This document shows positions 1 through 24,000 of a DNA stretch of 24,000 nucleotides, piece by piece. A program made the translations under genes and the position numbers. The DNA is taken from contig JADMIJ010000012.1 of assembly GCA_015478655.1 (NCBI GenBank), positions 25,947 to 49,946 of the forward strand, given 5' to 3'. How positions within the stretch are numbered: position 1 is the first letter of the stretch; each line of letters starts with the position of its first letter. The stretch comes from Acidimicrobiales bacterium (GTDB lineage: Bacteria; Actinomycetota; Acidimicrobiia; Acidimicrobiales; RAAP-2). The notes beneath the pieces were generated by a model that worked only from the letters and a program-made list of their open reading frames with translations, was not told the origin of the DNA and made no database searches.

Positions 1-176
1 CCCACCCCGTCGGAGTGACATGCTCCCAAGGGCACTCGTTCTTCCTCTCGGCGGCCGTCCACACGATTCACCGCGACGGTACGGTGACGCCAAGCGTCGT
101 CTGCTCCGATGCCGCCAGTGGATGTCCCTTCCACGAGTGGATACTGCTCAAGGGTTGGTCGAGTGAATGGTCCTGA
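1..176 (+). CDS. 3' fragment of a small Cys/His-containing phage-type protein, truncated by the window edge
   Basis: Frame 3 is open from the window edge to TGA at 174-176. It reads ...CSQGHSFFLSAAVHTIHRDGTVTPSVVCSDAASGCPFHEWILLKGWSSEWS, with mostly G/C third positions. Its end overlaps the ATG at 167 of the next ORF. It is absent from the ORF track because it has no start in the window. Any DUF6527-like resemblance is from memory only. Confidence 0.45.
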   Translation, partial: HPVGVTCSQGHSFFLSAAVHTIHRDGTVTPSVVCSDAASGCPFHEWILLKGWSSEWS

Positions 177-487
177 AGCGCGCCGACCTCGTGGGCTTTT
201 CGACCTCGGCGGGAGAGCCCACGCACGGGGGCCGCGCCGCCCTCGTCGACGCGCGCCCGGCCACCGAGTCCCCCCGCCCAGCCCTCGGCGATGACTACCC
301 GGACGCGAAGCGGTGCCCCGCGGTCGTCCGCCTGTCACCCCAATATCCGGCCGAGTCCCGGGAGCGCCGCATACGGATCCGCTGCAAGCGGCGGCGAGGC
401 CACGCGGGCCGCACGCACGTCGGGCGGATTGAGCCGTGGGACCTGCCGGGGGTCGGCGTGACGGTCCTCGTGCGCTGGGTCGCGTAG
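167..487 (+). CDS. hypothetical protein (106 aa)
   Basis: ATG ORF with very high G/C at third positions. It overlaps the stop of the upstream fragment and is convergent with the minus-strand gene ending at 495. No recognisable motif. Confidence 0.45.
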   Translation: MVLKRADLVGFSTSAGEPTHGGRAALVDARPATESPRPALGDDYPDAKRCPAVVRLSPQYPAESRERRIRIRCKRRRGHAGRTHVGRIEPWDLPGVGVTVLVRWVA

Positions 488-494
488 TCCGGGC

Positions 495-698
495 CTACTC
501 GGCCGGGGGATCCCGAGGCGTCTCGACCACGACGTCGGCGAAGTCGGAGACGGGGACCCGGCGGCGTAGCGGGAACTGGCCCAGCATCGCGGCCAGGATG
601 CTCGGGGGCAGCGAGATGGAGGTGCCGGCCGGGGCCGTGTTCGGATTCCCAGCGCCGGGCCCGAGCTTGCGGATCTCCTCGCGGTGTTTTCTGCCCAT
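495..698 (-). CDS. small hypothetical protein (67 aa), possibly ribbon-helix-helix-like
   Basis: ATG at 698, 13 nt after the stop of the 282-aa gene. G/C-rich third positions. The segment TSISLPPSILAAMLGQF resembles an RHH beta-strand/helix, but weakly. Confidence 0.4.
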   Translation of the reverse strand: MGRKHREEIRKLGPGAGNPNTAPAGTSISLPPSILAAMLGQFPLRRRVPVSDFADVVVETPRDPPAE

Positions 699-711
699 CG
701 ACGGCAGCGGC

Positions 712-1560
712 TCAGGCGGCGATCTCGGCGGCCATCACGAGGAAGCCGTAGGTCGCGTCCACGTCCGCCGAGGCGACCACCTTGACGCTGTCGGTCGCCT
801 TGAGGCGCACGTACTGGGGCCAGGTGATGTAGGAGCCGCCCAGCGCATGCGACGGCTGGGAGTGCGAGTACCCGCCGGTCGACTGCGTGGCGCCGAGCGC
901 CGCCGCGTGCGACGCGAGGACGAGGCCGTCGGAGGAACGGCTGATCTCCCCCGTGTAGGCCTTGTCGGCCTTGATGAAGGCGGAGCAGACGAGCCACTCC
1001 TCCCCGTCGGGAACGGGGTTGGAGGTGAGCTCGAAGCCCGTCGATTTCTTGACGCTATCCGTGAACCGTACCTCCGCCGCGTCGGGGCCCCGCCGGAGGC
1101 GGAGCGTGATCTCGGCCGAGGAACCGACCGCCAGGCTCCCCCCGTACTGCGCCTGGATCGACGGGGTGACGGGGATCGGCTGCGTCCACGCGGTCCACCG
1201 TTCGACGGGACTCCCGGCCGGGGGGCTCGACGTCGGCCCGCCGCCGCCGTAGATGGTCCCCGTGCGGCCGGCGCTGACGCCGGCGTTGACGAGGCCGTCG
1301 AGGTTCGGCGTCCACGCCTCCGGGATCGCCTGGTTGATGACCTTGTCGTAGACGAAGGAGCCCTGCTTCCAGGGGACGGCCACCGGGACGGTGTCGACGA
1401 TCTCCGCGGACTCGAGGTAGTAGAGCCTCCCCGCCGGTAGCATGGGGAAGAGGTAGTCGTCGGGGACGCCCTTGCCCCCGTATCCGTGCGTGGCGGTCCC
1501 GTGCCACAGGTAGCTCTCCGCGATCAGGCTCGCCTCCGGGGTGTCGAGATTCGACGACAT
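712..1560 (-). CDS. hypothetical beta-rich protein (282 aa)
   Basis: ATG at 1560 is preceded by GAGGAG 5 nt upstream. The peptide is clean, non-repetitive and rich in G/S/T/V. No catalytic motif recognised. Confidence 0.6.
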   Translation of the reverse strand: MSSNLDTPEASLIAESYLWHGTATHGYGGKGVPDDYLFPMLPAGRLYYLESAEIVDTVPVAVPWKQGSFVYDKVINQAIPEAWTPNLDGLVNAGVSAGRTGTIYGGGGPTSSPPAGSPVERWTAWTQPIPVTPSIQAQYGGSLAVGSSAEITLRLRRGPDAAEVRFTDSVKKSTGFELTSNPVPDGEEWLVCSAFIKADKAYTGEISRSSDGLVLASHAAALGATQSTGGYSHSQPSHALGGSYITWPQYVRLKATDSVKVVASADVDATYGFLVMAAEIAA

Positions 1561-1609
1561 GCGGCTCCTCGGGGGAGCAAAGACGACCGCGTACTTAGAG
1601 GGGCGGGGC

Positions 1610-1900
1610 TCACAGGGGCTTGTGCGTCAGCACAAGGGCGAGGAGCCCGAGGCCGGCCCCGACGTAGTACATCGTGAGGTCCAGGACCCCTCCCCACACG
1701 GTCGCTCCCTGCTCCGTCCGGAGGTCGAGCCAAAACTCCTTCCAGACCTCGAACGCGAAGAGGCCGCCGTAGGCGACGCCGACGGCGTAGAGGCTGCCGG
1801 GGAAGTACGCCGAAAGTAGGTAGAATAGGTAGGCGCCGATCAACGCGTGGACCATCTCGGCGGTGATGAGACCGAGTTGGCCCGGTGTGAGCTTCGCCAT
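1610..1900 (-). CDS. small integral membrane protein (96 aa, about 3 hydrophobic segments)
   Basis: ATG at 1900 lies 1 nt after the TAG (1902-1904) of the UbiA-like gene. Hydrophobic stretches include ALIGAYLFYLLSAYF, AVGVAYGGLFAF and YYVGAGLGLLALVL. Confidence 0.6.
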   Translation of the reverse strand: MAKLTPGQLGLITAEMVHALIGAYLFYLLSAYFPGSLYAVGVAYGGLFAFEVWKEFWLDLRTEQGATVWGGVLDLTMYYVGAGLGLLALVLTHKPL

Positions 1901-1901
1901 C

Positions 1902-3068
1902 CTAGACCCCCGGGGCCCACGCGGAGCCTGTCGACCAGAGCGCGCGGTTTAGCACGGTGAACCACAGGACCGGGAGGACGATGAAGGCGACCCACAGCCA
2001 CGGCCAGAGGGCCGGGACGAGGGCGAGCACGAGCAGCAGGTAGCTCGTCGCCTCGCCCAGGCCCATGATCCGCACCCGGCGCGGCCGGTCGAACGGGCCG
2101 GGGCGGAGCAGGTGGAGGGCGTAGAACGAGAACACGATGTAGGACGCCCACCCCACCACGATCCCCCACGGCGGTCCGGCCACGGCCCACGCGACGACGC
2201 CGAGCGCGAGGGCCTTGCCCCCGGCGAGCCCGTACGCGAACAGCGAGGCCCGCACGCCGGGGAACAGCCAGTCGGCCGTCAGGCCGGCGCCGCTCTCCGT
2301 CACCGTCACCACGGCGCCCCCCTCCCGGGCCGCCTTGAGGAGCCCCGCGAGGACCGGCACCGGCGGCTCGATCCTCGCGCCGAGGCGGCGGAGGATGTTC
2401 CCCTCGTTCGCCTGGGCCAGCTCCTTCGTCTCGCCCGCGACGGCGATCTGGAACGCCGTCATGGCGAAGGCGTAGACCACGACCGCCCACACGAGCACGC
2501 CTGGGGCCCTGCCCCACGCGAGCGCGGACGCGAGGAAGGCCAGCGCGAAGGCGCCCGAGATCTCGAGGACCGCGAGGGGCTTGTTCCGCTTCCCGAGGAA
2601 GTTGTACGCGTGGCCGAGGAGGATGTACCCGGCGAACGGGGCCAGCGCGACCCAGGCACGGGAGACACCCACCAGCGAGATCATCAGTACGATTCCCGCG
2701 ATTTGTAGTGCCGCGACGAGCGTCCATCCCGAGCGGAGGGAGACCCGGCCGGCCACCACGGGGTGGTCGGCCTTCGCCGGGTCGAGCCGGTCGTACGCGA
2801 TGTCGGTGAGGGAGTTCTCCCCGAACCCCGCGAAGTGGCAGAGCACGCCCAGCAGGGCAAAGACCGGAAGGGTCCACAGCGGCGCCCCGCCGACCCACGC
2901 CGCGAGGGGGAACCCGGCCCCCTCGACGGCGGCGGTCTGGGCGCGGAAGAGGCGGAGCGCGTCCCGCGGGCCGACGGTCACGGCCTCCCCCGCCGTCGCA
3001 GGAGCCCCCGCAGCCCGAGCGGCGTGTGGGGCCGCGTCCCCCGGGGGTGCACCCCGCCGCACACGCAC
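1902..3068 (-). CDS. UbiA-superfamily polyprenyltransferase-like membrane protein
   Basis: The first Asp-rich motif NSLTDIAYD (NxxxDxxxD) at 2790-2816 is followed by HPVVAGRVS. A degenerate second motif GETKELAQANEGNILRRLG is present. The protein is polytopic and hydrophobic throughout. The start is uncertain: GTG at 3068 or GTG at 2981. Confidence 0.7.
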   Translation of the reverse strand: MRVRRGAPPGDAAPHAARAAGAPATAGEAVTVGPRDALRLFRAQTAAVEGAGFPLAAWVGGAPLWTLPVFALLGVLCHFAGFGENSLTDIAYDRLDPAKADHPVVAGRVSLRSGWTLVAALQIAGIVLMISLVGVSRAWVALAPFAGYILLGHAYNFLGKRNKPLAVLEISGAFALAFLASALAWGRAPGVLVWAVVVYAFAMTAFQIAVAGETKELAQANEGNILRRLGARIEPPVPVLAGLLKAAREGGAVVTVTESGAGLTADWLFPGVRASLFAYGLAGGKALALGVVAWAVAGPPWGIVVGWASYIVFSFYALHLLRPGPFDRPRRVRIMGLGEATSYLLLVLALVPALWPWLWVAFIVLPVLWFTVLNRALWSTGSAWAPGV

Positions 3069-3126
3069 AGGAACCCGAGGGGCCCGGCCGTCTCGCGGAG
3101 CTTCGGGAGCCGCACGACGGCGGGCA

Positions 3127-3588
3127 TCAGGCCGGGCCCCCGCCGCCGCCGTCGGCGACCCGCGACACCTCGACCACGACGCCGGGGTCGCCGTAGTCCT
3201 TCGACGCCGTGAGCCGGACGACCTGGGAGTCGTCCATGAACACCACGCCGGAAAGTGCGTCCAAAACCGCTCGTACGAGTTTGTCCACGTCGGGCTTCCG
3301 GTCCGGCCAGATCCTGACCGCCCGCTTCTTCTTCCCCCTCCCCACCGTGGTCGGCCGGCTCCGCGGCTGGGGCAGGCGGAAGGCGAGCGCCACGGAGACC
3401 GGGCCGTCCCACACCGGCGTCGGGGCGTGTGGCTGCGCGGCCGACGCGACCGCGCCGCGCCAGTCGCGGAGCGGCCCCGACGACCGGTTGAAGAGGTGGG
3501 CCCGGCCCCCGGCCATGCCGACCTTCAGCGCGCCCTGCGGAGCGGGAAAACCTCGGACCTCAAAGCGGATCGCGCCGTCGTCGGTCAC
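3127..3588 (-). CDS. rusA: RusA-family Holliday junction resolvase
   Basis: GTG start with GGAG about 9 nt upstream. Carries the diagnostic C-terminal motif RKPDVDKLVRAVLDALSGVVFMDDSQVV. Confidence 0.85.
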   Translation of the reverse strand: MTDDGAIRFEVRGFPAPQGALKVGMAGGRAHLFNRSSGPLRDWRGAVASAAQPHAPTPVWDGPVSVALAFRLPQPRSRPTTVGRGKKKRAVRIWPDRKPDVDKLVRAVLDALSGVVFMDDSQVVRLTASKDYGDPGVVVEVSRVADGGGGGPA

Positions 3589-3606
3589 GCCCTGCGCTCC
3601 GGGTGT

Positions 3607-3624
3607 GAAAGCGGTGTCGCTTTC
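3607..3624. terminator. 7-bp stem-loop in the radical-SAM/RusA spacer
   Basis: gaaagcg-gtgt-cgctttc is a perfect inverted repeat. It lies in the only sizeable gap (3589-3709) of this operon. No U-tract follows, so its function is uncertain. Confidence 0.3.
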
Positions 3625-3709
3625 GGAAACGGTGCTCTAAACCATAAGGACAGCGGACGGGAACCACCGTCTCGGGTAGGACCACCGACCCTGTCCGCTC
3701 GGAAATCGC

Positions 3710-4792
3710 TCACGGCGCCTCGCCGACCGGGTGGCGTTCGAGGTACGCCTCGAACGTGTGGTTCCGGAAACTCGCCGGTCCCCGGTTGACGTACCGGGCG
3801 AAACGGTTCAGCCACGGGTCGTCGGTCCGCATGTTGTCCCGCATGACGAACGGGTGGACCCCGAACTCGCCCCACAGGACGTCGAACCGGAGCCTGACCT
3901 CGTCGTGGCACCGGCCGCACGAGTGCCCCCCGTCCGCATAGCCGCACGGATCGCCCGTCGGGTGCCGCCCGCCCTTGGGCGGGTGCCCCGACAGGATGTA
4001 ACAGGTGATCTCCTTCGGGTCGAACCCGGCCCGCAGAAGGCGGGGGACGGCCCTCCTCACCTGCGGCTCGATCCCGATGTAGTCCCATGCGATGTAGAGT
4101 TTCCGGTTGTCGAACTTCAGACTCCACGGCTTGTGGTCGGCGAGGATGCCGGCGAGCTCCTCGCCGTGGTCCTCCCCCTTCGGAGGACCCGCCAGTATCC
4201 GGGCGTCGTAGCCCTGCGTGATAGAGTACCTCCGTCCGGAGTCGCGGAACCATCCGATGACGTCACGCTGCAGCGCCGGGGGATGCGCGGCGAACTCGTT
4301 GTCGAGGAGGAGCACTTTCGAGAGGCCGGACGGGACCCAGTCCCGCGGATGGCGGAACGGGTACCGGGACATGGCCCCCTCCTTCCGGGACACCAGACAG
4401 AAGTCGCACGCGCGGATACAGCCCCGCTGGCAGAACCCGATCGCGCGGTCGTCGCCGTAGAGGTCGTAGTCCGGCAGGGTCGCGTCGACATCGGCGGGGA
4501 GCGTGGACCACGCCCCGGCGGGCTTTCCCCAGTCGACCCCGCTCCCGCCCAGACGGACGTCCGGGCAGGCCCGGGAGAGACCACGGGCGACCGCCTCCGC
4601 CGTGGGCCGGTTCCACGAGAACACGCACGATACGTAGGCCCGGTCCGGCTTCCCCGCGTCGAGCGGAACCTCCGGCCGGGCCATGCCGCAGGACAGCGCG
4701 ACGGAGTCGCCCCGGACCCTGTGCCATGCGGCGAGCTGCATCAGCGCGAGGTTCGGGATCGTCGAGTCGTGGTCGACTAGCAGGACCCTCAC
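3710..4792 (-). CDS. radical SAM enzyme with an N-terminal Rossmann/B12-binding-like domain (COG1032-like)
   Basis: CIRACDFC (CxxxCxxC) is encoded at 4397-4420. The N-terminus [23 protein letters not shown] resembles class-B/COG1032 radical SAM proteins. The GTG start (4790-4792) overlaps the TGA (4789-4791) of the upstream MTase. The 859-aa ORF in the track is a chimera; only its 3' 1083 nt look like coding sequence. Confidence 0.8.
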
Positions 4793-6702
4793 GGCGCCCC
4801 CGCGAACTCCGTCAGCCGGGCCTGCGCCGGGTGGCTCGCCGTCCGGAGCTGTGCCACGTGCGCGGGCGAGACCACGCCCGCCTCGGCGATCCGTTGTTCG
4901 ATGAGGGGGACGTACGCCGGGTTCAGCTCGATCCCGATGGACCGGCGGCCGAGGCGCTTCGCCACCGCGAGCGTAGTCCCGCTCCCGGCGAACGGGTCCA
5001 AAACCACGCAGGGGACCGTCGGCCGGCACGCGCACCCGGGCCACGACACGTCGGCCTCCACGATCTTGTACGTCTCCTCGACGGCCTTCCCGGCCCCGCC
5101 GTAGGCCTCGACCTCCTCGTCGGTCGCGTCGGCGGCCGCGCCCCCGAGGCCGGACTTCTGGCCGAGGATGCCCTTCTTCGCGTCGCGGACCCGGATGTTC
5201 ATCGTGGAGACGCGCTTCCGGACCGTCCTGTGCGTCCACGACGCCCCGCACTTGTCGCAAGGGTCCTTGCTGCACCCGCAGGTCGGCGTCCAGCCGACGG
5301 TGATCTTCTCGAACATGCCGGCGAGGATGCGGCGCTTGACGTCCGACGCGTTCTCCGCGCCGGTCCCCTCGTAGTCCTTGACCGCCCGCCCCGAGTACTC
5401 GCCGTCGGCGTCGCCGCCCGAGGCGACCTGCCACTCCCGCTGGGGATTGCCGAGCCCGACGACCCGCTCCCACGGCGCGCCGCACTCCGGGCAGGCGCCA
5501 CGCTCGGACGTCCCGGCGAGGAGGCATATCTCGGCGAGGCGCTCGGGGAACACCGCGAAGTGGGCGCCCCTGTACCCCTTCGTCGGGATCGTCCAGACGG
5601 AGCGGAGGTTCCGGCCCGAGCCGGCCTCCAGCGGCAGGTCGGTCGCCTCCCGGAAGCTCGGGTTCTGCTTGACGCCCGACCCGGACCCGGCGTGCTTGCG
5701 CGCCATGTTCTCGAGGGCCCGCCGGGCCGAGCGGCTGGGGTTCGTCCCGCGGGAGTAGTCCTTCGGGCCGCCGGTCTGCTCCCACAGGGACCTCTGCGAC
5801 AGGCGCAGGTGCGTGCCCTCGGACAGGGGCTCCCGCACCGCGTCGGCGTCGTAGAAGTACCTCGGCGACCTCGTCAGGTGGAACACGTACGAGTGGGCAC
5901 GGGTCGTGCGGTCCTTCGTCGACTCCGGCATGGGGTTCTGGTGGTTCCAGATGTTGTCCTGCCGGAGGTACCACCCGTCGCCCTGGAGGGCCAGGGCGAC
6001 GCGGAACGGTATCAGCGCGAGGTCCTTCTCCTTCAGCTCGTCGTTGCGCTTGTCCATCAGCCCGGCCTGCTCGTGCCCGGTCAGGTCCCGGTTGCTCAGC
6101 GTCGAGGCGGCCCACCGCCTCGGCCCGGTCAGGCCGGCCGGGTGGGTCGAGTACGTGTCCCCGATCTCGAGGAAGAACACCCCGTCCTCGCGGAGCACGC
6201 GGCGGACCTCCCGGCACACCGAGACGATGTGCGCCACGTAGAGGGAGGGTGTCGGCTCCAGGCCGAGGGAGCCGAACCACGCGTCGCACCTGGAGCAGAA
6301 CCTCCCGCCGATCGCCTCGTAGTTCCCCGCCGATGGCAGGTTGCCCTCGTCGGCCTCCTTACGGGCACGGCGTGGCGGGGTCGCCACCCACTCGTGGGCG
6401 CATGGGGGGTCACCGCCCCAGAGCACCTCCTGGCCGGGTATCTTCCCCGTCCCCCCGCACCACTGGCAGTCGGGGTCTGGCTCCTTCTTCCGGACGGCCC
6501 CGTCGGCCCTCCTCGGCGGGGGGTGCTCCTCGTCGCCCCGGACGTAGTCCTGCGAGCAGACACAGAGGTCGTACCTCCTCAGTCCCCAGAAGGCCGGACT
6601 CGTCGCGACGCACTGGACCGATCCGCCGGGGAGCTTCCGCAACCAGTCGAGGACGTCGCCCCGCAGGACCAGCGGCTCGGGGCCGGTCGGGAGGTCGGTC
6701 AC
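4789..6702 (-). CDS. DNA methyltransferase, N4-cytosine/N6-adenine family (PF01555-like, beta class) with Cys-rich insertions
   Basis: Motif IV-like TSPAFW occurs near the N-terminus. [38 protein letters not shown] and [10 protein letters not shown] are present, as is motif [30 protein letters not shown] near the C-terminus. Zn-ribbon-like CPECG and CDKCG inserts are present. The GTG start (6700-6702) overlaps the ASCH stop. Confidence 0.85.
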
Positions 6703-7009
6703 CGGACCACCTCGAACCGGACGACGGTCACCTCGAGGAACGGGTCCCACTCCCCGTGAAGGAGCTGCCACTGGTCCATGAAGTCCTCGACGGACCGGCA
6801 CCCCTCCCGGCGGGCGGCGGCGTCGGTGATCCCGTGCAGCGGCTCGCGGCGCACCGAGAGGACCCGGACCTTCGGGTCGCCCGGGCGAACCGGCTGGTCC
6901 TCGTGCGGTAGACGCCGCCGACGCGGACGTGCGGCCGCTTCCAGACCCGGCGGGTCTCGGTCTTCCGCCCCCGGACGATCTTGAGGAGGTTCTGCTGGGT
7001 GAAGATCAC
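6699..7009 (-). pseudogene. ASCH-domain protein whose reading frame is broken once (-1/+2) near 6879-6900
   Basis: The N-terminal half (GTG at 7009) reads [34 protein letters not shown]. The C-terminal half is in another frame: [59 protein letters not shown], ending at TGA 6699-6701. Each frame reads as low-complexity junk beyond the junction. Confidence 0.65.
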
Positions 7010-8346
7010 GGGCAGTCCCCCGTCAGCCGCCGGTGTAGTAGTCGCAGAGCGACTCCAGCTTGGAGAGGCGAGCAAGAGTTGCCGTAAGCTCGGAGCTGGT
7101 CATTTCTCGCGCCTCCGCCCACACGGGGCTCGGAAACCCCATCAGCCACGCTACGAACCGGCTCGACAGTCGCGGGCGCGAGGTCGGGCCACCGGGCGAG
7201 GACCCGCTCCCACTCCTCCCGCTCGCCCGGGCCGGGAGGCCAGAGTGGGATACCTGCTCGTTCAGGGGCCTCGCGTTCCTGCCCATCGTCGCCGCCGACG
7301 CCTCCCCGCTCCGGAAGTCCCGCGCCGCCGGCGTCGCCCACATCTCGATAGCCTGCCCCGTGAGGTGGTCCTTGTCCACCATCCCCCGGTGCTCCCCGTA
7401 GATCGCCCGCGGCGTCCGCCACCGCTCCGCGAACCCGTCGAGGGAAAGACCCTGCCGGCCGTCCGATGCGTGTCGGCGGTACGTCGGCCCCCGGACCGCG
7501 CGCGGGCTCGGCCAGTTCGTCGAGCCCTCGTTCGTGAACTCCGCCGCCCTCGTCAACGTGTCCCCCCGGCGGCGGTCCTCGCTCGGCCCCGCGTGCGCCT
7601 GCTCCGACGCTTGGGGCGTCGGCCACCGCGTCACGGCCTTGGACAGCGCCTCGTGGACGTTCGCCGAGTTCGCCTGCTGGCGCTCCTCCGCCCTCGGCGT
7701 CGGCCAGTTCCTCACCGCCGTATGCAAACTGTAGTCGGTCGTCGACCAGGTCCGGTTGTGGCTCGACTCGCCCGGGCCGTCCGACGCCCTCGGAGTCGGC
7801 CACGCCGTCCCGGCGGCGGGCGAGCGCGAACCATCGTCGCCTGAGGTGGGGCGCTCCGACGTCCGCCGCGGCCAGTACACACCATTCCGTATCGTACCCG
7901 AGTCGGACCAGGTCCCCGAGAACCTCCGCGTGGGCTGATCCGTCAGAGACCGTGAGAAGGCCCGGTACGTTCTCCAAACAGACGTACTCGGGTCGTACCT
8001 CGCCAACGACACGGGCGACCTCGGGCCACAACCACCGTTCGTCCGACGGTCCGGCGCGCTTGCCGGCCGTGGACGACGGCTGGCACGGGAATCCGGCGGT
8101 GACCATGTCGACCCGGCCTCTCCAATCGGCGGCAGGGAAATCTTCGACACGGCCGCAGAAAATAGGAAACGGCTCCAGGGTCTCGTCCTCCATCCTCGCC
8201 AGGAGGACGGCACAGCAGTATGGGTCCCACTCGACTGCACATACCACGCGGGCTCCGGGGAAGGCGATGGCGACGCCTGCGTCGAGTCCGAAGACTCCTG
8301 TGAACAAGCTGAGTATTCTGGGCGCAGAACCGTTGGGATCAGCCAC
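7006..8346 (-). pseudogene. dcm: DNA (cytosine-5) methyltransferase whose conserved motifs are distributed over two reading frames
   Basis: Frame A (stop at 7006) carries FTGVFGLDAG (motif I), GFPCQPSS (IV, Cys at 8083-8085), CLENVPGLL (VI) and APHLRRRWF (VIII). At the 3' end it carries RNDQLRAYGNSCSPLQAGVALRLL (X). Frame B (stop at 7023) carries six W-P/A/R-T/S-P repeats (WPTPRASDG, WPTPRAEE, WPTPQASE, WPSPRAV, WRTPRAI, WATPAARD) and RFVAWLMGFPSPVW. See findings. Confidence 0.7.
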
Positions 8347-8347
8347 A

Positions 8348-8848
8348 CTACCTCGCCCCCCACGGCGGACGGTGGCTGGCCCAGACCGCCGTCACGTCGT
8401 CCCAGAACACCTCGACCTCGCCACTCTCGACGCGCCTCCGCTCGACCTTCTCCACCGCCGCGTACACCATCCCGAGGACCATGTCCCGGGCGTTCAGCTC
8501 GTTGCGGACCCAGTGCTCCATGATCCGGACCCACGGGAAGGGTGCCCGAGCACGTAGACGTGCCCGGCGCTTCTCGGCGTCCTCGATGTGCGCCTTCCAG
8601 AACCCGACCCTAGACTCCGGGCGGCGGTAGTGGATGTCGCAGGCGTGCCAGAAGCATCCGTCCACGGCGACGTACAATGGCCCGCGGATCGTGGGCACCT
8701 CGACGTCGGCGCTCGGCCGGACCCCGGGGTACATCCGGTGCCGGACGTGGCCGCCCTTGAGGATCTCGTGGACCCGTCGCTCGATCCCGTTCTTCCGGAG
8801 CCCCGTGCCGATCTTCGCCATGTGGGCCGACCGCTGCGCCGGGGTCAT
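8348..8848 (-). CDS. vsr: Vsr-type very-short-patch-repair (T:G mismatch) endonuclease
   Basis: VAVDGCFWHAC...FWKAHIEDAEKRR matches the Vsr core as I remember it. TAG at 8348-8350 lies 1 nt before the dcm GTG. I prefer the ATG at 8848. The track start at 8917 would place a perfect hairpin (8866-8885) inside the coding sequence. Confidence 0.75.
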   Translation of the reverse strand: MTPAQRSAHMAKIGTGLRKNGIERRVHEILKGGHVRHRMYPGVRPSADVEVPTIRGPLYVAVDGCFWHACDIHYRRPESRVGFWKAHIEDAEKRRARLRARAPFPWVRIMEHWVRNELNARDMVLGMVYAAVEKVERRRVESGEVEVFWDDVTAVWASHRPPWGAR

Positions 8849-8865
8849 CGTGTCGGTGACATCCT

Positions 8866-8885
8866 CCCCCGTTTGAAAACGGGGG
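8866..8885. repeat. perfect 9-bp-arm GC hairpin (cccccgttt ga aaacggggg)
   Basis: Inverted repeat read directly, followed by ctt. It lies just upstream of the preferred vsr start. Confidence 0.6.
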
Positions 8886-8941
8886 CTTCCTCGGCGCGGG
8901 CCAGACAGTTCTCCCATCGCACCGACCTACATAAGGGGCTT

Positions 8942-8963
8942 CCCGGGGCCCGAAGGCCCCGGG
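8942..8963. repeat. perfect 9-bp all-GC hairpin with a tetraloop (cccggggcc cgaa ggccccggg)
   Basis: Inverted repeat read directly. On minus-strand RNA the loop is UUCG. It is preceded by ggggctt. Confidence 0.6.
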
Positions 8964-9153
8964 TTCGGATGGTGGTTGCCATCCTGGGTGTTCCCGTCTC
9001 CGGCGTTGGGTGTCTGGCCCGCGTCGGGCGGTTCGTGCTTCACCGACCGGGCTCGCCCCTCTCGGGGTGGAGGCCCGATCTCTACGCGCGTGGATTCCCC
9101 GGTGCCCCCGGGTACGGCAGAGGGGAGGGGCGGGGAGTACTTAGGCTCGCTAA

Positions 9154-9173
9154 CCCCCCTACAAGTAGGGGGG
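9154..9173. terminator. perfect 9-bp-arm hairpin (cccccctac aa gtagggggg) about 20 nt past the end of the replication operon
   Basis: Inverted repeat read directly. It starts 20 nt downstream (minus sense) of the TGA at 9193-9195. No U-tract follows, so it would be a hairpin-only terminator type if it terminates at all. Confidence 0.4.
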
Positions 9174-9192
9174 CTTGCGCTCGCCGACATCG

Positions 9193-9459
9193 TCACCCGG
9201 CCTCCGGCGGGCGGGTCGGGATCTCGAGGCGCCGGTCGTGGAGGAAGTGGAGCAGCGCGGCCAGGTTCCGGTCCCTCCATTCCGGACTACTCACGAGCCT
9301 GACCATCGCCGGCGGGTCGGACGGGTCCAGCACGCGGACCCTGGAGATCAGCAGCACCCCGACCACCTCGCCGACCGTCACCGCCGACGCGGCGGCGAAC
9401 AGCGCGTCCGCCAGGGCCTGCTCCTCGGTGGTGCCCTCGCGCCTCGTCTCGAGACTCAC
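9193..9459 (-). CDS. hypothetical protein (88 aa)
   Basis: The GTG start (9457-9459) overlaps the upstream TGA (9456-9458). Plausible peptide: ...EEQALADALFAAASAVTVGEVVGVLLISRVRVLDPSDPPAMVRLVSSPEWRDRNLAALLHFLHDRRLEI. Confidence 0.55.
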   Translation of the reverse strand: MSLETRREGTTEEQALADALFAAASAVTVGEVVGVLLISRVRVLDPSDPPAMVRLVSSPEWRDRNLAALLHFLHDRRLEIPTRPPEAG

Positions 9460-9683
9460 CACGGCCGCGCCGCCTCCTCCGCTTCTTCCGCGAAGTAGCG
9501 GATCGGCTCGTACCTCTCGCACCGCCGCTGGAGGAACGGCCCCCGGTCGTCCCGGCGCTCCGCCGCGCAGTCGCGGCACGGGCCGTCGAGCGCGTGGTGG
9601 AACTCGTCGTGTCCGCACACTACGTTTTGGCACACACCCGGGCGCCCCCGGTCGGAGGCGAACGTCACGCGGGCCCCGATCAC
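9456..9683 (-). CDS. small Cys/His-rich (Zn-binding-like) protein (75 aa)
   Basis: The GTG start (9681-9683) overlaps the upstream TGA. An ATG at 9695 is an alternative start. Peptide: ...GVCQNVVCGHDEFHHALDGPCRDCAAE... Confidence 0.5.
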   Translation of the reverse strand: MIGARVTFASDRGRPGVCQNVVCGHDEFHHALDGPCRDCAAERRDDRGPFLQRRCERYEPIRYFAEEAEEAARPW

Positions 9684-9862
9684 GGCTTCCTCCATGCCGC
9701 GAGCAGCCGCTCGGCGAACAACCGGGTCGCCGACGACCGCGGAAGCTCCTTGCGCGCCCCGGCCGCGAGGTGGAAGAGGTCCTGCCGCATCTCGGCGATC
9801 AGGGCGTCGTGATCCAGGCAGGCGTTGCACCCGTCGCAGTTGACTAGTCCGCACGACGTCAA
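9680..9862 (-). CDS. small Cys-rich protein (60 aa)
   Basis: The TTG start (9860-9862) overlaps the helicase TGA (9859-9861). Peptide: LTSCGLVNCDGCNACLDHDALIAEMRQDLF... Confidence 0.45.
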   Translation of the reverse strand: MTSCGLVNCDGCNACLDHDALIAEMRQDLFHLAAGARKELPRSSATRLFAERLLAAWRKP

Positions 9863-11508
9863 CGCACCCTCCCCACGTCGGCCCGCGCCCGGAACCACCC
9901 GGGCAGCGACGCCCAGTACCGTCGCAGGAGCCGGTCCGCGTTCGCGTCGAGGATGTAGGTCTCCCCGCGGTCGTCCCTCGAGCGCATCACCCGGCCGCAG
10001 GCCTGGAGCATGTCGGTAATCGCCTGCTCCTCGTACCACTGGCGGCCCCCGGGCCGGTCCCGGCGGCGGACCACCCACGGGTCGCCGAGGTTCGGGTACG
10101 GCGCCTTGATCACGACCTGCCACCGCGCCTGGTCCCCGACGAGGTCGAGGCCCTCCGACATCGCCACGCCGACGAAGACCGAGTCCCGCCGCCCGTCGCC
10201 CCTCCACTCCTCGAGGCTCTCGTTCCGGTCGCCGCGGTCGTGGAACACGAGCCGCGCGGAGAGCCCGGCGGGGGCGTGCGCCTCGACGTGCTCCCGCACC
10301 ATGTACGAGTTGCAGTGGATGATCCCGCGCTCCGCCGGGTGCAGGCGGGCGATGCGGGCCAGCTCGGAGACGACCCGCGGCAGCTCCGAGGCCATCCGCT
10401 CCCTGTTGAGGCGGACGGTTCCCGTGAGGCGGACCGGCGCGTTCGCGGGCGGGAACGTGTCCGGGACGGTGACGGTGGCCCACTCCCCCGGGAGGCCGAG
10501 GTACCTCACGAGGCCCGGGATCCCGAAGAAGGTCGCCGAGCCGAGGAGGATGTGGTCGAACTGGTCCCAGACCCTGGCCACGAACGGGCCCACCTCGAGC
10601 GGGCGCCAGAGGTGCCGTTTCATCGCCGCCTCCCATGTGTGGACCCACTCGACGTCGTCCCGGAAGAGGTTCTCCATGAGCCGTTCGCACCGGCGGACCA
10701 ACGCCGCCTGCCGCTTGACCTCCTTCATCTCCGACCCGCTGTGCGGGTCCGCCGCCGCGGTCATGGCCTCGAGCCCTCGGCGCTGTGTCTCAGTGTAGTC
10801 CGGCAGGTGTTCCCGGAGGAAGTCCAGCGGGTCCTCCGCCAGTCCGATCCCGTCGAAGTCGAACTCCGGGAGCGTCCTCTCCCCGACCATCATCGCGTAG
10901 AACTGGACCAGGTCCTCCGGGAGCCCGTGGGCCTCGTCGACGACGAGGAGTGATCGGGGGTCCCATCCGTAGCCCGGGAGGATGCCGATGAACATGTAGG
11001 CCAGGGTAGTGACGGTGGTCCGGGCAATCTGGGCCGCCGCCTTGGCGGTGTAGTAGGGGCACTCCGGGAGCTTGGGACATCCATTGACGCATTGGTCGGT
11101 GCAGCTCCGGGGGTCCTCCTCGGTATGGTCGTGTTTTCCCCTCGGCCAGTACTTGATGAACGTGCAGGGCGCCCCGTCGGCGGTCGCCTCTGGGTCCCCG
11201 CCGGGCAACCCCCGGACGTGCGGGCACGGGTAGTTGTCCCGGCCGTAGAGCGTGCGGGCCCCGAGCCCATCGAACTTCCCGCCGGGCGCGGTGTCCCGTC
11301 CGTACTGGTCGACGAGGAGGGTCTGCGGGGTCGTGACGTAGGTCGGGCCGGTCCCCCGGGCGGCGAGGAGATGGATCAGGCTCTTGCCCGATCCTACGGG
11401 CGCGTCGAGGAAGACGGTCTTCGTGCCCCCGGCGAAGCGGTCGAGGACGCGCCGGATCGTCTCCTCCTGGTTCTCGCGTAGGACGATGTGCGGGGGCGGA
11501 CGGATCAT
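9859..11508 (-). CDS. XPD/Rad3/DinG-like superfamily-2 helicase with a Cys cluster (putative Fe-S domain)
   Basis: Walker A APVGSGKS is at 11380-11394 and DEAH (VVDEAHGLP) at 10927-10938. A Cys cluster lies between them (YPCP, APCTF, SCTDQCVNGCPKLPECPYY; 11059-11226). The ATG at 11508 overlaps the AbrB TGA (ATGA). Confidence 0.8.
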   Translation of the reverse strand: MIRPPPHIVLRENQEETIRRVLDRFAGGTKTVFLDAPVGSGKSLIHLLAARGTGPTYVTTPQTLLVDQYGRDTAPGGKFDGLGARTLYGRDNYPCPHVRGLPGGDPEATADGAPCTFIKYWPRGKHDHTEEDPRSCTDQCVNGCPKLPECPYYTAKAAAQIARTTVTTLAYMFIGILPGYGWDPRSLLVVDEAHGLPEDLVQFYAMMVGERTLPEFDFDGIGLAEDPLDFLREHLPDYTETQRRGLEAMTAAADPHSGSEMKEVKRQAALVRRCERLMENLFRDDVEWVHTWEAAMKRHLWRPLEVGPFVARVWDQFDHILLGSATFFGIPGLVRYLGLPGEWATVTVPDTFPPANAPVRLTGTVRLNRERMASELPRVVSELARIARLHPAERGIIHCNSYMVREHVEAHAPAGLSARLVFHDRGDRNESLEEWRGDGRRDSVFVGVAMSEGLDLVGDQARWQVVIKAPYPNLGDPWVVRRRDRPGGRQWYEEQAITDMLQACGRVMRSRDDRGETYILDANADRLLRRYWASLPGWFRARADVGRVR

Positions 11509-11762
11509 CGCTTCCTCGCCCTCGGTGTGTCCCACCGCGCGCCCCGTACCCCGACTATCCGCAGGACCAGTACGTCGCCCTCTGCGATGCCCAGGGTCTC
11601 CAGCATCAGATGGTCGACGGTAATCTGGCCCCTCTTCCTCAGTTTCGCCGCGAACTCGATCTGCCGCTCGTCGGGGAGCATCTTGAAACTCTGGTGGCCT
11701 GCCATGCGGGACCCCGTAACACTCTCGGATATATTCTGATTTCCTCGCACGGGCTGGGTCAC
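11505..11762 (-). CDS. AbrB/SpoVT/MazE-type DNA-binding protein (85 aa)
   Basis: KLRKRGQITVDHLMLETLGIAEGDVLVLRIV fits the swapped-hairpin AbrB fold signature. The GTG start (11760-11762) overlaps the primase TGA. Confidence 0.6.
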   Translation of the reverse strand: MTQPVRGNQNISESVTGSRMAGHQSFKMLPDERQIEFAAKLRKRGQITVDHLMLETLGIAEGDVLVLRIVGVRGARWDTPRARKR

Positions 11763-14557
11763 TCGCGCCCCCGGAACGGTAGCCGCTCCGGCCAGCCCCC
11801 GGGCCGGTAGTGCTCCCGGCCGTCCTCGCCGACGTACGACTTGCCCAGGCCCATCAAGCGGCCGAAGGCCCCGCTCACCGCCCCGGCCGAGTGGGCGGTG
11901 CGAAGACGGGTGCGTGTCACGTCTCGGTCCCAGACCCCCGGGCCCTGCGCGTCGAGGATCGGGATCAGGTCCGCGTACGCCGCGTCGATTTCCAGGTCCG
12001 GAGGGGCCGCCACCACTCCCCCCTCATCGCTCCGTTCCAGCGCGGCCCTGGCCCCGTCCGCCCGTGTAGCGCGCCCGGCGAAAACGTCCTCCGGGTCCGG
12101 CGTCGTCCGGCCGGCCCGGCCGGGCTCGAGCGCTAGCTTTTCGTTGTTCCTCCCTGATGCTGTTCCCGAGTTTTTCGGGGAGGCGTTTTGACCCGGCCGG
12201 GCCGGCCGGGCTCCGTCAGTGGACCCCCCCGGACCGTCCGGATCGCCGTCGGTCCGTTGACCCCCCCCTTCGGCGTCGAGCCGTTTCTGTCCGTCGCTGG
12301 TCCCGGGACCCTGTAGCCCGGACTGCGACGAACCCCCGTACCGGAACCTCAGCCCCCTCCACGCTTTCTCGCGTCGGCCCTCCACCTGCGGGCGGTGGGG
12401 GCGTATGCCGGGGACGATCCGCACGATCTCCGCCCCGACCTCCTGTTTGGTCATCGCCTCGGGCACTCCGTTGGCCTCGCAGAACTCCGCGTACCGCGCG
12501 TAGAACTCGTCCTTCAGGACCCACTCGTCGGGGTCGCGCACCACCTCCTCCTGGACGAACCACTCGAGGGACGCGGACCGCTTGAGCCAGTCCTCCGTCG
12601 CCCGCCGCACCGTCTCGCCCGGTGCGAACCGGCCCCGTTCCCATAGACGGTGCCGCCCCTCCAGGGCCCAGTTGAGGATCCCCGGGAGGGACTTGCAGAG
12701 GCGGGGAACGAGGAACGAGTCCCGCCGCTCAAGCGGGATGAAGACCGGCCACTCGATCACGAGGACCCGGCGCTTGAACGCCCCGTCGATCCTCTTGACG
12801 GCGGGGAGACGCTGGCCGCTGAACACCAGCTTGGCGCCGTTGACGAACTTGAACGGCTGCTTGTTCTTCTTCTCGGCCCGGACGTAGTCCCCGCCGGTGA
12901 GACTCTTGAGCTTGTCCGTCTTGGTGAGCGTCTGGAGCGGGATGTCGGCCGCGATGTTGGCGAGCTTCCCGTAGAGCTCCGCCACCGAGAACCGGTTCTC
13001 GGAGATCGTCTGCGGCGGCTCGTGGGAGCAGCTCGCGGTGCCTAGGAGTTCCGCGAGTACCGACAGGAACGTCGACTTGCCGTTCGCCCCCTCGCCGACG
13101 TGGAAGAACATCGTCTGCAGCTCGTTCCCCGGCGAGAGGCAGTAGCCGACCATCTCCTGGATGAGCGTGCGGTTCTCCGGCTCCGGCTGGACCTCGGCGA
13201 GCCACGCGAGGAACGGGGCCGGGTCGGCGTCATTGTCGTACGCCACGGGGATGCGGTACGTGAAGCGGTCCTTCTCGGGATCGTGGTCACGGCGTTCCCC
13301 CTTGCCGAGATCGTACACGCCGTTGACCAGGTTCACGAGGCCGGGCCGGTTGAACGTCTCCCGGTGGACGAAGGTGGCCGCCCGCACGGCGTTGACCACC
13401 TCGTTCCGGTGGTTCTTCTTCGCCGAGGCCGACCTGATTTGGAATTGCCGCTCCACCCACGACTCGATGAACGCCTCGGCGAACCCGTTGTAGACCCCCC
13501 TCTCGTACCGGAGGATCTCCCGGGTGTCGGGGAGGGAGCAGAAGTGCTCCTCCTGCAACACCCGCCATACCGCGCCGGCGTGGACCCACGCGCCCTCGGC
13601 GGACCACATCGGAGGGGGCTCGCCGATCAACGGACCGGTGGCGGGGAAGCCCGGCAGGACGTCCGATGGTGGTGTGGTCGGGCTCTCCACCCGCCGATCG
13701 GCCGGCGCTGATGGGCCGGGCGGGGTACCCGCACTTCCTGCCTCGGGTGTGTGAACCGGGTCGGCGCCGGTGTCCGAGCGGGTGGAGTTGGATGGGGGCG
13801 CGGGCCGGCCGAACTTCCCGAGCGCGGACCGGACCGCAGTCTCGATGTCCCTGTCCCGGGACGGCCACCGGTCGTCGTCACTGGCCGCGTACATGGCCGG
13901 CTTGACGATGGCGAGGGCCTGCGCCTCGGTGATCCCCGGAGTGCGGGAGACGACCGAGGCGGCCAACGAGATCAGGTAGTCGTGCCGGCGGCCGTGCGGG
14001 ATCCGGCCGTCGGTGTCGGTCCCGAACTGGCGGGGCGCGGCCGGCGCCGGAGCGGCCCGGAGGAGCCACCCCGGCAGCATCGGCGGTCTCGGCCCGCCGA
14101 CCAGCGGGACGACCCACTCGTACGTGTTCCCCGAGGCGTGCGGGCTCGGCGGGGCCACGACGTACGAGCCGTCGCCCTGGAGGTCGAGCCCCGGCCGGAA
14201 GCCGTGGGCCGGCGGCACGTTCCCGCCGGGGTGCGCGAAGTACCGGTGCTCCCCGCCTCCGCCCGTCTTCGCGACGGGCCCGCGCGGGAGCAGCCCGTGC
14301 TCCTCCAGCAGGGCCTCGAGGCTGTCGTCGCCGCCGTGGCGCGGGTCGACGTCGAGGACCACGAGGCCGGACACCGACCCCATCGGGACGCCGATCCCCG
14401 CGCCCGGATTCTCGGCCCACCACTTGTGGATCGTGTCCGCGTCCCGGGTCGAGTCCTTGAAACCGTGGGGCGTGAGCGGGGTCTTGTCGGCCTTCACGGG
14501 GAACACGGGGAGGCCCGACTTAGCATAGCAGAGTGCGGCCTCGAGGAGGGTGGTCAT
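11759..14557 (-). CDS. bifunctional primase-polymerase (prim-pol) fused to a D5/P4-type SF3 helicase (932 aa)
   Basis: The N-terminus GLPVFPV...LVVLDVDPRHGG...GGGEHRYF...GSYVVAPPS is a prim-pol signature. Walker A VGEGANGKSTF is at 13070-13096, with downstream D5_C-like sequence. The C-terminal roughly 200 aa are a low-complexity linker followed by a small domain. A single frame runs throughout. Confidence 0.85.
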   Translation of the reverse strand: MTTLLEAALCYAKSGLPVFPVKADKTPLTPHGFKDSTRDADTIHKWWAENPGAGIGVPMGSVSGLVVLDVDPRHGGDDSLEALLEEHGLLPRGPVAKTGGGGEHRYFAHPGGNVPPAHGFRPGLDLQGDGSYVVAPPSPHASGNTYEWVVPLVGGPRPPMLPGWLLRAAPAPAAPRQFGTDTDGRIPHGRRHDYLISLAASVVSRTPGITEAQALAIVKPAMYAASDDDRWPSRDRDIETAVRSALGKFGRPAPPSNSTRSDTGADPVHTPEAGSAGTPPGPSAPADRRVESPTTPPSDVLPGFPATGPLIGEPPPMWSAEGAWVHAGAVWRVLQEEHFCSLPDTREILRYERGVYNGFAEAFIESWVERQFQIRSASAKKNHRNEVVNAVRAATFVHRETFNRPGLVNLVNGVYDLGKGERRDHDPEKDRFTYRIPVAYDNDADPAPFLAWLAEVQPEPENRTLIQEMVGYCLSPGNELQTMFFHVGEGANGKSTFLSVLAELLGTASCSHEPPQTISENRFSVAELYGKLANIAADIPLQTLTKTDKLKSLTGGDYVRAEKKNKQPFKFVNGAKLVFSGQRLPAVKRIDGAFKRRVLVIEWPVFIPLERRDSFLVPRLCKSLPGILNWALEGRHRLWERGRFAPGETVRRATEDWLKRSASLEWFVQEEVVRDPDEWVLKDEFYARYAEFCEANGVPEAMTKQEVGAEIVRIVPGIRPHRPQVEGRREKAWRGLRFRYGGSSQSGLQGPGTSDGQKRLDAEGGGQRTDGDPDGPGGSTDGARPARPGQNASPKNSGTASGRNNEKLALEPGRAGRTTPDPEDVFAGRATRADGARAALERSDEGGVVAAPPDLEIDAAYADLIPILDAQGPGVWDRDVTRTRLRTAHSAGAVSGAFGRLMGLGKSYVGEDGREHYRPGGWPERLPFRGRE

Positions 14558-14892
14558 TGGGGGACCCCGGCTTCCTTCTTGGCGGCCGCGCGGTCACGGG
14601 CCCTATAGCGGGCGGTTTCCATCAGACGCTCGGCGAAGAAGTCGAACCGGGCACCAAGCAAGAGCATGAACTCGCGGTACTCGTCCGCACTCATCGTACC
14701 CTTCACGATGTTGCACCGGGAACAGCAGACGGTTCGATTCTCTGGGTTGTCGTCGCCACCGCGGGCACGTGATGTCATGTGGTCCCCCGAGGGGACCCAC
14801 CGCCGATCCTCGCCAGACATGATGTGTCCGCAATAGGGACACGGCTTTCCGACGAACTCGGGGTACTTGCGTACGGTGACGGACGTGCTCAT
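14554..14892 (-). CDS. HNH endonuclease (112 aa)
   Basis: CPYCGHIM...SGDHMTSRARGGDDNPENRTVCCSRCNIVKG is the HNH/Zn-finger signature. Its TGA overlaps the primase ATG (ATGA at 14554-14557). Confidence 0.75.
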   Translation of the reverse strand: MSTSVTVRKYPEFVGKPCPYCGHIMSGEDRRWVPSGDHMTSRARGGDDNPENRTVCCSRCNIVKGTMSADEYREFMLLLGARFDFFAERLMETARYRARDRAAAKKEAGVPQ

Positions 14893-15322
14893 GCGCGCTC
14901 GCAGGGGACGCCGGCGGCGGCCGGGACGCGGCGACCGCACGAGGGGCAGCGGACGTCACTCGTCGAGGGACACACTCATCATCGCCTCTGGTCGGGGGGG
15001 CGACGCCATGAGCGGAGTCCCTAATGAACATGCGGTTCCAGTTTCCATCGGAAACGGTGGGGGGTCGACGGGGATGGCAGGGCGGGCGGTCCCCCGACCT
15101 TCCGGAAGCGAGATCGCTACCGTCCCGCCGTGCCGGGTACGTATATTGGACAGGGGTCTATATAGCTTCCGGAACCATCGCCCCGTCGCAGTGGTCCAGT
15201 CTGTGCGGGGATGATCCCGGCCCGGTCCTCTCCTCCTCCCTCGCCCCCCCGCCCGGACCGGGGGACCCCGTATCACGACCCCCCCGGCCGGGTTGATATA
15301 CACGAACGAGTTTGTCTTGTCC
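14893..15322. promoter_or_regulatory. divergent control region between the replication operon and the plus-strand operon
   Basis: A 430-bp region without convincing coding sequence. It contains the palindrome cttccggaag (15099-15108) and a second ttccggaa (15167-15174). These flank A/T islands gtatatt (15141-15147) and ctatatag (15158-15165). It also contains the hairpin gtttcc-atc-ggaaac (15041-15055), a pyrimidine tract (about 15227-15255) flanked by cccggtcc/ggaccggg, and ttgatatac (15293-15301) about 25 nt before the ATG at 15323. Confidence 0.55.
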
Positions 15323-15484
15323 ATGCGCTACGTCTCGTTCGCGGCGGACGACAAGGAGGCGGCGATGATCGACCGGCTCAAGAGAAAGCTCAGGGACGAA
15401 CTCGACCGGCGGGTGTCGACGAAGGAGGCCGTGCTCCACGCCGTCGGGCTCGCGCTCGGCCACGACGTCGCCGGGGGCCGGTGA
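15323..15484 (+). CDS. ribbon-helix-helix (CopG/Arc-like) protein (53 aa)
   Basis: MRYVSFAADDKEAAMIDRLKRKLRDELDRRVSTKEAVLHAVGLAL has an RHH-like strand-helix-helix pattern. It is the first gene of the plus-strand operon. Confidence 0.55.
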   Translation: MRYVSFAADDKEAAMIDRLKRKLRDELDRRVSTKEAVLHAVGLALGHDVAGGR

Positions 15485-15485
15485 C

Positions 15486-16436
15486 ATGGCGGACCGGGAC
15501 GAGGCGACGGGCCGGCAGAAGCAGTTCCTCCTGGACCTCGGGTGCACGGAGGCACCGGTCGGCCTGACCCGCGCCCAGGCCTCGGCGTGGATATCCGAGC
15601 TCCGCGACCACCAGGCGATCGTGGCGACCGGCGCGAAGGCGACCGCGAGGGCCGACCTCTTCACCGTCCCCCCGGGCGGGTCACCATCACCGTCGCCGGC
15701 GGGCGGACAGGCGGGCGACTCCCCGTCCCGCCCGGGGGGGGGACCGGCCGCGTCCGCTTCTTCTTCCGCGGCCCCGTCGCCCGCCCCGCAACCCGCCGGC
15801 GCCCCCGCGCCGCTCGCCGCGGCCGCCGCGTCCGTCCAGGAGCCGCCCGGGTTCAGGACCGGCACGCAGGTGCTGGCCGAGCGGCAGGCCGAGGCGGAGC
15901 TCGTCGTCCGGTCGCGGGAGTCCTGGGAGCGGGCGGCCGGCCTGACCGCCGAGCAGATCACGATCCTGCGCGACGCGGGGCGCTTCCCGAAGGACGCCCG
16001 GGAGAACGAGATCCGCTTCGGGCTCGCCTTCGCGCACCGGCTCGGTCTCGACGTGTTCTCGGGGCAGGTGAAGTACATCCGGTTCGAGGAGAACGGCCCG
16101 ATGTCGCCGTTCATCGGCATCGATGGGATGGCGGCGCTCGCTAACAAGACGGGGCAGCACGACGGCTGGGAGATGAAGACCGAGGTCGACAAGGAGGGGA
16201 GGCCGGCCCGGTGCACGGTGACGGTGCACCGCAAGGACCAGAAGCACCCCGTGGTCGTCGCGCTCGAGTACGCCGAGGCGGTCAAGTACCGCAAGGACGG
16301 GGCGGTGACCCGGTCGTGGCGGGAGGGCCCGAAGCGGATGCTCGAGAAGGCGACCCGCGCGGCGGCTCTCCGGGCCGCGTTCCCCGAGACGCTGAGCGGG
16401 GTCTTTGAGACGAGCGAGGTCGCCGTTGAGGAGTGA
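15486..16436 (+). CDS. recT: RecT-family single-strand annealing recombinase with an N-terminal extension
   Basis: The C-terminal roughly 170 aa read LGLDVFSGQVKYIRF...PFIGIDGMAALANKTGQHDGWE...RSWREGPKRMLEKATRAAALRAAFPE, which is RecT-like. The N-terminus has a short helical module (QKQFLLDLG...LTRAQASAWISELR) followed by a roughly 90-aa P/A/S/G linker. Confidence 0.75.
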   Translation: MADRDEATGRQKQFLLDLGCTEAPVGLTRAQASAWISELRDHQAIVATGAKATARADLFTVPPGGSPSPSPAGGQAGDSPSRPGGGPAASASSSAAPSPAPQPAGAPAPLAAAAASVQEPPGFRTGTQVLAERQAEAELVVRSRESWERAAGLTAEQITILRDAGRFPKDARENEIRFGLAFAHRLGLDVFSGQVKYIRFEENGPMSPFIGIDGMAALANKTGQHDGWEMKTEVDKEGRPARCTVTVHRKDQKHPVVVALEYAEAVKYRKDGAVTRSWREGPKRMLEKATRAAALRAAFPETLSGVFETSEVAVEE

Positions 16437-16440
16437 TCCG

Positions 16441-16983
16441 ATGGATGTGCCAAAGTCCACGGCATGGTACCGAGCCAACCCAGAGCGTGCGAAGGCCAAT
16501 TGCGACATGTGGCGGCAGCACAACCCGCAGAAGGTGCGCGTGTTCATGGACCGCAGCAACGCACGTCGCCGGCAAAAGTGGCGGACCGACGCCGCGTGGC
16601 GCGAATCCCGTCTCGTGTCCTCCAAGAAACTGAACAAACTCCGGGGGCCGGTGTGGTGGGCGAGCAAGAAGCGGAAGGTACTGGAACGGTTGGGGGGCGC
16701 ACACTGCGTACGGTGCGGAGCGACCGACCTCCGCATCCTCGAAGTGAATCACATCGGTGGGGGTGGGAGGCTGGAACCGCGCTCCGGGCTAGAGCTGTAC
16801 GCCGAGATCCGACGGGGAGTTCGTTCTTCGCAAGGCTTGAACGTCCTCTGCCGCCCGTGCAATTCTATCGACTACATCGAACGCAGATTTCCAGACCTCG
16901 CGGGGCGGATTCAGGTTGTGTGGTGTCCCGCTCTCCCGGCGGTCGAGACGCGCGCCGTGCCGGCGCTGCCGGGGAAGAAGTAG
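16441..16983 (+). CDS. free-standing HNH (homing-type) endonuclease (180 aa)
   Basis: CVRCGATDLRILEVNHIGGGG...LNVLCRPCN is the HNH signature. Third positions are visibly more A/T-rich than in neighbouring genes. It has short spacers on both sides rather than 4-nt overlaps. Confidence 0.7.
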   Translation: MDVPKSTAWYRANPERAKANCDMWRQHNPQKVRVFMDRSNARRRQKWRTDAAWRESRLVSSKKLNKLRGPVWWASKKRKVLERLGGAHCVRCGATDLRILEVNHIGGGGRLEPRSGLELYAEIRRGVRSSQGLNVLCRPCNSIDYIERRFPDLAGRIQVVWCPALPAVETRAVPALPGKK

Positions 16984-16997
16984 GAGGACCCGGCGCC

Positions 16998-17516
16998 ATG
17001 ATCCGGCCACCGAAGGGGAGGAAGCCATACATCGGCACGTCCGTTGGCGTCGACCAATCGAAGAATCAGATCACCAAGCTGCTCCGCGACTACGGGGCCG
17101 AGGGGGTCGTGTGGGGCGACAATTTCCAGACGGGCGAGGTCAACCTCCGATTCGCCGTTCAGCGCGAGGACGGTCGCACGACGATCTTCTCGATCACCCC
17201 CGCCGCGTTCAAGGAGAAGCACACGAGCTACGACCCCGTGAAGGGTCGGAGCGTCACGATCGAGGCCCCGAACTGGCCTCGCGCGATGCGGCTCCTCCAC
17301 GCCTGGCTCAAGACGAAGCTCGAGTCCATCGCCTACGGCCTCACCGAGGTCGAGGAGGAGTTCCTCGCGCAGATGGTCGTCCGCGACGCGAGCGGCCGGG
17401 AGACGACGGCGGGCGAGCTGATCCTGCCGGCGATCGAGCAGGGCGGCGGGCGTCTCGCGCTCGAGCCGCCGAGGAAGCGGGAGAACGTCGTCGACGCGGA
17501 GTCGGGGCCCGCATGA
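16998..17516 (+). CDS. hypothetical protein (172 aa)
   Basis: The ATG is preceded by AGGAGG (16983-16988) at 9-nt spacing. The peptide is clean (…YIGTSVGVDQSKNQITKLLRDYGAEGVVWGDNF…). No motif recognised. Confidence 0.65.
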   Translation: MIRPPKGRKPYIGTSVGVDQSKNQITKLLRDYGAEGVVWGDNFQTGEVNLRFAVQREDGRTTIFSITPAAFKEKHTSYDPVKGRSVTIEAPNWPRAMRLLHAWLKTKLESIAYGLTEVEEEFLAQMVVRDASGRETTAGELILPAIEQGGGRLALEPPRKRENVVDAESGPA

Positions 17517-17734
17517 TGGTGAACGGCCAGCCGTGCCCCTCGACCCACGGGGGCTCGGGCTACCCGATGGGCGCGGTGCGCGAGGCGGACGGGTCGATGC
17601 ACTGCCAGTTCTGCGGGGCGGAGATGCAGGTCCGCCCGGAGTTCTTCGGGCGCCACGTGGAGGACCTCACGGTTCCCCCGCGGCGACGGTTCTTCCGACG
17701 GTTCGCCGAGCGGCTGCGGGGGATTGTCCGGTGA
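17513..17734 (+). CDS. small protein with a CxxC pair (73 aa)
   Basis: ATGA overlap at 17513-17516. Peptide: ...GSMHCQFCGAEMQVRPEFF... Confidence 0.5.
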   Translation: MMVNGQPCPSTHGGSGYPMGAVREADGSMHCQFCGAEMQVRPEFFGRHVEDLTVPPRRRFFRRFAERLRGIVR

Positions 17735-18033
17735 CGCCCGCCGGCGTCCTCGACAAGCTGCGGGCCTTGCTCGCGGCGTCGGAGAAGGAGCTGCGGATCG
17801 ACGACCTCAACGCCATGCGCCAGGAGGGATACCGTGGGGGACTCCGGTGGGCTATCGAACTGATCGAGGCCGACCCGCTCCACAAGGCCGCGCCGGACCT
17901 CGAGGGGCTGGTGCGCGACCTCCGGCGGATCCGCGTGTGGGGCCCCGACGACGCCCCGTCGGCCGAGCTGCTGGAGTGGAACCGGCGCGCCGAGGCGGTC
18001 CTCGCCACGCTGCCGAGGGAGGATTCCCCGTGA
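17731..18033 (+). CDS. hypothetical protein (100 aa)
   Basis: GTGA overlap at 17731-17734. Plausible helical peptide. Confidence 0.5.
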   Translation: MTPAGVLDKLRALLAASEKELRIDDLNAMRQEGYRGGLRWAIELIEADPLHKAAPDLEGLVRDLRRIRVWGPDDAPSAELLEWNRRAEAVLATLPREDSP

Positions 18034-18272
18034 CCGGGCCGACGCTCCACGAGCGGTTCCCCGCGGCCCACGACTGGGTCACCATCGAGGTCGACTCCGC
18101 GGACCACGCCTCGCACATGGTGTGCAAGGCCTGCGGGTGCGAGATGATCACTCCGGACAGATACGTCGGGAACGTCATAGTGGTCCCGCCCTGCCGGGCC
18201 TCGGCGAAGGTCGAGATCACCTCCGCCACGGACGCGGCGAGGGACCTGCTCACCAAGAAGGAGGGGCCGTGA
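18030..18272 (+). CDS. small Cys-containing protein (80 aa)
   Basis: GTGA overlap at 18030-18033. Peptide: ...HMVCKACGCEMITPDRYVGNVIVVPPC... Confidence 0.5.
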   Translation: MTGPTLHERFPAAHDWVTIEVDSADHASHMVCKACGCEMITPDRYVGNVIVVPPCRASAKVEITSATDAARDLLTKKEGP

Positions 18273-18436
18273 GGGCCCGCCCGGTGATCGACCCGCATCG
18301 CTGGCTCCGGCGCCACACGAACCGGGGGCACGTCGTCAACATCTCGATCGCCGGGGCCGGGAAGGCGAAGCTCCGCAGGGTCGAGTACCTGACCTGCAAC
18401 CAGTCCATGCGCCCCGGGCGCGGGAAGAAGGACTAG
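18269..18436 (+). CDS. small basic protein (55 aa)
   Basis: GTGA overlap at 18269-18272. It is below the 60-aa cut-off when counted from this start. Confidence 0.4.
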   Translation: MRARPVIDPHRWLRRHTNRGHVVNISIAGAGKAKLRRVEYLTCNQSMRPGRGKKD

Positions 18437-18438
18437 CC

Positions 18439-18603
18439 GTGACGCCCGACGACGTGCCGGCGGAGGCGCGGAGCTGCACCTGCGGTTGCGGGATGTCCTT
18501 CCACAACTGGGGCCGGGACGGCTTTCCGCGGATCATGACGGTGGCCGAGACCCTCTCGAACATCTGCGACTCGTGCGGCCACCCGCCGGAGGGGCCGAAA
18601 TGA
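18439..18603 (+). CDS. small Cys-rich protein (54 aa)
   Basis: GTG lies 2 nt after TAG at 18434-18436. Peptide: VTPDDVPAEARSCTCGCGMSFHNWGRDGFPRIMTVAETLSNICDSCGHPPEGPK. Its TGA overlaps the next ATG. It is not in the ORF track because it is shorter than 60 aa. Confidence 0.45.
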   Translation: MTPDDVPAEARSCTCGCGMSFHNWGRDGFPRIMTVAETLSNICDSCGHPPEGPK

Positions 18604-18881
18604 CGCTCGCCGAGACCGCCGCCAAGATCGGGGAACGGTCGAAGGTGCATGCCGAGAAGGACGGGGAGCGAGCAGCCGGATACGTTGCGGGTCTCCGGGA
18701 CTCGCTCCATGCCATCGAGGCCGACCCCGACTTCAAGCTCCACGCGAAGGTGGAGGTACTGGCGGCGGAATACGACGCGGCGTGCCAATACCGCCACGGG
18801 GGCCACTTGCCGGAGTTCATTGGCGTCTGCGAGTACCGGGATGTCGCCCGCCGCCTCCGCGAGTTGCTGGGGGACAAATGA
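18600..18881 (+). CDS. hypothetical protein (93 aa), paralogue of the next gene at its C-terminus
   Basis: ATGA overlap at 18600-18603. Ends ...GVCEYRDVARRLRELLGDK. Confidence 0.55.
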   Translation: MTLAETAAKIGERSKVHAEKDGERAAGYVAGLRDSLHAIEADPDFKLHAKVEVLAAEYDAACQYRHGGHLPEFIGVCEYRDVARRLRELLGDK

Positions 18882-19240
18882 CGCTGGACGGCCCGTGGCA
18901 CGCCGAGAGGTACATGTCGAGCGACAAGCCCGACGCCAAGCGGATCGGCACGATGGTCGTGTGCGGCGACCTCGAGGAGTTCCCCCTCGTCGAGTTCGTC
19001 CTCGAGGACGAGGCATACGCCAGGAGGATCATCGAAGACCACGAGCTCCGCGAGCGGGTCGAGAAGCTGGCGCGGGAATTGGAAACCGCTGCGGAGGAGG
19101 GCGAGTATCATGGGATTTTCAACTGTGAACATCTCGCCCGCCGCCTCCGCGAGCTGCTGACCCCATCCGATTCAACACCCGGCTCGGGAAACCGTCCCCC
19201 CGCCCCGGTGGCGGGTAAGGGGGAGGAACGGAGCGGATGA
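18878..19240 (+). CDS. hypothetical acidic protein (120 aa), paralogue of the previous gene at its C-terminal motif
   Basis: ATGA overlap at 18878-18881. Contains ...GIFNCEHLARRLRELLTPSD. Confidence 0.55.
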   Translation: MTLDGPWHAERYMSSDKPDAKRIGTMVVCGDLEEFPLVEFVLEDEAYARRIIEDHELRERVEKLARELETAAEEGEYHGIFNCEHLARRLRELLTPSDSTPGSGNRPPAPVAGKGEERSG

Positions 19241-19244
19241 CCGA

Positions 19245-19736
19245 ATGAAGATTCTGGACGCGACCGCAGGGAACCGGGGAATCTGGTTCGACAAGGACTA
19301 CCCGGATGCGACCTTCATCGACATCCGAAAGGAAACCCACCCGGGAAACCTCATGGTCGACGCCCGTCACACCGATTTCGCGAGCAGCTCCTTCGACCTG
19401 GTCGTTTTCGACCCGCCTCACATGGCGATCGGGCCGAGAGCTCAGATGGCTCAGCGGTACGGGTCCTTCCCGACGGCGTACATCCGGGAGTTCGTCGTGG
19501 ATGCCTTCCGGGAGTTCCGCCGCATCCTCAAGCACGATGGGTTGGTCGCGTTCAAGTGGAATGACCATGACACGGCTCTGAGGAGCGTGCTGGCCCCCGT
19601 GACGGGGTTTGAACCGCTCGTGGGCGTACGGGTCGCGCAGCGGCTTCATCACAAGTCGGAGACGAGCTGGGTTTTGCTGCGCCGCTCGAACCACGATGGC
19701 CAGAAACAGCTCCCTCCACCAGAAGGGGACCGATGA
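19245..19736 (+). CDS. small SAM-dependent methyltransferase with a DPPH motif (probable DNA N6-adenine/N4-cytosine MTase, 163 aa)
   Basis: KILDATAGNRGIWF is motif I-like. SFDLVVFDPPHM is motif IV (D/S-P-P-Y/F/H). Third positions are more A/T-rich than in its neighbours. Confidence 0.65.
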   Translation: MKILDATAGNRGIWFDKDYPDATFIDIRKETHPGNLMVDARHTDFASSSFDLVVFDPPHMAIGPRAQMAQRYGSFPTAYIREFVVDAFREFRRILKHDGLVAFKWNDHDTALRSVLAPVTGFEPLVGVRVAQRLHHKSETSWVLLRRSNHDGQKQLPPPEGDR

Positions 19737-20047
19737 CCGACCGCATCACCATCCGGCGCCTCGTGAACCTGGGCCAGTACGAGCACCTCTCCGTGGAGGT
19801 CTCCCACGAGGTCCCCGTGGAGGAGCCGAAGGAGACGCGCGATCTCGTCGACAGGGTCGAGCGGTACGCGCGGCTCTACAAGCGCAGGGTCGAGATCGAG
19901 CGCGAGCTCGCCCAGGCCACGCGGGAGCTCGAGTGGGCCCGCGAGCGGGTCGGCCTCTCCGAGGACGCGGGGCGGCACGACGTCGAGGTCAGGATCGACA
20001 GGTTCCGCCACGACCTCGAGGAGACCGACGGCGAGTGGGAGAGCTGA
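19733..20047 (+). CDS. hypothetical charged/coiled-coil protein (104 aa)
   Basis: ATGA overlap at 19733-19736. Listed in the ORF track. Confidence 0.55.
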   Translation: MTDRITIRRLVNLGQYEHLSVEVSHEVPVEEPKETRDLVDRVERYARLYKRRVEIERELAQATRELEWARERVGLSEDAGRHDVEVRIDRFRHDLEETDGEWES

Positions 20048-20212
20048 GTGACCCCGGCCCGCCACCCGCCGCCGATAGAACCGGTCCTCTCCCCGCGATG
20101 CCGCGACCCCTGCGAACACTCCGCCCTCGGGCACTACCCGGGCGGCCCCTGCTACGCGAGGGGGTGCCGGTGCGGCGGGTACCGCCCGCCCGAGCGGAGA
20201 AGCTCCTGGTGA
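20048..20212 (+). CDS. small Cys-rich protein (54 aa)
   Basis: GTG immediately follows TGA at 20045-20047. Peptide: VTPARHPPPIEPVLSPRCRDPCEHSALGHYPGGPCYARGCRCGGYRPPERRSSW. Shorter than 60 aa, so not in the track. Confidence 0.4.
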   Translation: MTPARHPPPIEPVLSPRCRDPCEHSALGHYPGGPCYARGCRCGGYRPPERRSSW

Positions 20213-20565
20213 TGTGCGACCGGTGCAGGTCCGAGAGGCCGTGCGGCCGGTGCGCCTGCCGGAGGACGATCCGCCCGAAGGACTCGAGCGCGCGGAGGCT
20301 CGGCTATGGGATCTGTGTGACCTGCGGCCACTACGTCAGCCGGCGACCGCCTTCCAGAGGCGGTTCGACCGCCACAGTATCCGGAGCGGACGGAGACCGC
20401 GGGCCCGCAGGTGGCGCAGCGCCTCCCGCCGCATCGCGTAGGGCGAGAACCGGCCGGGCGGCAGACGTATCTCGACCAGGGCGTCCATCGTGGCCCGGAC
20501 CTCGTCGGTCGTCATCCCGAGCAGGACCTGCTTCCAACGGTAGCGCAGGCGCATCTCGCGGATGA
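20212..20565 (+). CDS. possible small Zn-ribbon protein with an uncertain 3' end
   Basis: ATG at 20212 shares one nt with the previous TGA. The N-terminus MCDRCRSERPCGRCACRRTIRPKDSSARRLGYGICVTCGHY is plausible. Past about 20336 the frame is antisense to the GGR-like gene and reads as low complexity. Confidence 0.3.
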   Translation: MCDRCRSERPCGRCACRRTIRPKDSSARRLGYGICVTCGHYVSRRPPSRGGSTATVSGADGDRGPAGGAAPPAASRRARTGRAADVSRPGRPSWPGPRRSSSRAGPASNGSAGASRG

Positions 20566-21568
20566 ACGGGGCCAGCCCGCGCTCGTAACCGTCCGGGTCG
20601 TCGGCGGCGACGGCCAAGGCCGCCGCGACGCCGGACGCGAGTGCCTGGTGGATCCCGCCGCCGGTCAGGGGGTCGCACATGCGCCCCGCGTCGCCGAGGG
20701 ACAGGACGCGGCCCCGGTGGAGCTTCCGGTCCGGCCGGTAGGTCGGGATGACGCCGCCCATGCGGTGGTGCGCCGGCAGGTGGAACTCCGGGAAGTCCCG
20801 GAGGAAGCCGTCGAAGTACTTCCGCACCGGGACCGGGACGCCCCGCGCGTCGCGGACCGACAGCGGCGTGCCGATCCCGACGCGCAGGTGCGCGACCCCG
20901 TCCTCGGAGCTGGGGAACACCCACGCGTACCCGCTCGGCGCCCAGTCGCCCAGGTAGAGCGTCACCCGGTCGGGCGGGTGCTGCCCCGTGTTGGGCACGG
21001 AGACCTCGAGGCCGTTGTGCCGGTCCTCGTCGGGCAGGGCGCGCGTGATCCCGAGCCGACGCGAGATCCGGGAGTCGTAGCCGCCCGCGTCGAGGACCCA
21101 CGAGGCGGTGACGGCATGGCGACCGTGGGTCTCCCGCAGGTCGACCTCGTAGACGTCCCCCTTCCGCCGGGCGTCCTCCGCGTGGGTCGCGTGCCAGAAC
21201 GCGACGCCGGCGCGGGCCGCCTCGGCCTCAATCCTGCCGAGAAAGTTCGCCTCCTGCAGGACGACCCCGAGTTCCGGCGCGAGGGGGTTCCCGGCGCTCA
21301 GGACGCGCTCCGTGCCGGGCGGGTCGCCGGAGACGACGAGGCGGAACGACCGGATCGGTGAGGAGACGGCGTCGGGGGTGGGTGGGAAGCCGAGCTGCTC
21401 CAACCAGTACGACGCGATCCCGCTCGTGCTAGACGGTGGGTACCCACTACGCCCCCGGCGGTCGACCACCAGGACCCGCGAGCCGCGCCCCGCGCGGGCG
21501 AGCGACACGGCGGCGGCCTGGCCGGCGTAGCCTGCCCCGACCACCACCACGTCGTAGTCGGGCCTCAG
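20336..21568 (-). CDS. FAD-dependent geranylgeranyl-reductase-family oxidoreductase
   Basis: DYDVVVVGAGYAGQAAAVSLARAG is a dinucleotide-binding motif (GAGYAG at 21521-21541). LGDAGRMCDPLTGGGIHQALASG is the GGR-type second FAD motif. The start is uncertain: CTG at 21568 overlapping the upstream TGA, or GTG at 21550. The upstream 100 aa of the 509-aa track ORF look non-coding. Confidence 0.75.
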   Translation of the reverse strand: MRPDYDVVVVGAGYAGQAAAVSLARAGRGSRVLVVDRRGRSGYPPSSTSGIASYWLEQLGFPPTPDAVSSPIRSFRLVVSGDPPGTERVLSAGNPLAPELGVVLQEANFLGRIEAEAARAGVAFWHATHAEDARRKGDVYEVDLRETHGRHAVTASWVLDAGGYDSRISRRLGITRALPDEDRHNGLEVSVPNTGQHPPDRVTLYLGDWAPSGYAWVFPSSEDGVAHLRVGIGTPLSVRDARGVPVPVRKYFDGFLRDFPEFHLPAHHRMGGVIPTYRPDRKLHRGRVLSLGDAGRMCDPLTGGGIHQALASGVAAALAVAADDPDGYERGLAPFIREMRLRYRWKQVLLGMTTDEVRATMDALVEIRLPPGRFSPYAMRREALRHLRARGLRPLRILWRSNRLWKAVAG

Positions 21569-21816
21569 AACGTGCCCCCCGCCACGTCGTCCGTGCGCGA
21601 CGGACCGACGCAGACGTGCGTCCACCCGATGAAGATGGCCCCGCCGCACCGGGCGCACTCGCCGACGGGCCTCGGCGGACAGGTGTGCGCGGAGCCGGCC
21701 ATCACCATCGCGCCGCAGGAGCCGCACCGGTACGACGCCCACCAGGGCGGCGGGAGGTAGTACCGGGTGTCGCCGAACGAGACCGTCCGGGCCCCCCCGC
21801 GCAGCGGACGGATCAT
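21565..21816 (-). CDS. small Zn-ribbon-like protein (83 aa)
   Basis: The ATG at 21816 overlaps the upstream TGA (ATGA at 21813-21816). Peptide: ...YRCGSCGAMVMAGSAHTCPPRPVGECARCGGAIFIGWTHVC... Confidence 0.55.
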   Translation of the reverse strand: MIRPLRGGARTVSFGDTRYYLPPPWWASYRCGSCGAMVMAGSAHTCPPRPVGECARCGGAIFIGWTHVCVGPSRTDDVAGGTF

Positions 21817-22121
21817 CCCAGCCCCTTGACCCGGTGGACGATCCGGCCGAGCGCGCCGAGCGCACCGAGACGCTCCGCGACCTCGCCGACGCGCCGGGCG
21901 AACGCGGTGATCTCGCCGCGCCCGACGTCCTCCCCCAACTCGGCGATCCGCACGAGGTCCTCGCCGATTATCCGGTACGCCGTGATGTGGGACCTGCACC
22001 AGTCGCAGTTCGGCGAGGCCTCGGCCGCCCGCGCCTCCGCGACGGAGTTCCGCAGGTGGGTCAGCGTTTCTCCTTCGGTGTTTCTGGGCACGGTTGCTTC
22101 CTCAGCTCCGCTTCCTTGCAT
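21813..22121 (-). CDS. hypothetical protein (up to 102 aa) with an uncertain start
   Basis: The 3' two-thirds have G/C-rich third positions (…SPNCDWCRSHITAYRIIGEDLVRIAELGEDVGRGEITAFARRVGEVAERLG…). The first roughly 18 codons from ATG at 22121 have A/T-rich third positions. Alternative starts are GTG at 22091 (GAGGAA upstream) and CTG at 22066. A competing 36-aa ORF (22061-22171) occupies another frame. Confidence 0.5.
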   Translation of the reverse strand: MQGSGAEEATVPRNTEGETLTHLRNSVAEARAAEASPNCDWCRSHITAYRIIGEDLVRIAELGEDVGRGEITAFARRVGEVAERLGALGALGRIVHRVKGLG

Positions 22122-22171
22122 CTGATAAGGCGTTCGAGGAGGGTCTCGCGGCCCTCGGGACAGTCGGGCAT

Positions 22172-22215
22172 CGCCAACCATAGGCTTATTCCCCCAAATG
22201 TAATTGACCGTTCCG
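22172..22215. promoter_or_regulatory. 44-bp divergent intergenic spacer with two A/T boxes
   Basis: cttatt (22185-22190) is centred about 28 nt before the plus-strand ATG at 22216. aaatgtaatt (22196-22205) is centred about 29 nt before the minus-strand ATG at 22171. There is no Shine-Dalgarno sequence on either side. Confidence 0.4.
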
Positions 22216-23970
22216 ATGGCGACCGGCGAGCAAGTCGACGAGAGCATCTTCGAGGACCTGCCCGAGGGAGTGTCGAAGGGGCAGGCCAAGCAGGCGTGGA
22301 GGGCGAGGGAGCTGATCTGGCGCCTGACTTACGAGAAAACCCCGATGGCCGATATCGCACGGACGGTTCGGGCCCCCGCGACAGCGGTCGAGTGGGTGAT
22401 ACAGGGCCGTACCGGCCCGGCCGAGACGTCCCATACGTCCACGCCGGACGTGGGCGTGGGACATCCCACGCCCACGAGGGGCGTGGACGAGGGGGGAGAG
22501 ACCCCCCAGTCCACCGAGGTTCCCGAGGGGACCATGACGGGCGGGGGGAACCCCGCGGCGCCCGCCGCGAAGACGCCGTCCGGGGGAGGGGGGACGCCCC
22601 GCGACATACCGCCGGAGCAGCGCCAGCAGATGCAGGCCCAGCTCGAGTCGCTGAACCTGGGCGACGTCGGCGCCCCCTCCGGCCGCTCCGTCTTCGCGGG
22701 CGCGGTCGAGATGCCGGACATGTACGCCCGGCTCGCGGAGGTGTGCAAGCTGCTCGGCCTGCAGCCGGAGAAGGCGAAGGGCGTCGCGGTCGCCTTCGCG
22801 TACCAGGCGAAGCCGACGGACCTGAAGAAGCTCCACGAGATCATCATCGGCGTCGGCGCCCCGCCCGGGCAGGCCCGGACCATCGTCGACACGTACCGCT
22901 CGATGAACACGTCGCTCTTCGACGGCGGGGCCGCCCCGCCGGACGCGGGGACGGCGAGCCTCGAGGAGCTGGAGCGCCGGTTCGGGATCCGCCCCGCGGC
23001 GTCGGGGGCCGAGAGCGAGGTCGACCGGCTGGACCGGGAGGAGCGGCAGCTCCGCATCCAGGAGGTCAAGCTCGCCATCGAGGAGAAGCGGAAGTCGCTC
23101 GGCCTGGCGCCCGGCGCGGCCGCCGGGTCCGGCGACGAGGGCACGATCGAGGTGATGATCAACGTCAACGGCGTCCCGGTGCCGAAGCGCATCAAGGAGA
23201 GCGACCTGCCGAGGTGGCAGCCGTTCATGGCGAGGCCCCCCGGGCAGGCGGCCGACGCCGAGGTGCCGGCGTGGGCGAAAGCCCTGCAGGACCAGAACAA
23301 GCTACTACAGGACCGCCTCGAGCGGCAGGACCGCGAGCGGGACGAGGAGCGCCGGCGCCGCGAGGAGGAGGAGCGGCTCGACCGCCGGCTGTCCCCCCTC
23401 CTGGAGGAGGTCAAGGCGCTGCGCGCCGGGAACCCCCAGGACTCCGACGTCGTGCGGGAGCTCAAGGCCCTGCGCGAGGACCGGGAGCGGCGACGGGACG
23501 AGGACCTCAGGGGCTGGCAGGGCCGCATGGAGGACCTCGTGAAGACCGGCATGAGCGTCGACGCGGCGGAGCGGAAGGTCCGCGAGGAGGACGACCGTGC
23601 CGTGCGGCGCGGCTTCGTGCCGCGCGGGCAGGTCGGCCGCCTCGAGGAGGAGCAGGTGCAGTTGGAGGCCGAGCGCAAGGCGAACGAGATCCAGAACAAC
23701 GCCAAGGCCAAGGCGTACGACGTGGTGGCGGCACGCGTCGGCGAGCAGCCCCTGATGACGATGGCCCGCGAGGCGAGGCTGCCCCAGATCGCCGGCGAGG
23801 TGCTCAAGCAGCGGGTCGGCGGGGCGCCGGAGAACCAGGGCGAGCTCGTGGAGCAGAGCCCCGAGCACCTGCAGCGGGCCGCCGCCGAGCTCGAGGGCAT
23901 CGCGGGCGCCGGCCAGGCGACCGCCGGGCGGGCCCGGACGGAACAGACCGGGACGACGCAGGGCCGATGA
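22216..23970 (+). CDS. large protein with an N-terminal HTH-like segment and a long charged coiled-coil (584 aa)
   Basis: I prefer the ATG at 22216 over the track's TTG at 22204. TPMADIARTVRAPATAVEWVIQG is HTH-like. Long R/E/D-rich heptad-like stretches are present (QDRLERQDRERDEERRRREEEERLDRR...). The whole length reads in one clean frame. Confidence 0.65.
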   Translation: MATGEQVDESIFEDLPEGVSKGQAKQAWRARELIWRLTYEKTPMADIARTVRAPATAVEWVIQGRTGPAETSHTSTPDVGVGHPTPTRGVDEGGETPQSTEVPEGTMTGGGNPAAPAAKTPSGGGGTPRDIPPEQRQQMQAQLESLNLGDVGAPSGRSVFAGAVEMPDMYARLAEVCKLLGLQPEKAKGVAVAFAYQAKPTDLKKLHEIIIGVGAPPGQARTIVDTYRSMNTSLFDGGAAPPDAGTASLEELERRFGIRPAASGAESEVDRLDREERQLRIQEVKLAIEEKRKSLGLAPGAAAGSGDEGTIEVMINVNGVPVPKRIKESDLPRWQPFMARPPGQAADAEVPAWAKALQDQNKLLQDRLERQDRERDEERRRREEEERLDRRLSPLLEEVKALRAGNPQDSDVVRELKALREDRERRRDEDLRGWQGRMEDLVKTGMSVDAAERKVREEDDRAVRRGFVPRGQVGRLEEEQVQLEAERKANEIQNNAKAKAYDVVAARVGEQPLMTMAREARLPQIAGEVLKQRVGGAPENQGELVEQSPEHLQRAAAELEGIAGAGQATAGRARTEQTGTTQGR

Positions 23971-24000
23971 GCGCGATCGACCACCTGCGCCGGATCCGGG
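23967..24000 (+). CDS. 5' end of the next gene (MSAIDHLRRIR...), truncated by the window
   Basis: The ATG at 23967 overlaps TGA at 23968-23970 (ATGA), the same coupling pattern seen elsewhere. Confidence 0.35.
   Translation, partial: MSAIDHLRRIR

Follow-up and report, generated by a model that had tools for sequence, protein, structure and literature searches.

A so far undescribed clade of UbiA-superfamily proteins often found on mobile elements, with a small membrane protein and a GGR-family flavoprotein as candidate partners

UbiA enzymes are familiar from chromosomes, where they serve housekeeping or secondary metabolism, and several operate together with flavoproteins of the GGR family, as in the ChlG/ChlP, DGGGPS/GGR and MenA/MenJ pairs, which share a simple logic: an isoprenoid chain is attached and then saturated. 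Classical GGRs have a catalytic Cys. The fold of the UbiA superfamily comprises 8 or 9 transmembrane (TM) helices that form a pseudo-symmetric pair of four-helix bundles surrounding a central cavity, and in AfUbiA the Asp residues of the second DxxxD motif hold the second Mg2+ (PMC4106721). The PPPRS enzymes require the first motif but tolerate loss of the loop-IV R/E residues (PMC11127046). Our literature search recovered no description of a UbiA or GGR enzyme encoded by a phage, plasmid or archaeal virus; one apparent match, “UbIA-MS,” is unrelated. A deep UbiA clade recurring together with GGR on mobile elements would bring membrane isoprenoid chemistry into the range of functions manipulated by such elements.

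Here we analyzed a 24,000-nt stretch of an Acidimicrobiales genome assembly (contig JADMIJ010000012.1; hereafter, the window), which the first-pass annotation had described as part of a mobile element carrying a UbiA-type polyprenyltransferase. The features of the window considered here are the following:

3649 to 3671, minus strand: terminator-like hairpin upstream of RusA (pattern match only)
3127 to 3588, minus strand: RusA-like Holliday junction resolvase (PF05866, E 4e-19; phrog_140, E 5e-28)
1902 to 2981, minus strand: UbiA-1, predicted UbiA-superfamily intramembrane transferase of 359 aa (PF01040 and predicted fold)
1610 to 1900, minus strand: F1, small membrane protein of 96 aa with three predicted helices
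712 to 1560, minus strand: p282, protein of 282 aa downstream of F1
20336 to 21568, minus strand: GGR-family FAD oxidoreductase (TIGR02032, just under its cut-off; start codon uncertain)

The open frame of UbiA-1 extends from 1902 to 3068 on the minus strand (388 aa), and its N-terminal 29 aa show no conservation. The true start is likely the GTG at 2981, with GGGGGAGG upstream; the same 359-aa call was made by NCBI, whose protein from this metagenome-assembled genome (MAG), “UbiA family prenyltransferase,” is 100% identical. By codon-position GC, the UbiA-1, F1, RusA, p282 and GGR frames are all coding (GC3 0.90-0.96). RusA, with its best relatives in actinophages (Gordonia, 42% identity over 93%), lies immediately upstream of the UbiA-1 gene, as annotated at first pass, and the F1 ATG follows 1 nt after the UbiA-1 stop. 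RusA, UbiA-1, F1 and p282 apparently form one transcription unit with RusA as the first gene, and the hairpin at 3649 to 3671 is a possible boundary of this unit, three such hairpins having been found against 1.2 expected.

The mobile-element reading is supported by phage- and plasmid-type genes and by a circularly permuted relative, an 87,468-bp circular replicon. Among the large neighbor proteins, PHROG scans revealed neither a capsid nor a portal or terminase protein, 20 further neighbor proteins gave almost no Pfam match, and scanning the window for Rfam families and tRNAs returned nothing. Nor did we see in the window a gene for a polyprenyl synthase, a glycosyltransferase or the quinone pathway. 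The 282-aa protein is positioned after F1 as first described, but it is not a conserved neighbor of the UbiA gene: no homolog was found beside UbiA-1 in the other loci compared. It had no match in Pfam, PHROG, PDB or phage proteins and is 45% identical to a 302-aa protein of loci L022/L023, encoded there beside PKD and CarboxypepD_reg proteins. We rejected p282 as a part of any UbiA-1 module because it is not conserved with UbiA.

The HMM search proposed in the first-pass annotation gave a significant PF01040 match for UbiA-1 (40.9 bits, E 1.9e-10; gathering score 34.2), with the alignment confined to profile positions 9-160 of 250, that is, the N-terminal 60%. The AlphaFold model (pLDDT 91.9, pTM 0.89) has 10 TM helices, and Foldseek matched it with probability 1.0 to 4tq3, 6m31, 4od4 and 8j8j, the same four structures that are matched by the UbiA-1 family profile. 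Furthermore, the model superposes at full length, over 320-340 columns, on AfUbiA, DGGGPS, ApUbiA and DPPRS. UbiA-1 therefore very probably belongs to the UbiA superfamily, and its homologs are UbiA-family proteins, so that the holin or transporter families considered at first as an alternative are not borne out.

Compared with the archaeal UbiA-fold enzymes AfUbiA (4tq3/4tq4), DGGGPS (6m31/7bpu) and ApUbiA (4od4), UbiA-1 shares the overall fold (target-normalized TM-score 0.64-0.74), the N-x3-D-x3-D signature at the cytoplasmic end of TM2, after which come a basic residue and a loop with Pro, and a conserved Tyr/Lys pair ending TM4. In contrast, sequence identity is only 15-17%, (D/E)187...E193-x-N195 is found in place of the second DxxxD, and the UbiA-1 gene resides on mobile elements. 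A tenth TM helix, a cytoplasmic C-terminal P-x-V and a variable 40-residue insertion in the TM6-TM7 cap loop also set UbiA-1 apart from these enzymes. The relevant segments of the gene are:

2790 to 2816, minus strand: first Asp-rich motif, N56-S-L-T-D60-I-A-Y-D64, at the cytoplasmic end of TM2
2397 to 2435, minus strand: variant second motif, G183-E-T-K186-E187-L-A-Q-A-N-E193-G-N195 (GETKELAQANEGN), at the cytoplasmic end of TM6
2256 to 2384, minus strand: variable insertion within the cytoplasmic cap loop between TM6 and TM7 (residues about 200-242)
1905 to 1949, minus strand: C-terminal tail, N345-R-x-x-W349 ... P357-G-V359-COOH, cytoplasmic, after the tenth TM helix

We assessed conservation across 143 clade representatives clustered at 50% identity. 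The first motif is present as originally read, with HPVVAGRVS directly after NSLTDIAYD; Ser replaces Asp in the second place of N-D-x-x-D-x-x-x-D, and the N56-x3-D60-x3-D64 series is intact, each of the three residues being 98-99% conserved among the representatives, with little or no variation in the close family. The description of the second motif as diverged and E-rich also holds. In a profile-profile alignment (hhalign), K186-E187..Q190 (K-E-L-A-Q) falls on K-D-I-G-D of the canonical KDIGDREAD of a paralog, and thus the DxxxD pair has been lost. Nevertheless, this region follows a clade consensus, G-x-x-K-(D/E)-x5-6-E-x-N, in which G183 and K186 are 99% and N195 is 87% conserved. The cap-loop insertion is modeled with a pLDDT of 56-80 and is present in some family members and lacking in others. 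The single helix beyond the superfamily fold is C-terminal, and the tail that follows it is strongly conserved (N345 95%, W349 93%, P357 97%, V359 97%). Both motif regions lie on the predicted cytoplasmic side of the membrane, where 12 of the 14 loop Lys and Arg residues are located (2 outside), along with all acidic loop residues.

N56, D60, D64, D67, K70, Y126, N127, K131, G183, K186 and E310 are all conserved in at least 92% of the representatives, and of these K70, Y126, N127, K131, K186 and E310 are polar residues at positions lining the active site of UbiA enzymes. This level of conservation argues for a retained catalytic site, and, judging from sequence and the predicted structure, UbiA-1 is probably an active intramembrane transferase. 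If so, it would represent a UbiA variant able to function in the absence of the canonical second Mg2+-binding motif, and the tenth helix with the invariant C-terminal P-x-V may close the active site in a new way.

The loss of the second DxxxD motif could instead indicate a catalytically dead UbiA-fold membrane protein that acts as a scaffold, as a lysis factor of the holin kind or as an inhibitor by sequestering the lipid carrier. The lysis cassette of tailed phages often follows the tail genes, and in locus L027 the UbiA-1 module lies a few kb after a gene for a 1,564-aa coiled-coil protein, a possible tape measure; moreover, several genes near UbiA-1 encode small membrane proteins. However, a protein without catalytic function would hardly account for the near-invariance of the first motif and other polar active-site residues in 143 divergent representatives, PHROG gave no match to a holin or lysis family, and the co-inherited flavoenzyme described below suggests chemistry. 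We consider a non-catalytic role highly improbable.

The subfamily of UbiA-1 is not evident from curated models. It scored below the cut-off of every curated NCBIfam subfamily (UbiA, MenA, MqnP, heme O synthase, DGGGPS, DPPRS, ChlG and HPT), with 37.7 bits against a cut-off of 269 for the best of these (NF009523), 31.8 against 180.8 for TIGR01475, 29.6 against 210.3 for the cyoE model, and 16.8 against 275 for ubiA_proteo. Given that every curated subfamily model remains at or below 38 bits against cut-offs of 180-351, the donor and acceptor of UbiA-1 cannot be read from homology. UbiA-1, F1 and p282 received no PHROGs family assignment and no PADLOC match (nor did UbiA-2 match in PADLOC).

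The small membrane partner proposed in the first-pass annotation proved to be a conserved one. The F1 frame directly after the UbiA-1 stop encodes three helices, as first described, predicted here at low confidence (AlphaFold pLDDT 64), and the model was kept out of the fold search because of this low value. The conserved features of F1 are a His that opens helix 1, a loop of the form K-E-x3-D-x3-E and H-K/R-P-L at the C terminus. Using a family HMM, we detected F1 no more than about 3.5 kb downstream of UbiA-1 in L005, L006/7, L009/10/11, L013, L014/25/26, L015 and L018, upstream of UbiA-1 in L027, and beside the GGR gene in L001. The F1-UbiA-1 linkage is kept in at least 11 related loci, and F1 occurs in nearly all close relatives. 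F1 belongs to no family in Pfam, NCBIfam, PHROG or PADLOC, the single weak PHROG match being phrog_28549 (unknown function, E 0.071); in particular, it matched no holin family in PHROG or Pfam and no GtrA, SMR or MATE flippase family in Pfam or NCBIfam. We rejected a holin role because of the missing family match and the conserved polar loop, which argues against it. A C50-carotenoid module (CrtEb/LyeJ with CrtYe/Yf) was also discarded, as F1 gave no lycopene-cyclase-domain match at E <= 1 in Pfam or NCBIfam; neither crtB nor crtI was found in the window.

In addition to UbiA-1, the element was proposed to carry a second isoprenoid-handling enzyme, and this is supported by the co-occurrence of UbiA and GGR genes on one contig in at least eight elements: the window, contigs of 87,468, 85,400, 60,605, 156,496, 71,429 and 119,883 bp, and L033. 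A weaker GGR match lies on the UbiA-1 contig of L031. Across the GGR-sharing contigs, the UbiA proteins are 25% to 78% identical. The GGR-like protein scores just under the TIGR02032 cut-off (141.8 bits, E 3.6e-41; cut-off 158.8) and has the motifs VVVGAGYAG, GYAWVFP and LGDAGR..P.TGGGI. In the alignment, S-T-S-G stands where Cys-Gly-Gly is usual, apparently with Ser or Thr in place of the Cys. It forms its own clade of 14 clusters, located on the same contigs as UbiA-1, with at most 35% identity to cellular GGRs; distant matches include “menaquinone-9 beta-reductase” (31% identity) and NF045655 MenJ (34.7 bits). In the window, the GGR gene is 17 kb away from the UbiA gene, so the two are not in one operon.

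The combination of a UbiA-family transferase and a GGR flavoprotein on at least eight element contigs resembles ChlG/ChlP, DGGGPS/GGR and MenA/MenJ. The differences are that UbiA-1 and its GGR are orphan clades, that their genes are not adjacent in the window, and that they reside on plasmid- or virus-like replicons rather than in chromosomal pathway loci. We propose that UbiA-1, F1 and GGR constitute a module, carried by the element, for making and saturating a membrane compound with an isoprenoid anchor, a reading to which we give about an even chance of being correct. In this scheme, a Mg2+-bound diphosphate donor (prenyl diphosphate or PRPP) would be ionized in the cytoplasmic cavity of UbiA-1, as in other UbiA enzymes, and joined to a membrane-embedded acceptor, with the product leaving sideways into the bilayer. 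E187, E193 and N195 would stand in for the usual second DxxxD. F1, which would be translationally coupled, could be an accessory subunit of UbiA-1 that presents the substrate, flips the product or brings in its acidic K-E-x3-D-x3-E loop from the same face of the membrane. The GGR-family flavoprotein would then saturate double bonds of the isoprenoid chain, leaving in the host a partly saturated isoprenoid-anchored membrane compound to the benefit of the element. A prenylated quinone or aromatic compound and a polyprenyl-phosphate-linked carrier would be roughly equally likely products, and the candidate benefits include envelope remodeling, exclusion of competitors and support of respiration.

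Menaquinone is the isoprenoid quinone common to actinobacteria and to those archaeal groups to which the archaeal-type contigs have been tentatively linked. UbiA-1 could be a MenA-like quinone or aromatic prenyltransferase that, with a MenJ-like chain reductase, tunes or boosts the partly saturated menaquinone pool of the host, an auxiliary metabolic function of the element. Such a role would fit the parallel between the UbiA/GGR pair and MenA/MenJ, the MenJ-type distant matches of GGR, and the best PDB sequence match of UbiA-1, ApUbiA, deposited as a 4-hydroxybenzoate octaprenyltransferase; in addition, the clade member of L029 directly follows UbiE-type methyltransferases. Nevertheless, we consider it unlikely, given that the MenA, UbiA and MqnP models score far under their cut-offs, that the window has no other quinone-pathway gene, and that both UbiA-1 and GGR are orphan clades with at most 35% identity to cellular enzymes. 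This divergence indicates that they are not recent host-derived metabolic genes, and a recent host-derived MenA or DGGGPS was rejected on the same grounds.

Archaeal dolichol carriers are saturated by GGR-family enzymes, which counts in favor of a different product, a polyprenyl-phosphate-linked pentofuranose. Under this reading, UbiA-1 would be a polyprenyl-phosphate phosphoribosyl transferase similar to DPPRS/PPPRS and F1 the small flippase in a system, carried by the element, for modifying surface glycans; this system, comparable to Gtr or three-component systems, would serve serotype conversion, receptor masking or superinfection exclusion. UbiA-1 shares with Rv3806c DPPRS (8j8j) and PPPRS the UbiA fold and a non-canonical second region (PMC11127046), and among solved structures the clade profile aligns longest to the M. 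tuberculosis DPPRS 8j8j (profile 21-176). The alignment to NF008978 covers residues 85-223, including the second motif region, and the essential N-D-x2-D-x3-D loop and dispensable loop-IV R/E residues of PPPRS fit an intact first and a relaxed second motif. Furthermore, the mycobacterial DPPRS is associated with a small membrane protein, the SMR/GtrA-type candidate flippase Rv3789, a likeness to UbiA-1/F1, and L006/L007 and L017/L019 encode a GDP-mannose 4,6-dehydratase (TIGR01472, 362 bits) 2-3 kb downstream of UbiA-1. However, the NCBIfam DPPRS models reach only 18-29 bits (top 28.7) against cut-offs of 207-234, UbiA-1 has N-S instead of N-D, and F1 lacks a GtrA, SMR or MATE match. No epimerase partner was found, nor a GT-C glycosyltransferase or phosphatase among the proteins scanned from the window and about 30 related loci, and the components of the three-component pentofuranose system (PPPRS with a MATE or SMR/GtrA flippase and a GT-C; PMC11127046) were not found in the approximately 20 kb covered per locus. 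We regard this possibility as similarly unlikely. The likeness of the UbiA-1 module to phage Gtr (GtrA/GtrB/Gtr*) cassettes, which are likewise mobile and involve a membrane lipid carrier and a small polytopic membrane protein, is conceptual only, the module having no GT-2 (GtrB), GT-C or GtrA family match.

The apparent replacement of the classical Cys in the GGR-like protein is compatible with yet another role, that of an epoxidase or oxidase rather than a reductase, with UbiA-1 acting either in a small meroterpenoid secondary-metabolite pathway or as a UbiA-type terpene cyclase, to yield a toxin, signal or pigment. The UbiA-type XimB is partnered by XimD, an FAD protein with GGR-family domains and a proposed epoxidase (PMC4053376), and UbiA-type terpene synthases exist (PMC9835599). 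Such a pathway appears quite improbable because chorismate lyase, cyclase, ligase and polyprenyl synthase are all missing nearby, the GGR-typical GYxWxFP motif is kept, and the neighbors are replication and recombination genes rather than a biosynthetic cluster.

By sequence, UbiA-1 falls in a so far undescribed clade that comprises at least 203 clusters. Neither the window nor UbiA-1 had a match in INPHARED phages (50,697 records) or PLSDB plasmids (72,556), searched at the nucleotide and protein levels; no relative was found in IMG/VR, scanned with family patterns, or in the GTDB representative genomes, the latter being a weak negative from a single peptide pattern, and the BFVD viral structures gave no counterpart beyond giant viruses. 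The majority of sampled clade members lie on plasmid- or virus-like contigs, with replication genes of bacterial or archaeal type. Elements of the first type are actinobacterial-type ones with RusA, RecT and ParB, and those of the second carry Cdc6/Orc1 and MCM. We tentatively extend the proposed module to the whole clade, although this broader reading is rather doubtful: the distinct UbiA and GGR clades might represent portable lipid chemistry on bacterial and archaeal plasmids and viruses, directly rewriting isoprenoid membrane compounds of the host, be they carrier lipids, quinones or ether-type lipids, in the service of exclusion, takeover of the host or the formation of particles. Under this broader reading, a dedicated three-TM subunit in the bacterial branch may provide the acidic K-E-x3-D-x3-E loop in trans, in place of the lost second Asp-rich motif. 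One clade member, that of L029, a Thermoplasmatota MAG, has a chromosomal-looking context.

UbiA-1, the membrane protein of the UbiA superfamily encoded in the window, lies in a series of four minus-strand genes, in the order proposed by the first-pass annotation:

3649-3671, terminator-like hairpin upstream of RusA (pattern match only)
3127-3588, minus strand, RusA (PF05866, E 4e-19; phrog_140, E 5e-28)
1902-3068, minus strand, UbiA-like ORF, probable start GTG at 2981
1905-1949, minus strand, C-terminal N-(R/K)-x-x-W ... P-x-V-COOH after the tenth helix (143 clade representatives)
1610-1900, minus strand, 96-aa ORF of the small membrane protein F1, ATG at 1898-1900
712-1560, minus strand, 282-aa ORF (p282), last of the four genes

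The window has a G+C content of 70.8%, and coding frames are marked by a codon-position GC of about 0.9 or more at third positions. The GTG at 2981 is preceded by GGGGGAGG and yields 359 aa, the NCBI call on the source MAG contig, and the 29 residues N-terminal to it lack conservation among homologues. The UbiA-1 stop codon (TAG, 1902-1904) is separated by one base from the ATG of F1, which is translationally coupled to UbiA-1. A pattern-match scan found a terminator-like hairpin before RusA and none between the four genes, and they may therefore form a single transcription unit. In the related loci (metagenomic and MAG contigs, L001-L034), p282 is not conserved beside UbiA-1; its sole homologue (45% identity) has PKD and CarboxypepD_reg proteins nearby in L022/L023.

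The assignment to the UbiA type held. PF01040 matched UbiA-1 at 40.9 bits (cut-off 34.2), with only profile positions 9-160 of 250 aligned, and an AlphaFold model that drew on 29 family members (pLDDT 91.9, pTM 0.89) has ten long helices and superposes on solved UbiA-fold enzymes, so that the predicted fold is that of UbiA. The top Foldseek matches in the PDB were all of this fold (AfUbiA 4tq3/4tq4, DGGGP synthase 6m31/7bpu, ApUbiA 4od4 and M. tuberculosis DPPRS 8j8j; probability 1.0, ~320-340 columns, 15-17% identity), soluble trans-prenyl synthases ranked far lower, and a family-profile sequence search likewise recovered these four enzymes. In the model, the loops on the motif-bearing side hold 12 Lys and Arg and all 12 Asp and Glu, and those on the other side two Lys and Arg; by the positive-inside rule, both motif regions, including the N-x3-D-x3-D motif, are predicted to be cytoplasmic, the orientation known from solved UbiA structures (PMC4106721). 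The automated NCBI name is already 'UbiA family prenyltransferase', so membership of the superfamily is no novelty. No curated subfamily model came near its cut-off (best 37.7 bits versus 269), and the MenA, UbiA, CyoE, DGGGPS, DPPRS and HPT models all failed.

The UbiA family is defined by N-D-x2-D-x3-D and D-x3-D motifs (Huang et al., PMC4106721), and in AfUbiA the first supplies N68 and D72, and the second D198 and D202, as ligands of two Mg2+ ions (PMC4106721). The two motif stretches of UbiA-1 are located as initially annotated, NSLTDIAYD at 2790-2816 and the variant GETKELAQANEGN at 2397-2435. The first, N56-S-x2-D60-x3-D64, is essentially invariant and differs from the canonical motif in the Ser after N56. 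The divergence claimed for the second was borne out: in a profile-profile alignment to a canonical paralogue of related elements (KDIGDREAD), K186-E187-L-A-Q190 falls on K-D-I-G-D, and by this alignment the DxxxD pair is therefore lost. In its place the clade keeps G183, K186, E193 and N195 and an acidic residue at position 187. Further clade-specific features are a tenth transmembrane helix in the model, a variable, poorly modelled insertion of ~40 residues in the cap loop between helices 6 and 7, and a cytoplasmic C-terminal tail whose final P-x-V-COOH is almost invariant (97% each for P357 and V359). That even the final residue is conserved suggests a function for the free C-terminus, for example in partner docking or in closure of the active site.

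Across 143 sequences (P0001 and 142 retrieved representatives), R13, T16, H49, N56, D60, D64, D67, K70, P74, G78, Y126, N127, K131, G183, K186, G201, E310, N345, W349, P357 and V359 are 92-99% conserved; the polar residues of the active site are under strong purifying conservation. A non-catalytic UbiA-1 is a less likely reading, and the conservation is what an active enzyme with a signature of its own should show, not a decaying paralogue.

A word-indexed search yielded 31 clusters at 34-100% identity, all metagenomic, two of them labelled 'Acidimicrobiales bacterium' by NCBI. An exhaustive HMMER search of 1.84 billion representatives with the family profile retrieved 203 full-length relatives at E <= 1e-30, 474 at E <= 1e-10 and 2,118 at E <= 1e-3, the last set necessarily including ordinary UbiA enzymes. 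Nothing similar was present among catalogued phages, plasmids and viral protein structures, nor any relative in IMG/VR. We found no published report of such a clade, a weak negative given that subscription journals lay mostly outside coverage. What appears undescribed is the clade as such and the signature it carries (second-motif variant, helix ten and the P-x-V end), how often it is found on mobile elements whose replication genes are of bacterial or archaeal type, the conserved partners GGR and F1, and the lack of anything similar in those catalogues.

The mobile character proposed for the surrounding DNA is supported by phage- and plasmid-type genes in the window. Besides HNH endonucleases, the window encodes:

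22204-23970, plus strand, 588-aa protein (sole family match weak: phrog_5824, function unannotated, E 5.9e-5)
15486-16436, RecT
14554-14940, minus strand, HNH/EndoVII-like gene adjoining the primase gene
11759-14557, PrimPol-D5
9859-11535, XPD-like helicase
8348-8917, Vsr
4789-6801, minus strand, N6/N4 DNA methylase, 670 aa
about 3710-4790, minus strand, radical-SAM-like protein (phrog_9298, E 4e-31; without Pfam match)

Close high-GC relatives of UbiA-1 occur on 60-156-kb contigs full of family-less small ORFs, with PrimPol-D5 primase-helicase, ParA/ParB, DNA methylases, Vsr, and HNH and LAGLIDADG endonucleases. Two of these contigs, L001 and L002 (Logan SRR18214667_179171 and SRR18214510_5091), stem from separate samples and share a length of 87,468 bp; a 12.7-kb comparison showed 100% identity, and their break points differ, which indicates a circular or circularly permuted replicon. 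This element, which looks like a complete circle, carries UbiA-1, F1, GGR, PrimPol-D5, ParB and a C5 methylase.

The RusA of the window is closest to actinophage proteins (Gordonia, 42% identity over 93%), which supports an actinobacterial host. Binning-based host assignment is unreliable for these elements, as closely related contigs are labelled 'Acidimicrobiales bacterium' in some MAGs and 'Euryarchaeota archaeon' in another (P0001/P0004 versus P0179/P0196). Distant clade members, 25-32% identical to UbiA-1, occur in three kinds of context: L033 carries Cdc6/Orc1, ParA and DUF7123/DUF7564; MCM matches on L031 and L032 are faint, and L032 also encodes an integrase; and L029 is a chromosomal-looking Thermoplasmatota contig. 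An Evr1/Alr oxidase is encoded together with Vsr and ParA on L034, labelled Euryarchaeota. The available parts of the window and related elements yielded no capsid, portal or terminase gene. Features of the related loci are as follows (UbiA-2 being a second, canonical UbiA paralogue):

L003 7213-8118, L006 1055-1918, L027 7826-8704 and L034 10999-11925, UbiA-2
L006 7648-8643, GDP-mannose 4,6-dehydratase (TIGR01472, 362 bits, below the 415 cut-off)
L025/L026 11033-11812, LAGLIDADG gene immediately after UbiA-1
L027 23-4717, coiled-coil protein of 1,564 aa that includes a pro-kumamolisin activation domain (UbiA module ~5 kb downstream)
L029/L030 8436-11023, Thermoplasmatota MAG region, clade member directly after a 298-aa protein and a UbiE-type methyltransferase

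The 1,564-aa protein could be tape-measure-like, which would make the elements tailed viruses. Homing-type endonuclease genes are dispersed through these elements.

The small membrane partner claimed for UbiA-1 is linked to it well beyond the window: F1 lies downstream within ~3.5 kb in L005, L006/7, L009/10/11, L013, L014/25/26, L015 and L018, upstream in L027, and next to the GGR gene in L001; it is missing from the subclade L003/4/17/19 and from archaeal-type loci. Searches of Pfam, NCBIfam, PHROG and PADLOC assigned F1 to no family, and its structure model is of low confidence (pLDDT 64). A His opens helix 1, helices 2 and 3 are joined by a K-E-x3-D-x3-E loop, and the C-terminus carries H-(K/R)-P-L; these features are conserved, as are another Asp and a Tyr. 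Charged residues conserved in so small a membrane protein suggest binding or catalysis rather than a holin. The loop (residues 54-63) is spaced like an Asp-rich motif beside a UbiA-1 without its second DxxxD, and could conceivably complement that loss in trans.

The second isoprenoid enzyme proposed for the element, the geranylgeranyl reductase-like flavoprotein GGR (20336-21568, minus strand), is co-inherited with UbiA-1. The two share the source contig (64,641 bp), contigs of 87,468, 85,400, 60,605, 156,496, 71,429 and 119,883 bp, and L033, where GGR lies 1 kb downstream in the same orientation; the match on the UbiA-1 contig L031 is weaker. GGR scored 141.8 bits against TIGR02032 (cut-off 158.8), its best equivalogs are archaeal digeranylgeranylglycerophospholipid reductases, and it contains GYAWVFP and GDAGR...TGGGI motifs. 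The start chosen by NCBI, giving 403 aa, seems to truncate the Rossmann beta-1 strand. GGR relatives form a clade of 14 clusters, with the nearest outsiders at <=35% identity. Classical GGRs have a catalytic Cys-Gly-Gly, in place of which GGR and its element-borne relatives have S-T-S-G (or S-T-E-G) at residues about 44-50. The first-pass interpretation is therefore supported for family, partner, mobile element and second isoprenoid enzyme.

To our knowledge, in all well-known UbiA/GGR pairs (ChlG/ChlP, DGGGPS/GGR, MenA/MenJ) the prenyl chain is attached and then saturated. We envisage that a Mg2+-diphosphate donor would bind in the cytoplasmic cavity of UbiA-1 and its group be passed to a membrane substrate, with E187, E193 and N195 standing in for the missing DxxxD, a role perhaps shared by the C-terminal tail or the acidic F1 loop; the isoprenoid chain would be reduced by the GGR-type enzyme. 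UbiA-1 and GGR could form a MenA/MenJ-like quinone module: menaquinone is common to the presumed bacterial and archaeal hosts, and the UbiE-type neighbours in L029/L030 are a hint, the only contextual one, of quinone chemistry, but other pathway genes are absent. About equally plausible is a DPPRS/PPPRS-like UbiA-1 making a lipid-linked sugar donor for envelope modification, consistent with its long alignment to 8j8j, the presence of F1 and the dispensability of the second region in PPPRS (PMC11127046). The GDP-mannose 4,6-dehydratase gene 2-3 kb downstream of UbiA-1 in one element subgroup (L006/7, L017/19) also fits and hints at surface-glycan chemistry; however, no GT-C was found, and DPPRS models fail on UbiA-1. 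A meroterpenoid or cyclase function, for which XimB/XimD offer a precedent (PMC4053376), is less likely.

UbiA-2 (PF01040, 86 bits), absent from the window, has fully canonical motifs (NQxxDxxxD and KDIGDREAD, with KDxxDxxxD intact). It lies within 0-3 kb of UbiA-1 in L003, L006, L010-12, L016, L027 and L034, and in tandem with it in L034 and L032; these two proteins may work one after the other or as a heteromer.

Elsewhere in the window, the radical-SAM-like gene immediately downstream of the N6/N4 methylase gene may form a DNA-modification pair with it. The gene for the 588-aa protein is divergent from the adjoining GGR gene both here and in L014/L025/L026 (38% identity), and a homologue occurs in L003. 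The Vsr-helicase intergenic region contains a perfect GC-rich palindrome, CCCCCCTAC-AA-GTAGGGGGG (9154-9173), and a hairpin, GGGGCC-CGAA-GGCCCC (8945-8960), and an AT-rich GTATATTGG...CTATATAG element (15141-15165) is found upstream of the RecT operon, in the divergent region. Possible identities of these elements are terminator, promoter or origin.

Follow-up and report, generated by a model that had tools for sequence, protein, structure and literature searches.

The window, a 24,000-nucleotide stretch from an Acidimicrobiales MAG, contains a prophage-like element whose minus-strand operon runs from ~15.3 kb down to 0.5 kb. Genes for an HNH protein (14554-14940), a PrimPol-D5 helicase (11759-14557) and a Helicase_C_2 protein (9859-11535), together with a divergent RecT gene (15486-16436), lie upstream of a block of five minus-strand genes that ends with a radical-SAM (rSAM) gene. 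The block is followed by a RusA Holliday-junction resolvase (3127-3588, minus strand; PF05866, 4.3e-19), a neighbour which suggests that it belongs to a phage replication-recombination operon. Re-reading the minus strand recovered exactly the junctions given in the preliminary description: TAGTGTG at 8344-8350 and GTGA at 7006-7009, 6699-6702 and 4789-4792. The tight five-gene chain described there holds for these junctions, but the chain is not clean: the ASCH gene is frameshifted, the "dcm" gene occupies two frames, and the packing is operon-wide, with 4-nt overlaps throughout (for example at 14554-14557 and 11759-11762). Translational coupling is thus a trait of the whole operon and loses its force as an argument. 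In the 121-nt spacer past the rSAM stop, a terminator-like hairpin with a U-rich tail (3649-3671, minus strand) is a possible end point of a transcription sub-unit; the number of terminator-like sites lies within what chance would give, and the spacer has a fold z-score of only -0.72.

Four members of the block are of familiar types: Vsr, a C5-MTase, an ASCH protein and a beta-class N4/N6 MTase. The Vsr-type very-short-patch mismatch endonuclease (8348-8848, minus strand) matches PF03852 (1.2e-7; 31.9 bits, cut-off 27) and TIGR00632 (8.6e-11). Its ORF stays open up to an ATG at 8917 and GC3 support stops near 8850, the ATG at 8848 being the more likely start; its stop TAG (8348-8350) stands 1 nt ahead of the next start. 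E. coli has a dcm-vsr gene pair, and here too a gene for a Vsr endonuclease stands directly next to that of a C5-cytosine MTase. However, the order is reversed, with vsr upstream, and the MTase is of a phage-type family with a two-frame layout.

This two-frame structure had been overlooked: the identification of "dcm" as a C5-MTase stands (PF00145, 1.2e-33), its reading as a simple single-frame gene does not. The PF00145 match covers only residues 10-181 of the 446-aa ORF in frame A ("alpha-like"; 7006-8346, minus strand). In a three-frame reading, the N-terminus of frame A comprises motifs I-VIII and its canonical C-terminus, 'WPPGP..W..VLARWPDLAPA..ADG..DQLRAYGNSxSPLQA', holds motif X; the middle, ~230 aa of low complexity, is without sequence constraint. 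An ORF in the +1 frame (frame B, "beta-like"; 7023-8348, minus strand) matches phrog_1008 (7.9e-27) and has a GC3 of 0.92-0.98 for 7200-7800. In the middle of the 446-aa ORF, GC3 is 0.93 in the +1 frame versus 0.66 in frame A, indicating that frame A is non-coding there, and codon-phase variability in homologues places the change of the selected frame from A to B near 7810-7800. Frame A is kept open through the middle, with no stops versus 2.45 expected in the window and none versus 9.7 expected in a related locus (L092). Frame B opens with 'MWLIPT..' and proceeds through WPTP-repeat target-recognition units and motif IX, 'RPRLSSRFVAWLMGFPSPVW', to a helical tail; in its AF2 model the C-terminal 50 residues reach a pLDDT of 86-94 and the remainder is low. 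Nearly all of its 228 database homologues are without PF00145. Of 101 genome loci, 77 show this layout again, complete genomes and curated phages among them, and related genes occur as a single ORF in Gordonia phage Lton (gp60) and as two consecutive CDS in Kingsley (gp70/71) and Eesa (gp39/40). These features predict an M.EcoHK31I-like enzyme whose small domain, made up of the target-recognition repeats and motif IX, is encoded by the same DNA in the +1 frame. M.EcoHK31I is an alpha/beta heterodimeric C5-MTase in which motif IX lies in an alternative frame inside the gene for motifs I-VIII and X (PMC2836561). The window shares this division of motifs, but its +1 ORF covers the whole gene (~1.3 kb) and also holds the WPTP repeats, whereas the TRD of M.EcoHK31I is in alpha.

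The ASCH-domain gene (6699-7009, minus strand) is present as previously described, although its frameshift had escaped notice: PF04266 (1e-5) was matched only with the frame-repaired protein, and the span of 311 nt is no multiple of 3. With the intact ASCH homologue of a related locus (L088) as tblastn query, residues 1-44 and 49-105 aligned in two separate HSPs, each in its own frame (75% and 70% identity). This split alignment points to a 1-nt deletion near 6876-6878, and the window copy is a pseudogene unless the deletion is a sequence error. The next gene, a 637-aa beta-class N4/N6 amino-MTase (4789-6702, minus strand), is a PF01555-type DNA MTase (2e-32) whose stop overlaps the rSAM start, as had been stated; it also matches PADLOC MTase_II (1.5e-77) and phrog_67 (2.5e-47). 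It has motif I, a motif IV reading TSPAF and Cys-rich insertions, and can be aligned to MTases upstream of rSAM genes in other loci (L012, L030, L035, L076, L079).

The radical-SAM protein (3710-4792, minus strand; 360 aa) is a member of phrog_9298 (9.6e-32; 177 homologues), and its start at 4792 agrees with homologue N-termini and with a 360-aa NCBI record from an Acidimicrobiales MAG. Direct translation confirmed the CxxxCxxC [4Fe-4S]/SAM motif (CIRACDFC, 4397-4420) in the rSAM core, which follows a Rossmann or B12-binding-like domain of about 100 residues. A confident AF2 model (pLDDT 92.4, pTM 0.90) shows the same Rossmann-type N-domain and rSAM core. The B12-binding-like domain claimed earlier is borne out at the level of the family, in which 10 of 30 relatives match PF02310 and 25 of 30 PF04055; the window protein itself matches neither at E<=1. 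In an alignment of 115 family sequences, C125, C129 and C132 are the sole invariant cysteines, which suggests one Fe-S site in the family. The window protein keeps every family-invariant residue, and conservation of the active site is high throughout the family.

Fold matches to the rSAM protein are remote only. The best structural ones are lysine 2,3-aminomutase and HydE (TM about 0.35), the best two-domain match in BFVD is an MtaB-like methylthiotransferase (TMq 0.56), and the best PDB sequence-profile matches are methylthiotransferases around the cluster motif (7mjv, 4jc0; E 2e-3 to 7e-3). Despite this likeness to MiaB, RimO and MtaB, the N-domain lacks the three conserved cysteines of their auxiliary cluster and a TRAM domain is missing, which rules out a methylthiotransferase. 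The protein has no recognisable DNA-binding domain and no PADLOC or NCBIfam match. Pfam, NCBIfam, PDB profile and fold searches placed it in no characterised family, in keeping with the earlier view that it is neither QueE-like nor viperin-like. Its N-terminal Rossmann/B12-binding-like domain followed by CxxxCxxC recalls the class B (cobalamin-dependent) rSAM methylases of COG1032 type, as do the PF02310 matches within the family and the 'IPNLALMK' loop, which we take to resemble the 'PPLGLAYLAA' start of B12-binding domains. However, the family is much shorter (about 300-360 aa versus 450-650), no solved class B structure is among the best fold matches, and the window protein, a putative cobalamin binder, misses both Pfam models.

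The rSAM family is large, virus-borne and uncharacterised. It comprises at least 671 cluster representatives at E<=1e-30 (1968 at E<=1e-10 and 3642 at E<=1e-3), 308 loci in IMG/VR and 14 GenBank phages of Bacteroides, Clostridium, Oscillospiraceae, Marinitoga and Methanomassiliicoccales. Its members sit in early or replication modules. Many hosts of the rSAM phages are anaerobes.

Gene neighbourhoods link the family to DNA methylation. Of 61 non-redundant viral loci, 9 have a C5 or PF01555 MTase at position -1, whereas all other positions together give 26 in 1719 (odds ratio 11.3, p 1.3e-6); 9 of 35 MTases fall at -1, where an even spread over +/-10 positions would put about 5%. Four of the nine are C5-MTases and five are PF01555, and several MTase-rSAM pairs overlap stop/start by 4 nt. 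When the two genes upstream of rSAM are counted by Pfam family, MTases also come first (6 PF01555 and 5 PF00145 of 118). In the clade of the window, an upstream MTase occurs within about 2.5 kb in 9 of the 14 closest relatives. The tight MTase-rSAM order recurs in L035, L076, L061 and phage NatCom_21982, and ASCH, C5-MTase and rSAM genes occur together in the window, L088, L025 and L219. At the same time, ~80-85% of viral rSAM loci are without an adjacent MTase, about 80% have none within two genes and about 59% have neither family within 10 kb, in counts that cover these two MTase families only and were made with home-made HMMs and a crude ORF caller. In part, MTase and rSAM genes could be neighbours because both occupy a common "accessory gene slot" of phage genomes.

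One homologue, known from a single 2.2-kb contig, fuses rSAM and Dam in one ORF (Dam PF05869, 4e-30). N-terminal extensions occur in P0335, P0336 and P0343; those of P0335 and P0343 match winged-helix families only, below threshold, and that of P0336 has no domain match. Winged-helix fusions could serve autoregulation. The earlier remark that DpdA is missing from the neighbourhood is true of the window, but close relatives differ: DpdA (PF23859) lies directly downstream of rSAM in L088, after rSAM and PAPS_reduct in L090, and 326 nt downstream of rSAM in L228. PAPS-reductase-family genes lie near rSAM in L090, L230, a Trichlorobacter plasmid and phage BKO1-TP3. A NADAR gene neighbours rSAM in L088, and Tad3 and Lar are found among the downstream neighbours of the family.

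Placement right after MTase genes, far above chance, makes the rSAM protein a good candidate for a new DNA-modifying enzyme. Judging from sequence and gene context, we tentatively favour the view that the early (replication-recombination) operon of the prophage-like element carries the block at its distal end as an island for DNA modification and anti-restriction, in which rSAM would be a self-sufficient, DNA-directed radical enzyme. It would act on DNA, adding or altering a modification by 5'-deoxyadenosyl-radical chemistry, possibly through cobalamin-assisted C-methylation, and would not process the mark written by the neighbouring MTase. If true, rSAM would provide an extra, oxygen-independent layer of protection beside ordinary methylation. 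The preliminary description had instead proposed that rSAM elaborates or rewrites a base installed by the adjacent MTases, with Vsr repairing deamination damage. In such a scheme rSAM would elaborate the methyl group of 5mC, m4C or m6A; H-abstraction from a 5-methyl, for instance, followed by methylation, thiolation or hydroxylation, would make it an anaerobic counterpart of phage TET/5mYOX. The GTGA overlap and recurrent gene order, the upstream MTases in its clade and the joint recurrence of ASCH, C5-MTase and rSAM agree with this, as do the many anaerobic hosts, in which an O2-dependent TET could not work. There is also a precedent for MTase plus oxidase hypermodification in phage modules that link a cytosine MTase gene to that of a second enzyme, TET/5mYOX, a dioxygenase that requires O2 and 2-oxoglutarate and is consistently partnered by a C5-MTase (PMC8256090). 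These modules are a conceptual model for "methylate, then elaborate"; in the window, however, the second enzyme is an rSAM protein, and in its family the MTase partners vary and are absent from most loci. We consider such elaboration unlikely, since the partner chemistries differ (C5, beta-class N4/N6 and Dam N6-adenine) while the rSAM active site is highly conserved, and most family members are without an adjacent MTase. The mixed chemistry points to DNA in general as the context, not to a single mark on which rSAM depends. In the window, moreover, the C5-MTase lies two genes and the frameshifted ASCH one gene away from rSAM.

That rSAM is no DNA enzyme at all, but a phage accessory or anti-defence protein with some other substrate, be it a small molecule, the nucleotide or SAM pool, or an RNA of the host (such as tRNA, compare MiaB and MtaB), is possible though doubtful. 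MTases would then be close by because counter-defence genes gather in the same region of phage genomes; NADAR, Tad3 and Lar are further counter-defence genes among its neighbours. Most loci have rSAM on its own and no partner accompanies it throughout, and its presence in viruses of very different hosts suggests a universal substrate. The structures nearest to it are small-molecule or tRNA enzymes, which we counted against a DNA substrate. Set against this, the MTase enrichment is not diffuse but specific to -1, with stop/start overlaps; there are Dam and winged-helix-like fusions; the methylthiotransferase hallmarks are missing; and PADLOC and NCBIfam offer no match. QueE, QueC and DpdA belong to the 7-deazaguanine DNA modification pathway, and the trio of rSAM, a PP-loop ATPase-superfamily protein and DpdA parallels it, as does the occurrence of an rSAM enzyme with a DNA transglycosylase in phage anti-restriction clusters. 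rSAM might thus make or tailor a non-canonical base for a DpdA-type swap into DNA, as a non-orthologous stand-in for QueE/RaSEA in a 7-deazapurine-like pathway, the window copy being a remnant whose partner enzymes are encoded elsewhere. This seems distinctly improbable, as the family is mostly DpdA-free (none in the window or in 63 viral loci with an HMM built from two sequences only), the block shows no QueE, QueC, QueD or FolE homology or neighbours, and no QueE or RaSEA model of NCBIfam or Pfam matches. We give least credence to the block being a decaying prophage remnant in which the ASCH and "dcm" frame breaks mark a non-functional module with rSAM as a passenger. The ASCH deletion, the MTase motif IV SPAF in place of (S/D)PP(Y/F) and the MAG source would fit decay, but the "dcm" frame layout is conserved, codon-phase selection tracks its frame switches and both frames are open. 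The PF01555 MTase and rSAM genes are likewise intact (GC3 0.86-1.00), with the family-invariant residues of rSAM all in place.

Among the closest known counterparts of a DNA-directed radical enzyme is gp53 of Pseudomonas phage M6, a radical-SAM isomerase of thymidine hypermodification that resembles spore photoproduct lyase (SPL) and needs a 5-hmdU kinase and aGPT-Pplase pathway (PMC8989533). The phrog_9298 family differs in its B12-binding-like N-domain and has no SPL among its top PDB matches, and the neighbours of the window rSAM are MTases, with no genes of the gp53 pathway nearby. Like the window protein, gp53 is phage-encoded within a cluster of DNA-modification genes; it works after replication, on a base of the DNA that is already modified, and radical-SAM chemistry on phage DNA therefore exists (PMC8989533).

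The radical-SAM (rSAM) gene product (3710-4792, minus strand, 360 aa) carries the motif CIRACDFC at 4397-4420, as the preliminary description had it, in the CxxxCxxC form that binds a [4Fe-4S] cluster. C125, C129 and C132 are the sole invariant cysteines in 115 sequences of the family. The protein matches the phage family phrog_9298, annotated 'radical SAM domain protein' (9.6e-32; residues 1-269 align with profile positions 1-230 of 305), and its GenBank phage homologues are annotated likewise. It is identical to a hypothetical protein from an Acidimicrobiales MAG. A search of 5.8 billion proteins returned 177 homologues, all unnamed, and a profile run on 1.84 billion cluster representatives recovered 671, 1968 and 3642 at E<=1e-30, 1e-10 and 1e-3. 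Conservation within the family is strong, with the motifs 'DxDSxIPNLALMK', 'RGCxRxCxFCxV..KEG', 'LLDN', 'TQGYDxR' and 'WDY'. The window protein has no match in Pfam or NCBIfam at E<=0.01. Two further profiles match relatives and not the protein itself: 25 of 30 relatives match PF04055 (best 1.7e-6, all under the gathering score) and 10 of 30 match PF02310 (B12-binding; best 1.1e-7), with no match of the window protein to the former at E<=1 or to the latter. The N-terminal domain had been called Rossmann/B12-binding-like. The AF2 model (pLDDT 92.4, pTM 0.90) bears out the first term, placing a Rossmann-type domain before a beta/alpha core; the second is supported at the level of the family, by the ten relatives that match PF02310.

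Foldseek relates the model to lysine 2,3-aminomutase and HydE with probability 1.0, yet with a TM of only ~0.35, and found no close solved structure in the PDB. PDB profile matches are MiaB and RimO, confined to the cluster motif, and the best viral model match is an MtaB-like methylthiotransferase (TMq 0.56). Methylthiotransferases such as MiaB, RimO and MtaB differ from the present family in having three N-domain cysteines for a second [4Fe-4S] cluster and a C-terminal TRAM domain. The rSAM family has no conserved cysteines beyond CxxxCxxC, no second cluster and no C-terminal TRAM, and a methylthiotransferase was ruled out on these grounds. Set against class B cobalamin-dependent rSAM methylases, the window enzyme appears 'B12-domain-like' only, with a predicted Rossmann N-domain. 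That it is neither QueE-like nor viperin-like, as initially judged, holds: no NCBIfam or Pfam model of QueE matches it, the window has no DpdA-like ORF, and viperin is absent from the PDB profile matches, the top 50 Foldseek PDB matches and the PADLOC models. To our knowledge, the only radical-SAM enzymes that act on DNA are spore photoproduct lyase (SPL) and gp53 of phage M6, and the latter is the only one that installs a DNA modification. Assignment to the SPL or gp53 type was rejected, as the top PDB fold matches include no SPL; M6 gp53 resembles SPL and acts in another pathway (PMC8989533). The rSAM/DUF483 module of a Thermus phage (PMC11437467) was set aside as a different module, and the phage modules that pair an MTase with a TET enzyme (PMC8256090) are a conceptual analogue of the MTase and rSAM block.

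The linkage between rSAM and MTase genes was measured in 63 non-redundant IMG/VR loci, with ORFs in fetched loci assigned by a greedy longest-ORF rule. Among Pfam matches to the two upstream neighbours of rSAM, PF01555 (6) and PF00145 (5) top the list, against 3 and 1 downstream. A position-resolved search with home-made HMMs for these two MTase families only found 35 MTases, nine of them at position -1, three at +1 and at most two at any other position. The frequency at -1 (9/61, against 26/1719 elsewhere) corresponds to an odds ratio of 11.3 (p 1.3e-6), or of 8.3 (p 1.7e-5) against positions within +/-10, both computed on related sequences that are not independent. Several MTase-rSAM pairs overlap by 4 nt. 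The partners comprise four C5 enzymes and five of the beta class (N4/N6), with MT-A70 enzymes nearby in the related loci L005 and L089. In an NJ tree the MTase-adjacent rSAM genes are scattered, yet of the 14 leaves that surround the window 7 carry such a gene. Fourteen of the closest relatives (>=39% identity) extend far enough upstream to be judged, and nine of these have an MTase no more than ~2.5 kb upstream (L005, L007, L088, L090, L219, L224, L226, L228 and L229); many of the metagenome loci are short. Neither MTase family occurs within 10 kb of rSAM in 37 of the 63 viral loci. From the enrichment at -1 and the nine of 14 relatives it follows that the conserved linkage on which the initial proposal depended is real, strongest in the clade of the window and not obligatory.

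The family occurs in 14 GenBank phages, including those of Bacteroides and Phocaeicola, Clostridium tetani phiCT453B, an Oscillospiraceae phage, a Marinitoga virus and a Methanomassiliicoccales virus, as well as in 308 IMG/VR loci, 410 metagenome stretches and 11 plasmids. In annotated phages the rSAM gene lies in the early region, a few genes ahead of the terminase. One homologue, P0252 (L300 684-2036, a single 2.2-kb contig), is a 450-aa ORF in which rSAM is followed by a C-terminal Dam-type N6-adenine MTase (PF05869, 4e-30). N-terminal extensions of 75-95 aa are present on P0335, P0336 and P0343. The only Pfam similarities of those on P0335 and P0343 are to winged-helix DNA-binding families, all sub-threshold, and that on P0336 has no Pfam similarity. 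Two further homologues (P0360 and P0366) have an N-terminal domain of ~355 aa with no Pfam match, and inteins (Hint plus LAGLIDADG) sit at the cluster-binding CxxxCxxC cysteine site of P0240, P0241, P0303 and the plasmid hit H36.

DpdA is the DNA transglycosylase of 7-deazaguanine systems. The earlier remark that none is nearby is correct for the window and fails for relatives: a DpdA gene (PF23859) lies immediately downstream of rSAM in L088 (7038-7823) and L228 (1912-2655) and one gene further in L090 (7181-8742). It is often paired with a PAPS-reductase-family gene, and genes of that family recur near rSAM. In L094 (DpdA at 1943-3477) it stands beside a two-frame C5-MTase without rSAM, and in L088 NADAR and WDGH genes lie between the MTase and rSAM. 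DpdA, PAPS-reductase, NADAR and WDGH were not found in the 63 viral loci, a weak negative with HMMs made from only one or two sequences apiece. The fusions and the DpdA, PAPS-reductase and ASCH neighbours place rSAM among DNA-modifying functions.

The family of the rSAM enzyme, its architecture, viral distribution, positional link to MTases and fusions were observed directly; that it acts on DNA is an inference. Our preferred, if tentative, reading is that it performs a radical-SAM reaction of its own there rather than completing the mark of a neighbouring MTase. The second part of this reading draws on the differing chemistry of the marks made by its MTase partners, and on the lack of any partner for most of the family. 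The same two observations weigh against the original proposal, in which rSAM elaborates a base installed by the adjacent MTases and Vsr repairs deamination damage; it is now quite unlikely, and survives mainly for the clade of the window, where the linkage is strongest. A serious rival, itself rather doubtful, is that the substrate is not DNA and the neighbourhood reflects a shared counter-defence region. A DpdA-linked role in base exchange would concern a few loci and is very unlikely.

A more specific version of DNA modification, which we consider unlikely as it stands, is that phrog_9298 comprises oxygen-independent DNA-hypermodifying enzymes whose 5'-deoxyadenosyl radical, perhaps aided by cobalamin, places an undescribed carbon-linked mark in phage DNA after replication; the MTase-coupled clade, including the window, would act on or beside methylated bases. 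If this were true, phrog_9298 would be the anaerobic counterpart of the phage TET/5mYOX enzymes, spread among phages whose bacterial and archaeal hosts live in gut, sediment and soil. Whether restriction, CRISPR and other defences succeed against a phage is decided by how its DNA is modified, and the setting, a phage DNA-modification island containing an rSAM enzyme, is already known in kind. The family is large and uncharacterised; its hundreds of clusters come from viruses that infect Bacteroides, Clostridia, methanogen relatives and soil Actinobacteria. As it is also non-randomly tied to DNA MTase genes, it offers a concrete and cheap target in the search for new oxygen-free DNA chemistry.

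The gene described as dcm is indeed a C5-MTase, and it is not a simple single-frame gene. Two ORFs, frame A (7006-8346, minus strand) and the +1-frame ORF, frame B (7023-8348), are open across the same ~1.3 kb (7006-8348). The PF00145 match is limited to residues 10-181 of the 446-aa frame A ORF. Downstream of ~7810 the GC3 of the +1 frame is 0.92-0.98, and this frame encodes WPTP repeats and then motif IX, 'RPRLSSRFVAWLMGFPSPVW'; motif X, 'DQLRAYGNSCSPLQA', lies again in frame A. [quoted passage not shown] The +1-frame product matches phrog_1008 ('DNA methyltransferase') and had no tblastn match in phages. Its AF2 model has a mean pLDDT of 58 and is confident solely in the C-terminal 50 residues (pLDDT 86-94); as a prediction it neither proves nor disproves a separate small-domain chain.

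The arrangement is widespread. The +1 frame is matched by 228 database proteins, labelled 'hypothetical proteins'; PF00145 is missing from nearly all of them, and several full-length ones start with 'MWLYVP', 'MWLLPS' or 'MWWFLP'. The ORF called in L005, L092, L093 and L094 has the catalytic domain in its -1 frame; in L092 and L093 two frames are open throughout, with start codons 2-4 nt apart. Searching genomes more widely with a degenerate DNA pattern for motif IX gave 120 loci (L095-L214). The C5 catalytic domain lies upstream of motif IX in 101 of them, in the -1 frame in 77 (mainly Rhodobacterales isolates, complete genomes included) and in the same frame as motif IX in 24 (Streptomyces and relatives). 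Curated actinophage genomes (L215-L217) annotate members of the family either undivided, as a single ORF in Lton (gp60), or split into two CDS in Kingsley (gp70/71) and Eesa (gp39/40), where the downstream reading of the pair is the +1 frame.

Codon-phase tests on three sets of Rhodobacterales genes (17, 16 and 14 sequences, ~87% identical, aligned without gaps) show that selection tracks the frame switches. Over nt 0-520 (motifs I-VIII) variability peaks at the third position of frame A; the peak moves to that of frame B over ~540-900 (TRD repeats) and ~990-1100 (motif IX), and is back at that of frame A over ~900-990 ('PPGP..W..VL..PDLAPA') and at motif X. In the pair of the window and L005 the selected frame likewise changes from A to B near 7810-7800. 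When the selected frame was shuffled synonymously and stops were counted in the other frame, none was present against 9.7 expected in the middle of L092 (P<0.0005), 5.4 in the middle of L093 (P 0.0015) and 3.4 in the N-terminal part of the window gene (P 0.0065). Sequencing errors or a pseudogene were ruled out by the recurrence of the layout in L005, L092-L094 and the 77 genome loci, together with the frame-specific selection.

[quoted passage not shown] Given this division, a large-domain chain with a disordered linker and a separate small-domain chain are structurally sensible, and two associating polypeptides are predicted from the gene by analogy. In M.EcoHK31I the beta chain, with motif IX, is made from an alternative frame inside the alpha gene, alpha contains motifs I-VIII, X and the TRD, and activity needs both (PMC2836561). 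The window gene likewise has motif IX in an alternative frame within an alpha-like gene, and is a new, much larger relative of that arrangement. Two or four programmed ribosomal frameshifts could also join the frames into one chain. Such shifting is less likely than two overlapping ORFs, since both frames are held open end to end and the M.EcoHK31I precedent favours the latter. Gene finders systematically mis-call this widespread phage-type, two-frame C5-methyltransferase, as the 228 'hypothetical proteins' illustrate. In Mycobacterium phage Kingsley (L216, 1500-1600) 'LLPTPRATDGTKGGPNQRGSAGDLMLPSAV' is encoded by a third frame that bears no coding annotation, and the annotated gp71 draws on different LLPTP units, read in the frame of gp71. 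TRD-like units in more than one frame may have been left behind by recombination between MTases.

The neighbouring genes are of uneven integrity. Vsr scores 31.9 bits against PF03852, exceeding the cut-off of 27, and 42 bits against TIGR00632, under the cut-off of 97.85. ASCH is broken: its span (7009-6699) is 311 nt, and residues 1-44 and 49-105 of the intact homologue in L088 (389-709) align in different frames (75% and 70% identity). A base is missing at '...GCG|GAC...' near 6876-6878 (window 6870-6885), a 1-nt deletion relative to L088, and PF04266 matches (1e-5) only once the frameshift is repaired. The break may be a genuine mutation that inactivates the gene, or it may stem from the assembly. 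ASCH stands next to the C5-MTase and rSAM again in L088, L025 and L219. The PF01555 MTase (4789-6702, minus strand, 637 aa; 2e-32) has motif I, for which FxGxG is expected, and its motif IV reads TSPAF where homologues have TSPPY or TSPSY and (D/S)PP(Y/F/W) is expected. It has several Cys-rich, zinc-ribbon-like insertions, and its homologue in L012 has a LAGLIDADG-type insertion.

Codon-position G+C and Pfam matches outline a single long minus-strand operon in the window (~70% G+C), running from ~15.3 kb to 0.5 kb. It opens with HNH (14554-14940), a PrimPol-D5 helicase (11759-14557) and a Helicase_C_2 protein (9859-11535), continues with small unknown ORFs, Vsr, the C5-MTase, ASCH, the PF01555 MTase and rSAM, and proceeds to RusA (3127-3588) and a UbiA-like protein (1902-3068); RecT (15486-16436) is divergent from it. 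These genes make up the early, replication-recombination part of a prophage-like element. The gene junctions described earlier are exact (TAGTGTG at 8344-8350; GTGA at 7006-7009, 6699-6702 and 4789-4792). They do not single out the five genes, since 4-nt overlaps join operon genes elsewhere (14554-14557 and 11759-11762). With dcm read in two frames and ASCH broken, the supposed chain of five is probably one of six ORFs, one of them (ASCH) defective. The stretch 3500-9000 had no megablast match in phages, the flanking unknown ORFs, ASCH and rSAM matched no PADLOC defence system, and the window showed neither an integrase nor a tRNA.

The sole sizeable gap in the block is the 121-nt spacer after the rSAM stop (3589-3709, minus strand). 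Within it lies a hairpin (3671-3649) with an 8-bp stem and a U-rich tail; the folding of the spacer is no better than that of shuffles and the terminator count is at chance level. Downstream of RusA in this phage-like operon, the UbiA-family prenyltransferase-like membrane protein (PF01040, 1.9e-10) is an unusual cargo, also present in L005 (1089-2090). The right end of the window encodes a geranylgeranyl-reductase-like FAD oxidoreductase (20336-21865, minus strand) and a 588-aa unknown protein (22204-23970, plus strand). Both look host-derived, and the element boundary may therefore lie near 19-20 kb.

Follow-up and report, generated by a model that had tools for sequence, protein, structure and literature searches.

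The window analyzed here, a 24,000-nucleotide stretch of a contig from an Acidimicrobiales bacterium, holds on its minus strand a C5-cytosine methyltransferase locus that is open in two reading frames, A and B (A+1). We consider that the locus probably consists of two co-extensive, same-strand overlapping genes, alpha for a catalytic chain and beta for a chain with the recognition region and motif IX, whose products form a heterodimeric methylase. Because the same layout is repeated in many bacteria and phages, it is read here as overlapping genes and not as a broken gene, and the evidence points to a gene that is neither frameshifted, recoded, nor damaged. We infer that both polypeptides are translated and assemble with each other and that the alpha-beta complex methylates DNA.

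Two open frames share 1.3 kb of the minus strand

Frame B is open from position 8534, with a GTG at 8348-8346 and a stop at 7025-7023, and it accompanies frame A over nearly the whole length of the latter. Over these 1.3 kb, frames A and B have no internal stops and frame C has nine; together with the repetition of the pattern at independent loci, this rules out chance. The main features are as follows.

7006 to 8346, minus strand: frame-A open reading frame (ORF), proposed alpha, 446 amino acids, GTG start and TGA at 7008-7006, from the ORF list
7023 to 8348, minus strand: frame-B ORF, proposed beta, 441 amino acids from the GTG at 8348, from the ORF list
8344 to 8350, minus strand: start region TAGTGTG, with the Vsr stop TAG at 8350-8348, the frame-B GTG at 8348-8346, and the frame-A GTG at 8346-8344
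8348 to 8917, minus strand: upstream gene for a Vsr-type mismatch endonuclease (Pfam Vsr, E 1.2e-7)

Each neighboring pair of codons in TAGTGTG has one base in common. A Vsr gene is the customary companion of a C5 methylase. At the other end of the locus, the GTGA overlap with the next gene that the original prediction had described is present at 7009-7006 (GTG at 7009-7007, TGA at 7008-7006). Read along the minus strand, the conserved segments are motifs I to VIII in A, the recognition region (TRD) in B, an island in A, motif IX in B, and motif X in A; no single frame of the window carries motifs I to X.

Frame A carries the catalytic domain and motif X

8319 to 7819, minus strand: catalytic domain, with motifs I (8313-8275), IV (8094-8071), VI (7974-7957), and VIII (7854-7819)
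7818 to 7243, minus strand: "shadow" linker, G/R/A/P/D/E-rich, stop-free and not conserved, pLDDT of about 30
7242 to 7168, minus strand: island WPPGPGEREEWERVLARWPDLAPAT (WPPGP...LAPAT), conserved in A and not in B in 13 of the 15 relatives compared
7107 to 7036, minus strand: motif X, RNDQLRAYGNSCSPLQAGVALRLL, assigned by its frame-A variability period, an AlphaFold helix, and a match to the homologue P0027

The Pfam DNA_methylase model (PF00145) matched amino acids 10-181 of frame A only (E 1.2e-33), TIGR00675 matched frame A as well, and the best Foldseek matches were the catalytic domains of M.HhaI (E 2e-13) and M.HaeIII. Motifs I (F.G.G), IV (PCQ), VI (ENV), and VIII (Q/H.R.R) lie together on this chain within amino acids 12-176, and the C-terminal motif X (GN..P helix) lies on it at amino acids 414-437; the TRD and motif IX, looked for on the same chain between VIII and X, are readable in frame B only. 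In the AlphaFold model, pLDDT is 85-97 for amino acids 10-180, about 30 for 187-363, and 72-94 for 423-442, the last of these being the predicted motif X helix. The expectation that frame A would show motifs I, IV, VI, and VIII and then turn into G/R/A/P low-complexity sequence was thus borne out, with motif VIII ending at 7819 and pLDDT near 30 afterwards, and the motif-X-like tail is back in frame A from 7107, as had been claimed. The frame-A island is likewise present and conserved in A, although the upper limit originally given for it, 7254, lies about 12 nt too far out.

Codon log-odds over the island are +0.29 in A and -0.32 in B. By eye, WPPGPGEREEWERVLARWPDLAPAT resembles the in-frame ARWEHVLGRPAPAPT of P0027, a match that no alignment tool reported. 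For motif X, family entropy in the frame-A register is 1.56 at codon position 3 versus 0.95 and 0.93 at positions 1 and 2. The motif X of the window is divergent (GNSCSP) and written in host-rare codons (GC3 0.52, log-odds -0.65).

Frame B carries the recognition repeats and motif IX

8178 to 8059, minus strand: N-terminal shadow stretch, about B amino acids 58-97, motif SW.GW.TRPWSR.LFG..., with excess conservation
7880 to 7878, minus strand: in-frame GTG, candidate internal beta start, the sole start-like codon from B amino acid 120 to the first W-P-T-P
7802 to 7251, minus strand: TRD, six W-x-T-P repeats starting at 7802, 7706, 7625, 7514, 7421, and 7340
7172 to 7119, minus strand: motif IX, RLSSRFVAWLMGFPSPVW, with WLMGFP at 7148-7131; the frame-A shadow here reads VRSVADGVSEPRV

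Six repeats of the W-P-T-P type, the first at 7802, had been predicted in frame B together with WLMGFP, and we arrived at the same count and the same position. Codon log-odds over the TRD are +0.27 in B and -0.37 in A. The variability of motif IX across the family tracks the frame-B period, and AlphaFold pLDDT at this motif is 76-85 in frame B versus about 40 in frame A. The frame-B model is otherwise poor (mean pLDDT 53; 40-67 in the recognition region), so that the beta fold is without support from structure prediction; the model was too weak a query and was dropped from the fold search, and a sequence comparison of frame B with solved structures gave no match. Frame B matches PHROG 1008 and no Pfam or NCBIfam model, and its full-length homologues (P0020, P0032, P0121, and others) are also without a Pfam domain. 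The N-terminal stretch reads, for example, WLIPTVLRPEYSACSQ... and ...SSWR.

Alignment to P0027 and codon bias follow the two frames

As a reference for frame-by-frame blastp of the window we used P0027, a homologue that is mostly in a single frame and whose one chain carries both L/W-P-T-P-type recognition repeats and the FVEWLMG form of motif IX. Its amino acids 11-185 matched frame A (E 1e-40), 235-286, the in-frame TRD, matched frame B (E 2e-15, 60% identity), 378-426 matched frame B at motif IX (E 0.006), and 393-442 matched frame A at motif X (E 4e-5). The matches thus switch A, B, B, A in the frameshift-aware comparison that the original prediction had proposed and, with the motif coordinates, establish its central claim of conserved segments alternating between frame A and frame A+1. 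With plain tblastn, P0027 gave a single long gapped alignment to frame A of the window that masked the frame changes; blastp against each frame resolved them.

GC3 is higher in B than in A over the TRD (0.95 versus 0.62) and motif IX (0.83 versus 0.59), and it is 0.92 in A and 0.88 in B over the island. At the tail it favors B (0.78) over A (0.52) with motif X in A, so that the conflict between codon bias and motif evidence noted there in the original prediction is real. GC3 alone hinted at +1 coding of the middle part in another 21 "same-frame" actinobacterial loci that lack an LPTP motif, but it was not relied on because P0027 too has higher +1 GC3 over motifs IV to VIII.

The two-frame layout recurs in unrelated bacteria and in phages

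Comparison with orthologous elements, also proposed at the outset, revealed the same two-frame layout in many unrelated loci and phages. The co-extensive ORF pair is found in L001 (57% GC), L002-L005, L013, L016 (46% GC), L027, L049, L070, and others; these unrelated loci range from 46 to 70% GC, and frame C in them has 7-22 stops. The cultured phages with the pair are Burkholderia phage phi1026b and Synechococcus phage Yong-M2-251. The genomes were sampled with a degenerate DNA pattern for FVEWLMG and are biased to that form of motif IX, which in the window is FVAWLMG. A frame-B family profile matched 47,404 clusters, and among its best 150 matches nearly all begin at residue 1. We found no near-identical DNA of the locus or of the whole window among phage and plasmid records, and tblastn of the C-terminal half of the window's frame B against phages gave no match; a proteobacterial frame-B protein used as the query did match phages.

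Selection against stops can be seen in frame A where the recognition region is coded in B: over 17 loci, 0 frame-A stops were observed there versus 45 expected from synonymous-codon shuffles, a figure to be read with the fact that 11 of the 17 loci were picked for openness. The unbiased support comes from the recurrence of the layout and from a comparison between types of loci. When motif X is in frame A, frame A is stop-free between motifs VIII and IX in 9 of 9 loci; when motif X is in frame B, frame A carries 1-4 stops in that interval in all 20 loci (p 1e-7). Read-through of the linker is thus needed exactly when it joins motifs I to VIII to motif X. In the frame-B tail after motif IX, stop depletion was not significant (1 observed versus 4.8 expected), with motif X offering few chances for a stop, and we treat this tail as passive read-out. 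Throughout, purifying selection was assigned segment by segment to the frame that codes for the segment.

Where beta would begin

In the window, 8348 is the presumed start of beta, in preference to the internal GTG at 7880. Were the internal codon used, the overlap would be partial: alpha would be read through frame A, beta would begin at 7880-7878, and something other than translation would account for the openness of frame B in its 5' part. We consider this unlikely, but it has precedents in two types of relatives. The L014 type has a conserved frame-B ATG three codons upstream of the position of 7880, made by a rare GAT codon in 12 of 15 loci versus a 19% background (p 2e-7), and the L015 type has an ATG or GTG immediately before the first LPTP, where frame A stops, and inspection of 8 junctions by eye showed a G-rich, Shine-Dalgarno-like stretch in most of them. 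Separate initiation of the recognition chain in these relatives, as also in Gordonia phage Float294, counts in favor of two genes. In the window, however, the ATG position of the L014 type reads ATA.

The 5' end of frame B also argues against an internal start. Relatives carry (stop)-ATG-TGG... at this end, giving a conserved M-W-L-x-x-P; the B ATG overlaps the frame-A GTG by one base, and a stop codon often stands just before it. Depletion of frame-B stops spans the whole catalytic domain, with 2 observed versus 34.5 expected from synonymous-codon shuffles of 17 loci (Fisher p 4.5e-7). Frame-A GC3 over the catalytic domain is depressed throughout (0.62-0.78) in the window type only, in the second half only in relatives with an internal beta start, and hardly at all in those with a separate downstream beta gene.

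The amino acid sequence of this part gives a mixed picture. Frame-B conservation beyond the constraint of frame A is z 9.6 overall versus 5.0 for the control frame, and at B amino acids 58-97 pairwise identity is 0.37-0.38 versus a null of 0.24-0.27 obtained by synonymous shuffling of frame-A codons (z 7-10; z 3-4 for frame C in the same test). Outside amino acids 58-97, excess conservation is modest and constraint weak, and the N-terminal stretch is mostly of low confidence in AlphaFold, which is what an internal start would lead one to expect. About 180 mostly meaningless residues at the N terminus of beta would be wasteful, given that relatives do with internal starts, and this tells against the two-gene reading.

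Are the two products partners?

Both ORFs might be expressed without being partners, frame B as a stand-alone DNA-binding protein with a role of its own and frame A as an orphan catalytic protein active by itself or together with some other factor. ORFs of the frame-B type make up a very large family, whose members gene callers handle as proteins in their own right, and in phi1026b the frame-B ORF continues in frame into a ParB-like gene. Even so, we judge this reading very unlikely. The TRD and motif IX of frame B are homologous to parts that share a chain with the catalytic domain in P0027 and to parts of the L015-type beta chains, and the two ORFs are always found together. Frame A on its own has neither the recognition region nor motif IX, which C5 methylases require (PMC3404938, PMC2836561).

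The frame changes are not explained by recoding or by damage

The original prediction held that an intact enzyme would need at least two and possibly four frame changes, and for a colinear chain the number is indeed four, since the order is A/B/A/B/A. Programmed recoding would then produce a single-chain methylase by starting in A, shifting +1 into B for the recognition region, and shifting back, with two to four shifts in all. The conserved segments do stand in the canonical DNA order I-VIII, TRD, island, IX, X, and the largely single-frame P0027 has all of them on one chain. That the DNA order is the one of a normal single-chain enzyme, as recoding would also give, is an observation that counts against two genes.

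Nevertheless, recoding is highly improbable, and neither an enzyme that needs frame changes nor an indel artefact, the two outcomes originally envisaged, fits a conserved layout with both frames open and a frame-B start of its own. A colinear chain would demand two +1 and two -1 shifts. An in-register X_XXY_YYZ heptamer in frame B is absent from both B-to-A junctions, the only one being at 7776; the junctions have no simple repeats or long homopolymers, and relatives show no sequence conservation there. The putative +1 sites are not followed by a stop or any other pause codon, and in most relatives the end of motif VIII and the first W-P-T-P overlap. Recoding would also leave three things unexplained: the absence of frame-A stops across the recognition region in just those loci that have motif X in A, the open frame B with a conserved start at the 5' end, and the dedicated start codons for the recognition chain in relatives. 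Classification as a programmed ribosomal frameshift gene was accordingly rejected, there being no conserved slippery site and no zero-frame stop. A phase-variable methyltransferase with a repeat switch was rejected as well, as no repeat tract lies at any frame change; Tandem Repeats Finder found nothing in 6900-8500, and the longest homopolymer, C6 at 7562, is distant from any junction.

A pseudogene or uncorrected assembly indels are hardly credible, even if four apparent frame changes in a single window would normally suggest them and some relatives look further broken (L007, which requires three frame changes, L008, and L065, with stops in both frames between motifs VIII and IX), for the layout is shared by independently sequenced, unrelated genomes and isolated phages and by a very large family, both frames are stop-free where frame C is not, purifying selection acts on each segment in the frame predicted for it, and the comparative data thus already contradict an artefact. 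The earlier judgement that sequencing noise is not the explanation stands on the same grounds: conservation in unrelated loci with both frames open.

Proposed organization and its implications

In the two-gene reading, alpha would be made from frame A and consist of motifs I to VIII, a disordered linker of about 190 residues that would be merely the out-of-frame reading of the recognition region, the conserved island, and the motif X helix, which would close its large domain. Beta would begin two bases upstream of the frame-A start; its first 180 or so residues would be mostly an out-of-frame reading of the catalytic domain, and its functional part would be the six W-x-T-P repeats and motif IX. 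Alpha and beta together would form a heterodimeric m5C methylase acting alongside the Vsr endonuclease encoded directly upstream. The assignment of domains is not clean, as the island is in frame A here and on the recognition chain in L015-type relatives.

A broader claim, for which we see about an even case, is that a large and old phage/prophage C5 methylase family is an interleaved dual-coding gene read in two frames throughout. One enzyme would then be encoded with its catalytic domain in frame 0 and its recognition domain in frame +1, each product would include a disordered spacer that is the out-of-frame reading of the other, and overlapping start codons behind one ribosome-binding site would serve both. 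In the collection of literature searched, which is incomplete, we found no description of such a two-frame arrangement in phage/prophage C5 methylases.

In databases, the feature called is either frame A (a "DNA cytosine methyltransferase" whose middle is oddly low in complexity) or frame B (a "hypothetical protein"). The Yong-M2-251 and phi1026b records have only a frame-A coding sequence over the match, in other records the feature under the frame-B match is labeled "hypothetical protein" or "chromosome partitioning protein," and none of the records inspected annotates both frames together. If the broader claim is true, half of what these loci encode is systematically absent from public annotation, and, with a frame-B family of tens of thousands of 50%-identity clusters, these overlaps would rank with the longest and most widely distributed complete same-strand gene overlaps known in prokaryotes and their viruses. 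The two-gene reading, if right, would mean that annotation has a systematic gap and that long complete same-strand overlaps are not confined to small viruses; a 1.3-kb overlap would have been maintained across phyla and G+C contents, and both frames would hold ancient, functional protein parts, in contrast to an old gene paired with a de novo one. The arrangement would also be a natural design for two subunits made in a fixed ratio from one ribosome-binding site, and it would show how far C5 methylases tolerate separation of their domains, which is relevant to the engineering of split methylases. Since it is present in the cultured phages phi1026b and Yong-M2-251, the idea is directly testable.

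Comparison with known systems

The nearest precedent is M.EcoHK31I, a heterodimeric C5 methyltransferase whose beta subunit is encoded in another frame inside alpha (Lee et al. 1995; PMC2836561, PMC3404938). Its alpha has motifs I to VIII and X, its beta has motif IX, and both chains are required for activity (PMC2836561, PMC3404938). The window likewise has its second ORF in an alternative same-strand frame (+1), with motifs I to VIII and X in frame A and motif IX in frame B, an arrangement conserved in its relatives. Unlike in M.EcoHK31I, where a short beta is nested inside alpha and the TRD stays on alpha, frame B of the window carries the whole recognition region together with motif IX; the second frame matches the first in length (441 versus 446 codons) and starts two bases away, and the functional segments interleave A/B/A/B/A. 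The sequence relationship between the two is limited to general C5 motifs, and the family of the window is known from sequence alone.

M.AquI is a C5 methyltransferase of two subunits (Karreman and de Waard 1990; Pinarbasi et al. 2002; PMC3404938). The split falls within its variable region, so that one chain is catalytic and the other has the distal recognition region and C-terminal motifs (PMC3404938). The L015-type relatives and Gordonia phage Float294 resemble it with a short +1 overlap; in Float294, genes 62 and 61 are both annotated "DNA methylase," the second lying in the +1 frame. Unlike in M.AquI, the catalytic chain of the window has no stop after motif VIII (none until 7008) and continues across the other gene as far as motif X, and the second chain has its start at the 5' end. 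Split C5 methylases are able to reassemble (PMC3404938). The small domain of C5 methylases consists of the variable region and motif IX, and the large domain of most of the other motifs (PMC3404938); the pairing of recognition region and motif IX on beta corresponds to the small domain of the solved enzymes.

With single-chain phage/prophage C5 methylases (PF00145; M.HhaI, M.HaeIII), frame A shares the catalytic fold and motifs, whereas no one frame of the window spans motifs I to X as theirs does. Finally, like long overprinted genes in viruses and bacteria (PMC8227390, PMC8850804), the locus shows a long overlap, stop depletion in the second frame, and disordered out-of-frame parts. It differs from them in that the overlap is complete and neither product is de novo, both frames bearing old homologous parts of one enzyme; the bacterial overlaps in PMC8850804 are antisense, and that of the window is on the same strand.

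Methylase segments alternate between two open reading frames

The window has a G+C content of 70.8%, and two long overlapping reading frames on its minus strand, frame A and frame B (A+1), have no internal stop codons, against 9 in frame C, the third frame. A Pfam C5 DNA methylase match was confined to residues 10 to 181 of frame A (E = 1.2e-33), and a Pfam search of frame B returned no domain. The original prediction, of C5-methylase segments that switch between the two frames, was borne out in its motif coordinates.

Reading frames and conserved segments
8346-7006, minus strand: frame A ORF, GTG start, TGA at 7008-7006, 446 codons
8348-7023, minus strand: frame B ORF, open from 8534, GTG at 8348-8346, stop at 7025-7023, 441 codons from the GTG
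8313-8275, minus strand: motif I, frame A
8094-8071, minus strand: motif IV, frame A
7974-7957, minus strand: motif VI, frame A
7854-7819, minus strand: motif VIII, frame A
7802, 7706, 7625, 7514, 7421 and 7340, minus strand: six W-x-T-P motifs (recognition region), frame B
7242-7168, minus strand: conserved island WPPGP...LAPAT, frame A
7172-7119, minus strand: motif IX, RLSSRFVAWLMGFPSPVW, frame B
7107-7036, minus strand: motif X, RNDQLRAYGNSCSPLQAGVALRLL, frame A

The functional segments alternate in the order A/B/A/B/A and therefore imply four frame changes. Comparing each frame separately with P0027, a largely single-chain C5 methylase homologue, likewise divided the conserved parts, with residues 11-185 (E = 1e-40) and 393-442 matching frame A and residues 235-286 (E = 2e-15) and 378-426 matching frame B. 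The public gene call at this locus, P0001, is frame A from an internal ATG at 8106 (8106-7006, minus strand; 366 aa), leaving out motif I and all of frame B.

The methylase locus lies in a replication and modification cluster that resembles a mobile element.

Neighboring genes
8348-8917, minus strand: Vsr-type very-short-patch mismatch endonuclease, directly upstream
4789-6801: N4/N6 methylase, downstream
9859-11535: helicase, upstream
11759-14557: PrimPol/D5-type primase, upstream

A UbiA prenyltransferase-family match (1902-3068, minus strand) and an ORF with an 11-residue motif that looks to be of the radical-SAM/B12-binding type (3710-4790, minus strand) are odd neighbors in such a cluster. 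Within 7006-7025 (minus strand), the frame-A TGA overlaps the GTG of the next gene (GTGA, 7009-7006), and a Shine-Dalgarno-like GGGGGA (7020-7015) lies between the frame-B TGA (7025-7023) and the same GTG.

The arrangement recurs in relatives and cultured phages

Database searching with an A-B-A fusion of the window frames returned two kinds of protein: frame-A-like proteins, in which the catalytic domain is followed by a low-complexity middle and an FPPGP...GNGVVP tail, and frame-B-like proteins without a Pfam domain, which begin with MW.LP... and carry W-P-T-P repeats and FVEWLMG. The DNA of six such proteins was fetched, and both ORFs were present, open, and co-extensive at 6/6 loci; at L001 (57% G+C), the two open frames span 629 and 617 codons, with starts offset by 4 nt. 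Searching a single genome from each species for DNA encoding FVEWLMG yielded 120 loci, 92 of them with enough upstream sequence; the catalytic domain and motif IX shared a frame at 40/92, and the catalytic domain was in the -1 frame (frame A) at 34/92. Half of the 34 are of the window type, with both frames fully open, 46-69% G+C, and 7-22 stops in frame C. The other half, the actinobacterial L015 type, have a frame A that ends just past motif VIII and a frame B that holds the recognition region, the island, and motifs IX and X, so that the island is on the recognition chain there but on the alpha chain in the window. At 21 of the "same-frame" loci (L014 type), L-P-T-P repeats are readable in the +1 frame only, and the ORF linking the catalytic domain to motifs IX and X has non-conserved sequence between them.

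The arrangement is shared by Synechococcus phage Yong-M2-251 and Burkholderia phage phi1026b, where frame A alone is annotated, and by Gordonia phage Float294, annotated with a pair of "DNA methylase" genes, of which the second is in the +1 frame. The layout is not a broken gene. A frame-B protein profile matched 47,404 clusters (50% identity, E <= 1e-3), with 10,402 reaching E <= 1e-30, and almost all of the best matches start at residue 1; the window frame-B protein matched PHROG 1008 alone and no Pfam or NCBIfam model.

Several further observations concern these relatives. The frame-B-type ORFs (profile A3; P0232-P0367) constitute a very large protein family that has no name; much of its N-terminal "conservation" is an out-of-frame shadow of C5-methylase motifs IV, VI, and VIII. 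In phi1026b (L128, NC_005284; 991-3111), the frame-B ORF runs stop-free and in frame into a ParB-like partition gene (2290-3111), giving a 706-codon ORF, and in related phage records the feature under the frame-B match is annotated "chromosome partitioning protein." Three loci from Streptomyces and Amycolatopsis (L007, L008, and L065) have stops in both frames between motifs VIII and IX; at L007, the only one of the three read in detail, recognition modules switch from frame to frame, and three changes of frame would be required. These loci may be degenerating copies or represent another layout. The P0027 gene (L129, 619-1968) retains an open +1 frame across motifs IV-VIII, with a single LPTPTAKD module at its end; because frame-0 GC3 falls to 0.5-0.7 over this stretch, the gene may not be purely single-frame, and since even P0027 retains such an ORF, the overlap may be both more ancient and more widespread than the present sample shows.

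Conserved segments follow their assigned frames, and stops are depleted in both frames

Read off the sequences, many frame-B "motifs" are frame-A motifs seen out of frame, and vice versa: motif VI of frame A, L-E-N-V-P-G, reads W-K-T-S-Q in frame B; motif IV of frame A, G-x-P-C-Q-D-x-S, reads D-x-P-A-K-T-S in frame B; and the frame-B motif IX, S-L-N-P-L-F-V-E-W-L-M-G-W-P, reads E-L-E-P-A-F-R-R-V-A-D-G-L-A in frame A. By codon position, variability across the family followed frame A in the motif X block (entropy 1.56 at position 3 versus 0.95 at position 1 and 0.93 at position 2) and frame B in the motif IX block, and the island was conserved in frame A only. The AlphaFold model of frame A is in agreement with this predicted assignment, with pLDDT of 85-97 over residues 10-180, about 30 over residues 187-363, about 60 at the island, about 40 at the motif IX shadow, and 72-94 in the motif X helix; its best Foldseek matches were M.HhaI and M.HaeIII. 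The frame-B model was weak (mean pLDDT 53), confident solely at motif IX and the tail.

Codon statistics in the window mostly followed the motifs: GC3 was 0.95 in frame B against 0.62 in frame A over the recognition region, 0.92 in A over the island (codon log-odds +0.29 in A, -0.32 in B), and 0.83 in B against 0.59 in A over motif IX, with neighboring genes at 0.89-0.94. The disagreement between codon bias and motifs predicted for the tail is real, as frame A uses host-rare codons at motif X (GC3 0.52) and frame B host-preferred ones (0.78); openness of the frame-B tail itself is not significant. Frame-A GC3 is depressed over the entire catalytic domain in the window type (0.62-0.78), over the second half alone in the L014 type (0.69-0.76; first half, 0.89-0.95), and scarcely in the L015 type (0.82-0.93), a span that fits the predicted span of frame-B translation in all three.

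When synonymous codons were shuffled within each region at 17 loci, 34.5 frame-B stops were expected inside the catalytic domain and 2 were observed (Fisher p = 4.5e-7); for frame-A stops inside the recognition region the figures were 45 and 0, at loci of which 11/17 had been chosen for an open frame A, and L001, not chosen for openness, had 0 versus 8 expected. In an unbiased test, frame A was free of stops between motifs VIII and IX at 9/9 loci with motif X in frame A and had 1-4 stops at 20/20 loci with motif X in frame B (p = 1e-7). In the catalytic-domain stretch, frame B also shows slightly more conservation than frame-A constraint by itself would produce (identity 0.263 versus 0.225 in distant pairs; z = 9.6, control frame 5.0), most strongly at B residues about 58-97 (z = 7-10 versus 3-4 in the control).

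Two overlapping genes are the probable reading

We consider it probable that two overlapping genes encode two subunits, with beta made from a 5' start. Both frames would be translated and the two chains would assemble, the alpha chain being read through frame A and so linking motifs I-VIII to motif X. In relatives, frame B has a conserved start, (stop)-ATG-TGG-CTC-TAC-GTC-CCG (M-W-L-Y-V-P), whose ATG shares one base with the frame-A GTG (ATGTG); the window reads TAG-TG-TG, the Vsr stop followed by the B start and then the A start. The Vsr TAG and the two GTG codons each share a base with the next, an arrangement suggesting that translation of three reading frames may be coupled at one point.

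The beta chain would start at 8348 or at an internal GTG at 7880, and the same two subunits with an internal beta start are a possible but much less probable variant. In the L015 type, an ATG or GTG directly ahead of the first LPTP is a dedicated start for the recognition chain, preceded in most of 8 junctions inspected by eye by a G-rich Shine-Dalgarno-like stretch; in the L014 type, the frame-B ATG is created at 12/15 loci by GAT, a codon rare in the host, at G[FY]D.xW, against a GAT share of 19% among Asp codons overall (p = 2e-7). That the frames specify two unrelated products, rather than the parts of a methylase that P0027 carries largely on one chain, is unlikely.

Recoding, in which the ribosome would change frame, is more doubtful still. 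In most relatives motif VIII, at its F-x-L-A end, is overlapped by the first W-P-T-P. The junctions lack signs of slippage: they contain no tandem repeats, the longest homopolymer is a C6 in mid-region, and the one X_XXY_YYZ heptamer in frame B, at 7776, is far from any B-to-A junction. Also against recoding are the stop depletion in both shadow regions, the 5' start and extra conservation of frame B, the span of the GC3 depression, and the dedicated recognition-chain starts of the L014 and L015 types; a read-through alpha chain explains why frame-A openness follows the frame of motif X, for which recoding gives no reason. An artefact or pseudogene is hardly credible with both ORFs open and co-extensive at all six loci examined and the arrangement present in cultured phages.

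Comparison with known two-chain C5 methylases

Motif X in the M.HhaI structure folds back against the large domain. Most conserved motifs of M.HhaI and M.HaeIII are in this large domain, and the small domain comprises the variable region and motif IX (PMC3404938); by analogy, the two overlapping genes would closely match the domains, with the large domain in frame A and the small one in frame B. M.AquI consists of two subunits, and several single-chain C5 methylases can be rebuilt as active enzyme from their fragments (PMC3404938). In principle, the window is similar to M.EcoHK31I, whose beta chain, carrying motif IX, is encoded inside alpha in another frame (PMC2836561), but differs in that its second frame is co-extensive with the first, holds the whole recognition region, and interleaves with it.

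Follow-up and report, generated by a model that had tools for sequence, protein, structure and literature searches.

The locus examined here raises the question of whether a mobile genetic element can carry, as part of its own core, enzymes that tailor an isoprenoid compound of its host. Archaeal membranes are built of isoprenoid chains, and the saturation of these chains is set by enzymes of the geranylgeranyl reductase (GGR) family. To our knowledge, manipulation of archaeal membranes by mobile elements is almost unknown, and two large surveys of archaeal viruses and proviruses make no mention of prenyl or geranylgeranyl genes. The stretch of DNA analyzed, referred to as the window, is 24,000 nucleotides long. 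A preliminary description had proposed that a minus-strand unit ending in a GGR-like flavoprotein gene, together with a distant UbiA-like gene, could both attach and reduce a polyprenyl chain. The best explanation, to which we assign a probability of roughly 0.55, is that the window comes from integrative elements of soil archaea, in which the enzyme of a leaderless operon and a UbiA-type prenyltransferase would tailor a host isoprenoid compound.

Reading of the sequence and its open reading frames (ORFs) identified four coupled genes on the minus strand from 22171 to 20336, which encode a 36-aa peptide, a 92-aa protein (orf92), an 83-aa protein and an FAD enzyme of 404-410 aa (Table 1). The four-gene unit, the divergent spacer in front of it and the ATGA coupling between its second and third genes are all present as the preliminary description had reported. 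The start of the FAD enzyme is ambiguous, as the CTG in the window overlaps the preceding stop as CTGA, relatives have ATG or GTG there, and the public gene call is 403 aa. The operon lies between plus-strand genes that end at 20047 and 20212 and one that starts at 22216. The spacer contains two TATA-like boxes placed back to back. The minus-strand box, AATTACATTT, runs from 22205 to 22196 and has its center 29.5 nt before the ATG at 22171, and the plus-strand box, CTTATT, occupies 22185-22190 with its center 28.5 nt before the ATG at 22216. Both spacings match the distances between AT boxes and start codons across the element family. The unit from 22171 to 20336 would be a leaderless operon driven by the TATA-like box in this spacer.

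Table 1. Coordinates of the window features discussed in the text.
Feature	Position	Strand	Details
96-aa membrane protein with three transmembrane (TM) segments, beside UbiA1	1610..1900	-	hydropathy; tblastn relatives
UbiA1, divergent UbiA-superfamily prenyltransferase, 359 aa	1902..2981	-	PF01040 40.9 bits vs cut-off 34.2
FAD enzyme, last gene of the operon	20336..21568	-	410 aa from CTG 21568, or 404 aa from GTG 21550
83-aa Cys/His-rich ORF	21565..21816	-	ATG 21816; ATGA overlap with orf92 stop at 21813-21816
92-aa ORF (orf92)	21813..22091	-	GTG 22091
36-aa ORF, first gene of the operon	22061..22171	-	ATG 22171, stop 22061
Divergent spacer with two back-to-back TATA-like boxes	22172..22215		44 bp
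584-aa coiled-coil-rich backbone protein, divergently transcribed	22216..23970	+	ATG 22216; conserved neighbor defining the slot

In this 71% GC sequence the operon ORFs have GC3 values of 0.90-0.95 and GC2 values of 0.53-0.69. On other contigs, homologues of all four products occur in this order, and the dN/dS of the FAD enzyme is 0.14-0.36 when compared with relatives that are 71-87% identical. Because of these observations, the ORFs are judged to be more than chance at this GC content. By the same comparison, the gene for the FAD enzyme is judged to be under purifying selection.

The preliminary description likened the unit to a "moron," which would make it a recently acquired accessory cassette with no fixed relation to the element. 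The orientation of the operon, opposite to that of the flanking operons, and its own promoter spacer are consistent with such a cassette, as is the mosaic distribution of GGR alleles between elements. For example, the window and locus L023 are 44% identical in the GGR-like enzyme, 66% in orf92 and 68% in UbiA1, while the window and L004 are 78% identical in the GGR-like enzyme and 32% in orf92. (The idea of a GGR gene with uniformly higher conservation than the backbone was dropped because of this mosaic.) However, all related elements examined have the operon in one and the same slot, which is bounded by the integrase/ParA module on one side and by the PrimPol gene on the other, and slot and gene order are constant though the backbone proteins are only 25-40% identical. 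The recurring order, integrase-ParA-large protein <-> peptide-orf92-(Zn proteins)-GGR-PrimPol, was found in the window, L001, L004/17/18/19, L013, L023 and L024. Homologues of the 584-aa neighbor, with 25-38% identity, adjoin the operon in L001, L004, L013, L015, L023 and L024, and in relatives this protein is the first gene of the ParA/integrase module. In addition, the composition of the operon (GC 0.74, compared to 0.71 for the whole window) is that of its surroundings, and a scan of 14000-24000 found no terminator-like site after the GGR-like gene. Judged from gene order and composition, the moron reading is already contradicted and is highly improbable, and the operon is a fixed core part of the element family, together with a UbiA-type prenyltransferase.

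The window is best explained as part of an integrative element of about 65 kb, which belongs to a family of 60-90 kb elements with an integrase, ParA and a PrimPol-D5 helicase. The window is a replication and maintenance region of such an element, in agreement with the mobile-element context assumed earlier. The results suggest that this family is previously undescribed. Among the large proteins of related loci, PHROG searches identified neither a capsid nor a portal or terminase protein, and no tRNA or Rfam feature marking an att site was found in the window or the loci. An ARAGORN tRNA call in L007/L009 found no support in Rfam. As a separate observation, the elements are absent from the sequence collections searched: the enzyme found no relative in IMG/VR, and neither the enzyme nor the window DNA found relatives in 50,697 phage or 72,556 plasmid records. 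In BFVD the enzyme matched generic flavoprotein folds only.

The FAD enzyme was compared with the definitions of the GGR family in TIGR02032 (GG-red-SF), PF22578 and arCOG00570. TIGR02032 was the best NCBIfam match (141.6 bits, E 4e-41), and archaeal DGGGPL-reductase models came next. The score is under the curated cut-off for TIGR02032 (158.8), as is the score for PF22578 (26.6 vs 27); both are near misses and top specific matches. A profile of the enzyme family matched PDB 3OZ2 (TaGGR) over its full length (residues 3-371) with an E value of 2e-47, and SaGGR with 1e-31. Halogenases and monooxygenases, named in the preliminary description as possible better homologues, did not prove to be so, as halogenases came next at 1e-11 and the Trp_halogenase Pfam model scored below its cut-off. 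The AF2 model of the enzyme (pLDDT 87.9, pTM 0.89) gave seven best Foldseek matches that were all GGR structures, with 3OZ2 at the top (TM 0.81/0.83); the TM score to SaGGR was 0.74, and the best non-GGR structures had TM scores of mostly 0.6-0.65 and at most 0.70. The predicted structure thus matches the three-domain GGR fold. Membership in the MenJ, ChlP or DGGGPL-reductase groups did not hold up, as the enzyme is far below all of the cut-offs: 34.4 bits vs 700 for the MenJ equivalog (NF045655), 60.5 vs 343.3 for ChlP/BchP (TIGR02023), and 112.5 vs 780, 90.1 vs 580 and 53.4 vs 700 for the archaeal DGGGPL reductase equivalogs NF041160, NF041080 and NF041385.

Most of the sequence motifs of GGRs are present. 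The GxGxxG motif is found as GAGYAG within VVVVGAGYAG, and LGDAGRMCDPLTGGGIHQALASG is also present, both as described earlier. The acidic residue that ends beta-2, D36, is shared by all 14 family members. The PxxYxWxFP cavity motif is found as PSGYAWVFP, with P211, Y214, W216, F218 and P219 invariant even in comparison with cellular GGRs. The GD(A) and GGG motifs (DPxTGGGI) are found as LGDAGRMCDPLTGGGI, in which G292, D293, T302 and G303-G305 are invariant. GxGxxG, PxGYxWxFP, GD and TGGGI are invariant among all members of the enzyme family. At its C terminus the enzyme has conserved basic helices of its own, GRFSPYAMRR...RLW[KR]A, and by hydropathy it has no TM segment and would be soluble or peripheral.

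The position of the active-site Cys (Cys47 in SaGGR) is occupied by Ser47 (SSTSG) in both HMMER and MAFFT alignments, and this Ser is invariant in the whole clade. In addition, RxxFD is replaced by E(A/H)(N/S)FL and LxGD by SLGD. These two FAD-interaction motifs are not universal, and SaGGR is without them. Because of the Ser in place of Cys, the loss of RxxFD and the scores under the curated cut-offs, the enzyme is not a canonical GGR. On its sequence and modeled fold it is classified as a member of a Cys-less subclade of the GGR superfamily. The GGR-like identity proposed earlier therefore stands in that the closest relatives by sequence and fold are GGRs, and it falls short at the active-site Cys, RxxFD and the curated cut-offs. 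For the same reasons, reduction of a polyprenyl chain is an interpretation and not a classification.

These substitutions bear on whether the enzyme reduces a double bond at all. It may have kept the GGR fold and lost C=C reductase activity, and instead carry out oxidation, desaturation, isomerization or hydration of an isoprenoid, DprE1/DprE2-like oxidation of a polyprenyl-phospho-sugar, or non-redox lipid binding. The loss of Cys and the loss of RxxFD co-vary across the whole subclade, with [ST]T[GS]G in place of RC[AG][EG]G, and all GGRs with demonstrated activity retain the active-site Cys, an essential residue of SaGGR (PMC10821996, PMC6309074, PMC12004948). Model confidence is lowest in the loop that bears the Ser (mean pLDDT of 55 over residues 41-50, with 39-42 below 50), and genes for an NDP-sugar epimerase/dehydratase and a GT2 protein repeatedly occur near UbiA in related elements. 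Against a change of chemistry, the FAD-binding motifs and the isoprenoid-cavity motif are all invariant, two Cys-less GGRs (P0089 and P0086) still score above the curated GG-red-SF cut-off, and no known family of other chemistry gave a better match. A change of chemistry is thus considered unlikely, and action on the saturation of an isoprenoid chain is preferred.

The other three genes of the operon encode small Cys-bearing proteins. The 36-aa peptide, MPDCPEGRETLLERLIRCKEAELRKQPCPETPKEKR, has a conserved C-x10-C pair, and its gene overlaps the start of orf92 by 31 nt in another frame. Homologues at the same position in L004, L013 (two copies), L023 and L024 have the consensus R.tLi[DE]RLvRCKEAElRK.PCpE, and no Pfam match was found for the peptide. 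A programmed -1 frameshift that would fuse it to orf92 was considered; the -1 frame relation is conserved, but no slippery heptamer was seen, and the two were treated as overlapping genes. The orf92 protein has an invariant CxWCRSH motif, of which distant relatives keep CxxCR only, and homologues are found upstream of the GGR-like gene in L001, L004, L010, L012, L013, L023 and L024. Its AF2 model (pLDDT 85.6) has three helices and predicts a three-helix bundle; a search with this model gave no significant structural match, and orf92 has no match in Pfam, NCBIfam or PHROG. The 83-aa miniprotein contains two CxxCG-x(8-10)-HxC modules. Its slot is variable, with 0-3 such genes in relatives. For example, L023 has a 67%-identical homologue and a paralogue (10345-10581 and 10885-11094), L012 has a weaker relative (262-465), and L004 and L024 have none. 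The sole family match of the miniprotein was a weak rubrerythrin-like one (E 0.0085), and no match in the PDB was meaningful (none better than E 1.5).

The UbiA partner, UbiA1, lies 17 kb from the gene for the FAD enzyme and has at least 8 TM segments predicted by hydropathy. Its first Asp-rich motif is N[SG]xxDxxxD, compared to NDxxDxxxD, with N56, D60 and D64 invariant. The second (DxxxD) is degenerate and reads E.KE...E.N; a second UbiA type in related elements keeps D..AD..AG. None of the NCBIfam subfamilies came near its cut-off for UbiA1. The UbiA1 homologue family is entirely metagenomic and is located on the same elements. The adjacent 96-aa membrane protein has tblastn matches in L023 (60%), L024, L017 and L004, and in L023 its homologue lies directly downstream of the GGR-like gene. 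Co-occurrence of GGR-like and UbiA-like genes in related elements, which the earlier proposal depended on, was found in 5/5 elements with enough sequence: the window, the L004-type element (with two UbiA types), a 71,429-nt contig with P0011 and P0051, an 87,468-nt contig (L023 and P0036) and L024. In L007, L013 and L001, no UbiA gene can be seen at a distance of up to 10 kb from the GGR-like gene.

The host was approached through promoter spacing, relatives and replication genes. AT-rich 8-mers were found 24-28 nt before start codons in 11/46 cases, compared to 6% in controls. The result of this first test was not reproduced with L023 and L024 alone (2/17 in the spacing window), and the test was then replaced by a test independent of start codons, in which 20/42 of the strongest upstream AT boxes fell at -36..-25 (P = 3e-4). 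In addition, a 48%-identical relative lies on a 120-kb contig that was binned to Thermoplasmata or Euryarchaeota MAGs under five accessions. Because of the TATA-like boxes about 25-36 nt upstream of starts and the MAG labels of this relative, we infer an archaeal host, and the most likely hosts of the elements are soil archaea of high GC content, probably Thermoplasmatota. With an archaeal context, the substrates to be considered become ether lipids of archaea, quinones or carriers of the dolichol type.

A bacterial host would give the locus another meaning, that of an actinobacterial temperate phage or ICE with a MenJ/HepR-like flavoprotein acting on menaquinone or polyprenyl chains and a UbiA enzyme like MenA or DPPR synthase. 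The GC content of 70% and the Arg-rich proteins fit this, as do the RusA, RecT, Vsr, HNH and DNA methylase genes, which are common in actinophages; the first three are more typical of bacterial phages. Furthermore, one 6-kb relative was binned to Acidimicrobiales, one UbiA1 homologue carries the label Acidimicrobiales, and UbiA1 has weak matches to decaprenyl-phosphate phosphoribosyltransferase. PrimPol and the helicase matched viruses of bacteria as well as of haloarchaea, at only 25-33%, and these matches do not discriminate the host: the PrimPol matches were mostly to actinobacterial and streptococcal phages, but the helicase matched haloarchaeal tailed viruses too. However, the AT boxes lie at about -27 from start codons and not at about -10, and a scan for sigma-70-like promoters and terminators, which covered 14000-24000 only, found nothing above chance. 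The five archaeal bin labels, the lack of DNA or GGR-protein matches in the phage and plasmid records, and the much better fit of archaeal GGR models and structures than of MenJ also argue against a bacterial host. For these reasons, a bacterial element is regarded as improbable, slightly more so than altered chemistry of the enzyme, and soil archaea are retained as hosts.

Under the preferred explanation, the most likely function of the locus, as read from the sequence, is element-encoded tailoring of a host membrane polyprenyl compound. The UbiA enzyme would join a polyprenyl chain to an acceptor, or a group to polyprenyl phosphate. The flavoenzyme, for which FAD binding, a GGR fold and an isoprenoid-positioning PxxYxWxFP cavity motif are predicted, would next alter the saturation state of that chain, which may be the side chain of a quinone or belong to an ether lipid or a glycan carrier of the dolichol type. 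An element carried in a host would thereby remodel the membrane or surface of that host. The Cys-bearing small proteins, which are translated together with the enzyme, may be regulators or redox partners that bind metal, and a redox role for them is purely conjectural. The host domain, substrate, reaction chemistry and direction, and role of the small proteins are all what we infer. Counted against this explanation were the change of Cys to Ser, the loss of RxxFD, the scores under the cut-offs and the degenerate motif of UbiA1.

A bolder reading, which we hold only tentatively, is that plasmids or unrecognized viruses of soil Thermoplasmatota-like archaea carry their own lipid-tailoring pathway, consisting of one or two divergent UbiA enzymes, a small membrane protein, a mechanistically new Cys-less GGR variant and dedicated small metal-binding partners. 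If this is true, the pathway would change how saturated or prenylated the membrane lipids, quinones or glycan carriers of the host are while the element is carried, with possible uses in superinfection exclusion, envelope or vesicle formation, or membrane adaptation, and it would be the first conserved lipid-remodeling module to be described among the core functions of archaeal mobile elements. A conserved GGR-like and UbiA module under purifying selection would give a testable case of lipid or surface remodeling by an archaeal element. It would also serve as a marker gene set for otherwise unrecognizable elements in soil metagenomes. Lastly, a natural Cys-less variant bears on the role of the active-site cysteine and on the physiological reductant of GGRs.

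Several known systems resemble parts of this locus. Phage seroconversion and lysogenic-conversion cassettes (gtrABC by the integrase) would be alike in having polyprenyl-linked or membrane targets, a place near an integration or maintenance module and likely expression when carried; they differ in enzymes, host domain and conserved core position, so the likeness is one of analogy only. The jumbo circular extrachromosomal elements of Methanoperedens also carry a DGGR gene on an archaeal extrachromosomal element (PMC13444090). By their description, these are set apart by a size of 200-535 kb and large metabolic repertoires, and the paper points to neither a conserved operon nor a pairing with UbiA nor a variant without the Cys (PMC13444090). 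The GGR-ferredoxin gene pairs of Euryarchaeota, such as MA1484/MA1485 of Methanosarcina acetivorans, likewise combine a GGR-family enzyme with a small Cys-rich candidate electron donor (PMC9385802, PMC10821996). Unlike in these euryarchaeal pairs, the small proteins of the window are not 4Fe-4S ferredoxins; they have C-x10-C, CxxC and two CxxCG...HxC motifs and no Pfam match.

The closest structural comparison is with TaGGR (Ta0516, 3OZ2) and SaGGR (3ATQ/4OPC). These enzymes share with the window enzyme the three-domain fold, full-length alignment, a length of about 400 aa, a soluble or peripheral nature and the GxGxxG, PxxYxWxFP, GD and TGGGI motifs. However, identity is just 20-23%, and the window enzyme has Ser in place of Cys, has lost RxxFD and has its own C-terminal helices. 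It also differs from archaeal GGRs in being borne by a mobile element and translated along with three small proteins that bear Cys, and not placed beside a 4Fe-4S ferredoxin. The cellular Cys-less GGRs, which are probably archaeal, share the change of Cys to Thr/Ser, the loss of RxxFD, a C-terminal RY.LK...P....R motif and a UbiA neighbor. For example, on a 565-kb contig (GCA_964568185.1) the gene for P0089 is followed, after 110 nt, by a UbiA gene; kinship of this UbiA with UbiA1 was considered, and the two are not specifically related. P0089 differs in scoring only about 200 bits against the element-family profile, in having TTG[GA] where the element enzymes have STSG, in passing the TIGR02032 cut-off and in being without the peptide and orf92 partners that accompany the enzyme in the elements.

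The window has a GC content of 71%, and for this reason raw ORF lists consist mostly of spurious frames. The gene map summarized in the table contains ORFs filtered by third-position GC (GC3). A long minus-strand block (495-14892) and a plus-strand block (15323 to about 20212) precede the minus-strand operon, which is followed by a divergent 584-aa gene. The preliminary description of an opposite-strand unit ending in a flavoenzyme, with a 44-bp spacer and ATGA coupling, was confirmed in the sequence: the operon has four genes and is separated from the divergent ATG by exactly 44 bp. The FAD-enzyme gene is predicted to share one transcript, and translational coupling, with three genes for small Cys-bearing proteins, in an operon that begins at a predicted promoter where the maintenance and replication modules meet. 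At the enzyme start (21568, minus strand) relatives use ATG or GTG (M/V-RPD[YF]DVV), but the codon in the window is CTG. This CTG overlaps the preceding stop as CTGA, and the next GTG lies 18 nt downstream, at 21550. The CTG could be a rare start or reinitiation codon, a shorter protein could begin at the GTG, or the sequence could contain an error.

Features of the window (window positions) and of related loci (locus positions)
Feature	Position	Strand	Remark
UbiA-like (UbiA1, 359 aa)	1902-2981	-	
RusA	3127-3588	-	
360-aa protein	3710-4792	-	end overlaps N6/N4 DNA methylase gene start
N6/N4 DNA methylase	4789-6702	-	
Vsr	8348-8848	-	
Rad3-type helicase	9859-11535	-	
PrimPol-D5	11759-14557	-	
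HNH endonuclease	14554-14892	-	ATGA coupling to PrimPol gene
Divergent intergenic region	14893-15322		
53-aa ribbon-helix-helix-like ORF	15323-15484	+	directly before RecT
RecT	15486-16436	+	
DNA methylase	19245-19736	+	
54-aa Cys-rich ORF	20048-20212	+	high GC3
FAD enzyme	end at 20336	-	last operon gene
83-aa Cys/His-rich ORF	21816-21565	-	ATGA coupling at 21813-21816
92-aa ORF (orf92)	22091-21813	-	operon gene 2
36-aa ORF	22171-22061	-	operon gene 1
584-aa gene	start 22216	+	
P0089 GGR-UbiA pair	L025 6001-8362		GCA_964568185.1, 565-kb contig, chromosomal
Sugar-gene site	L001 213-1205		
Sugar-gene sites	L024 637-996 and 15872-16524		
Sugar-gene site	L026 9587-10582		

Several other features of the window were recorded. 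The 288-bp "gap" downstream of the enzyme contains the 54-aa Cys-rich ORF, which has an 87%-identical copy in the related metagenomic locus L012. A second Cys-rich ORF, beginning MCDRCRSERPCGRCACRR, is coupled to it from the ATG at 20212 (plus strand), and its reading frame continues to 20565, antisense to the 3' end of the GGR-like gene. The 360-aa protein carries CxxxCxxC (GCIRACDFC) after an N-terminal Rossmann-like VRVLLVDHD, which recalls B12-binding radical-SAM enzymes; it had no Pfam, NCBIfam or PDB match and no homologue in related loci. The large divergent intergenic region is flanked by the HNH gene and the 53-aa ORF, which starts 26 nt past a TTGATATA box. The AT boxes GTATATTG and TCTATATAG also occur in this region, with no obvious ORF downstream of either.

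The FAD enzyme was placed in the geranylgeranyl reductase (GGR) superfamily, as proposed in the preliminary description, on three grounds. First, its top NCBIfam match was TIGR02032 (geranylgeranyl reductase family; E 4e-41), with 141.6 bits just missing the curated cut-off of 158.8. Archaeal digeranylgeranylglycerophospholipid reductase models came next, while the BchP/ChlP (60 bits) and MenJ (34 bits) models scored far below TIGR02032. The Pfam GGR catalytic-domain model reached 26.6 against a cut-off of 27. Secondly, the family profile matched the Thermoplasma acidophilum GGR 3OZ2 (TaGGR) over nearly its whole length (E 2e-47) and the Sulfolobus GGR (SaGGR) at 1e-31, followed by halogenases at 1e-11. 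Third, the seven best structural matches to the AlphaFold model (pLDDT 87.9, pTM 0.89) were all GGR structures (3OZ2, TM 0.81/0.83), whereas the best non-GGR flavoproteins, including halogenases and hydroxylases, mostly gave TM 0.6-0.65 and at most 0.70. Since the TIGR02032 match and the profile and fold matches to 3OZ2 all favour GGR, unrelated flavoproteins are not the closest relatives. The enzyme is a predicted FAD-binding protein with the GGR fold and an intact isoprenoid-cavity motif.

The hallmarks of GGRs are GxGxxG, the PxxYxWxFP cavity motif, the GGG motif, LxGD and RxxFD; the active-site Cys is kept in all archaeal GGRs and in every GGR proven active, and the Sulfolobus enzyme cannot function without it (PMC10821996, PMC6309074, PMC12004948). 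In the window enzyme and all close relatives, GxGxxG, PxGYxWxFP, GD and TGGGI are invariant, the Cys column is an invariant Ser (G-Y-P-x-x-S-T-S-G), and E-x-x-F-L stands in place of RxxFD. When 1.84 billion representative proteins were searched exhaustively with HMMER, full-length clusters of the STSG type numbered only about seven (314-763 bits); below them lies a continuum of GGR-like proteins at no more than 240 bits. Among these distant matches loss of the Cys co-varies with loss of RxxFD: RC[AG][EG]G occurs with R..FD and [ST]T[GS]G occurs without it. This covariation places the element enzyme, by its motifs, in an uncharacterised Cys-less branch of the GGR superfamily that is broader than the STSG clade; certain cellular proteins of this branch still reach the curated family cut-off. 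The Cys-less STSG clade is new. Because the cysteine is lost, a chemistry unlike that of classical GGRs is conceivable, and we consider it rather improbable.

Enzyme homologues at 71-87% identity were found on metagenomic contigs only, several of them 60-71 kb long and largely from soil. The gene order is shared by every related locus with enough sequence (L001, L004/L017/L018/L019, L013, L023 and L024): integrase, a small gene, ParA, two small genes and a large 545-623-aa protein, then, divergently, the operon, and further on PrimPol. Within the operon the shared order is a 36-43-aa peptide, orf92, zero to three Zn miniproteins and the GGR-like enzyme. The arrangement is old, because the backbone proteins of different elements are just 25-40% identical. 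The unit had been likened to a "moron" or accessory cassette; it is instead a core operon, which occupies the same slot in every adequate related locus and has the same composition as its surroundings. The enzyme gene behaves in these comparisons as a conserved core gene under purifying selection (dN/dS 0.14-0.36 for the closer pairs). The window enzyme is 78% identical to that of L004 and 44% identical to that of L023, whereas its orf92, Zn protein and UbiA1 are closest to those of L023 (66-68%, versus 32-48% to L004). These incongruent gene-by-gene identities imply that the enzyme alleles are mosaic and would have been exchanged by recombination within a conserved slot. The fixed operon of an STSG enzyme with small Cys proteins is also new.

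The suggestion that UbiA-like and GGR-like genes belong together was borne out, as the enzyme co-occurs with a predicted membrane prenyltransferase in all five elements with adequate coverage. These are the window, the L004/L017/L018 element (with UbiA genes of two types at 6.4 and 9 kb from the enzyme), a 71,429-nt contig (related proteins P0011 and P0051), an 87,468-nt contig (L023, with P0036) and L024. Among loci outside these five, no UbiA gene was present within the visible flanks of L007 and L013; L015 and L026 have UbiA genes, and the expected GGR position lies beyond the sequence examined. UbiA1 passed the Pfam threshold (40.9 versus 34.2 bits) and matched no NCBIfam subfamily. Its homologues (38-68% identity) come exclusively from metagenomes, on contigs of the kind that carry the enzyme. 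UbiA1 is derived, with N[SG]xxDxxxD as motif 1 and a degenerate motif 2, whereas the second UbiA type of related elements is canonical. A 96-aa three-TM protein adjoins UbiA1 in the window and lies directly downstream of the enzyme in L023, and its homologues are near UbiA in L024 and L017. This conserved pairing of STSG enzyme and UbiA is new, on an element family that the searched collections of phages, plasmids and IMG/VR viral contigs lack.

A similar pair is found in a cellular locus. P0089, a Cys-less Thr-type GGR homologue scoring above the TIGR02032 cut-off, is followed after 110 nt by a UbiA-family gene, with ABC transporter and GT2 genes nearby. This UbiA was considered as a relative of UbiA1 and is not specifically related to it. 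The cellular pair might be a functional prototype of the element module. As a separate observation, NDP-sugar epimerase/dehydratase genes recur in related elements, one of which also has a family-2 glycosyltransferase near its UbiA genes. The sugar genes near UbiA suggest a link to polyprenyl-phosphate-sugar or glycan metabolism.

The 36-aa peptide family has the consensus R.tLi[DE]RLvRCKEAElRK.PCpE. In L013 this conserved peptide (…RxxCxEKARRNEPC…) occurs twice, at 5261 and 9579 (both plus strand). Since just one copy is upstream of the orf92-GGR operon, its placement hints at a regulator or leader associated with the promoter, and not at a subunit of the enzyme. The orf92 protein retains a CxxCR motif and is a predicted three-helix bundle, for which no structural match was found. 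For the 83-aa protein, L023 encodes a homologue with 67% identity as well as a paralogue; L012 has a weaker homologue, and the other related loci have none.

The host is probably archaeal (about 0.8). First, archaeal GGRs are the enzyme's closest matches both among structures and among cellular proteins. Secondly, the 120-kb contig of P0012, a 48%-identical relative, is binned to "Euryarchaeota archaeon" MAGs (four protein accessions) and "Thermoplasmata archaeon REEB18"; the short contigs of closer relatives have conflicting labels, one of 2 kb Nitrososphaerales and one of 6 kb Acidimicrobiales. Third, in this element family (GC 63-72%) AT-rich 8-mers are rare and precede start codons by a fixed distance. 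They were found 24-28 nt upstream (centre to start codon) in 11 of 46 cases from seven non-redundant loci, versus 6% of random positions. With L023 and L024 alone this was not replicated (2 of 17 inside the prespecified range), and a second test was therefore adopted, with starts from coding statistics alone and the strongest AT 8-mer in the 60 nt upstream of 103 genes with an upstream gap. Nearly half of the strong boxes (20 of 42) lay at -36 to -25 (expected 23%; P = 3e-4), with no enrichment near -10. The 44-bp spacer contains two AT boxes in back-to-back arrangement, at about 29 nt from their respective ATGs. As predicted promoters, boxes with this spacing look like archaeal TATA boxes that serve leaderless mRNAs; a scan of 14000-24000 found no sigma-70-like promoter. 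RusA, RecT and Vsr speak against an archaeal host, being more usual in bacterial phages.

The window DNA matched no known phage or plasmid, the enzyme had no relative in phage, plasmid, IMG/VR or BFVD collections, and the visible parts of the elements had no recognisable capsid, portal or terminase. The L004-type element was also found as 60.6- and 63.3-kb contigs, and in L018 (JGI 3300041955 Ga0455671_0000321, 156,496 nt) it occupies 133.6-154.6 kb, at the contig end. The L018 copy may be integrated, with about 130 kb of host DNA, in which case this flank would identify the host.

From sequence alone we infer the function of the module, as we do its host. The UbiA enzyme or enzymes and the flavoenzyme would share one polyprenyl substrate of the host membrane, whose saturation the flavoenzyme would change. 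In an archaeal host the substrate could be unsaturated archaetidic acid or another ether lipid, a menaquinone-type side chain or a dolichol-type carrier, the last being kept because NDP-sugar epimerase/dehydratase and GT2 genes recur near UbiA in relatives. The GGR-ferredoxin pairs of Euryarchaeota (PMC9385802) suggest by analogy that the small Cys proteins may serve as redox partners; alternatively, these proteins may regulate the divergent promoter. Two large surveys of archaeal viruses and proviruses do not mention prenyl or geranylgeranyl genes; jumbo extrachromosomal elements of Methanoperedens have been reported to carry a DGGR gene (PMC13444090). Among known proteins, TaGGR and SaGGR come closest and share the fold and most motifs with the element enzyme. 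However, their defining active-site Cys is absent from it, and for this reason the enzyme is not classified as a GGR equivalog, MenJ or ChlP.
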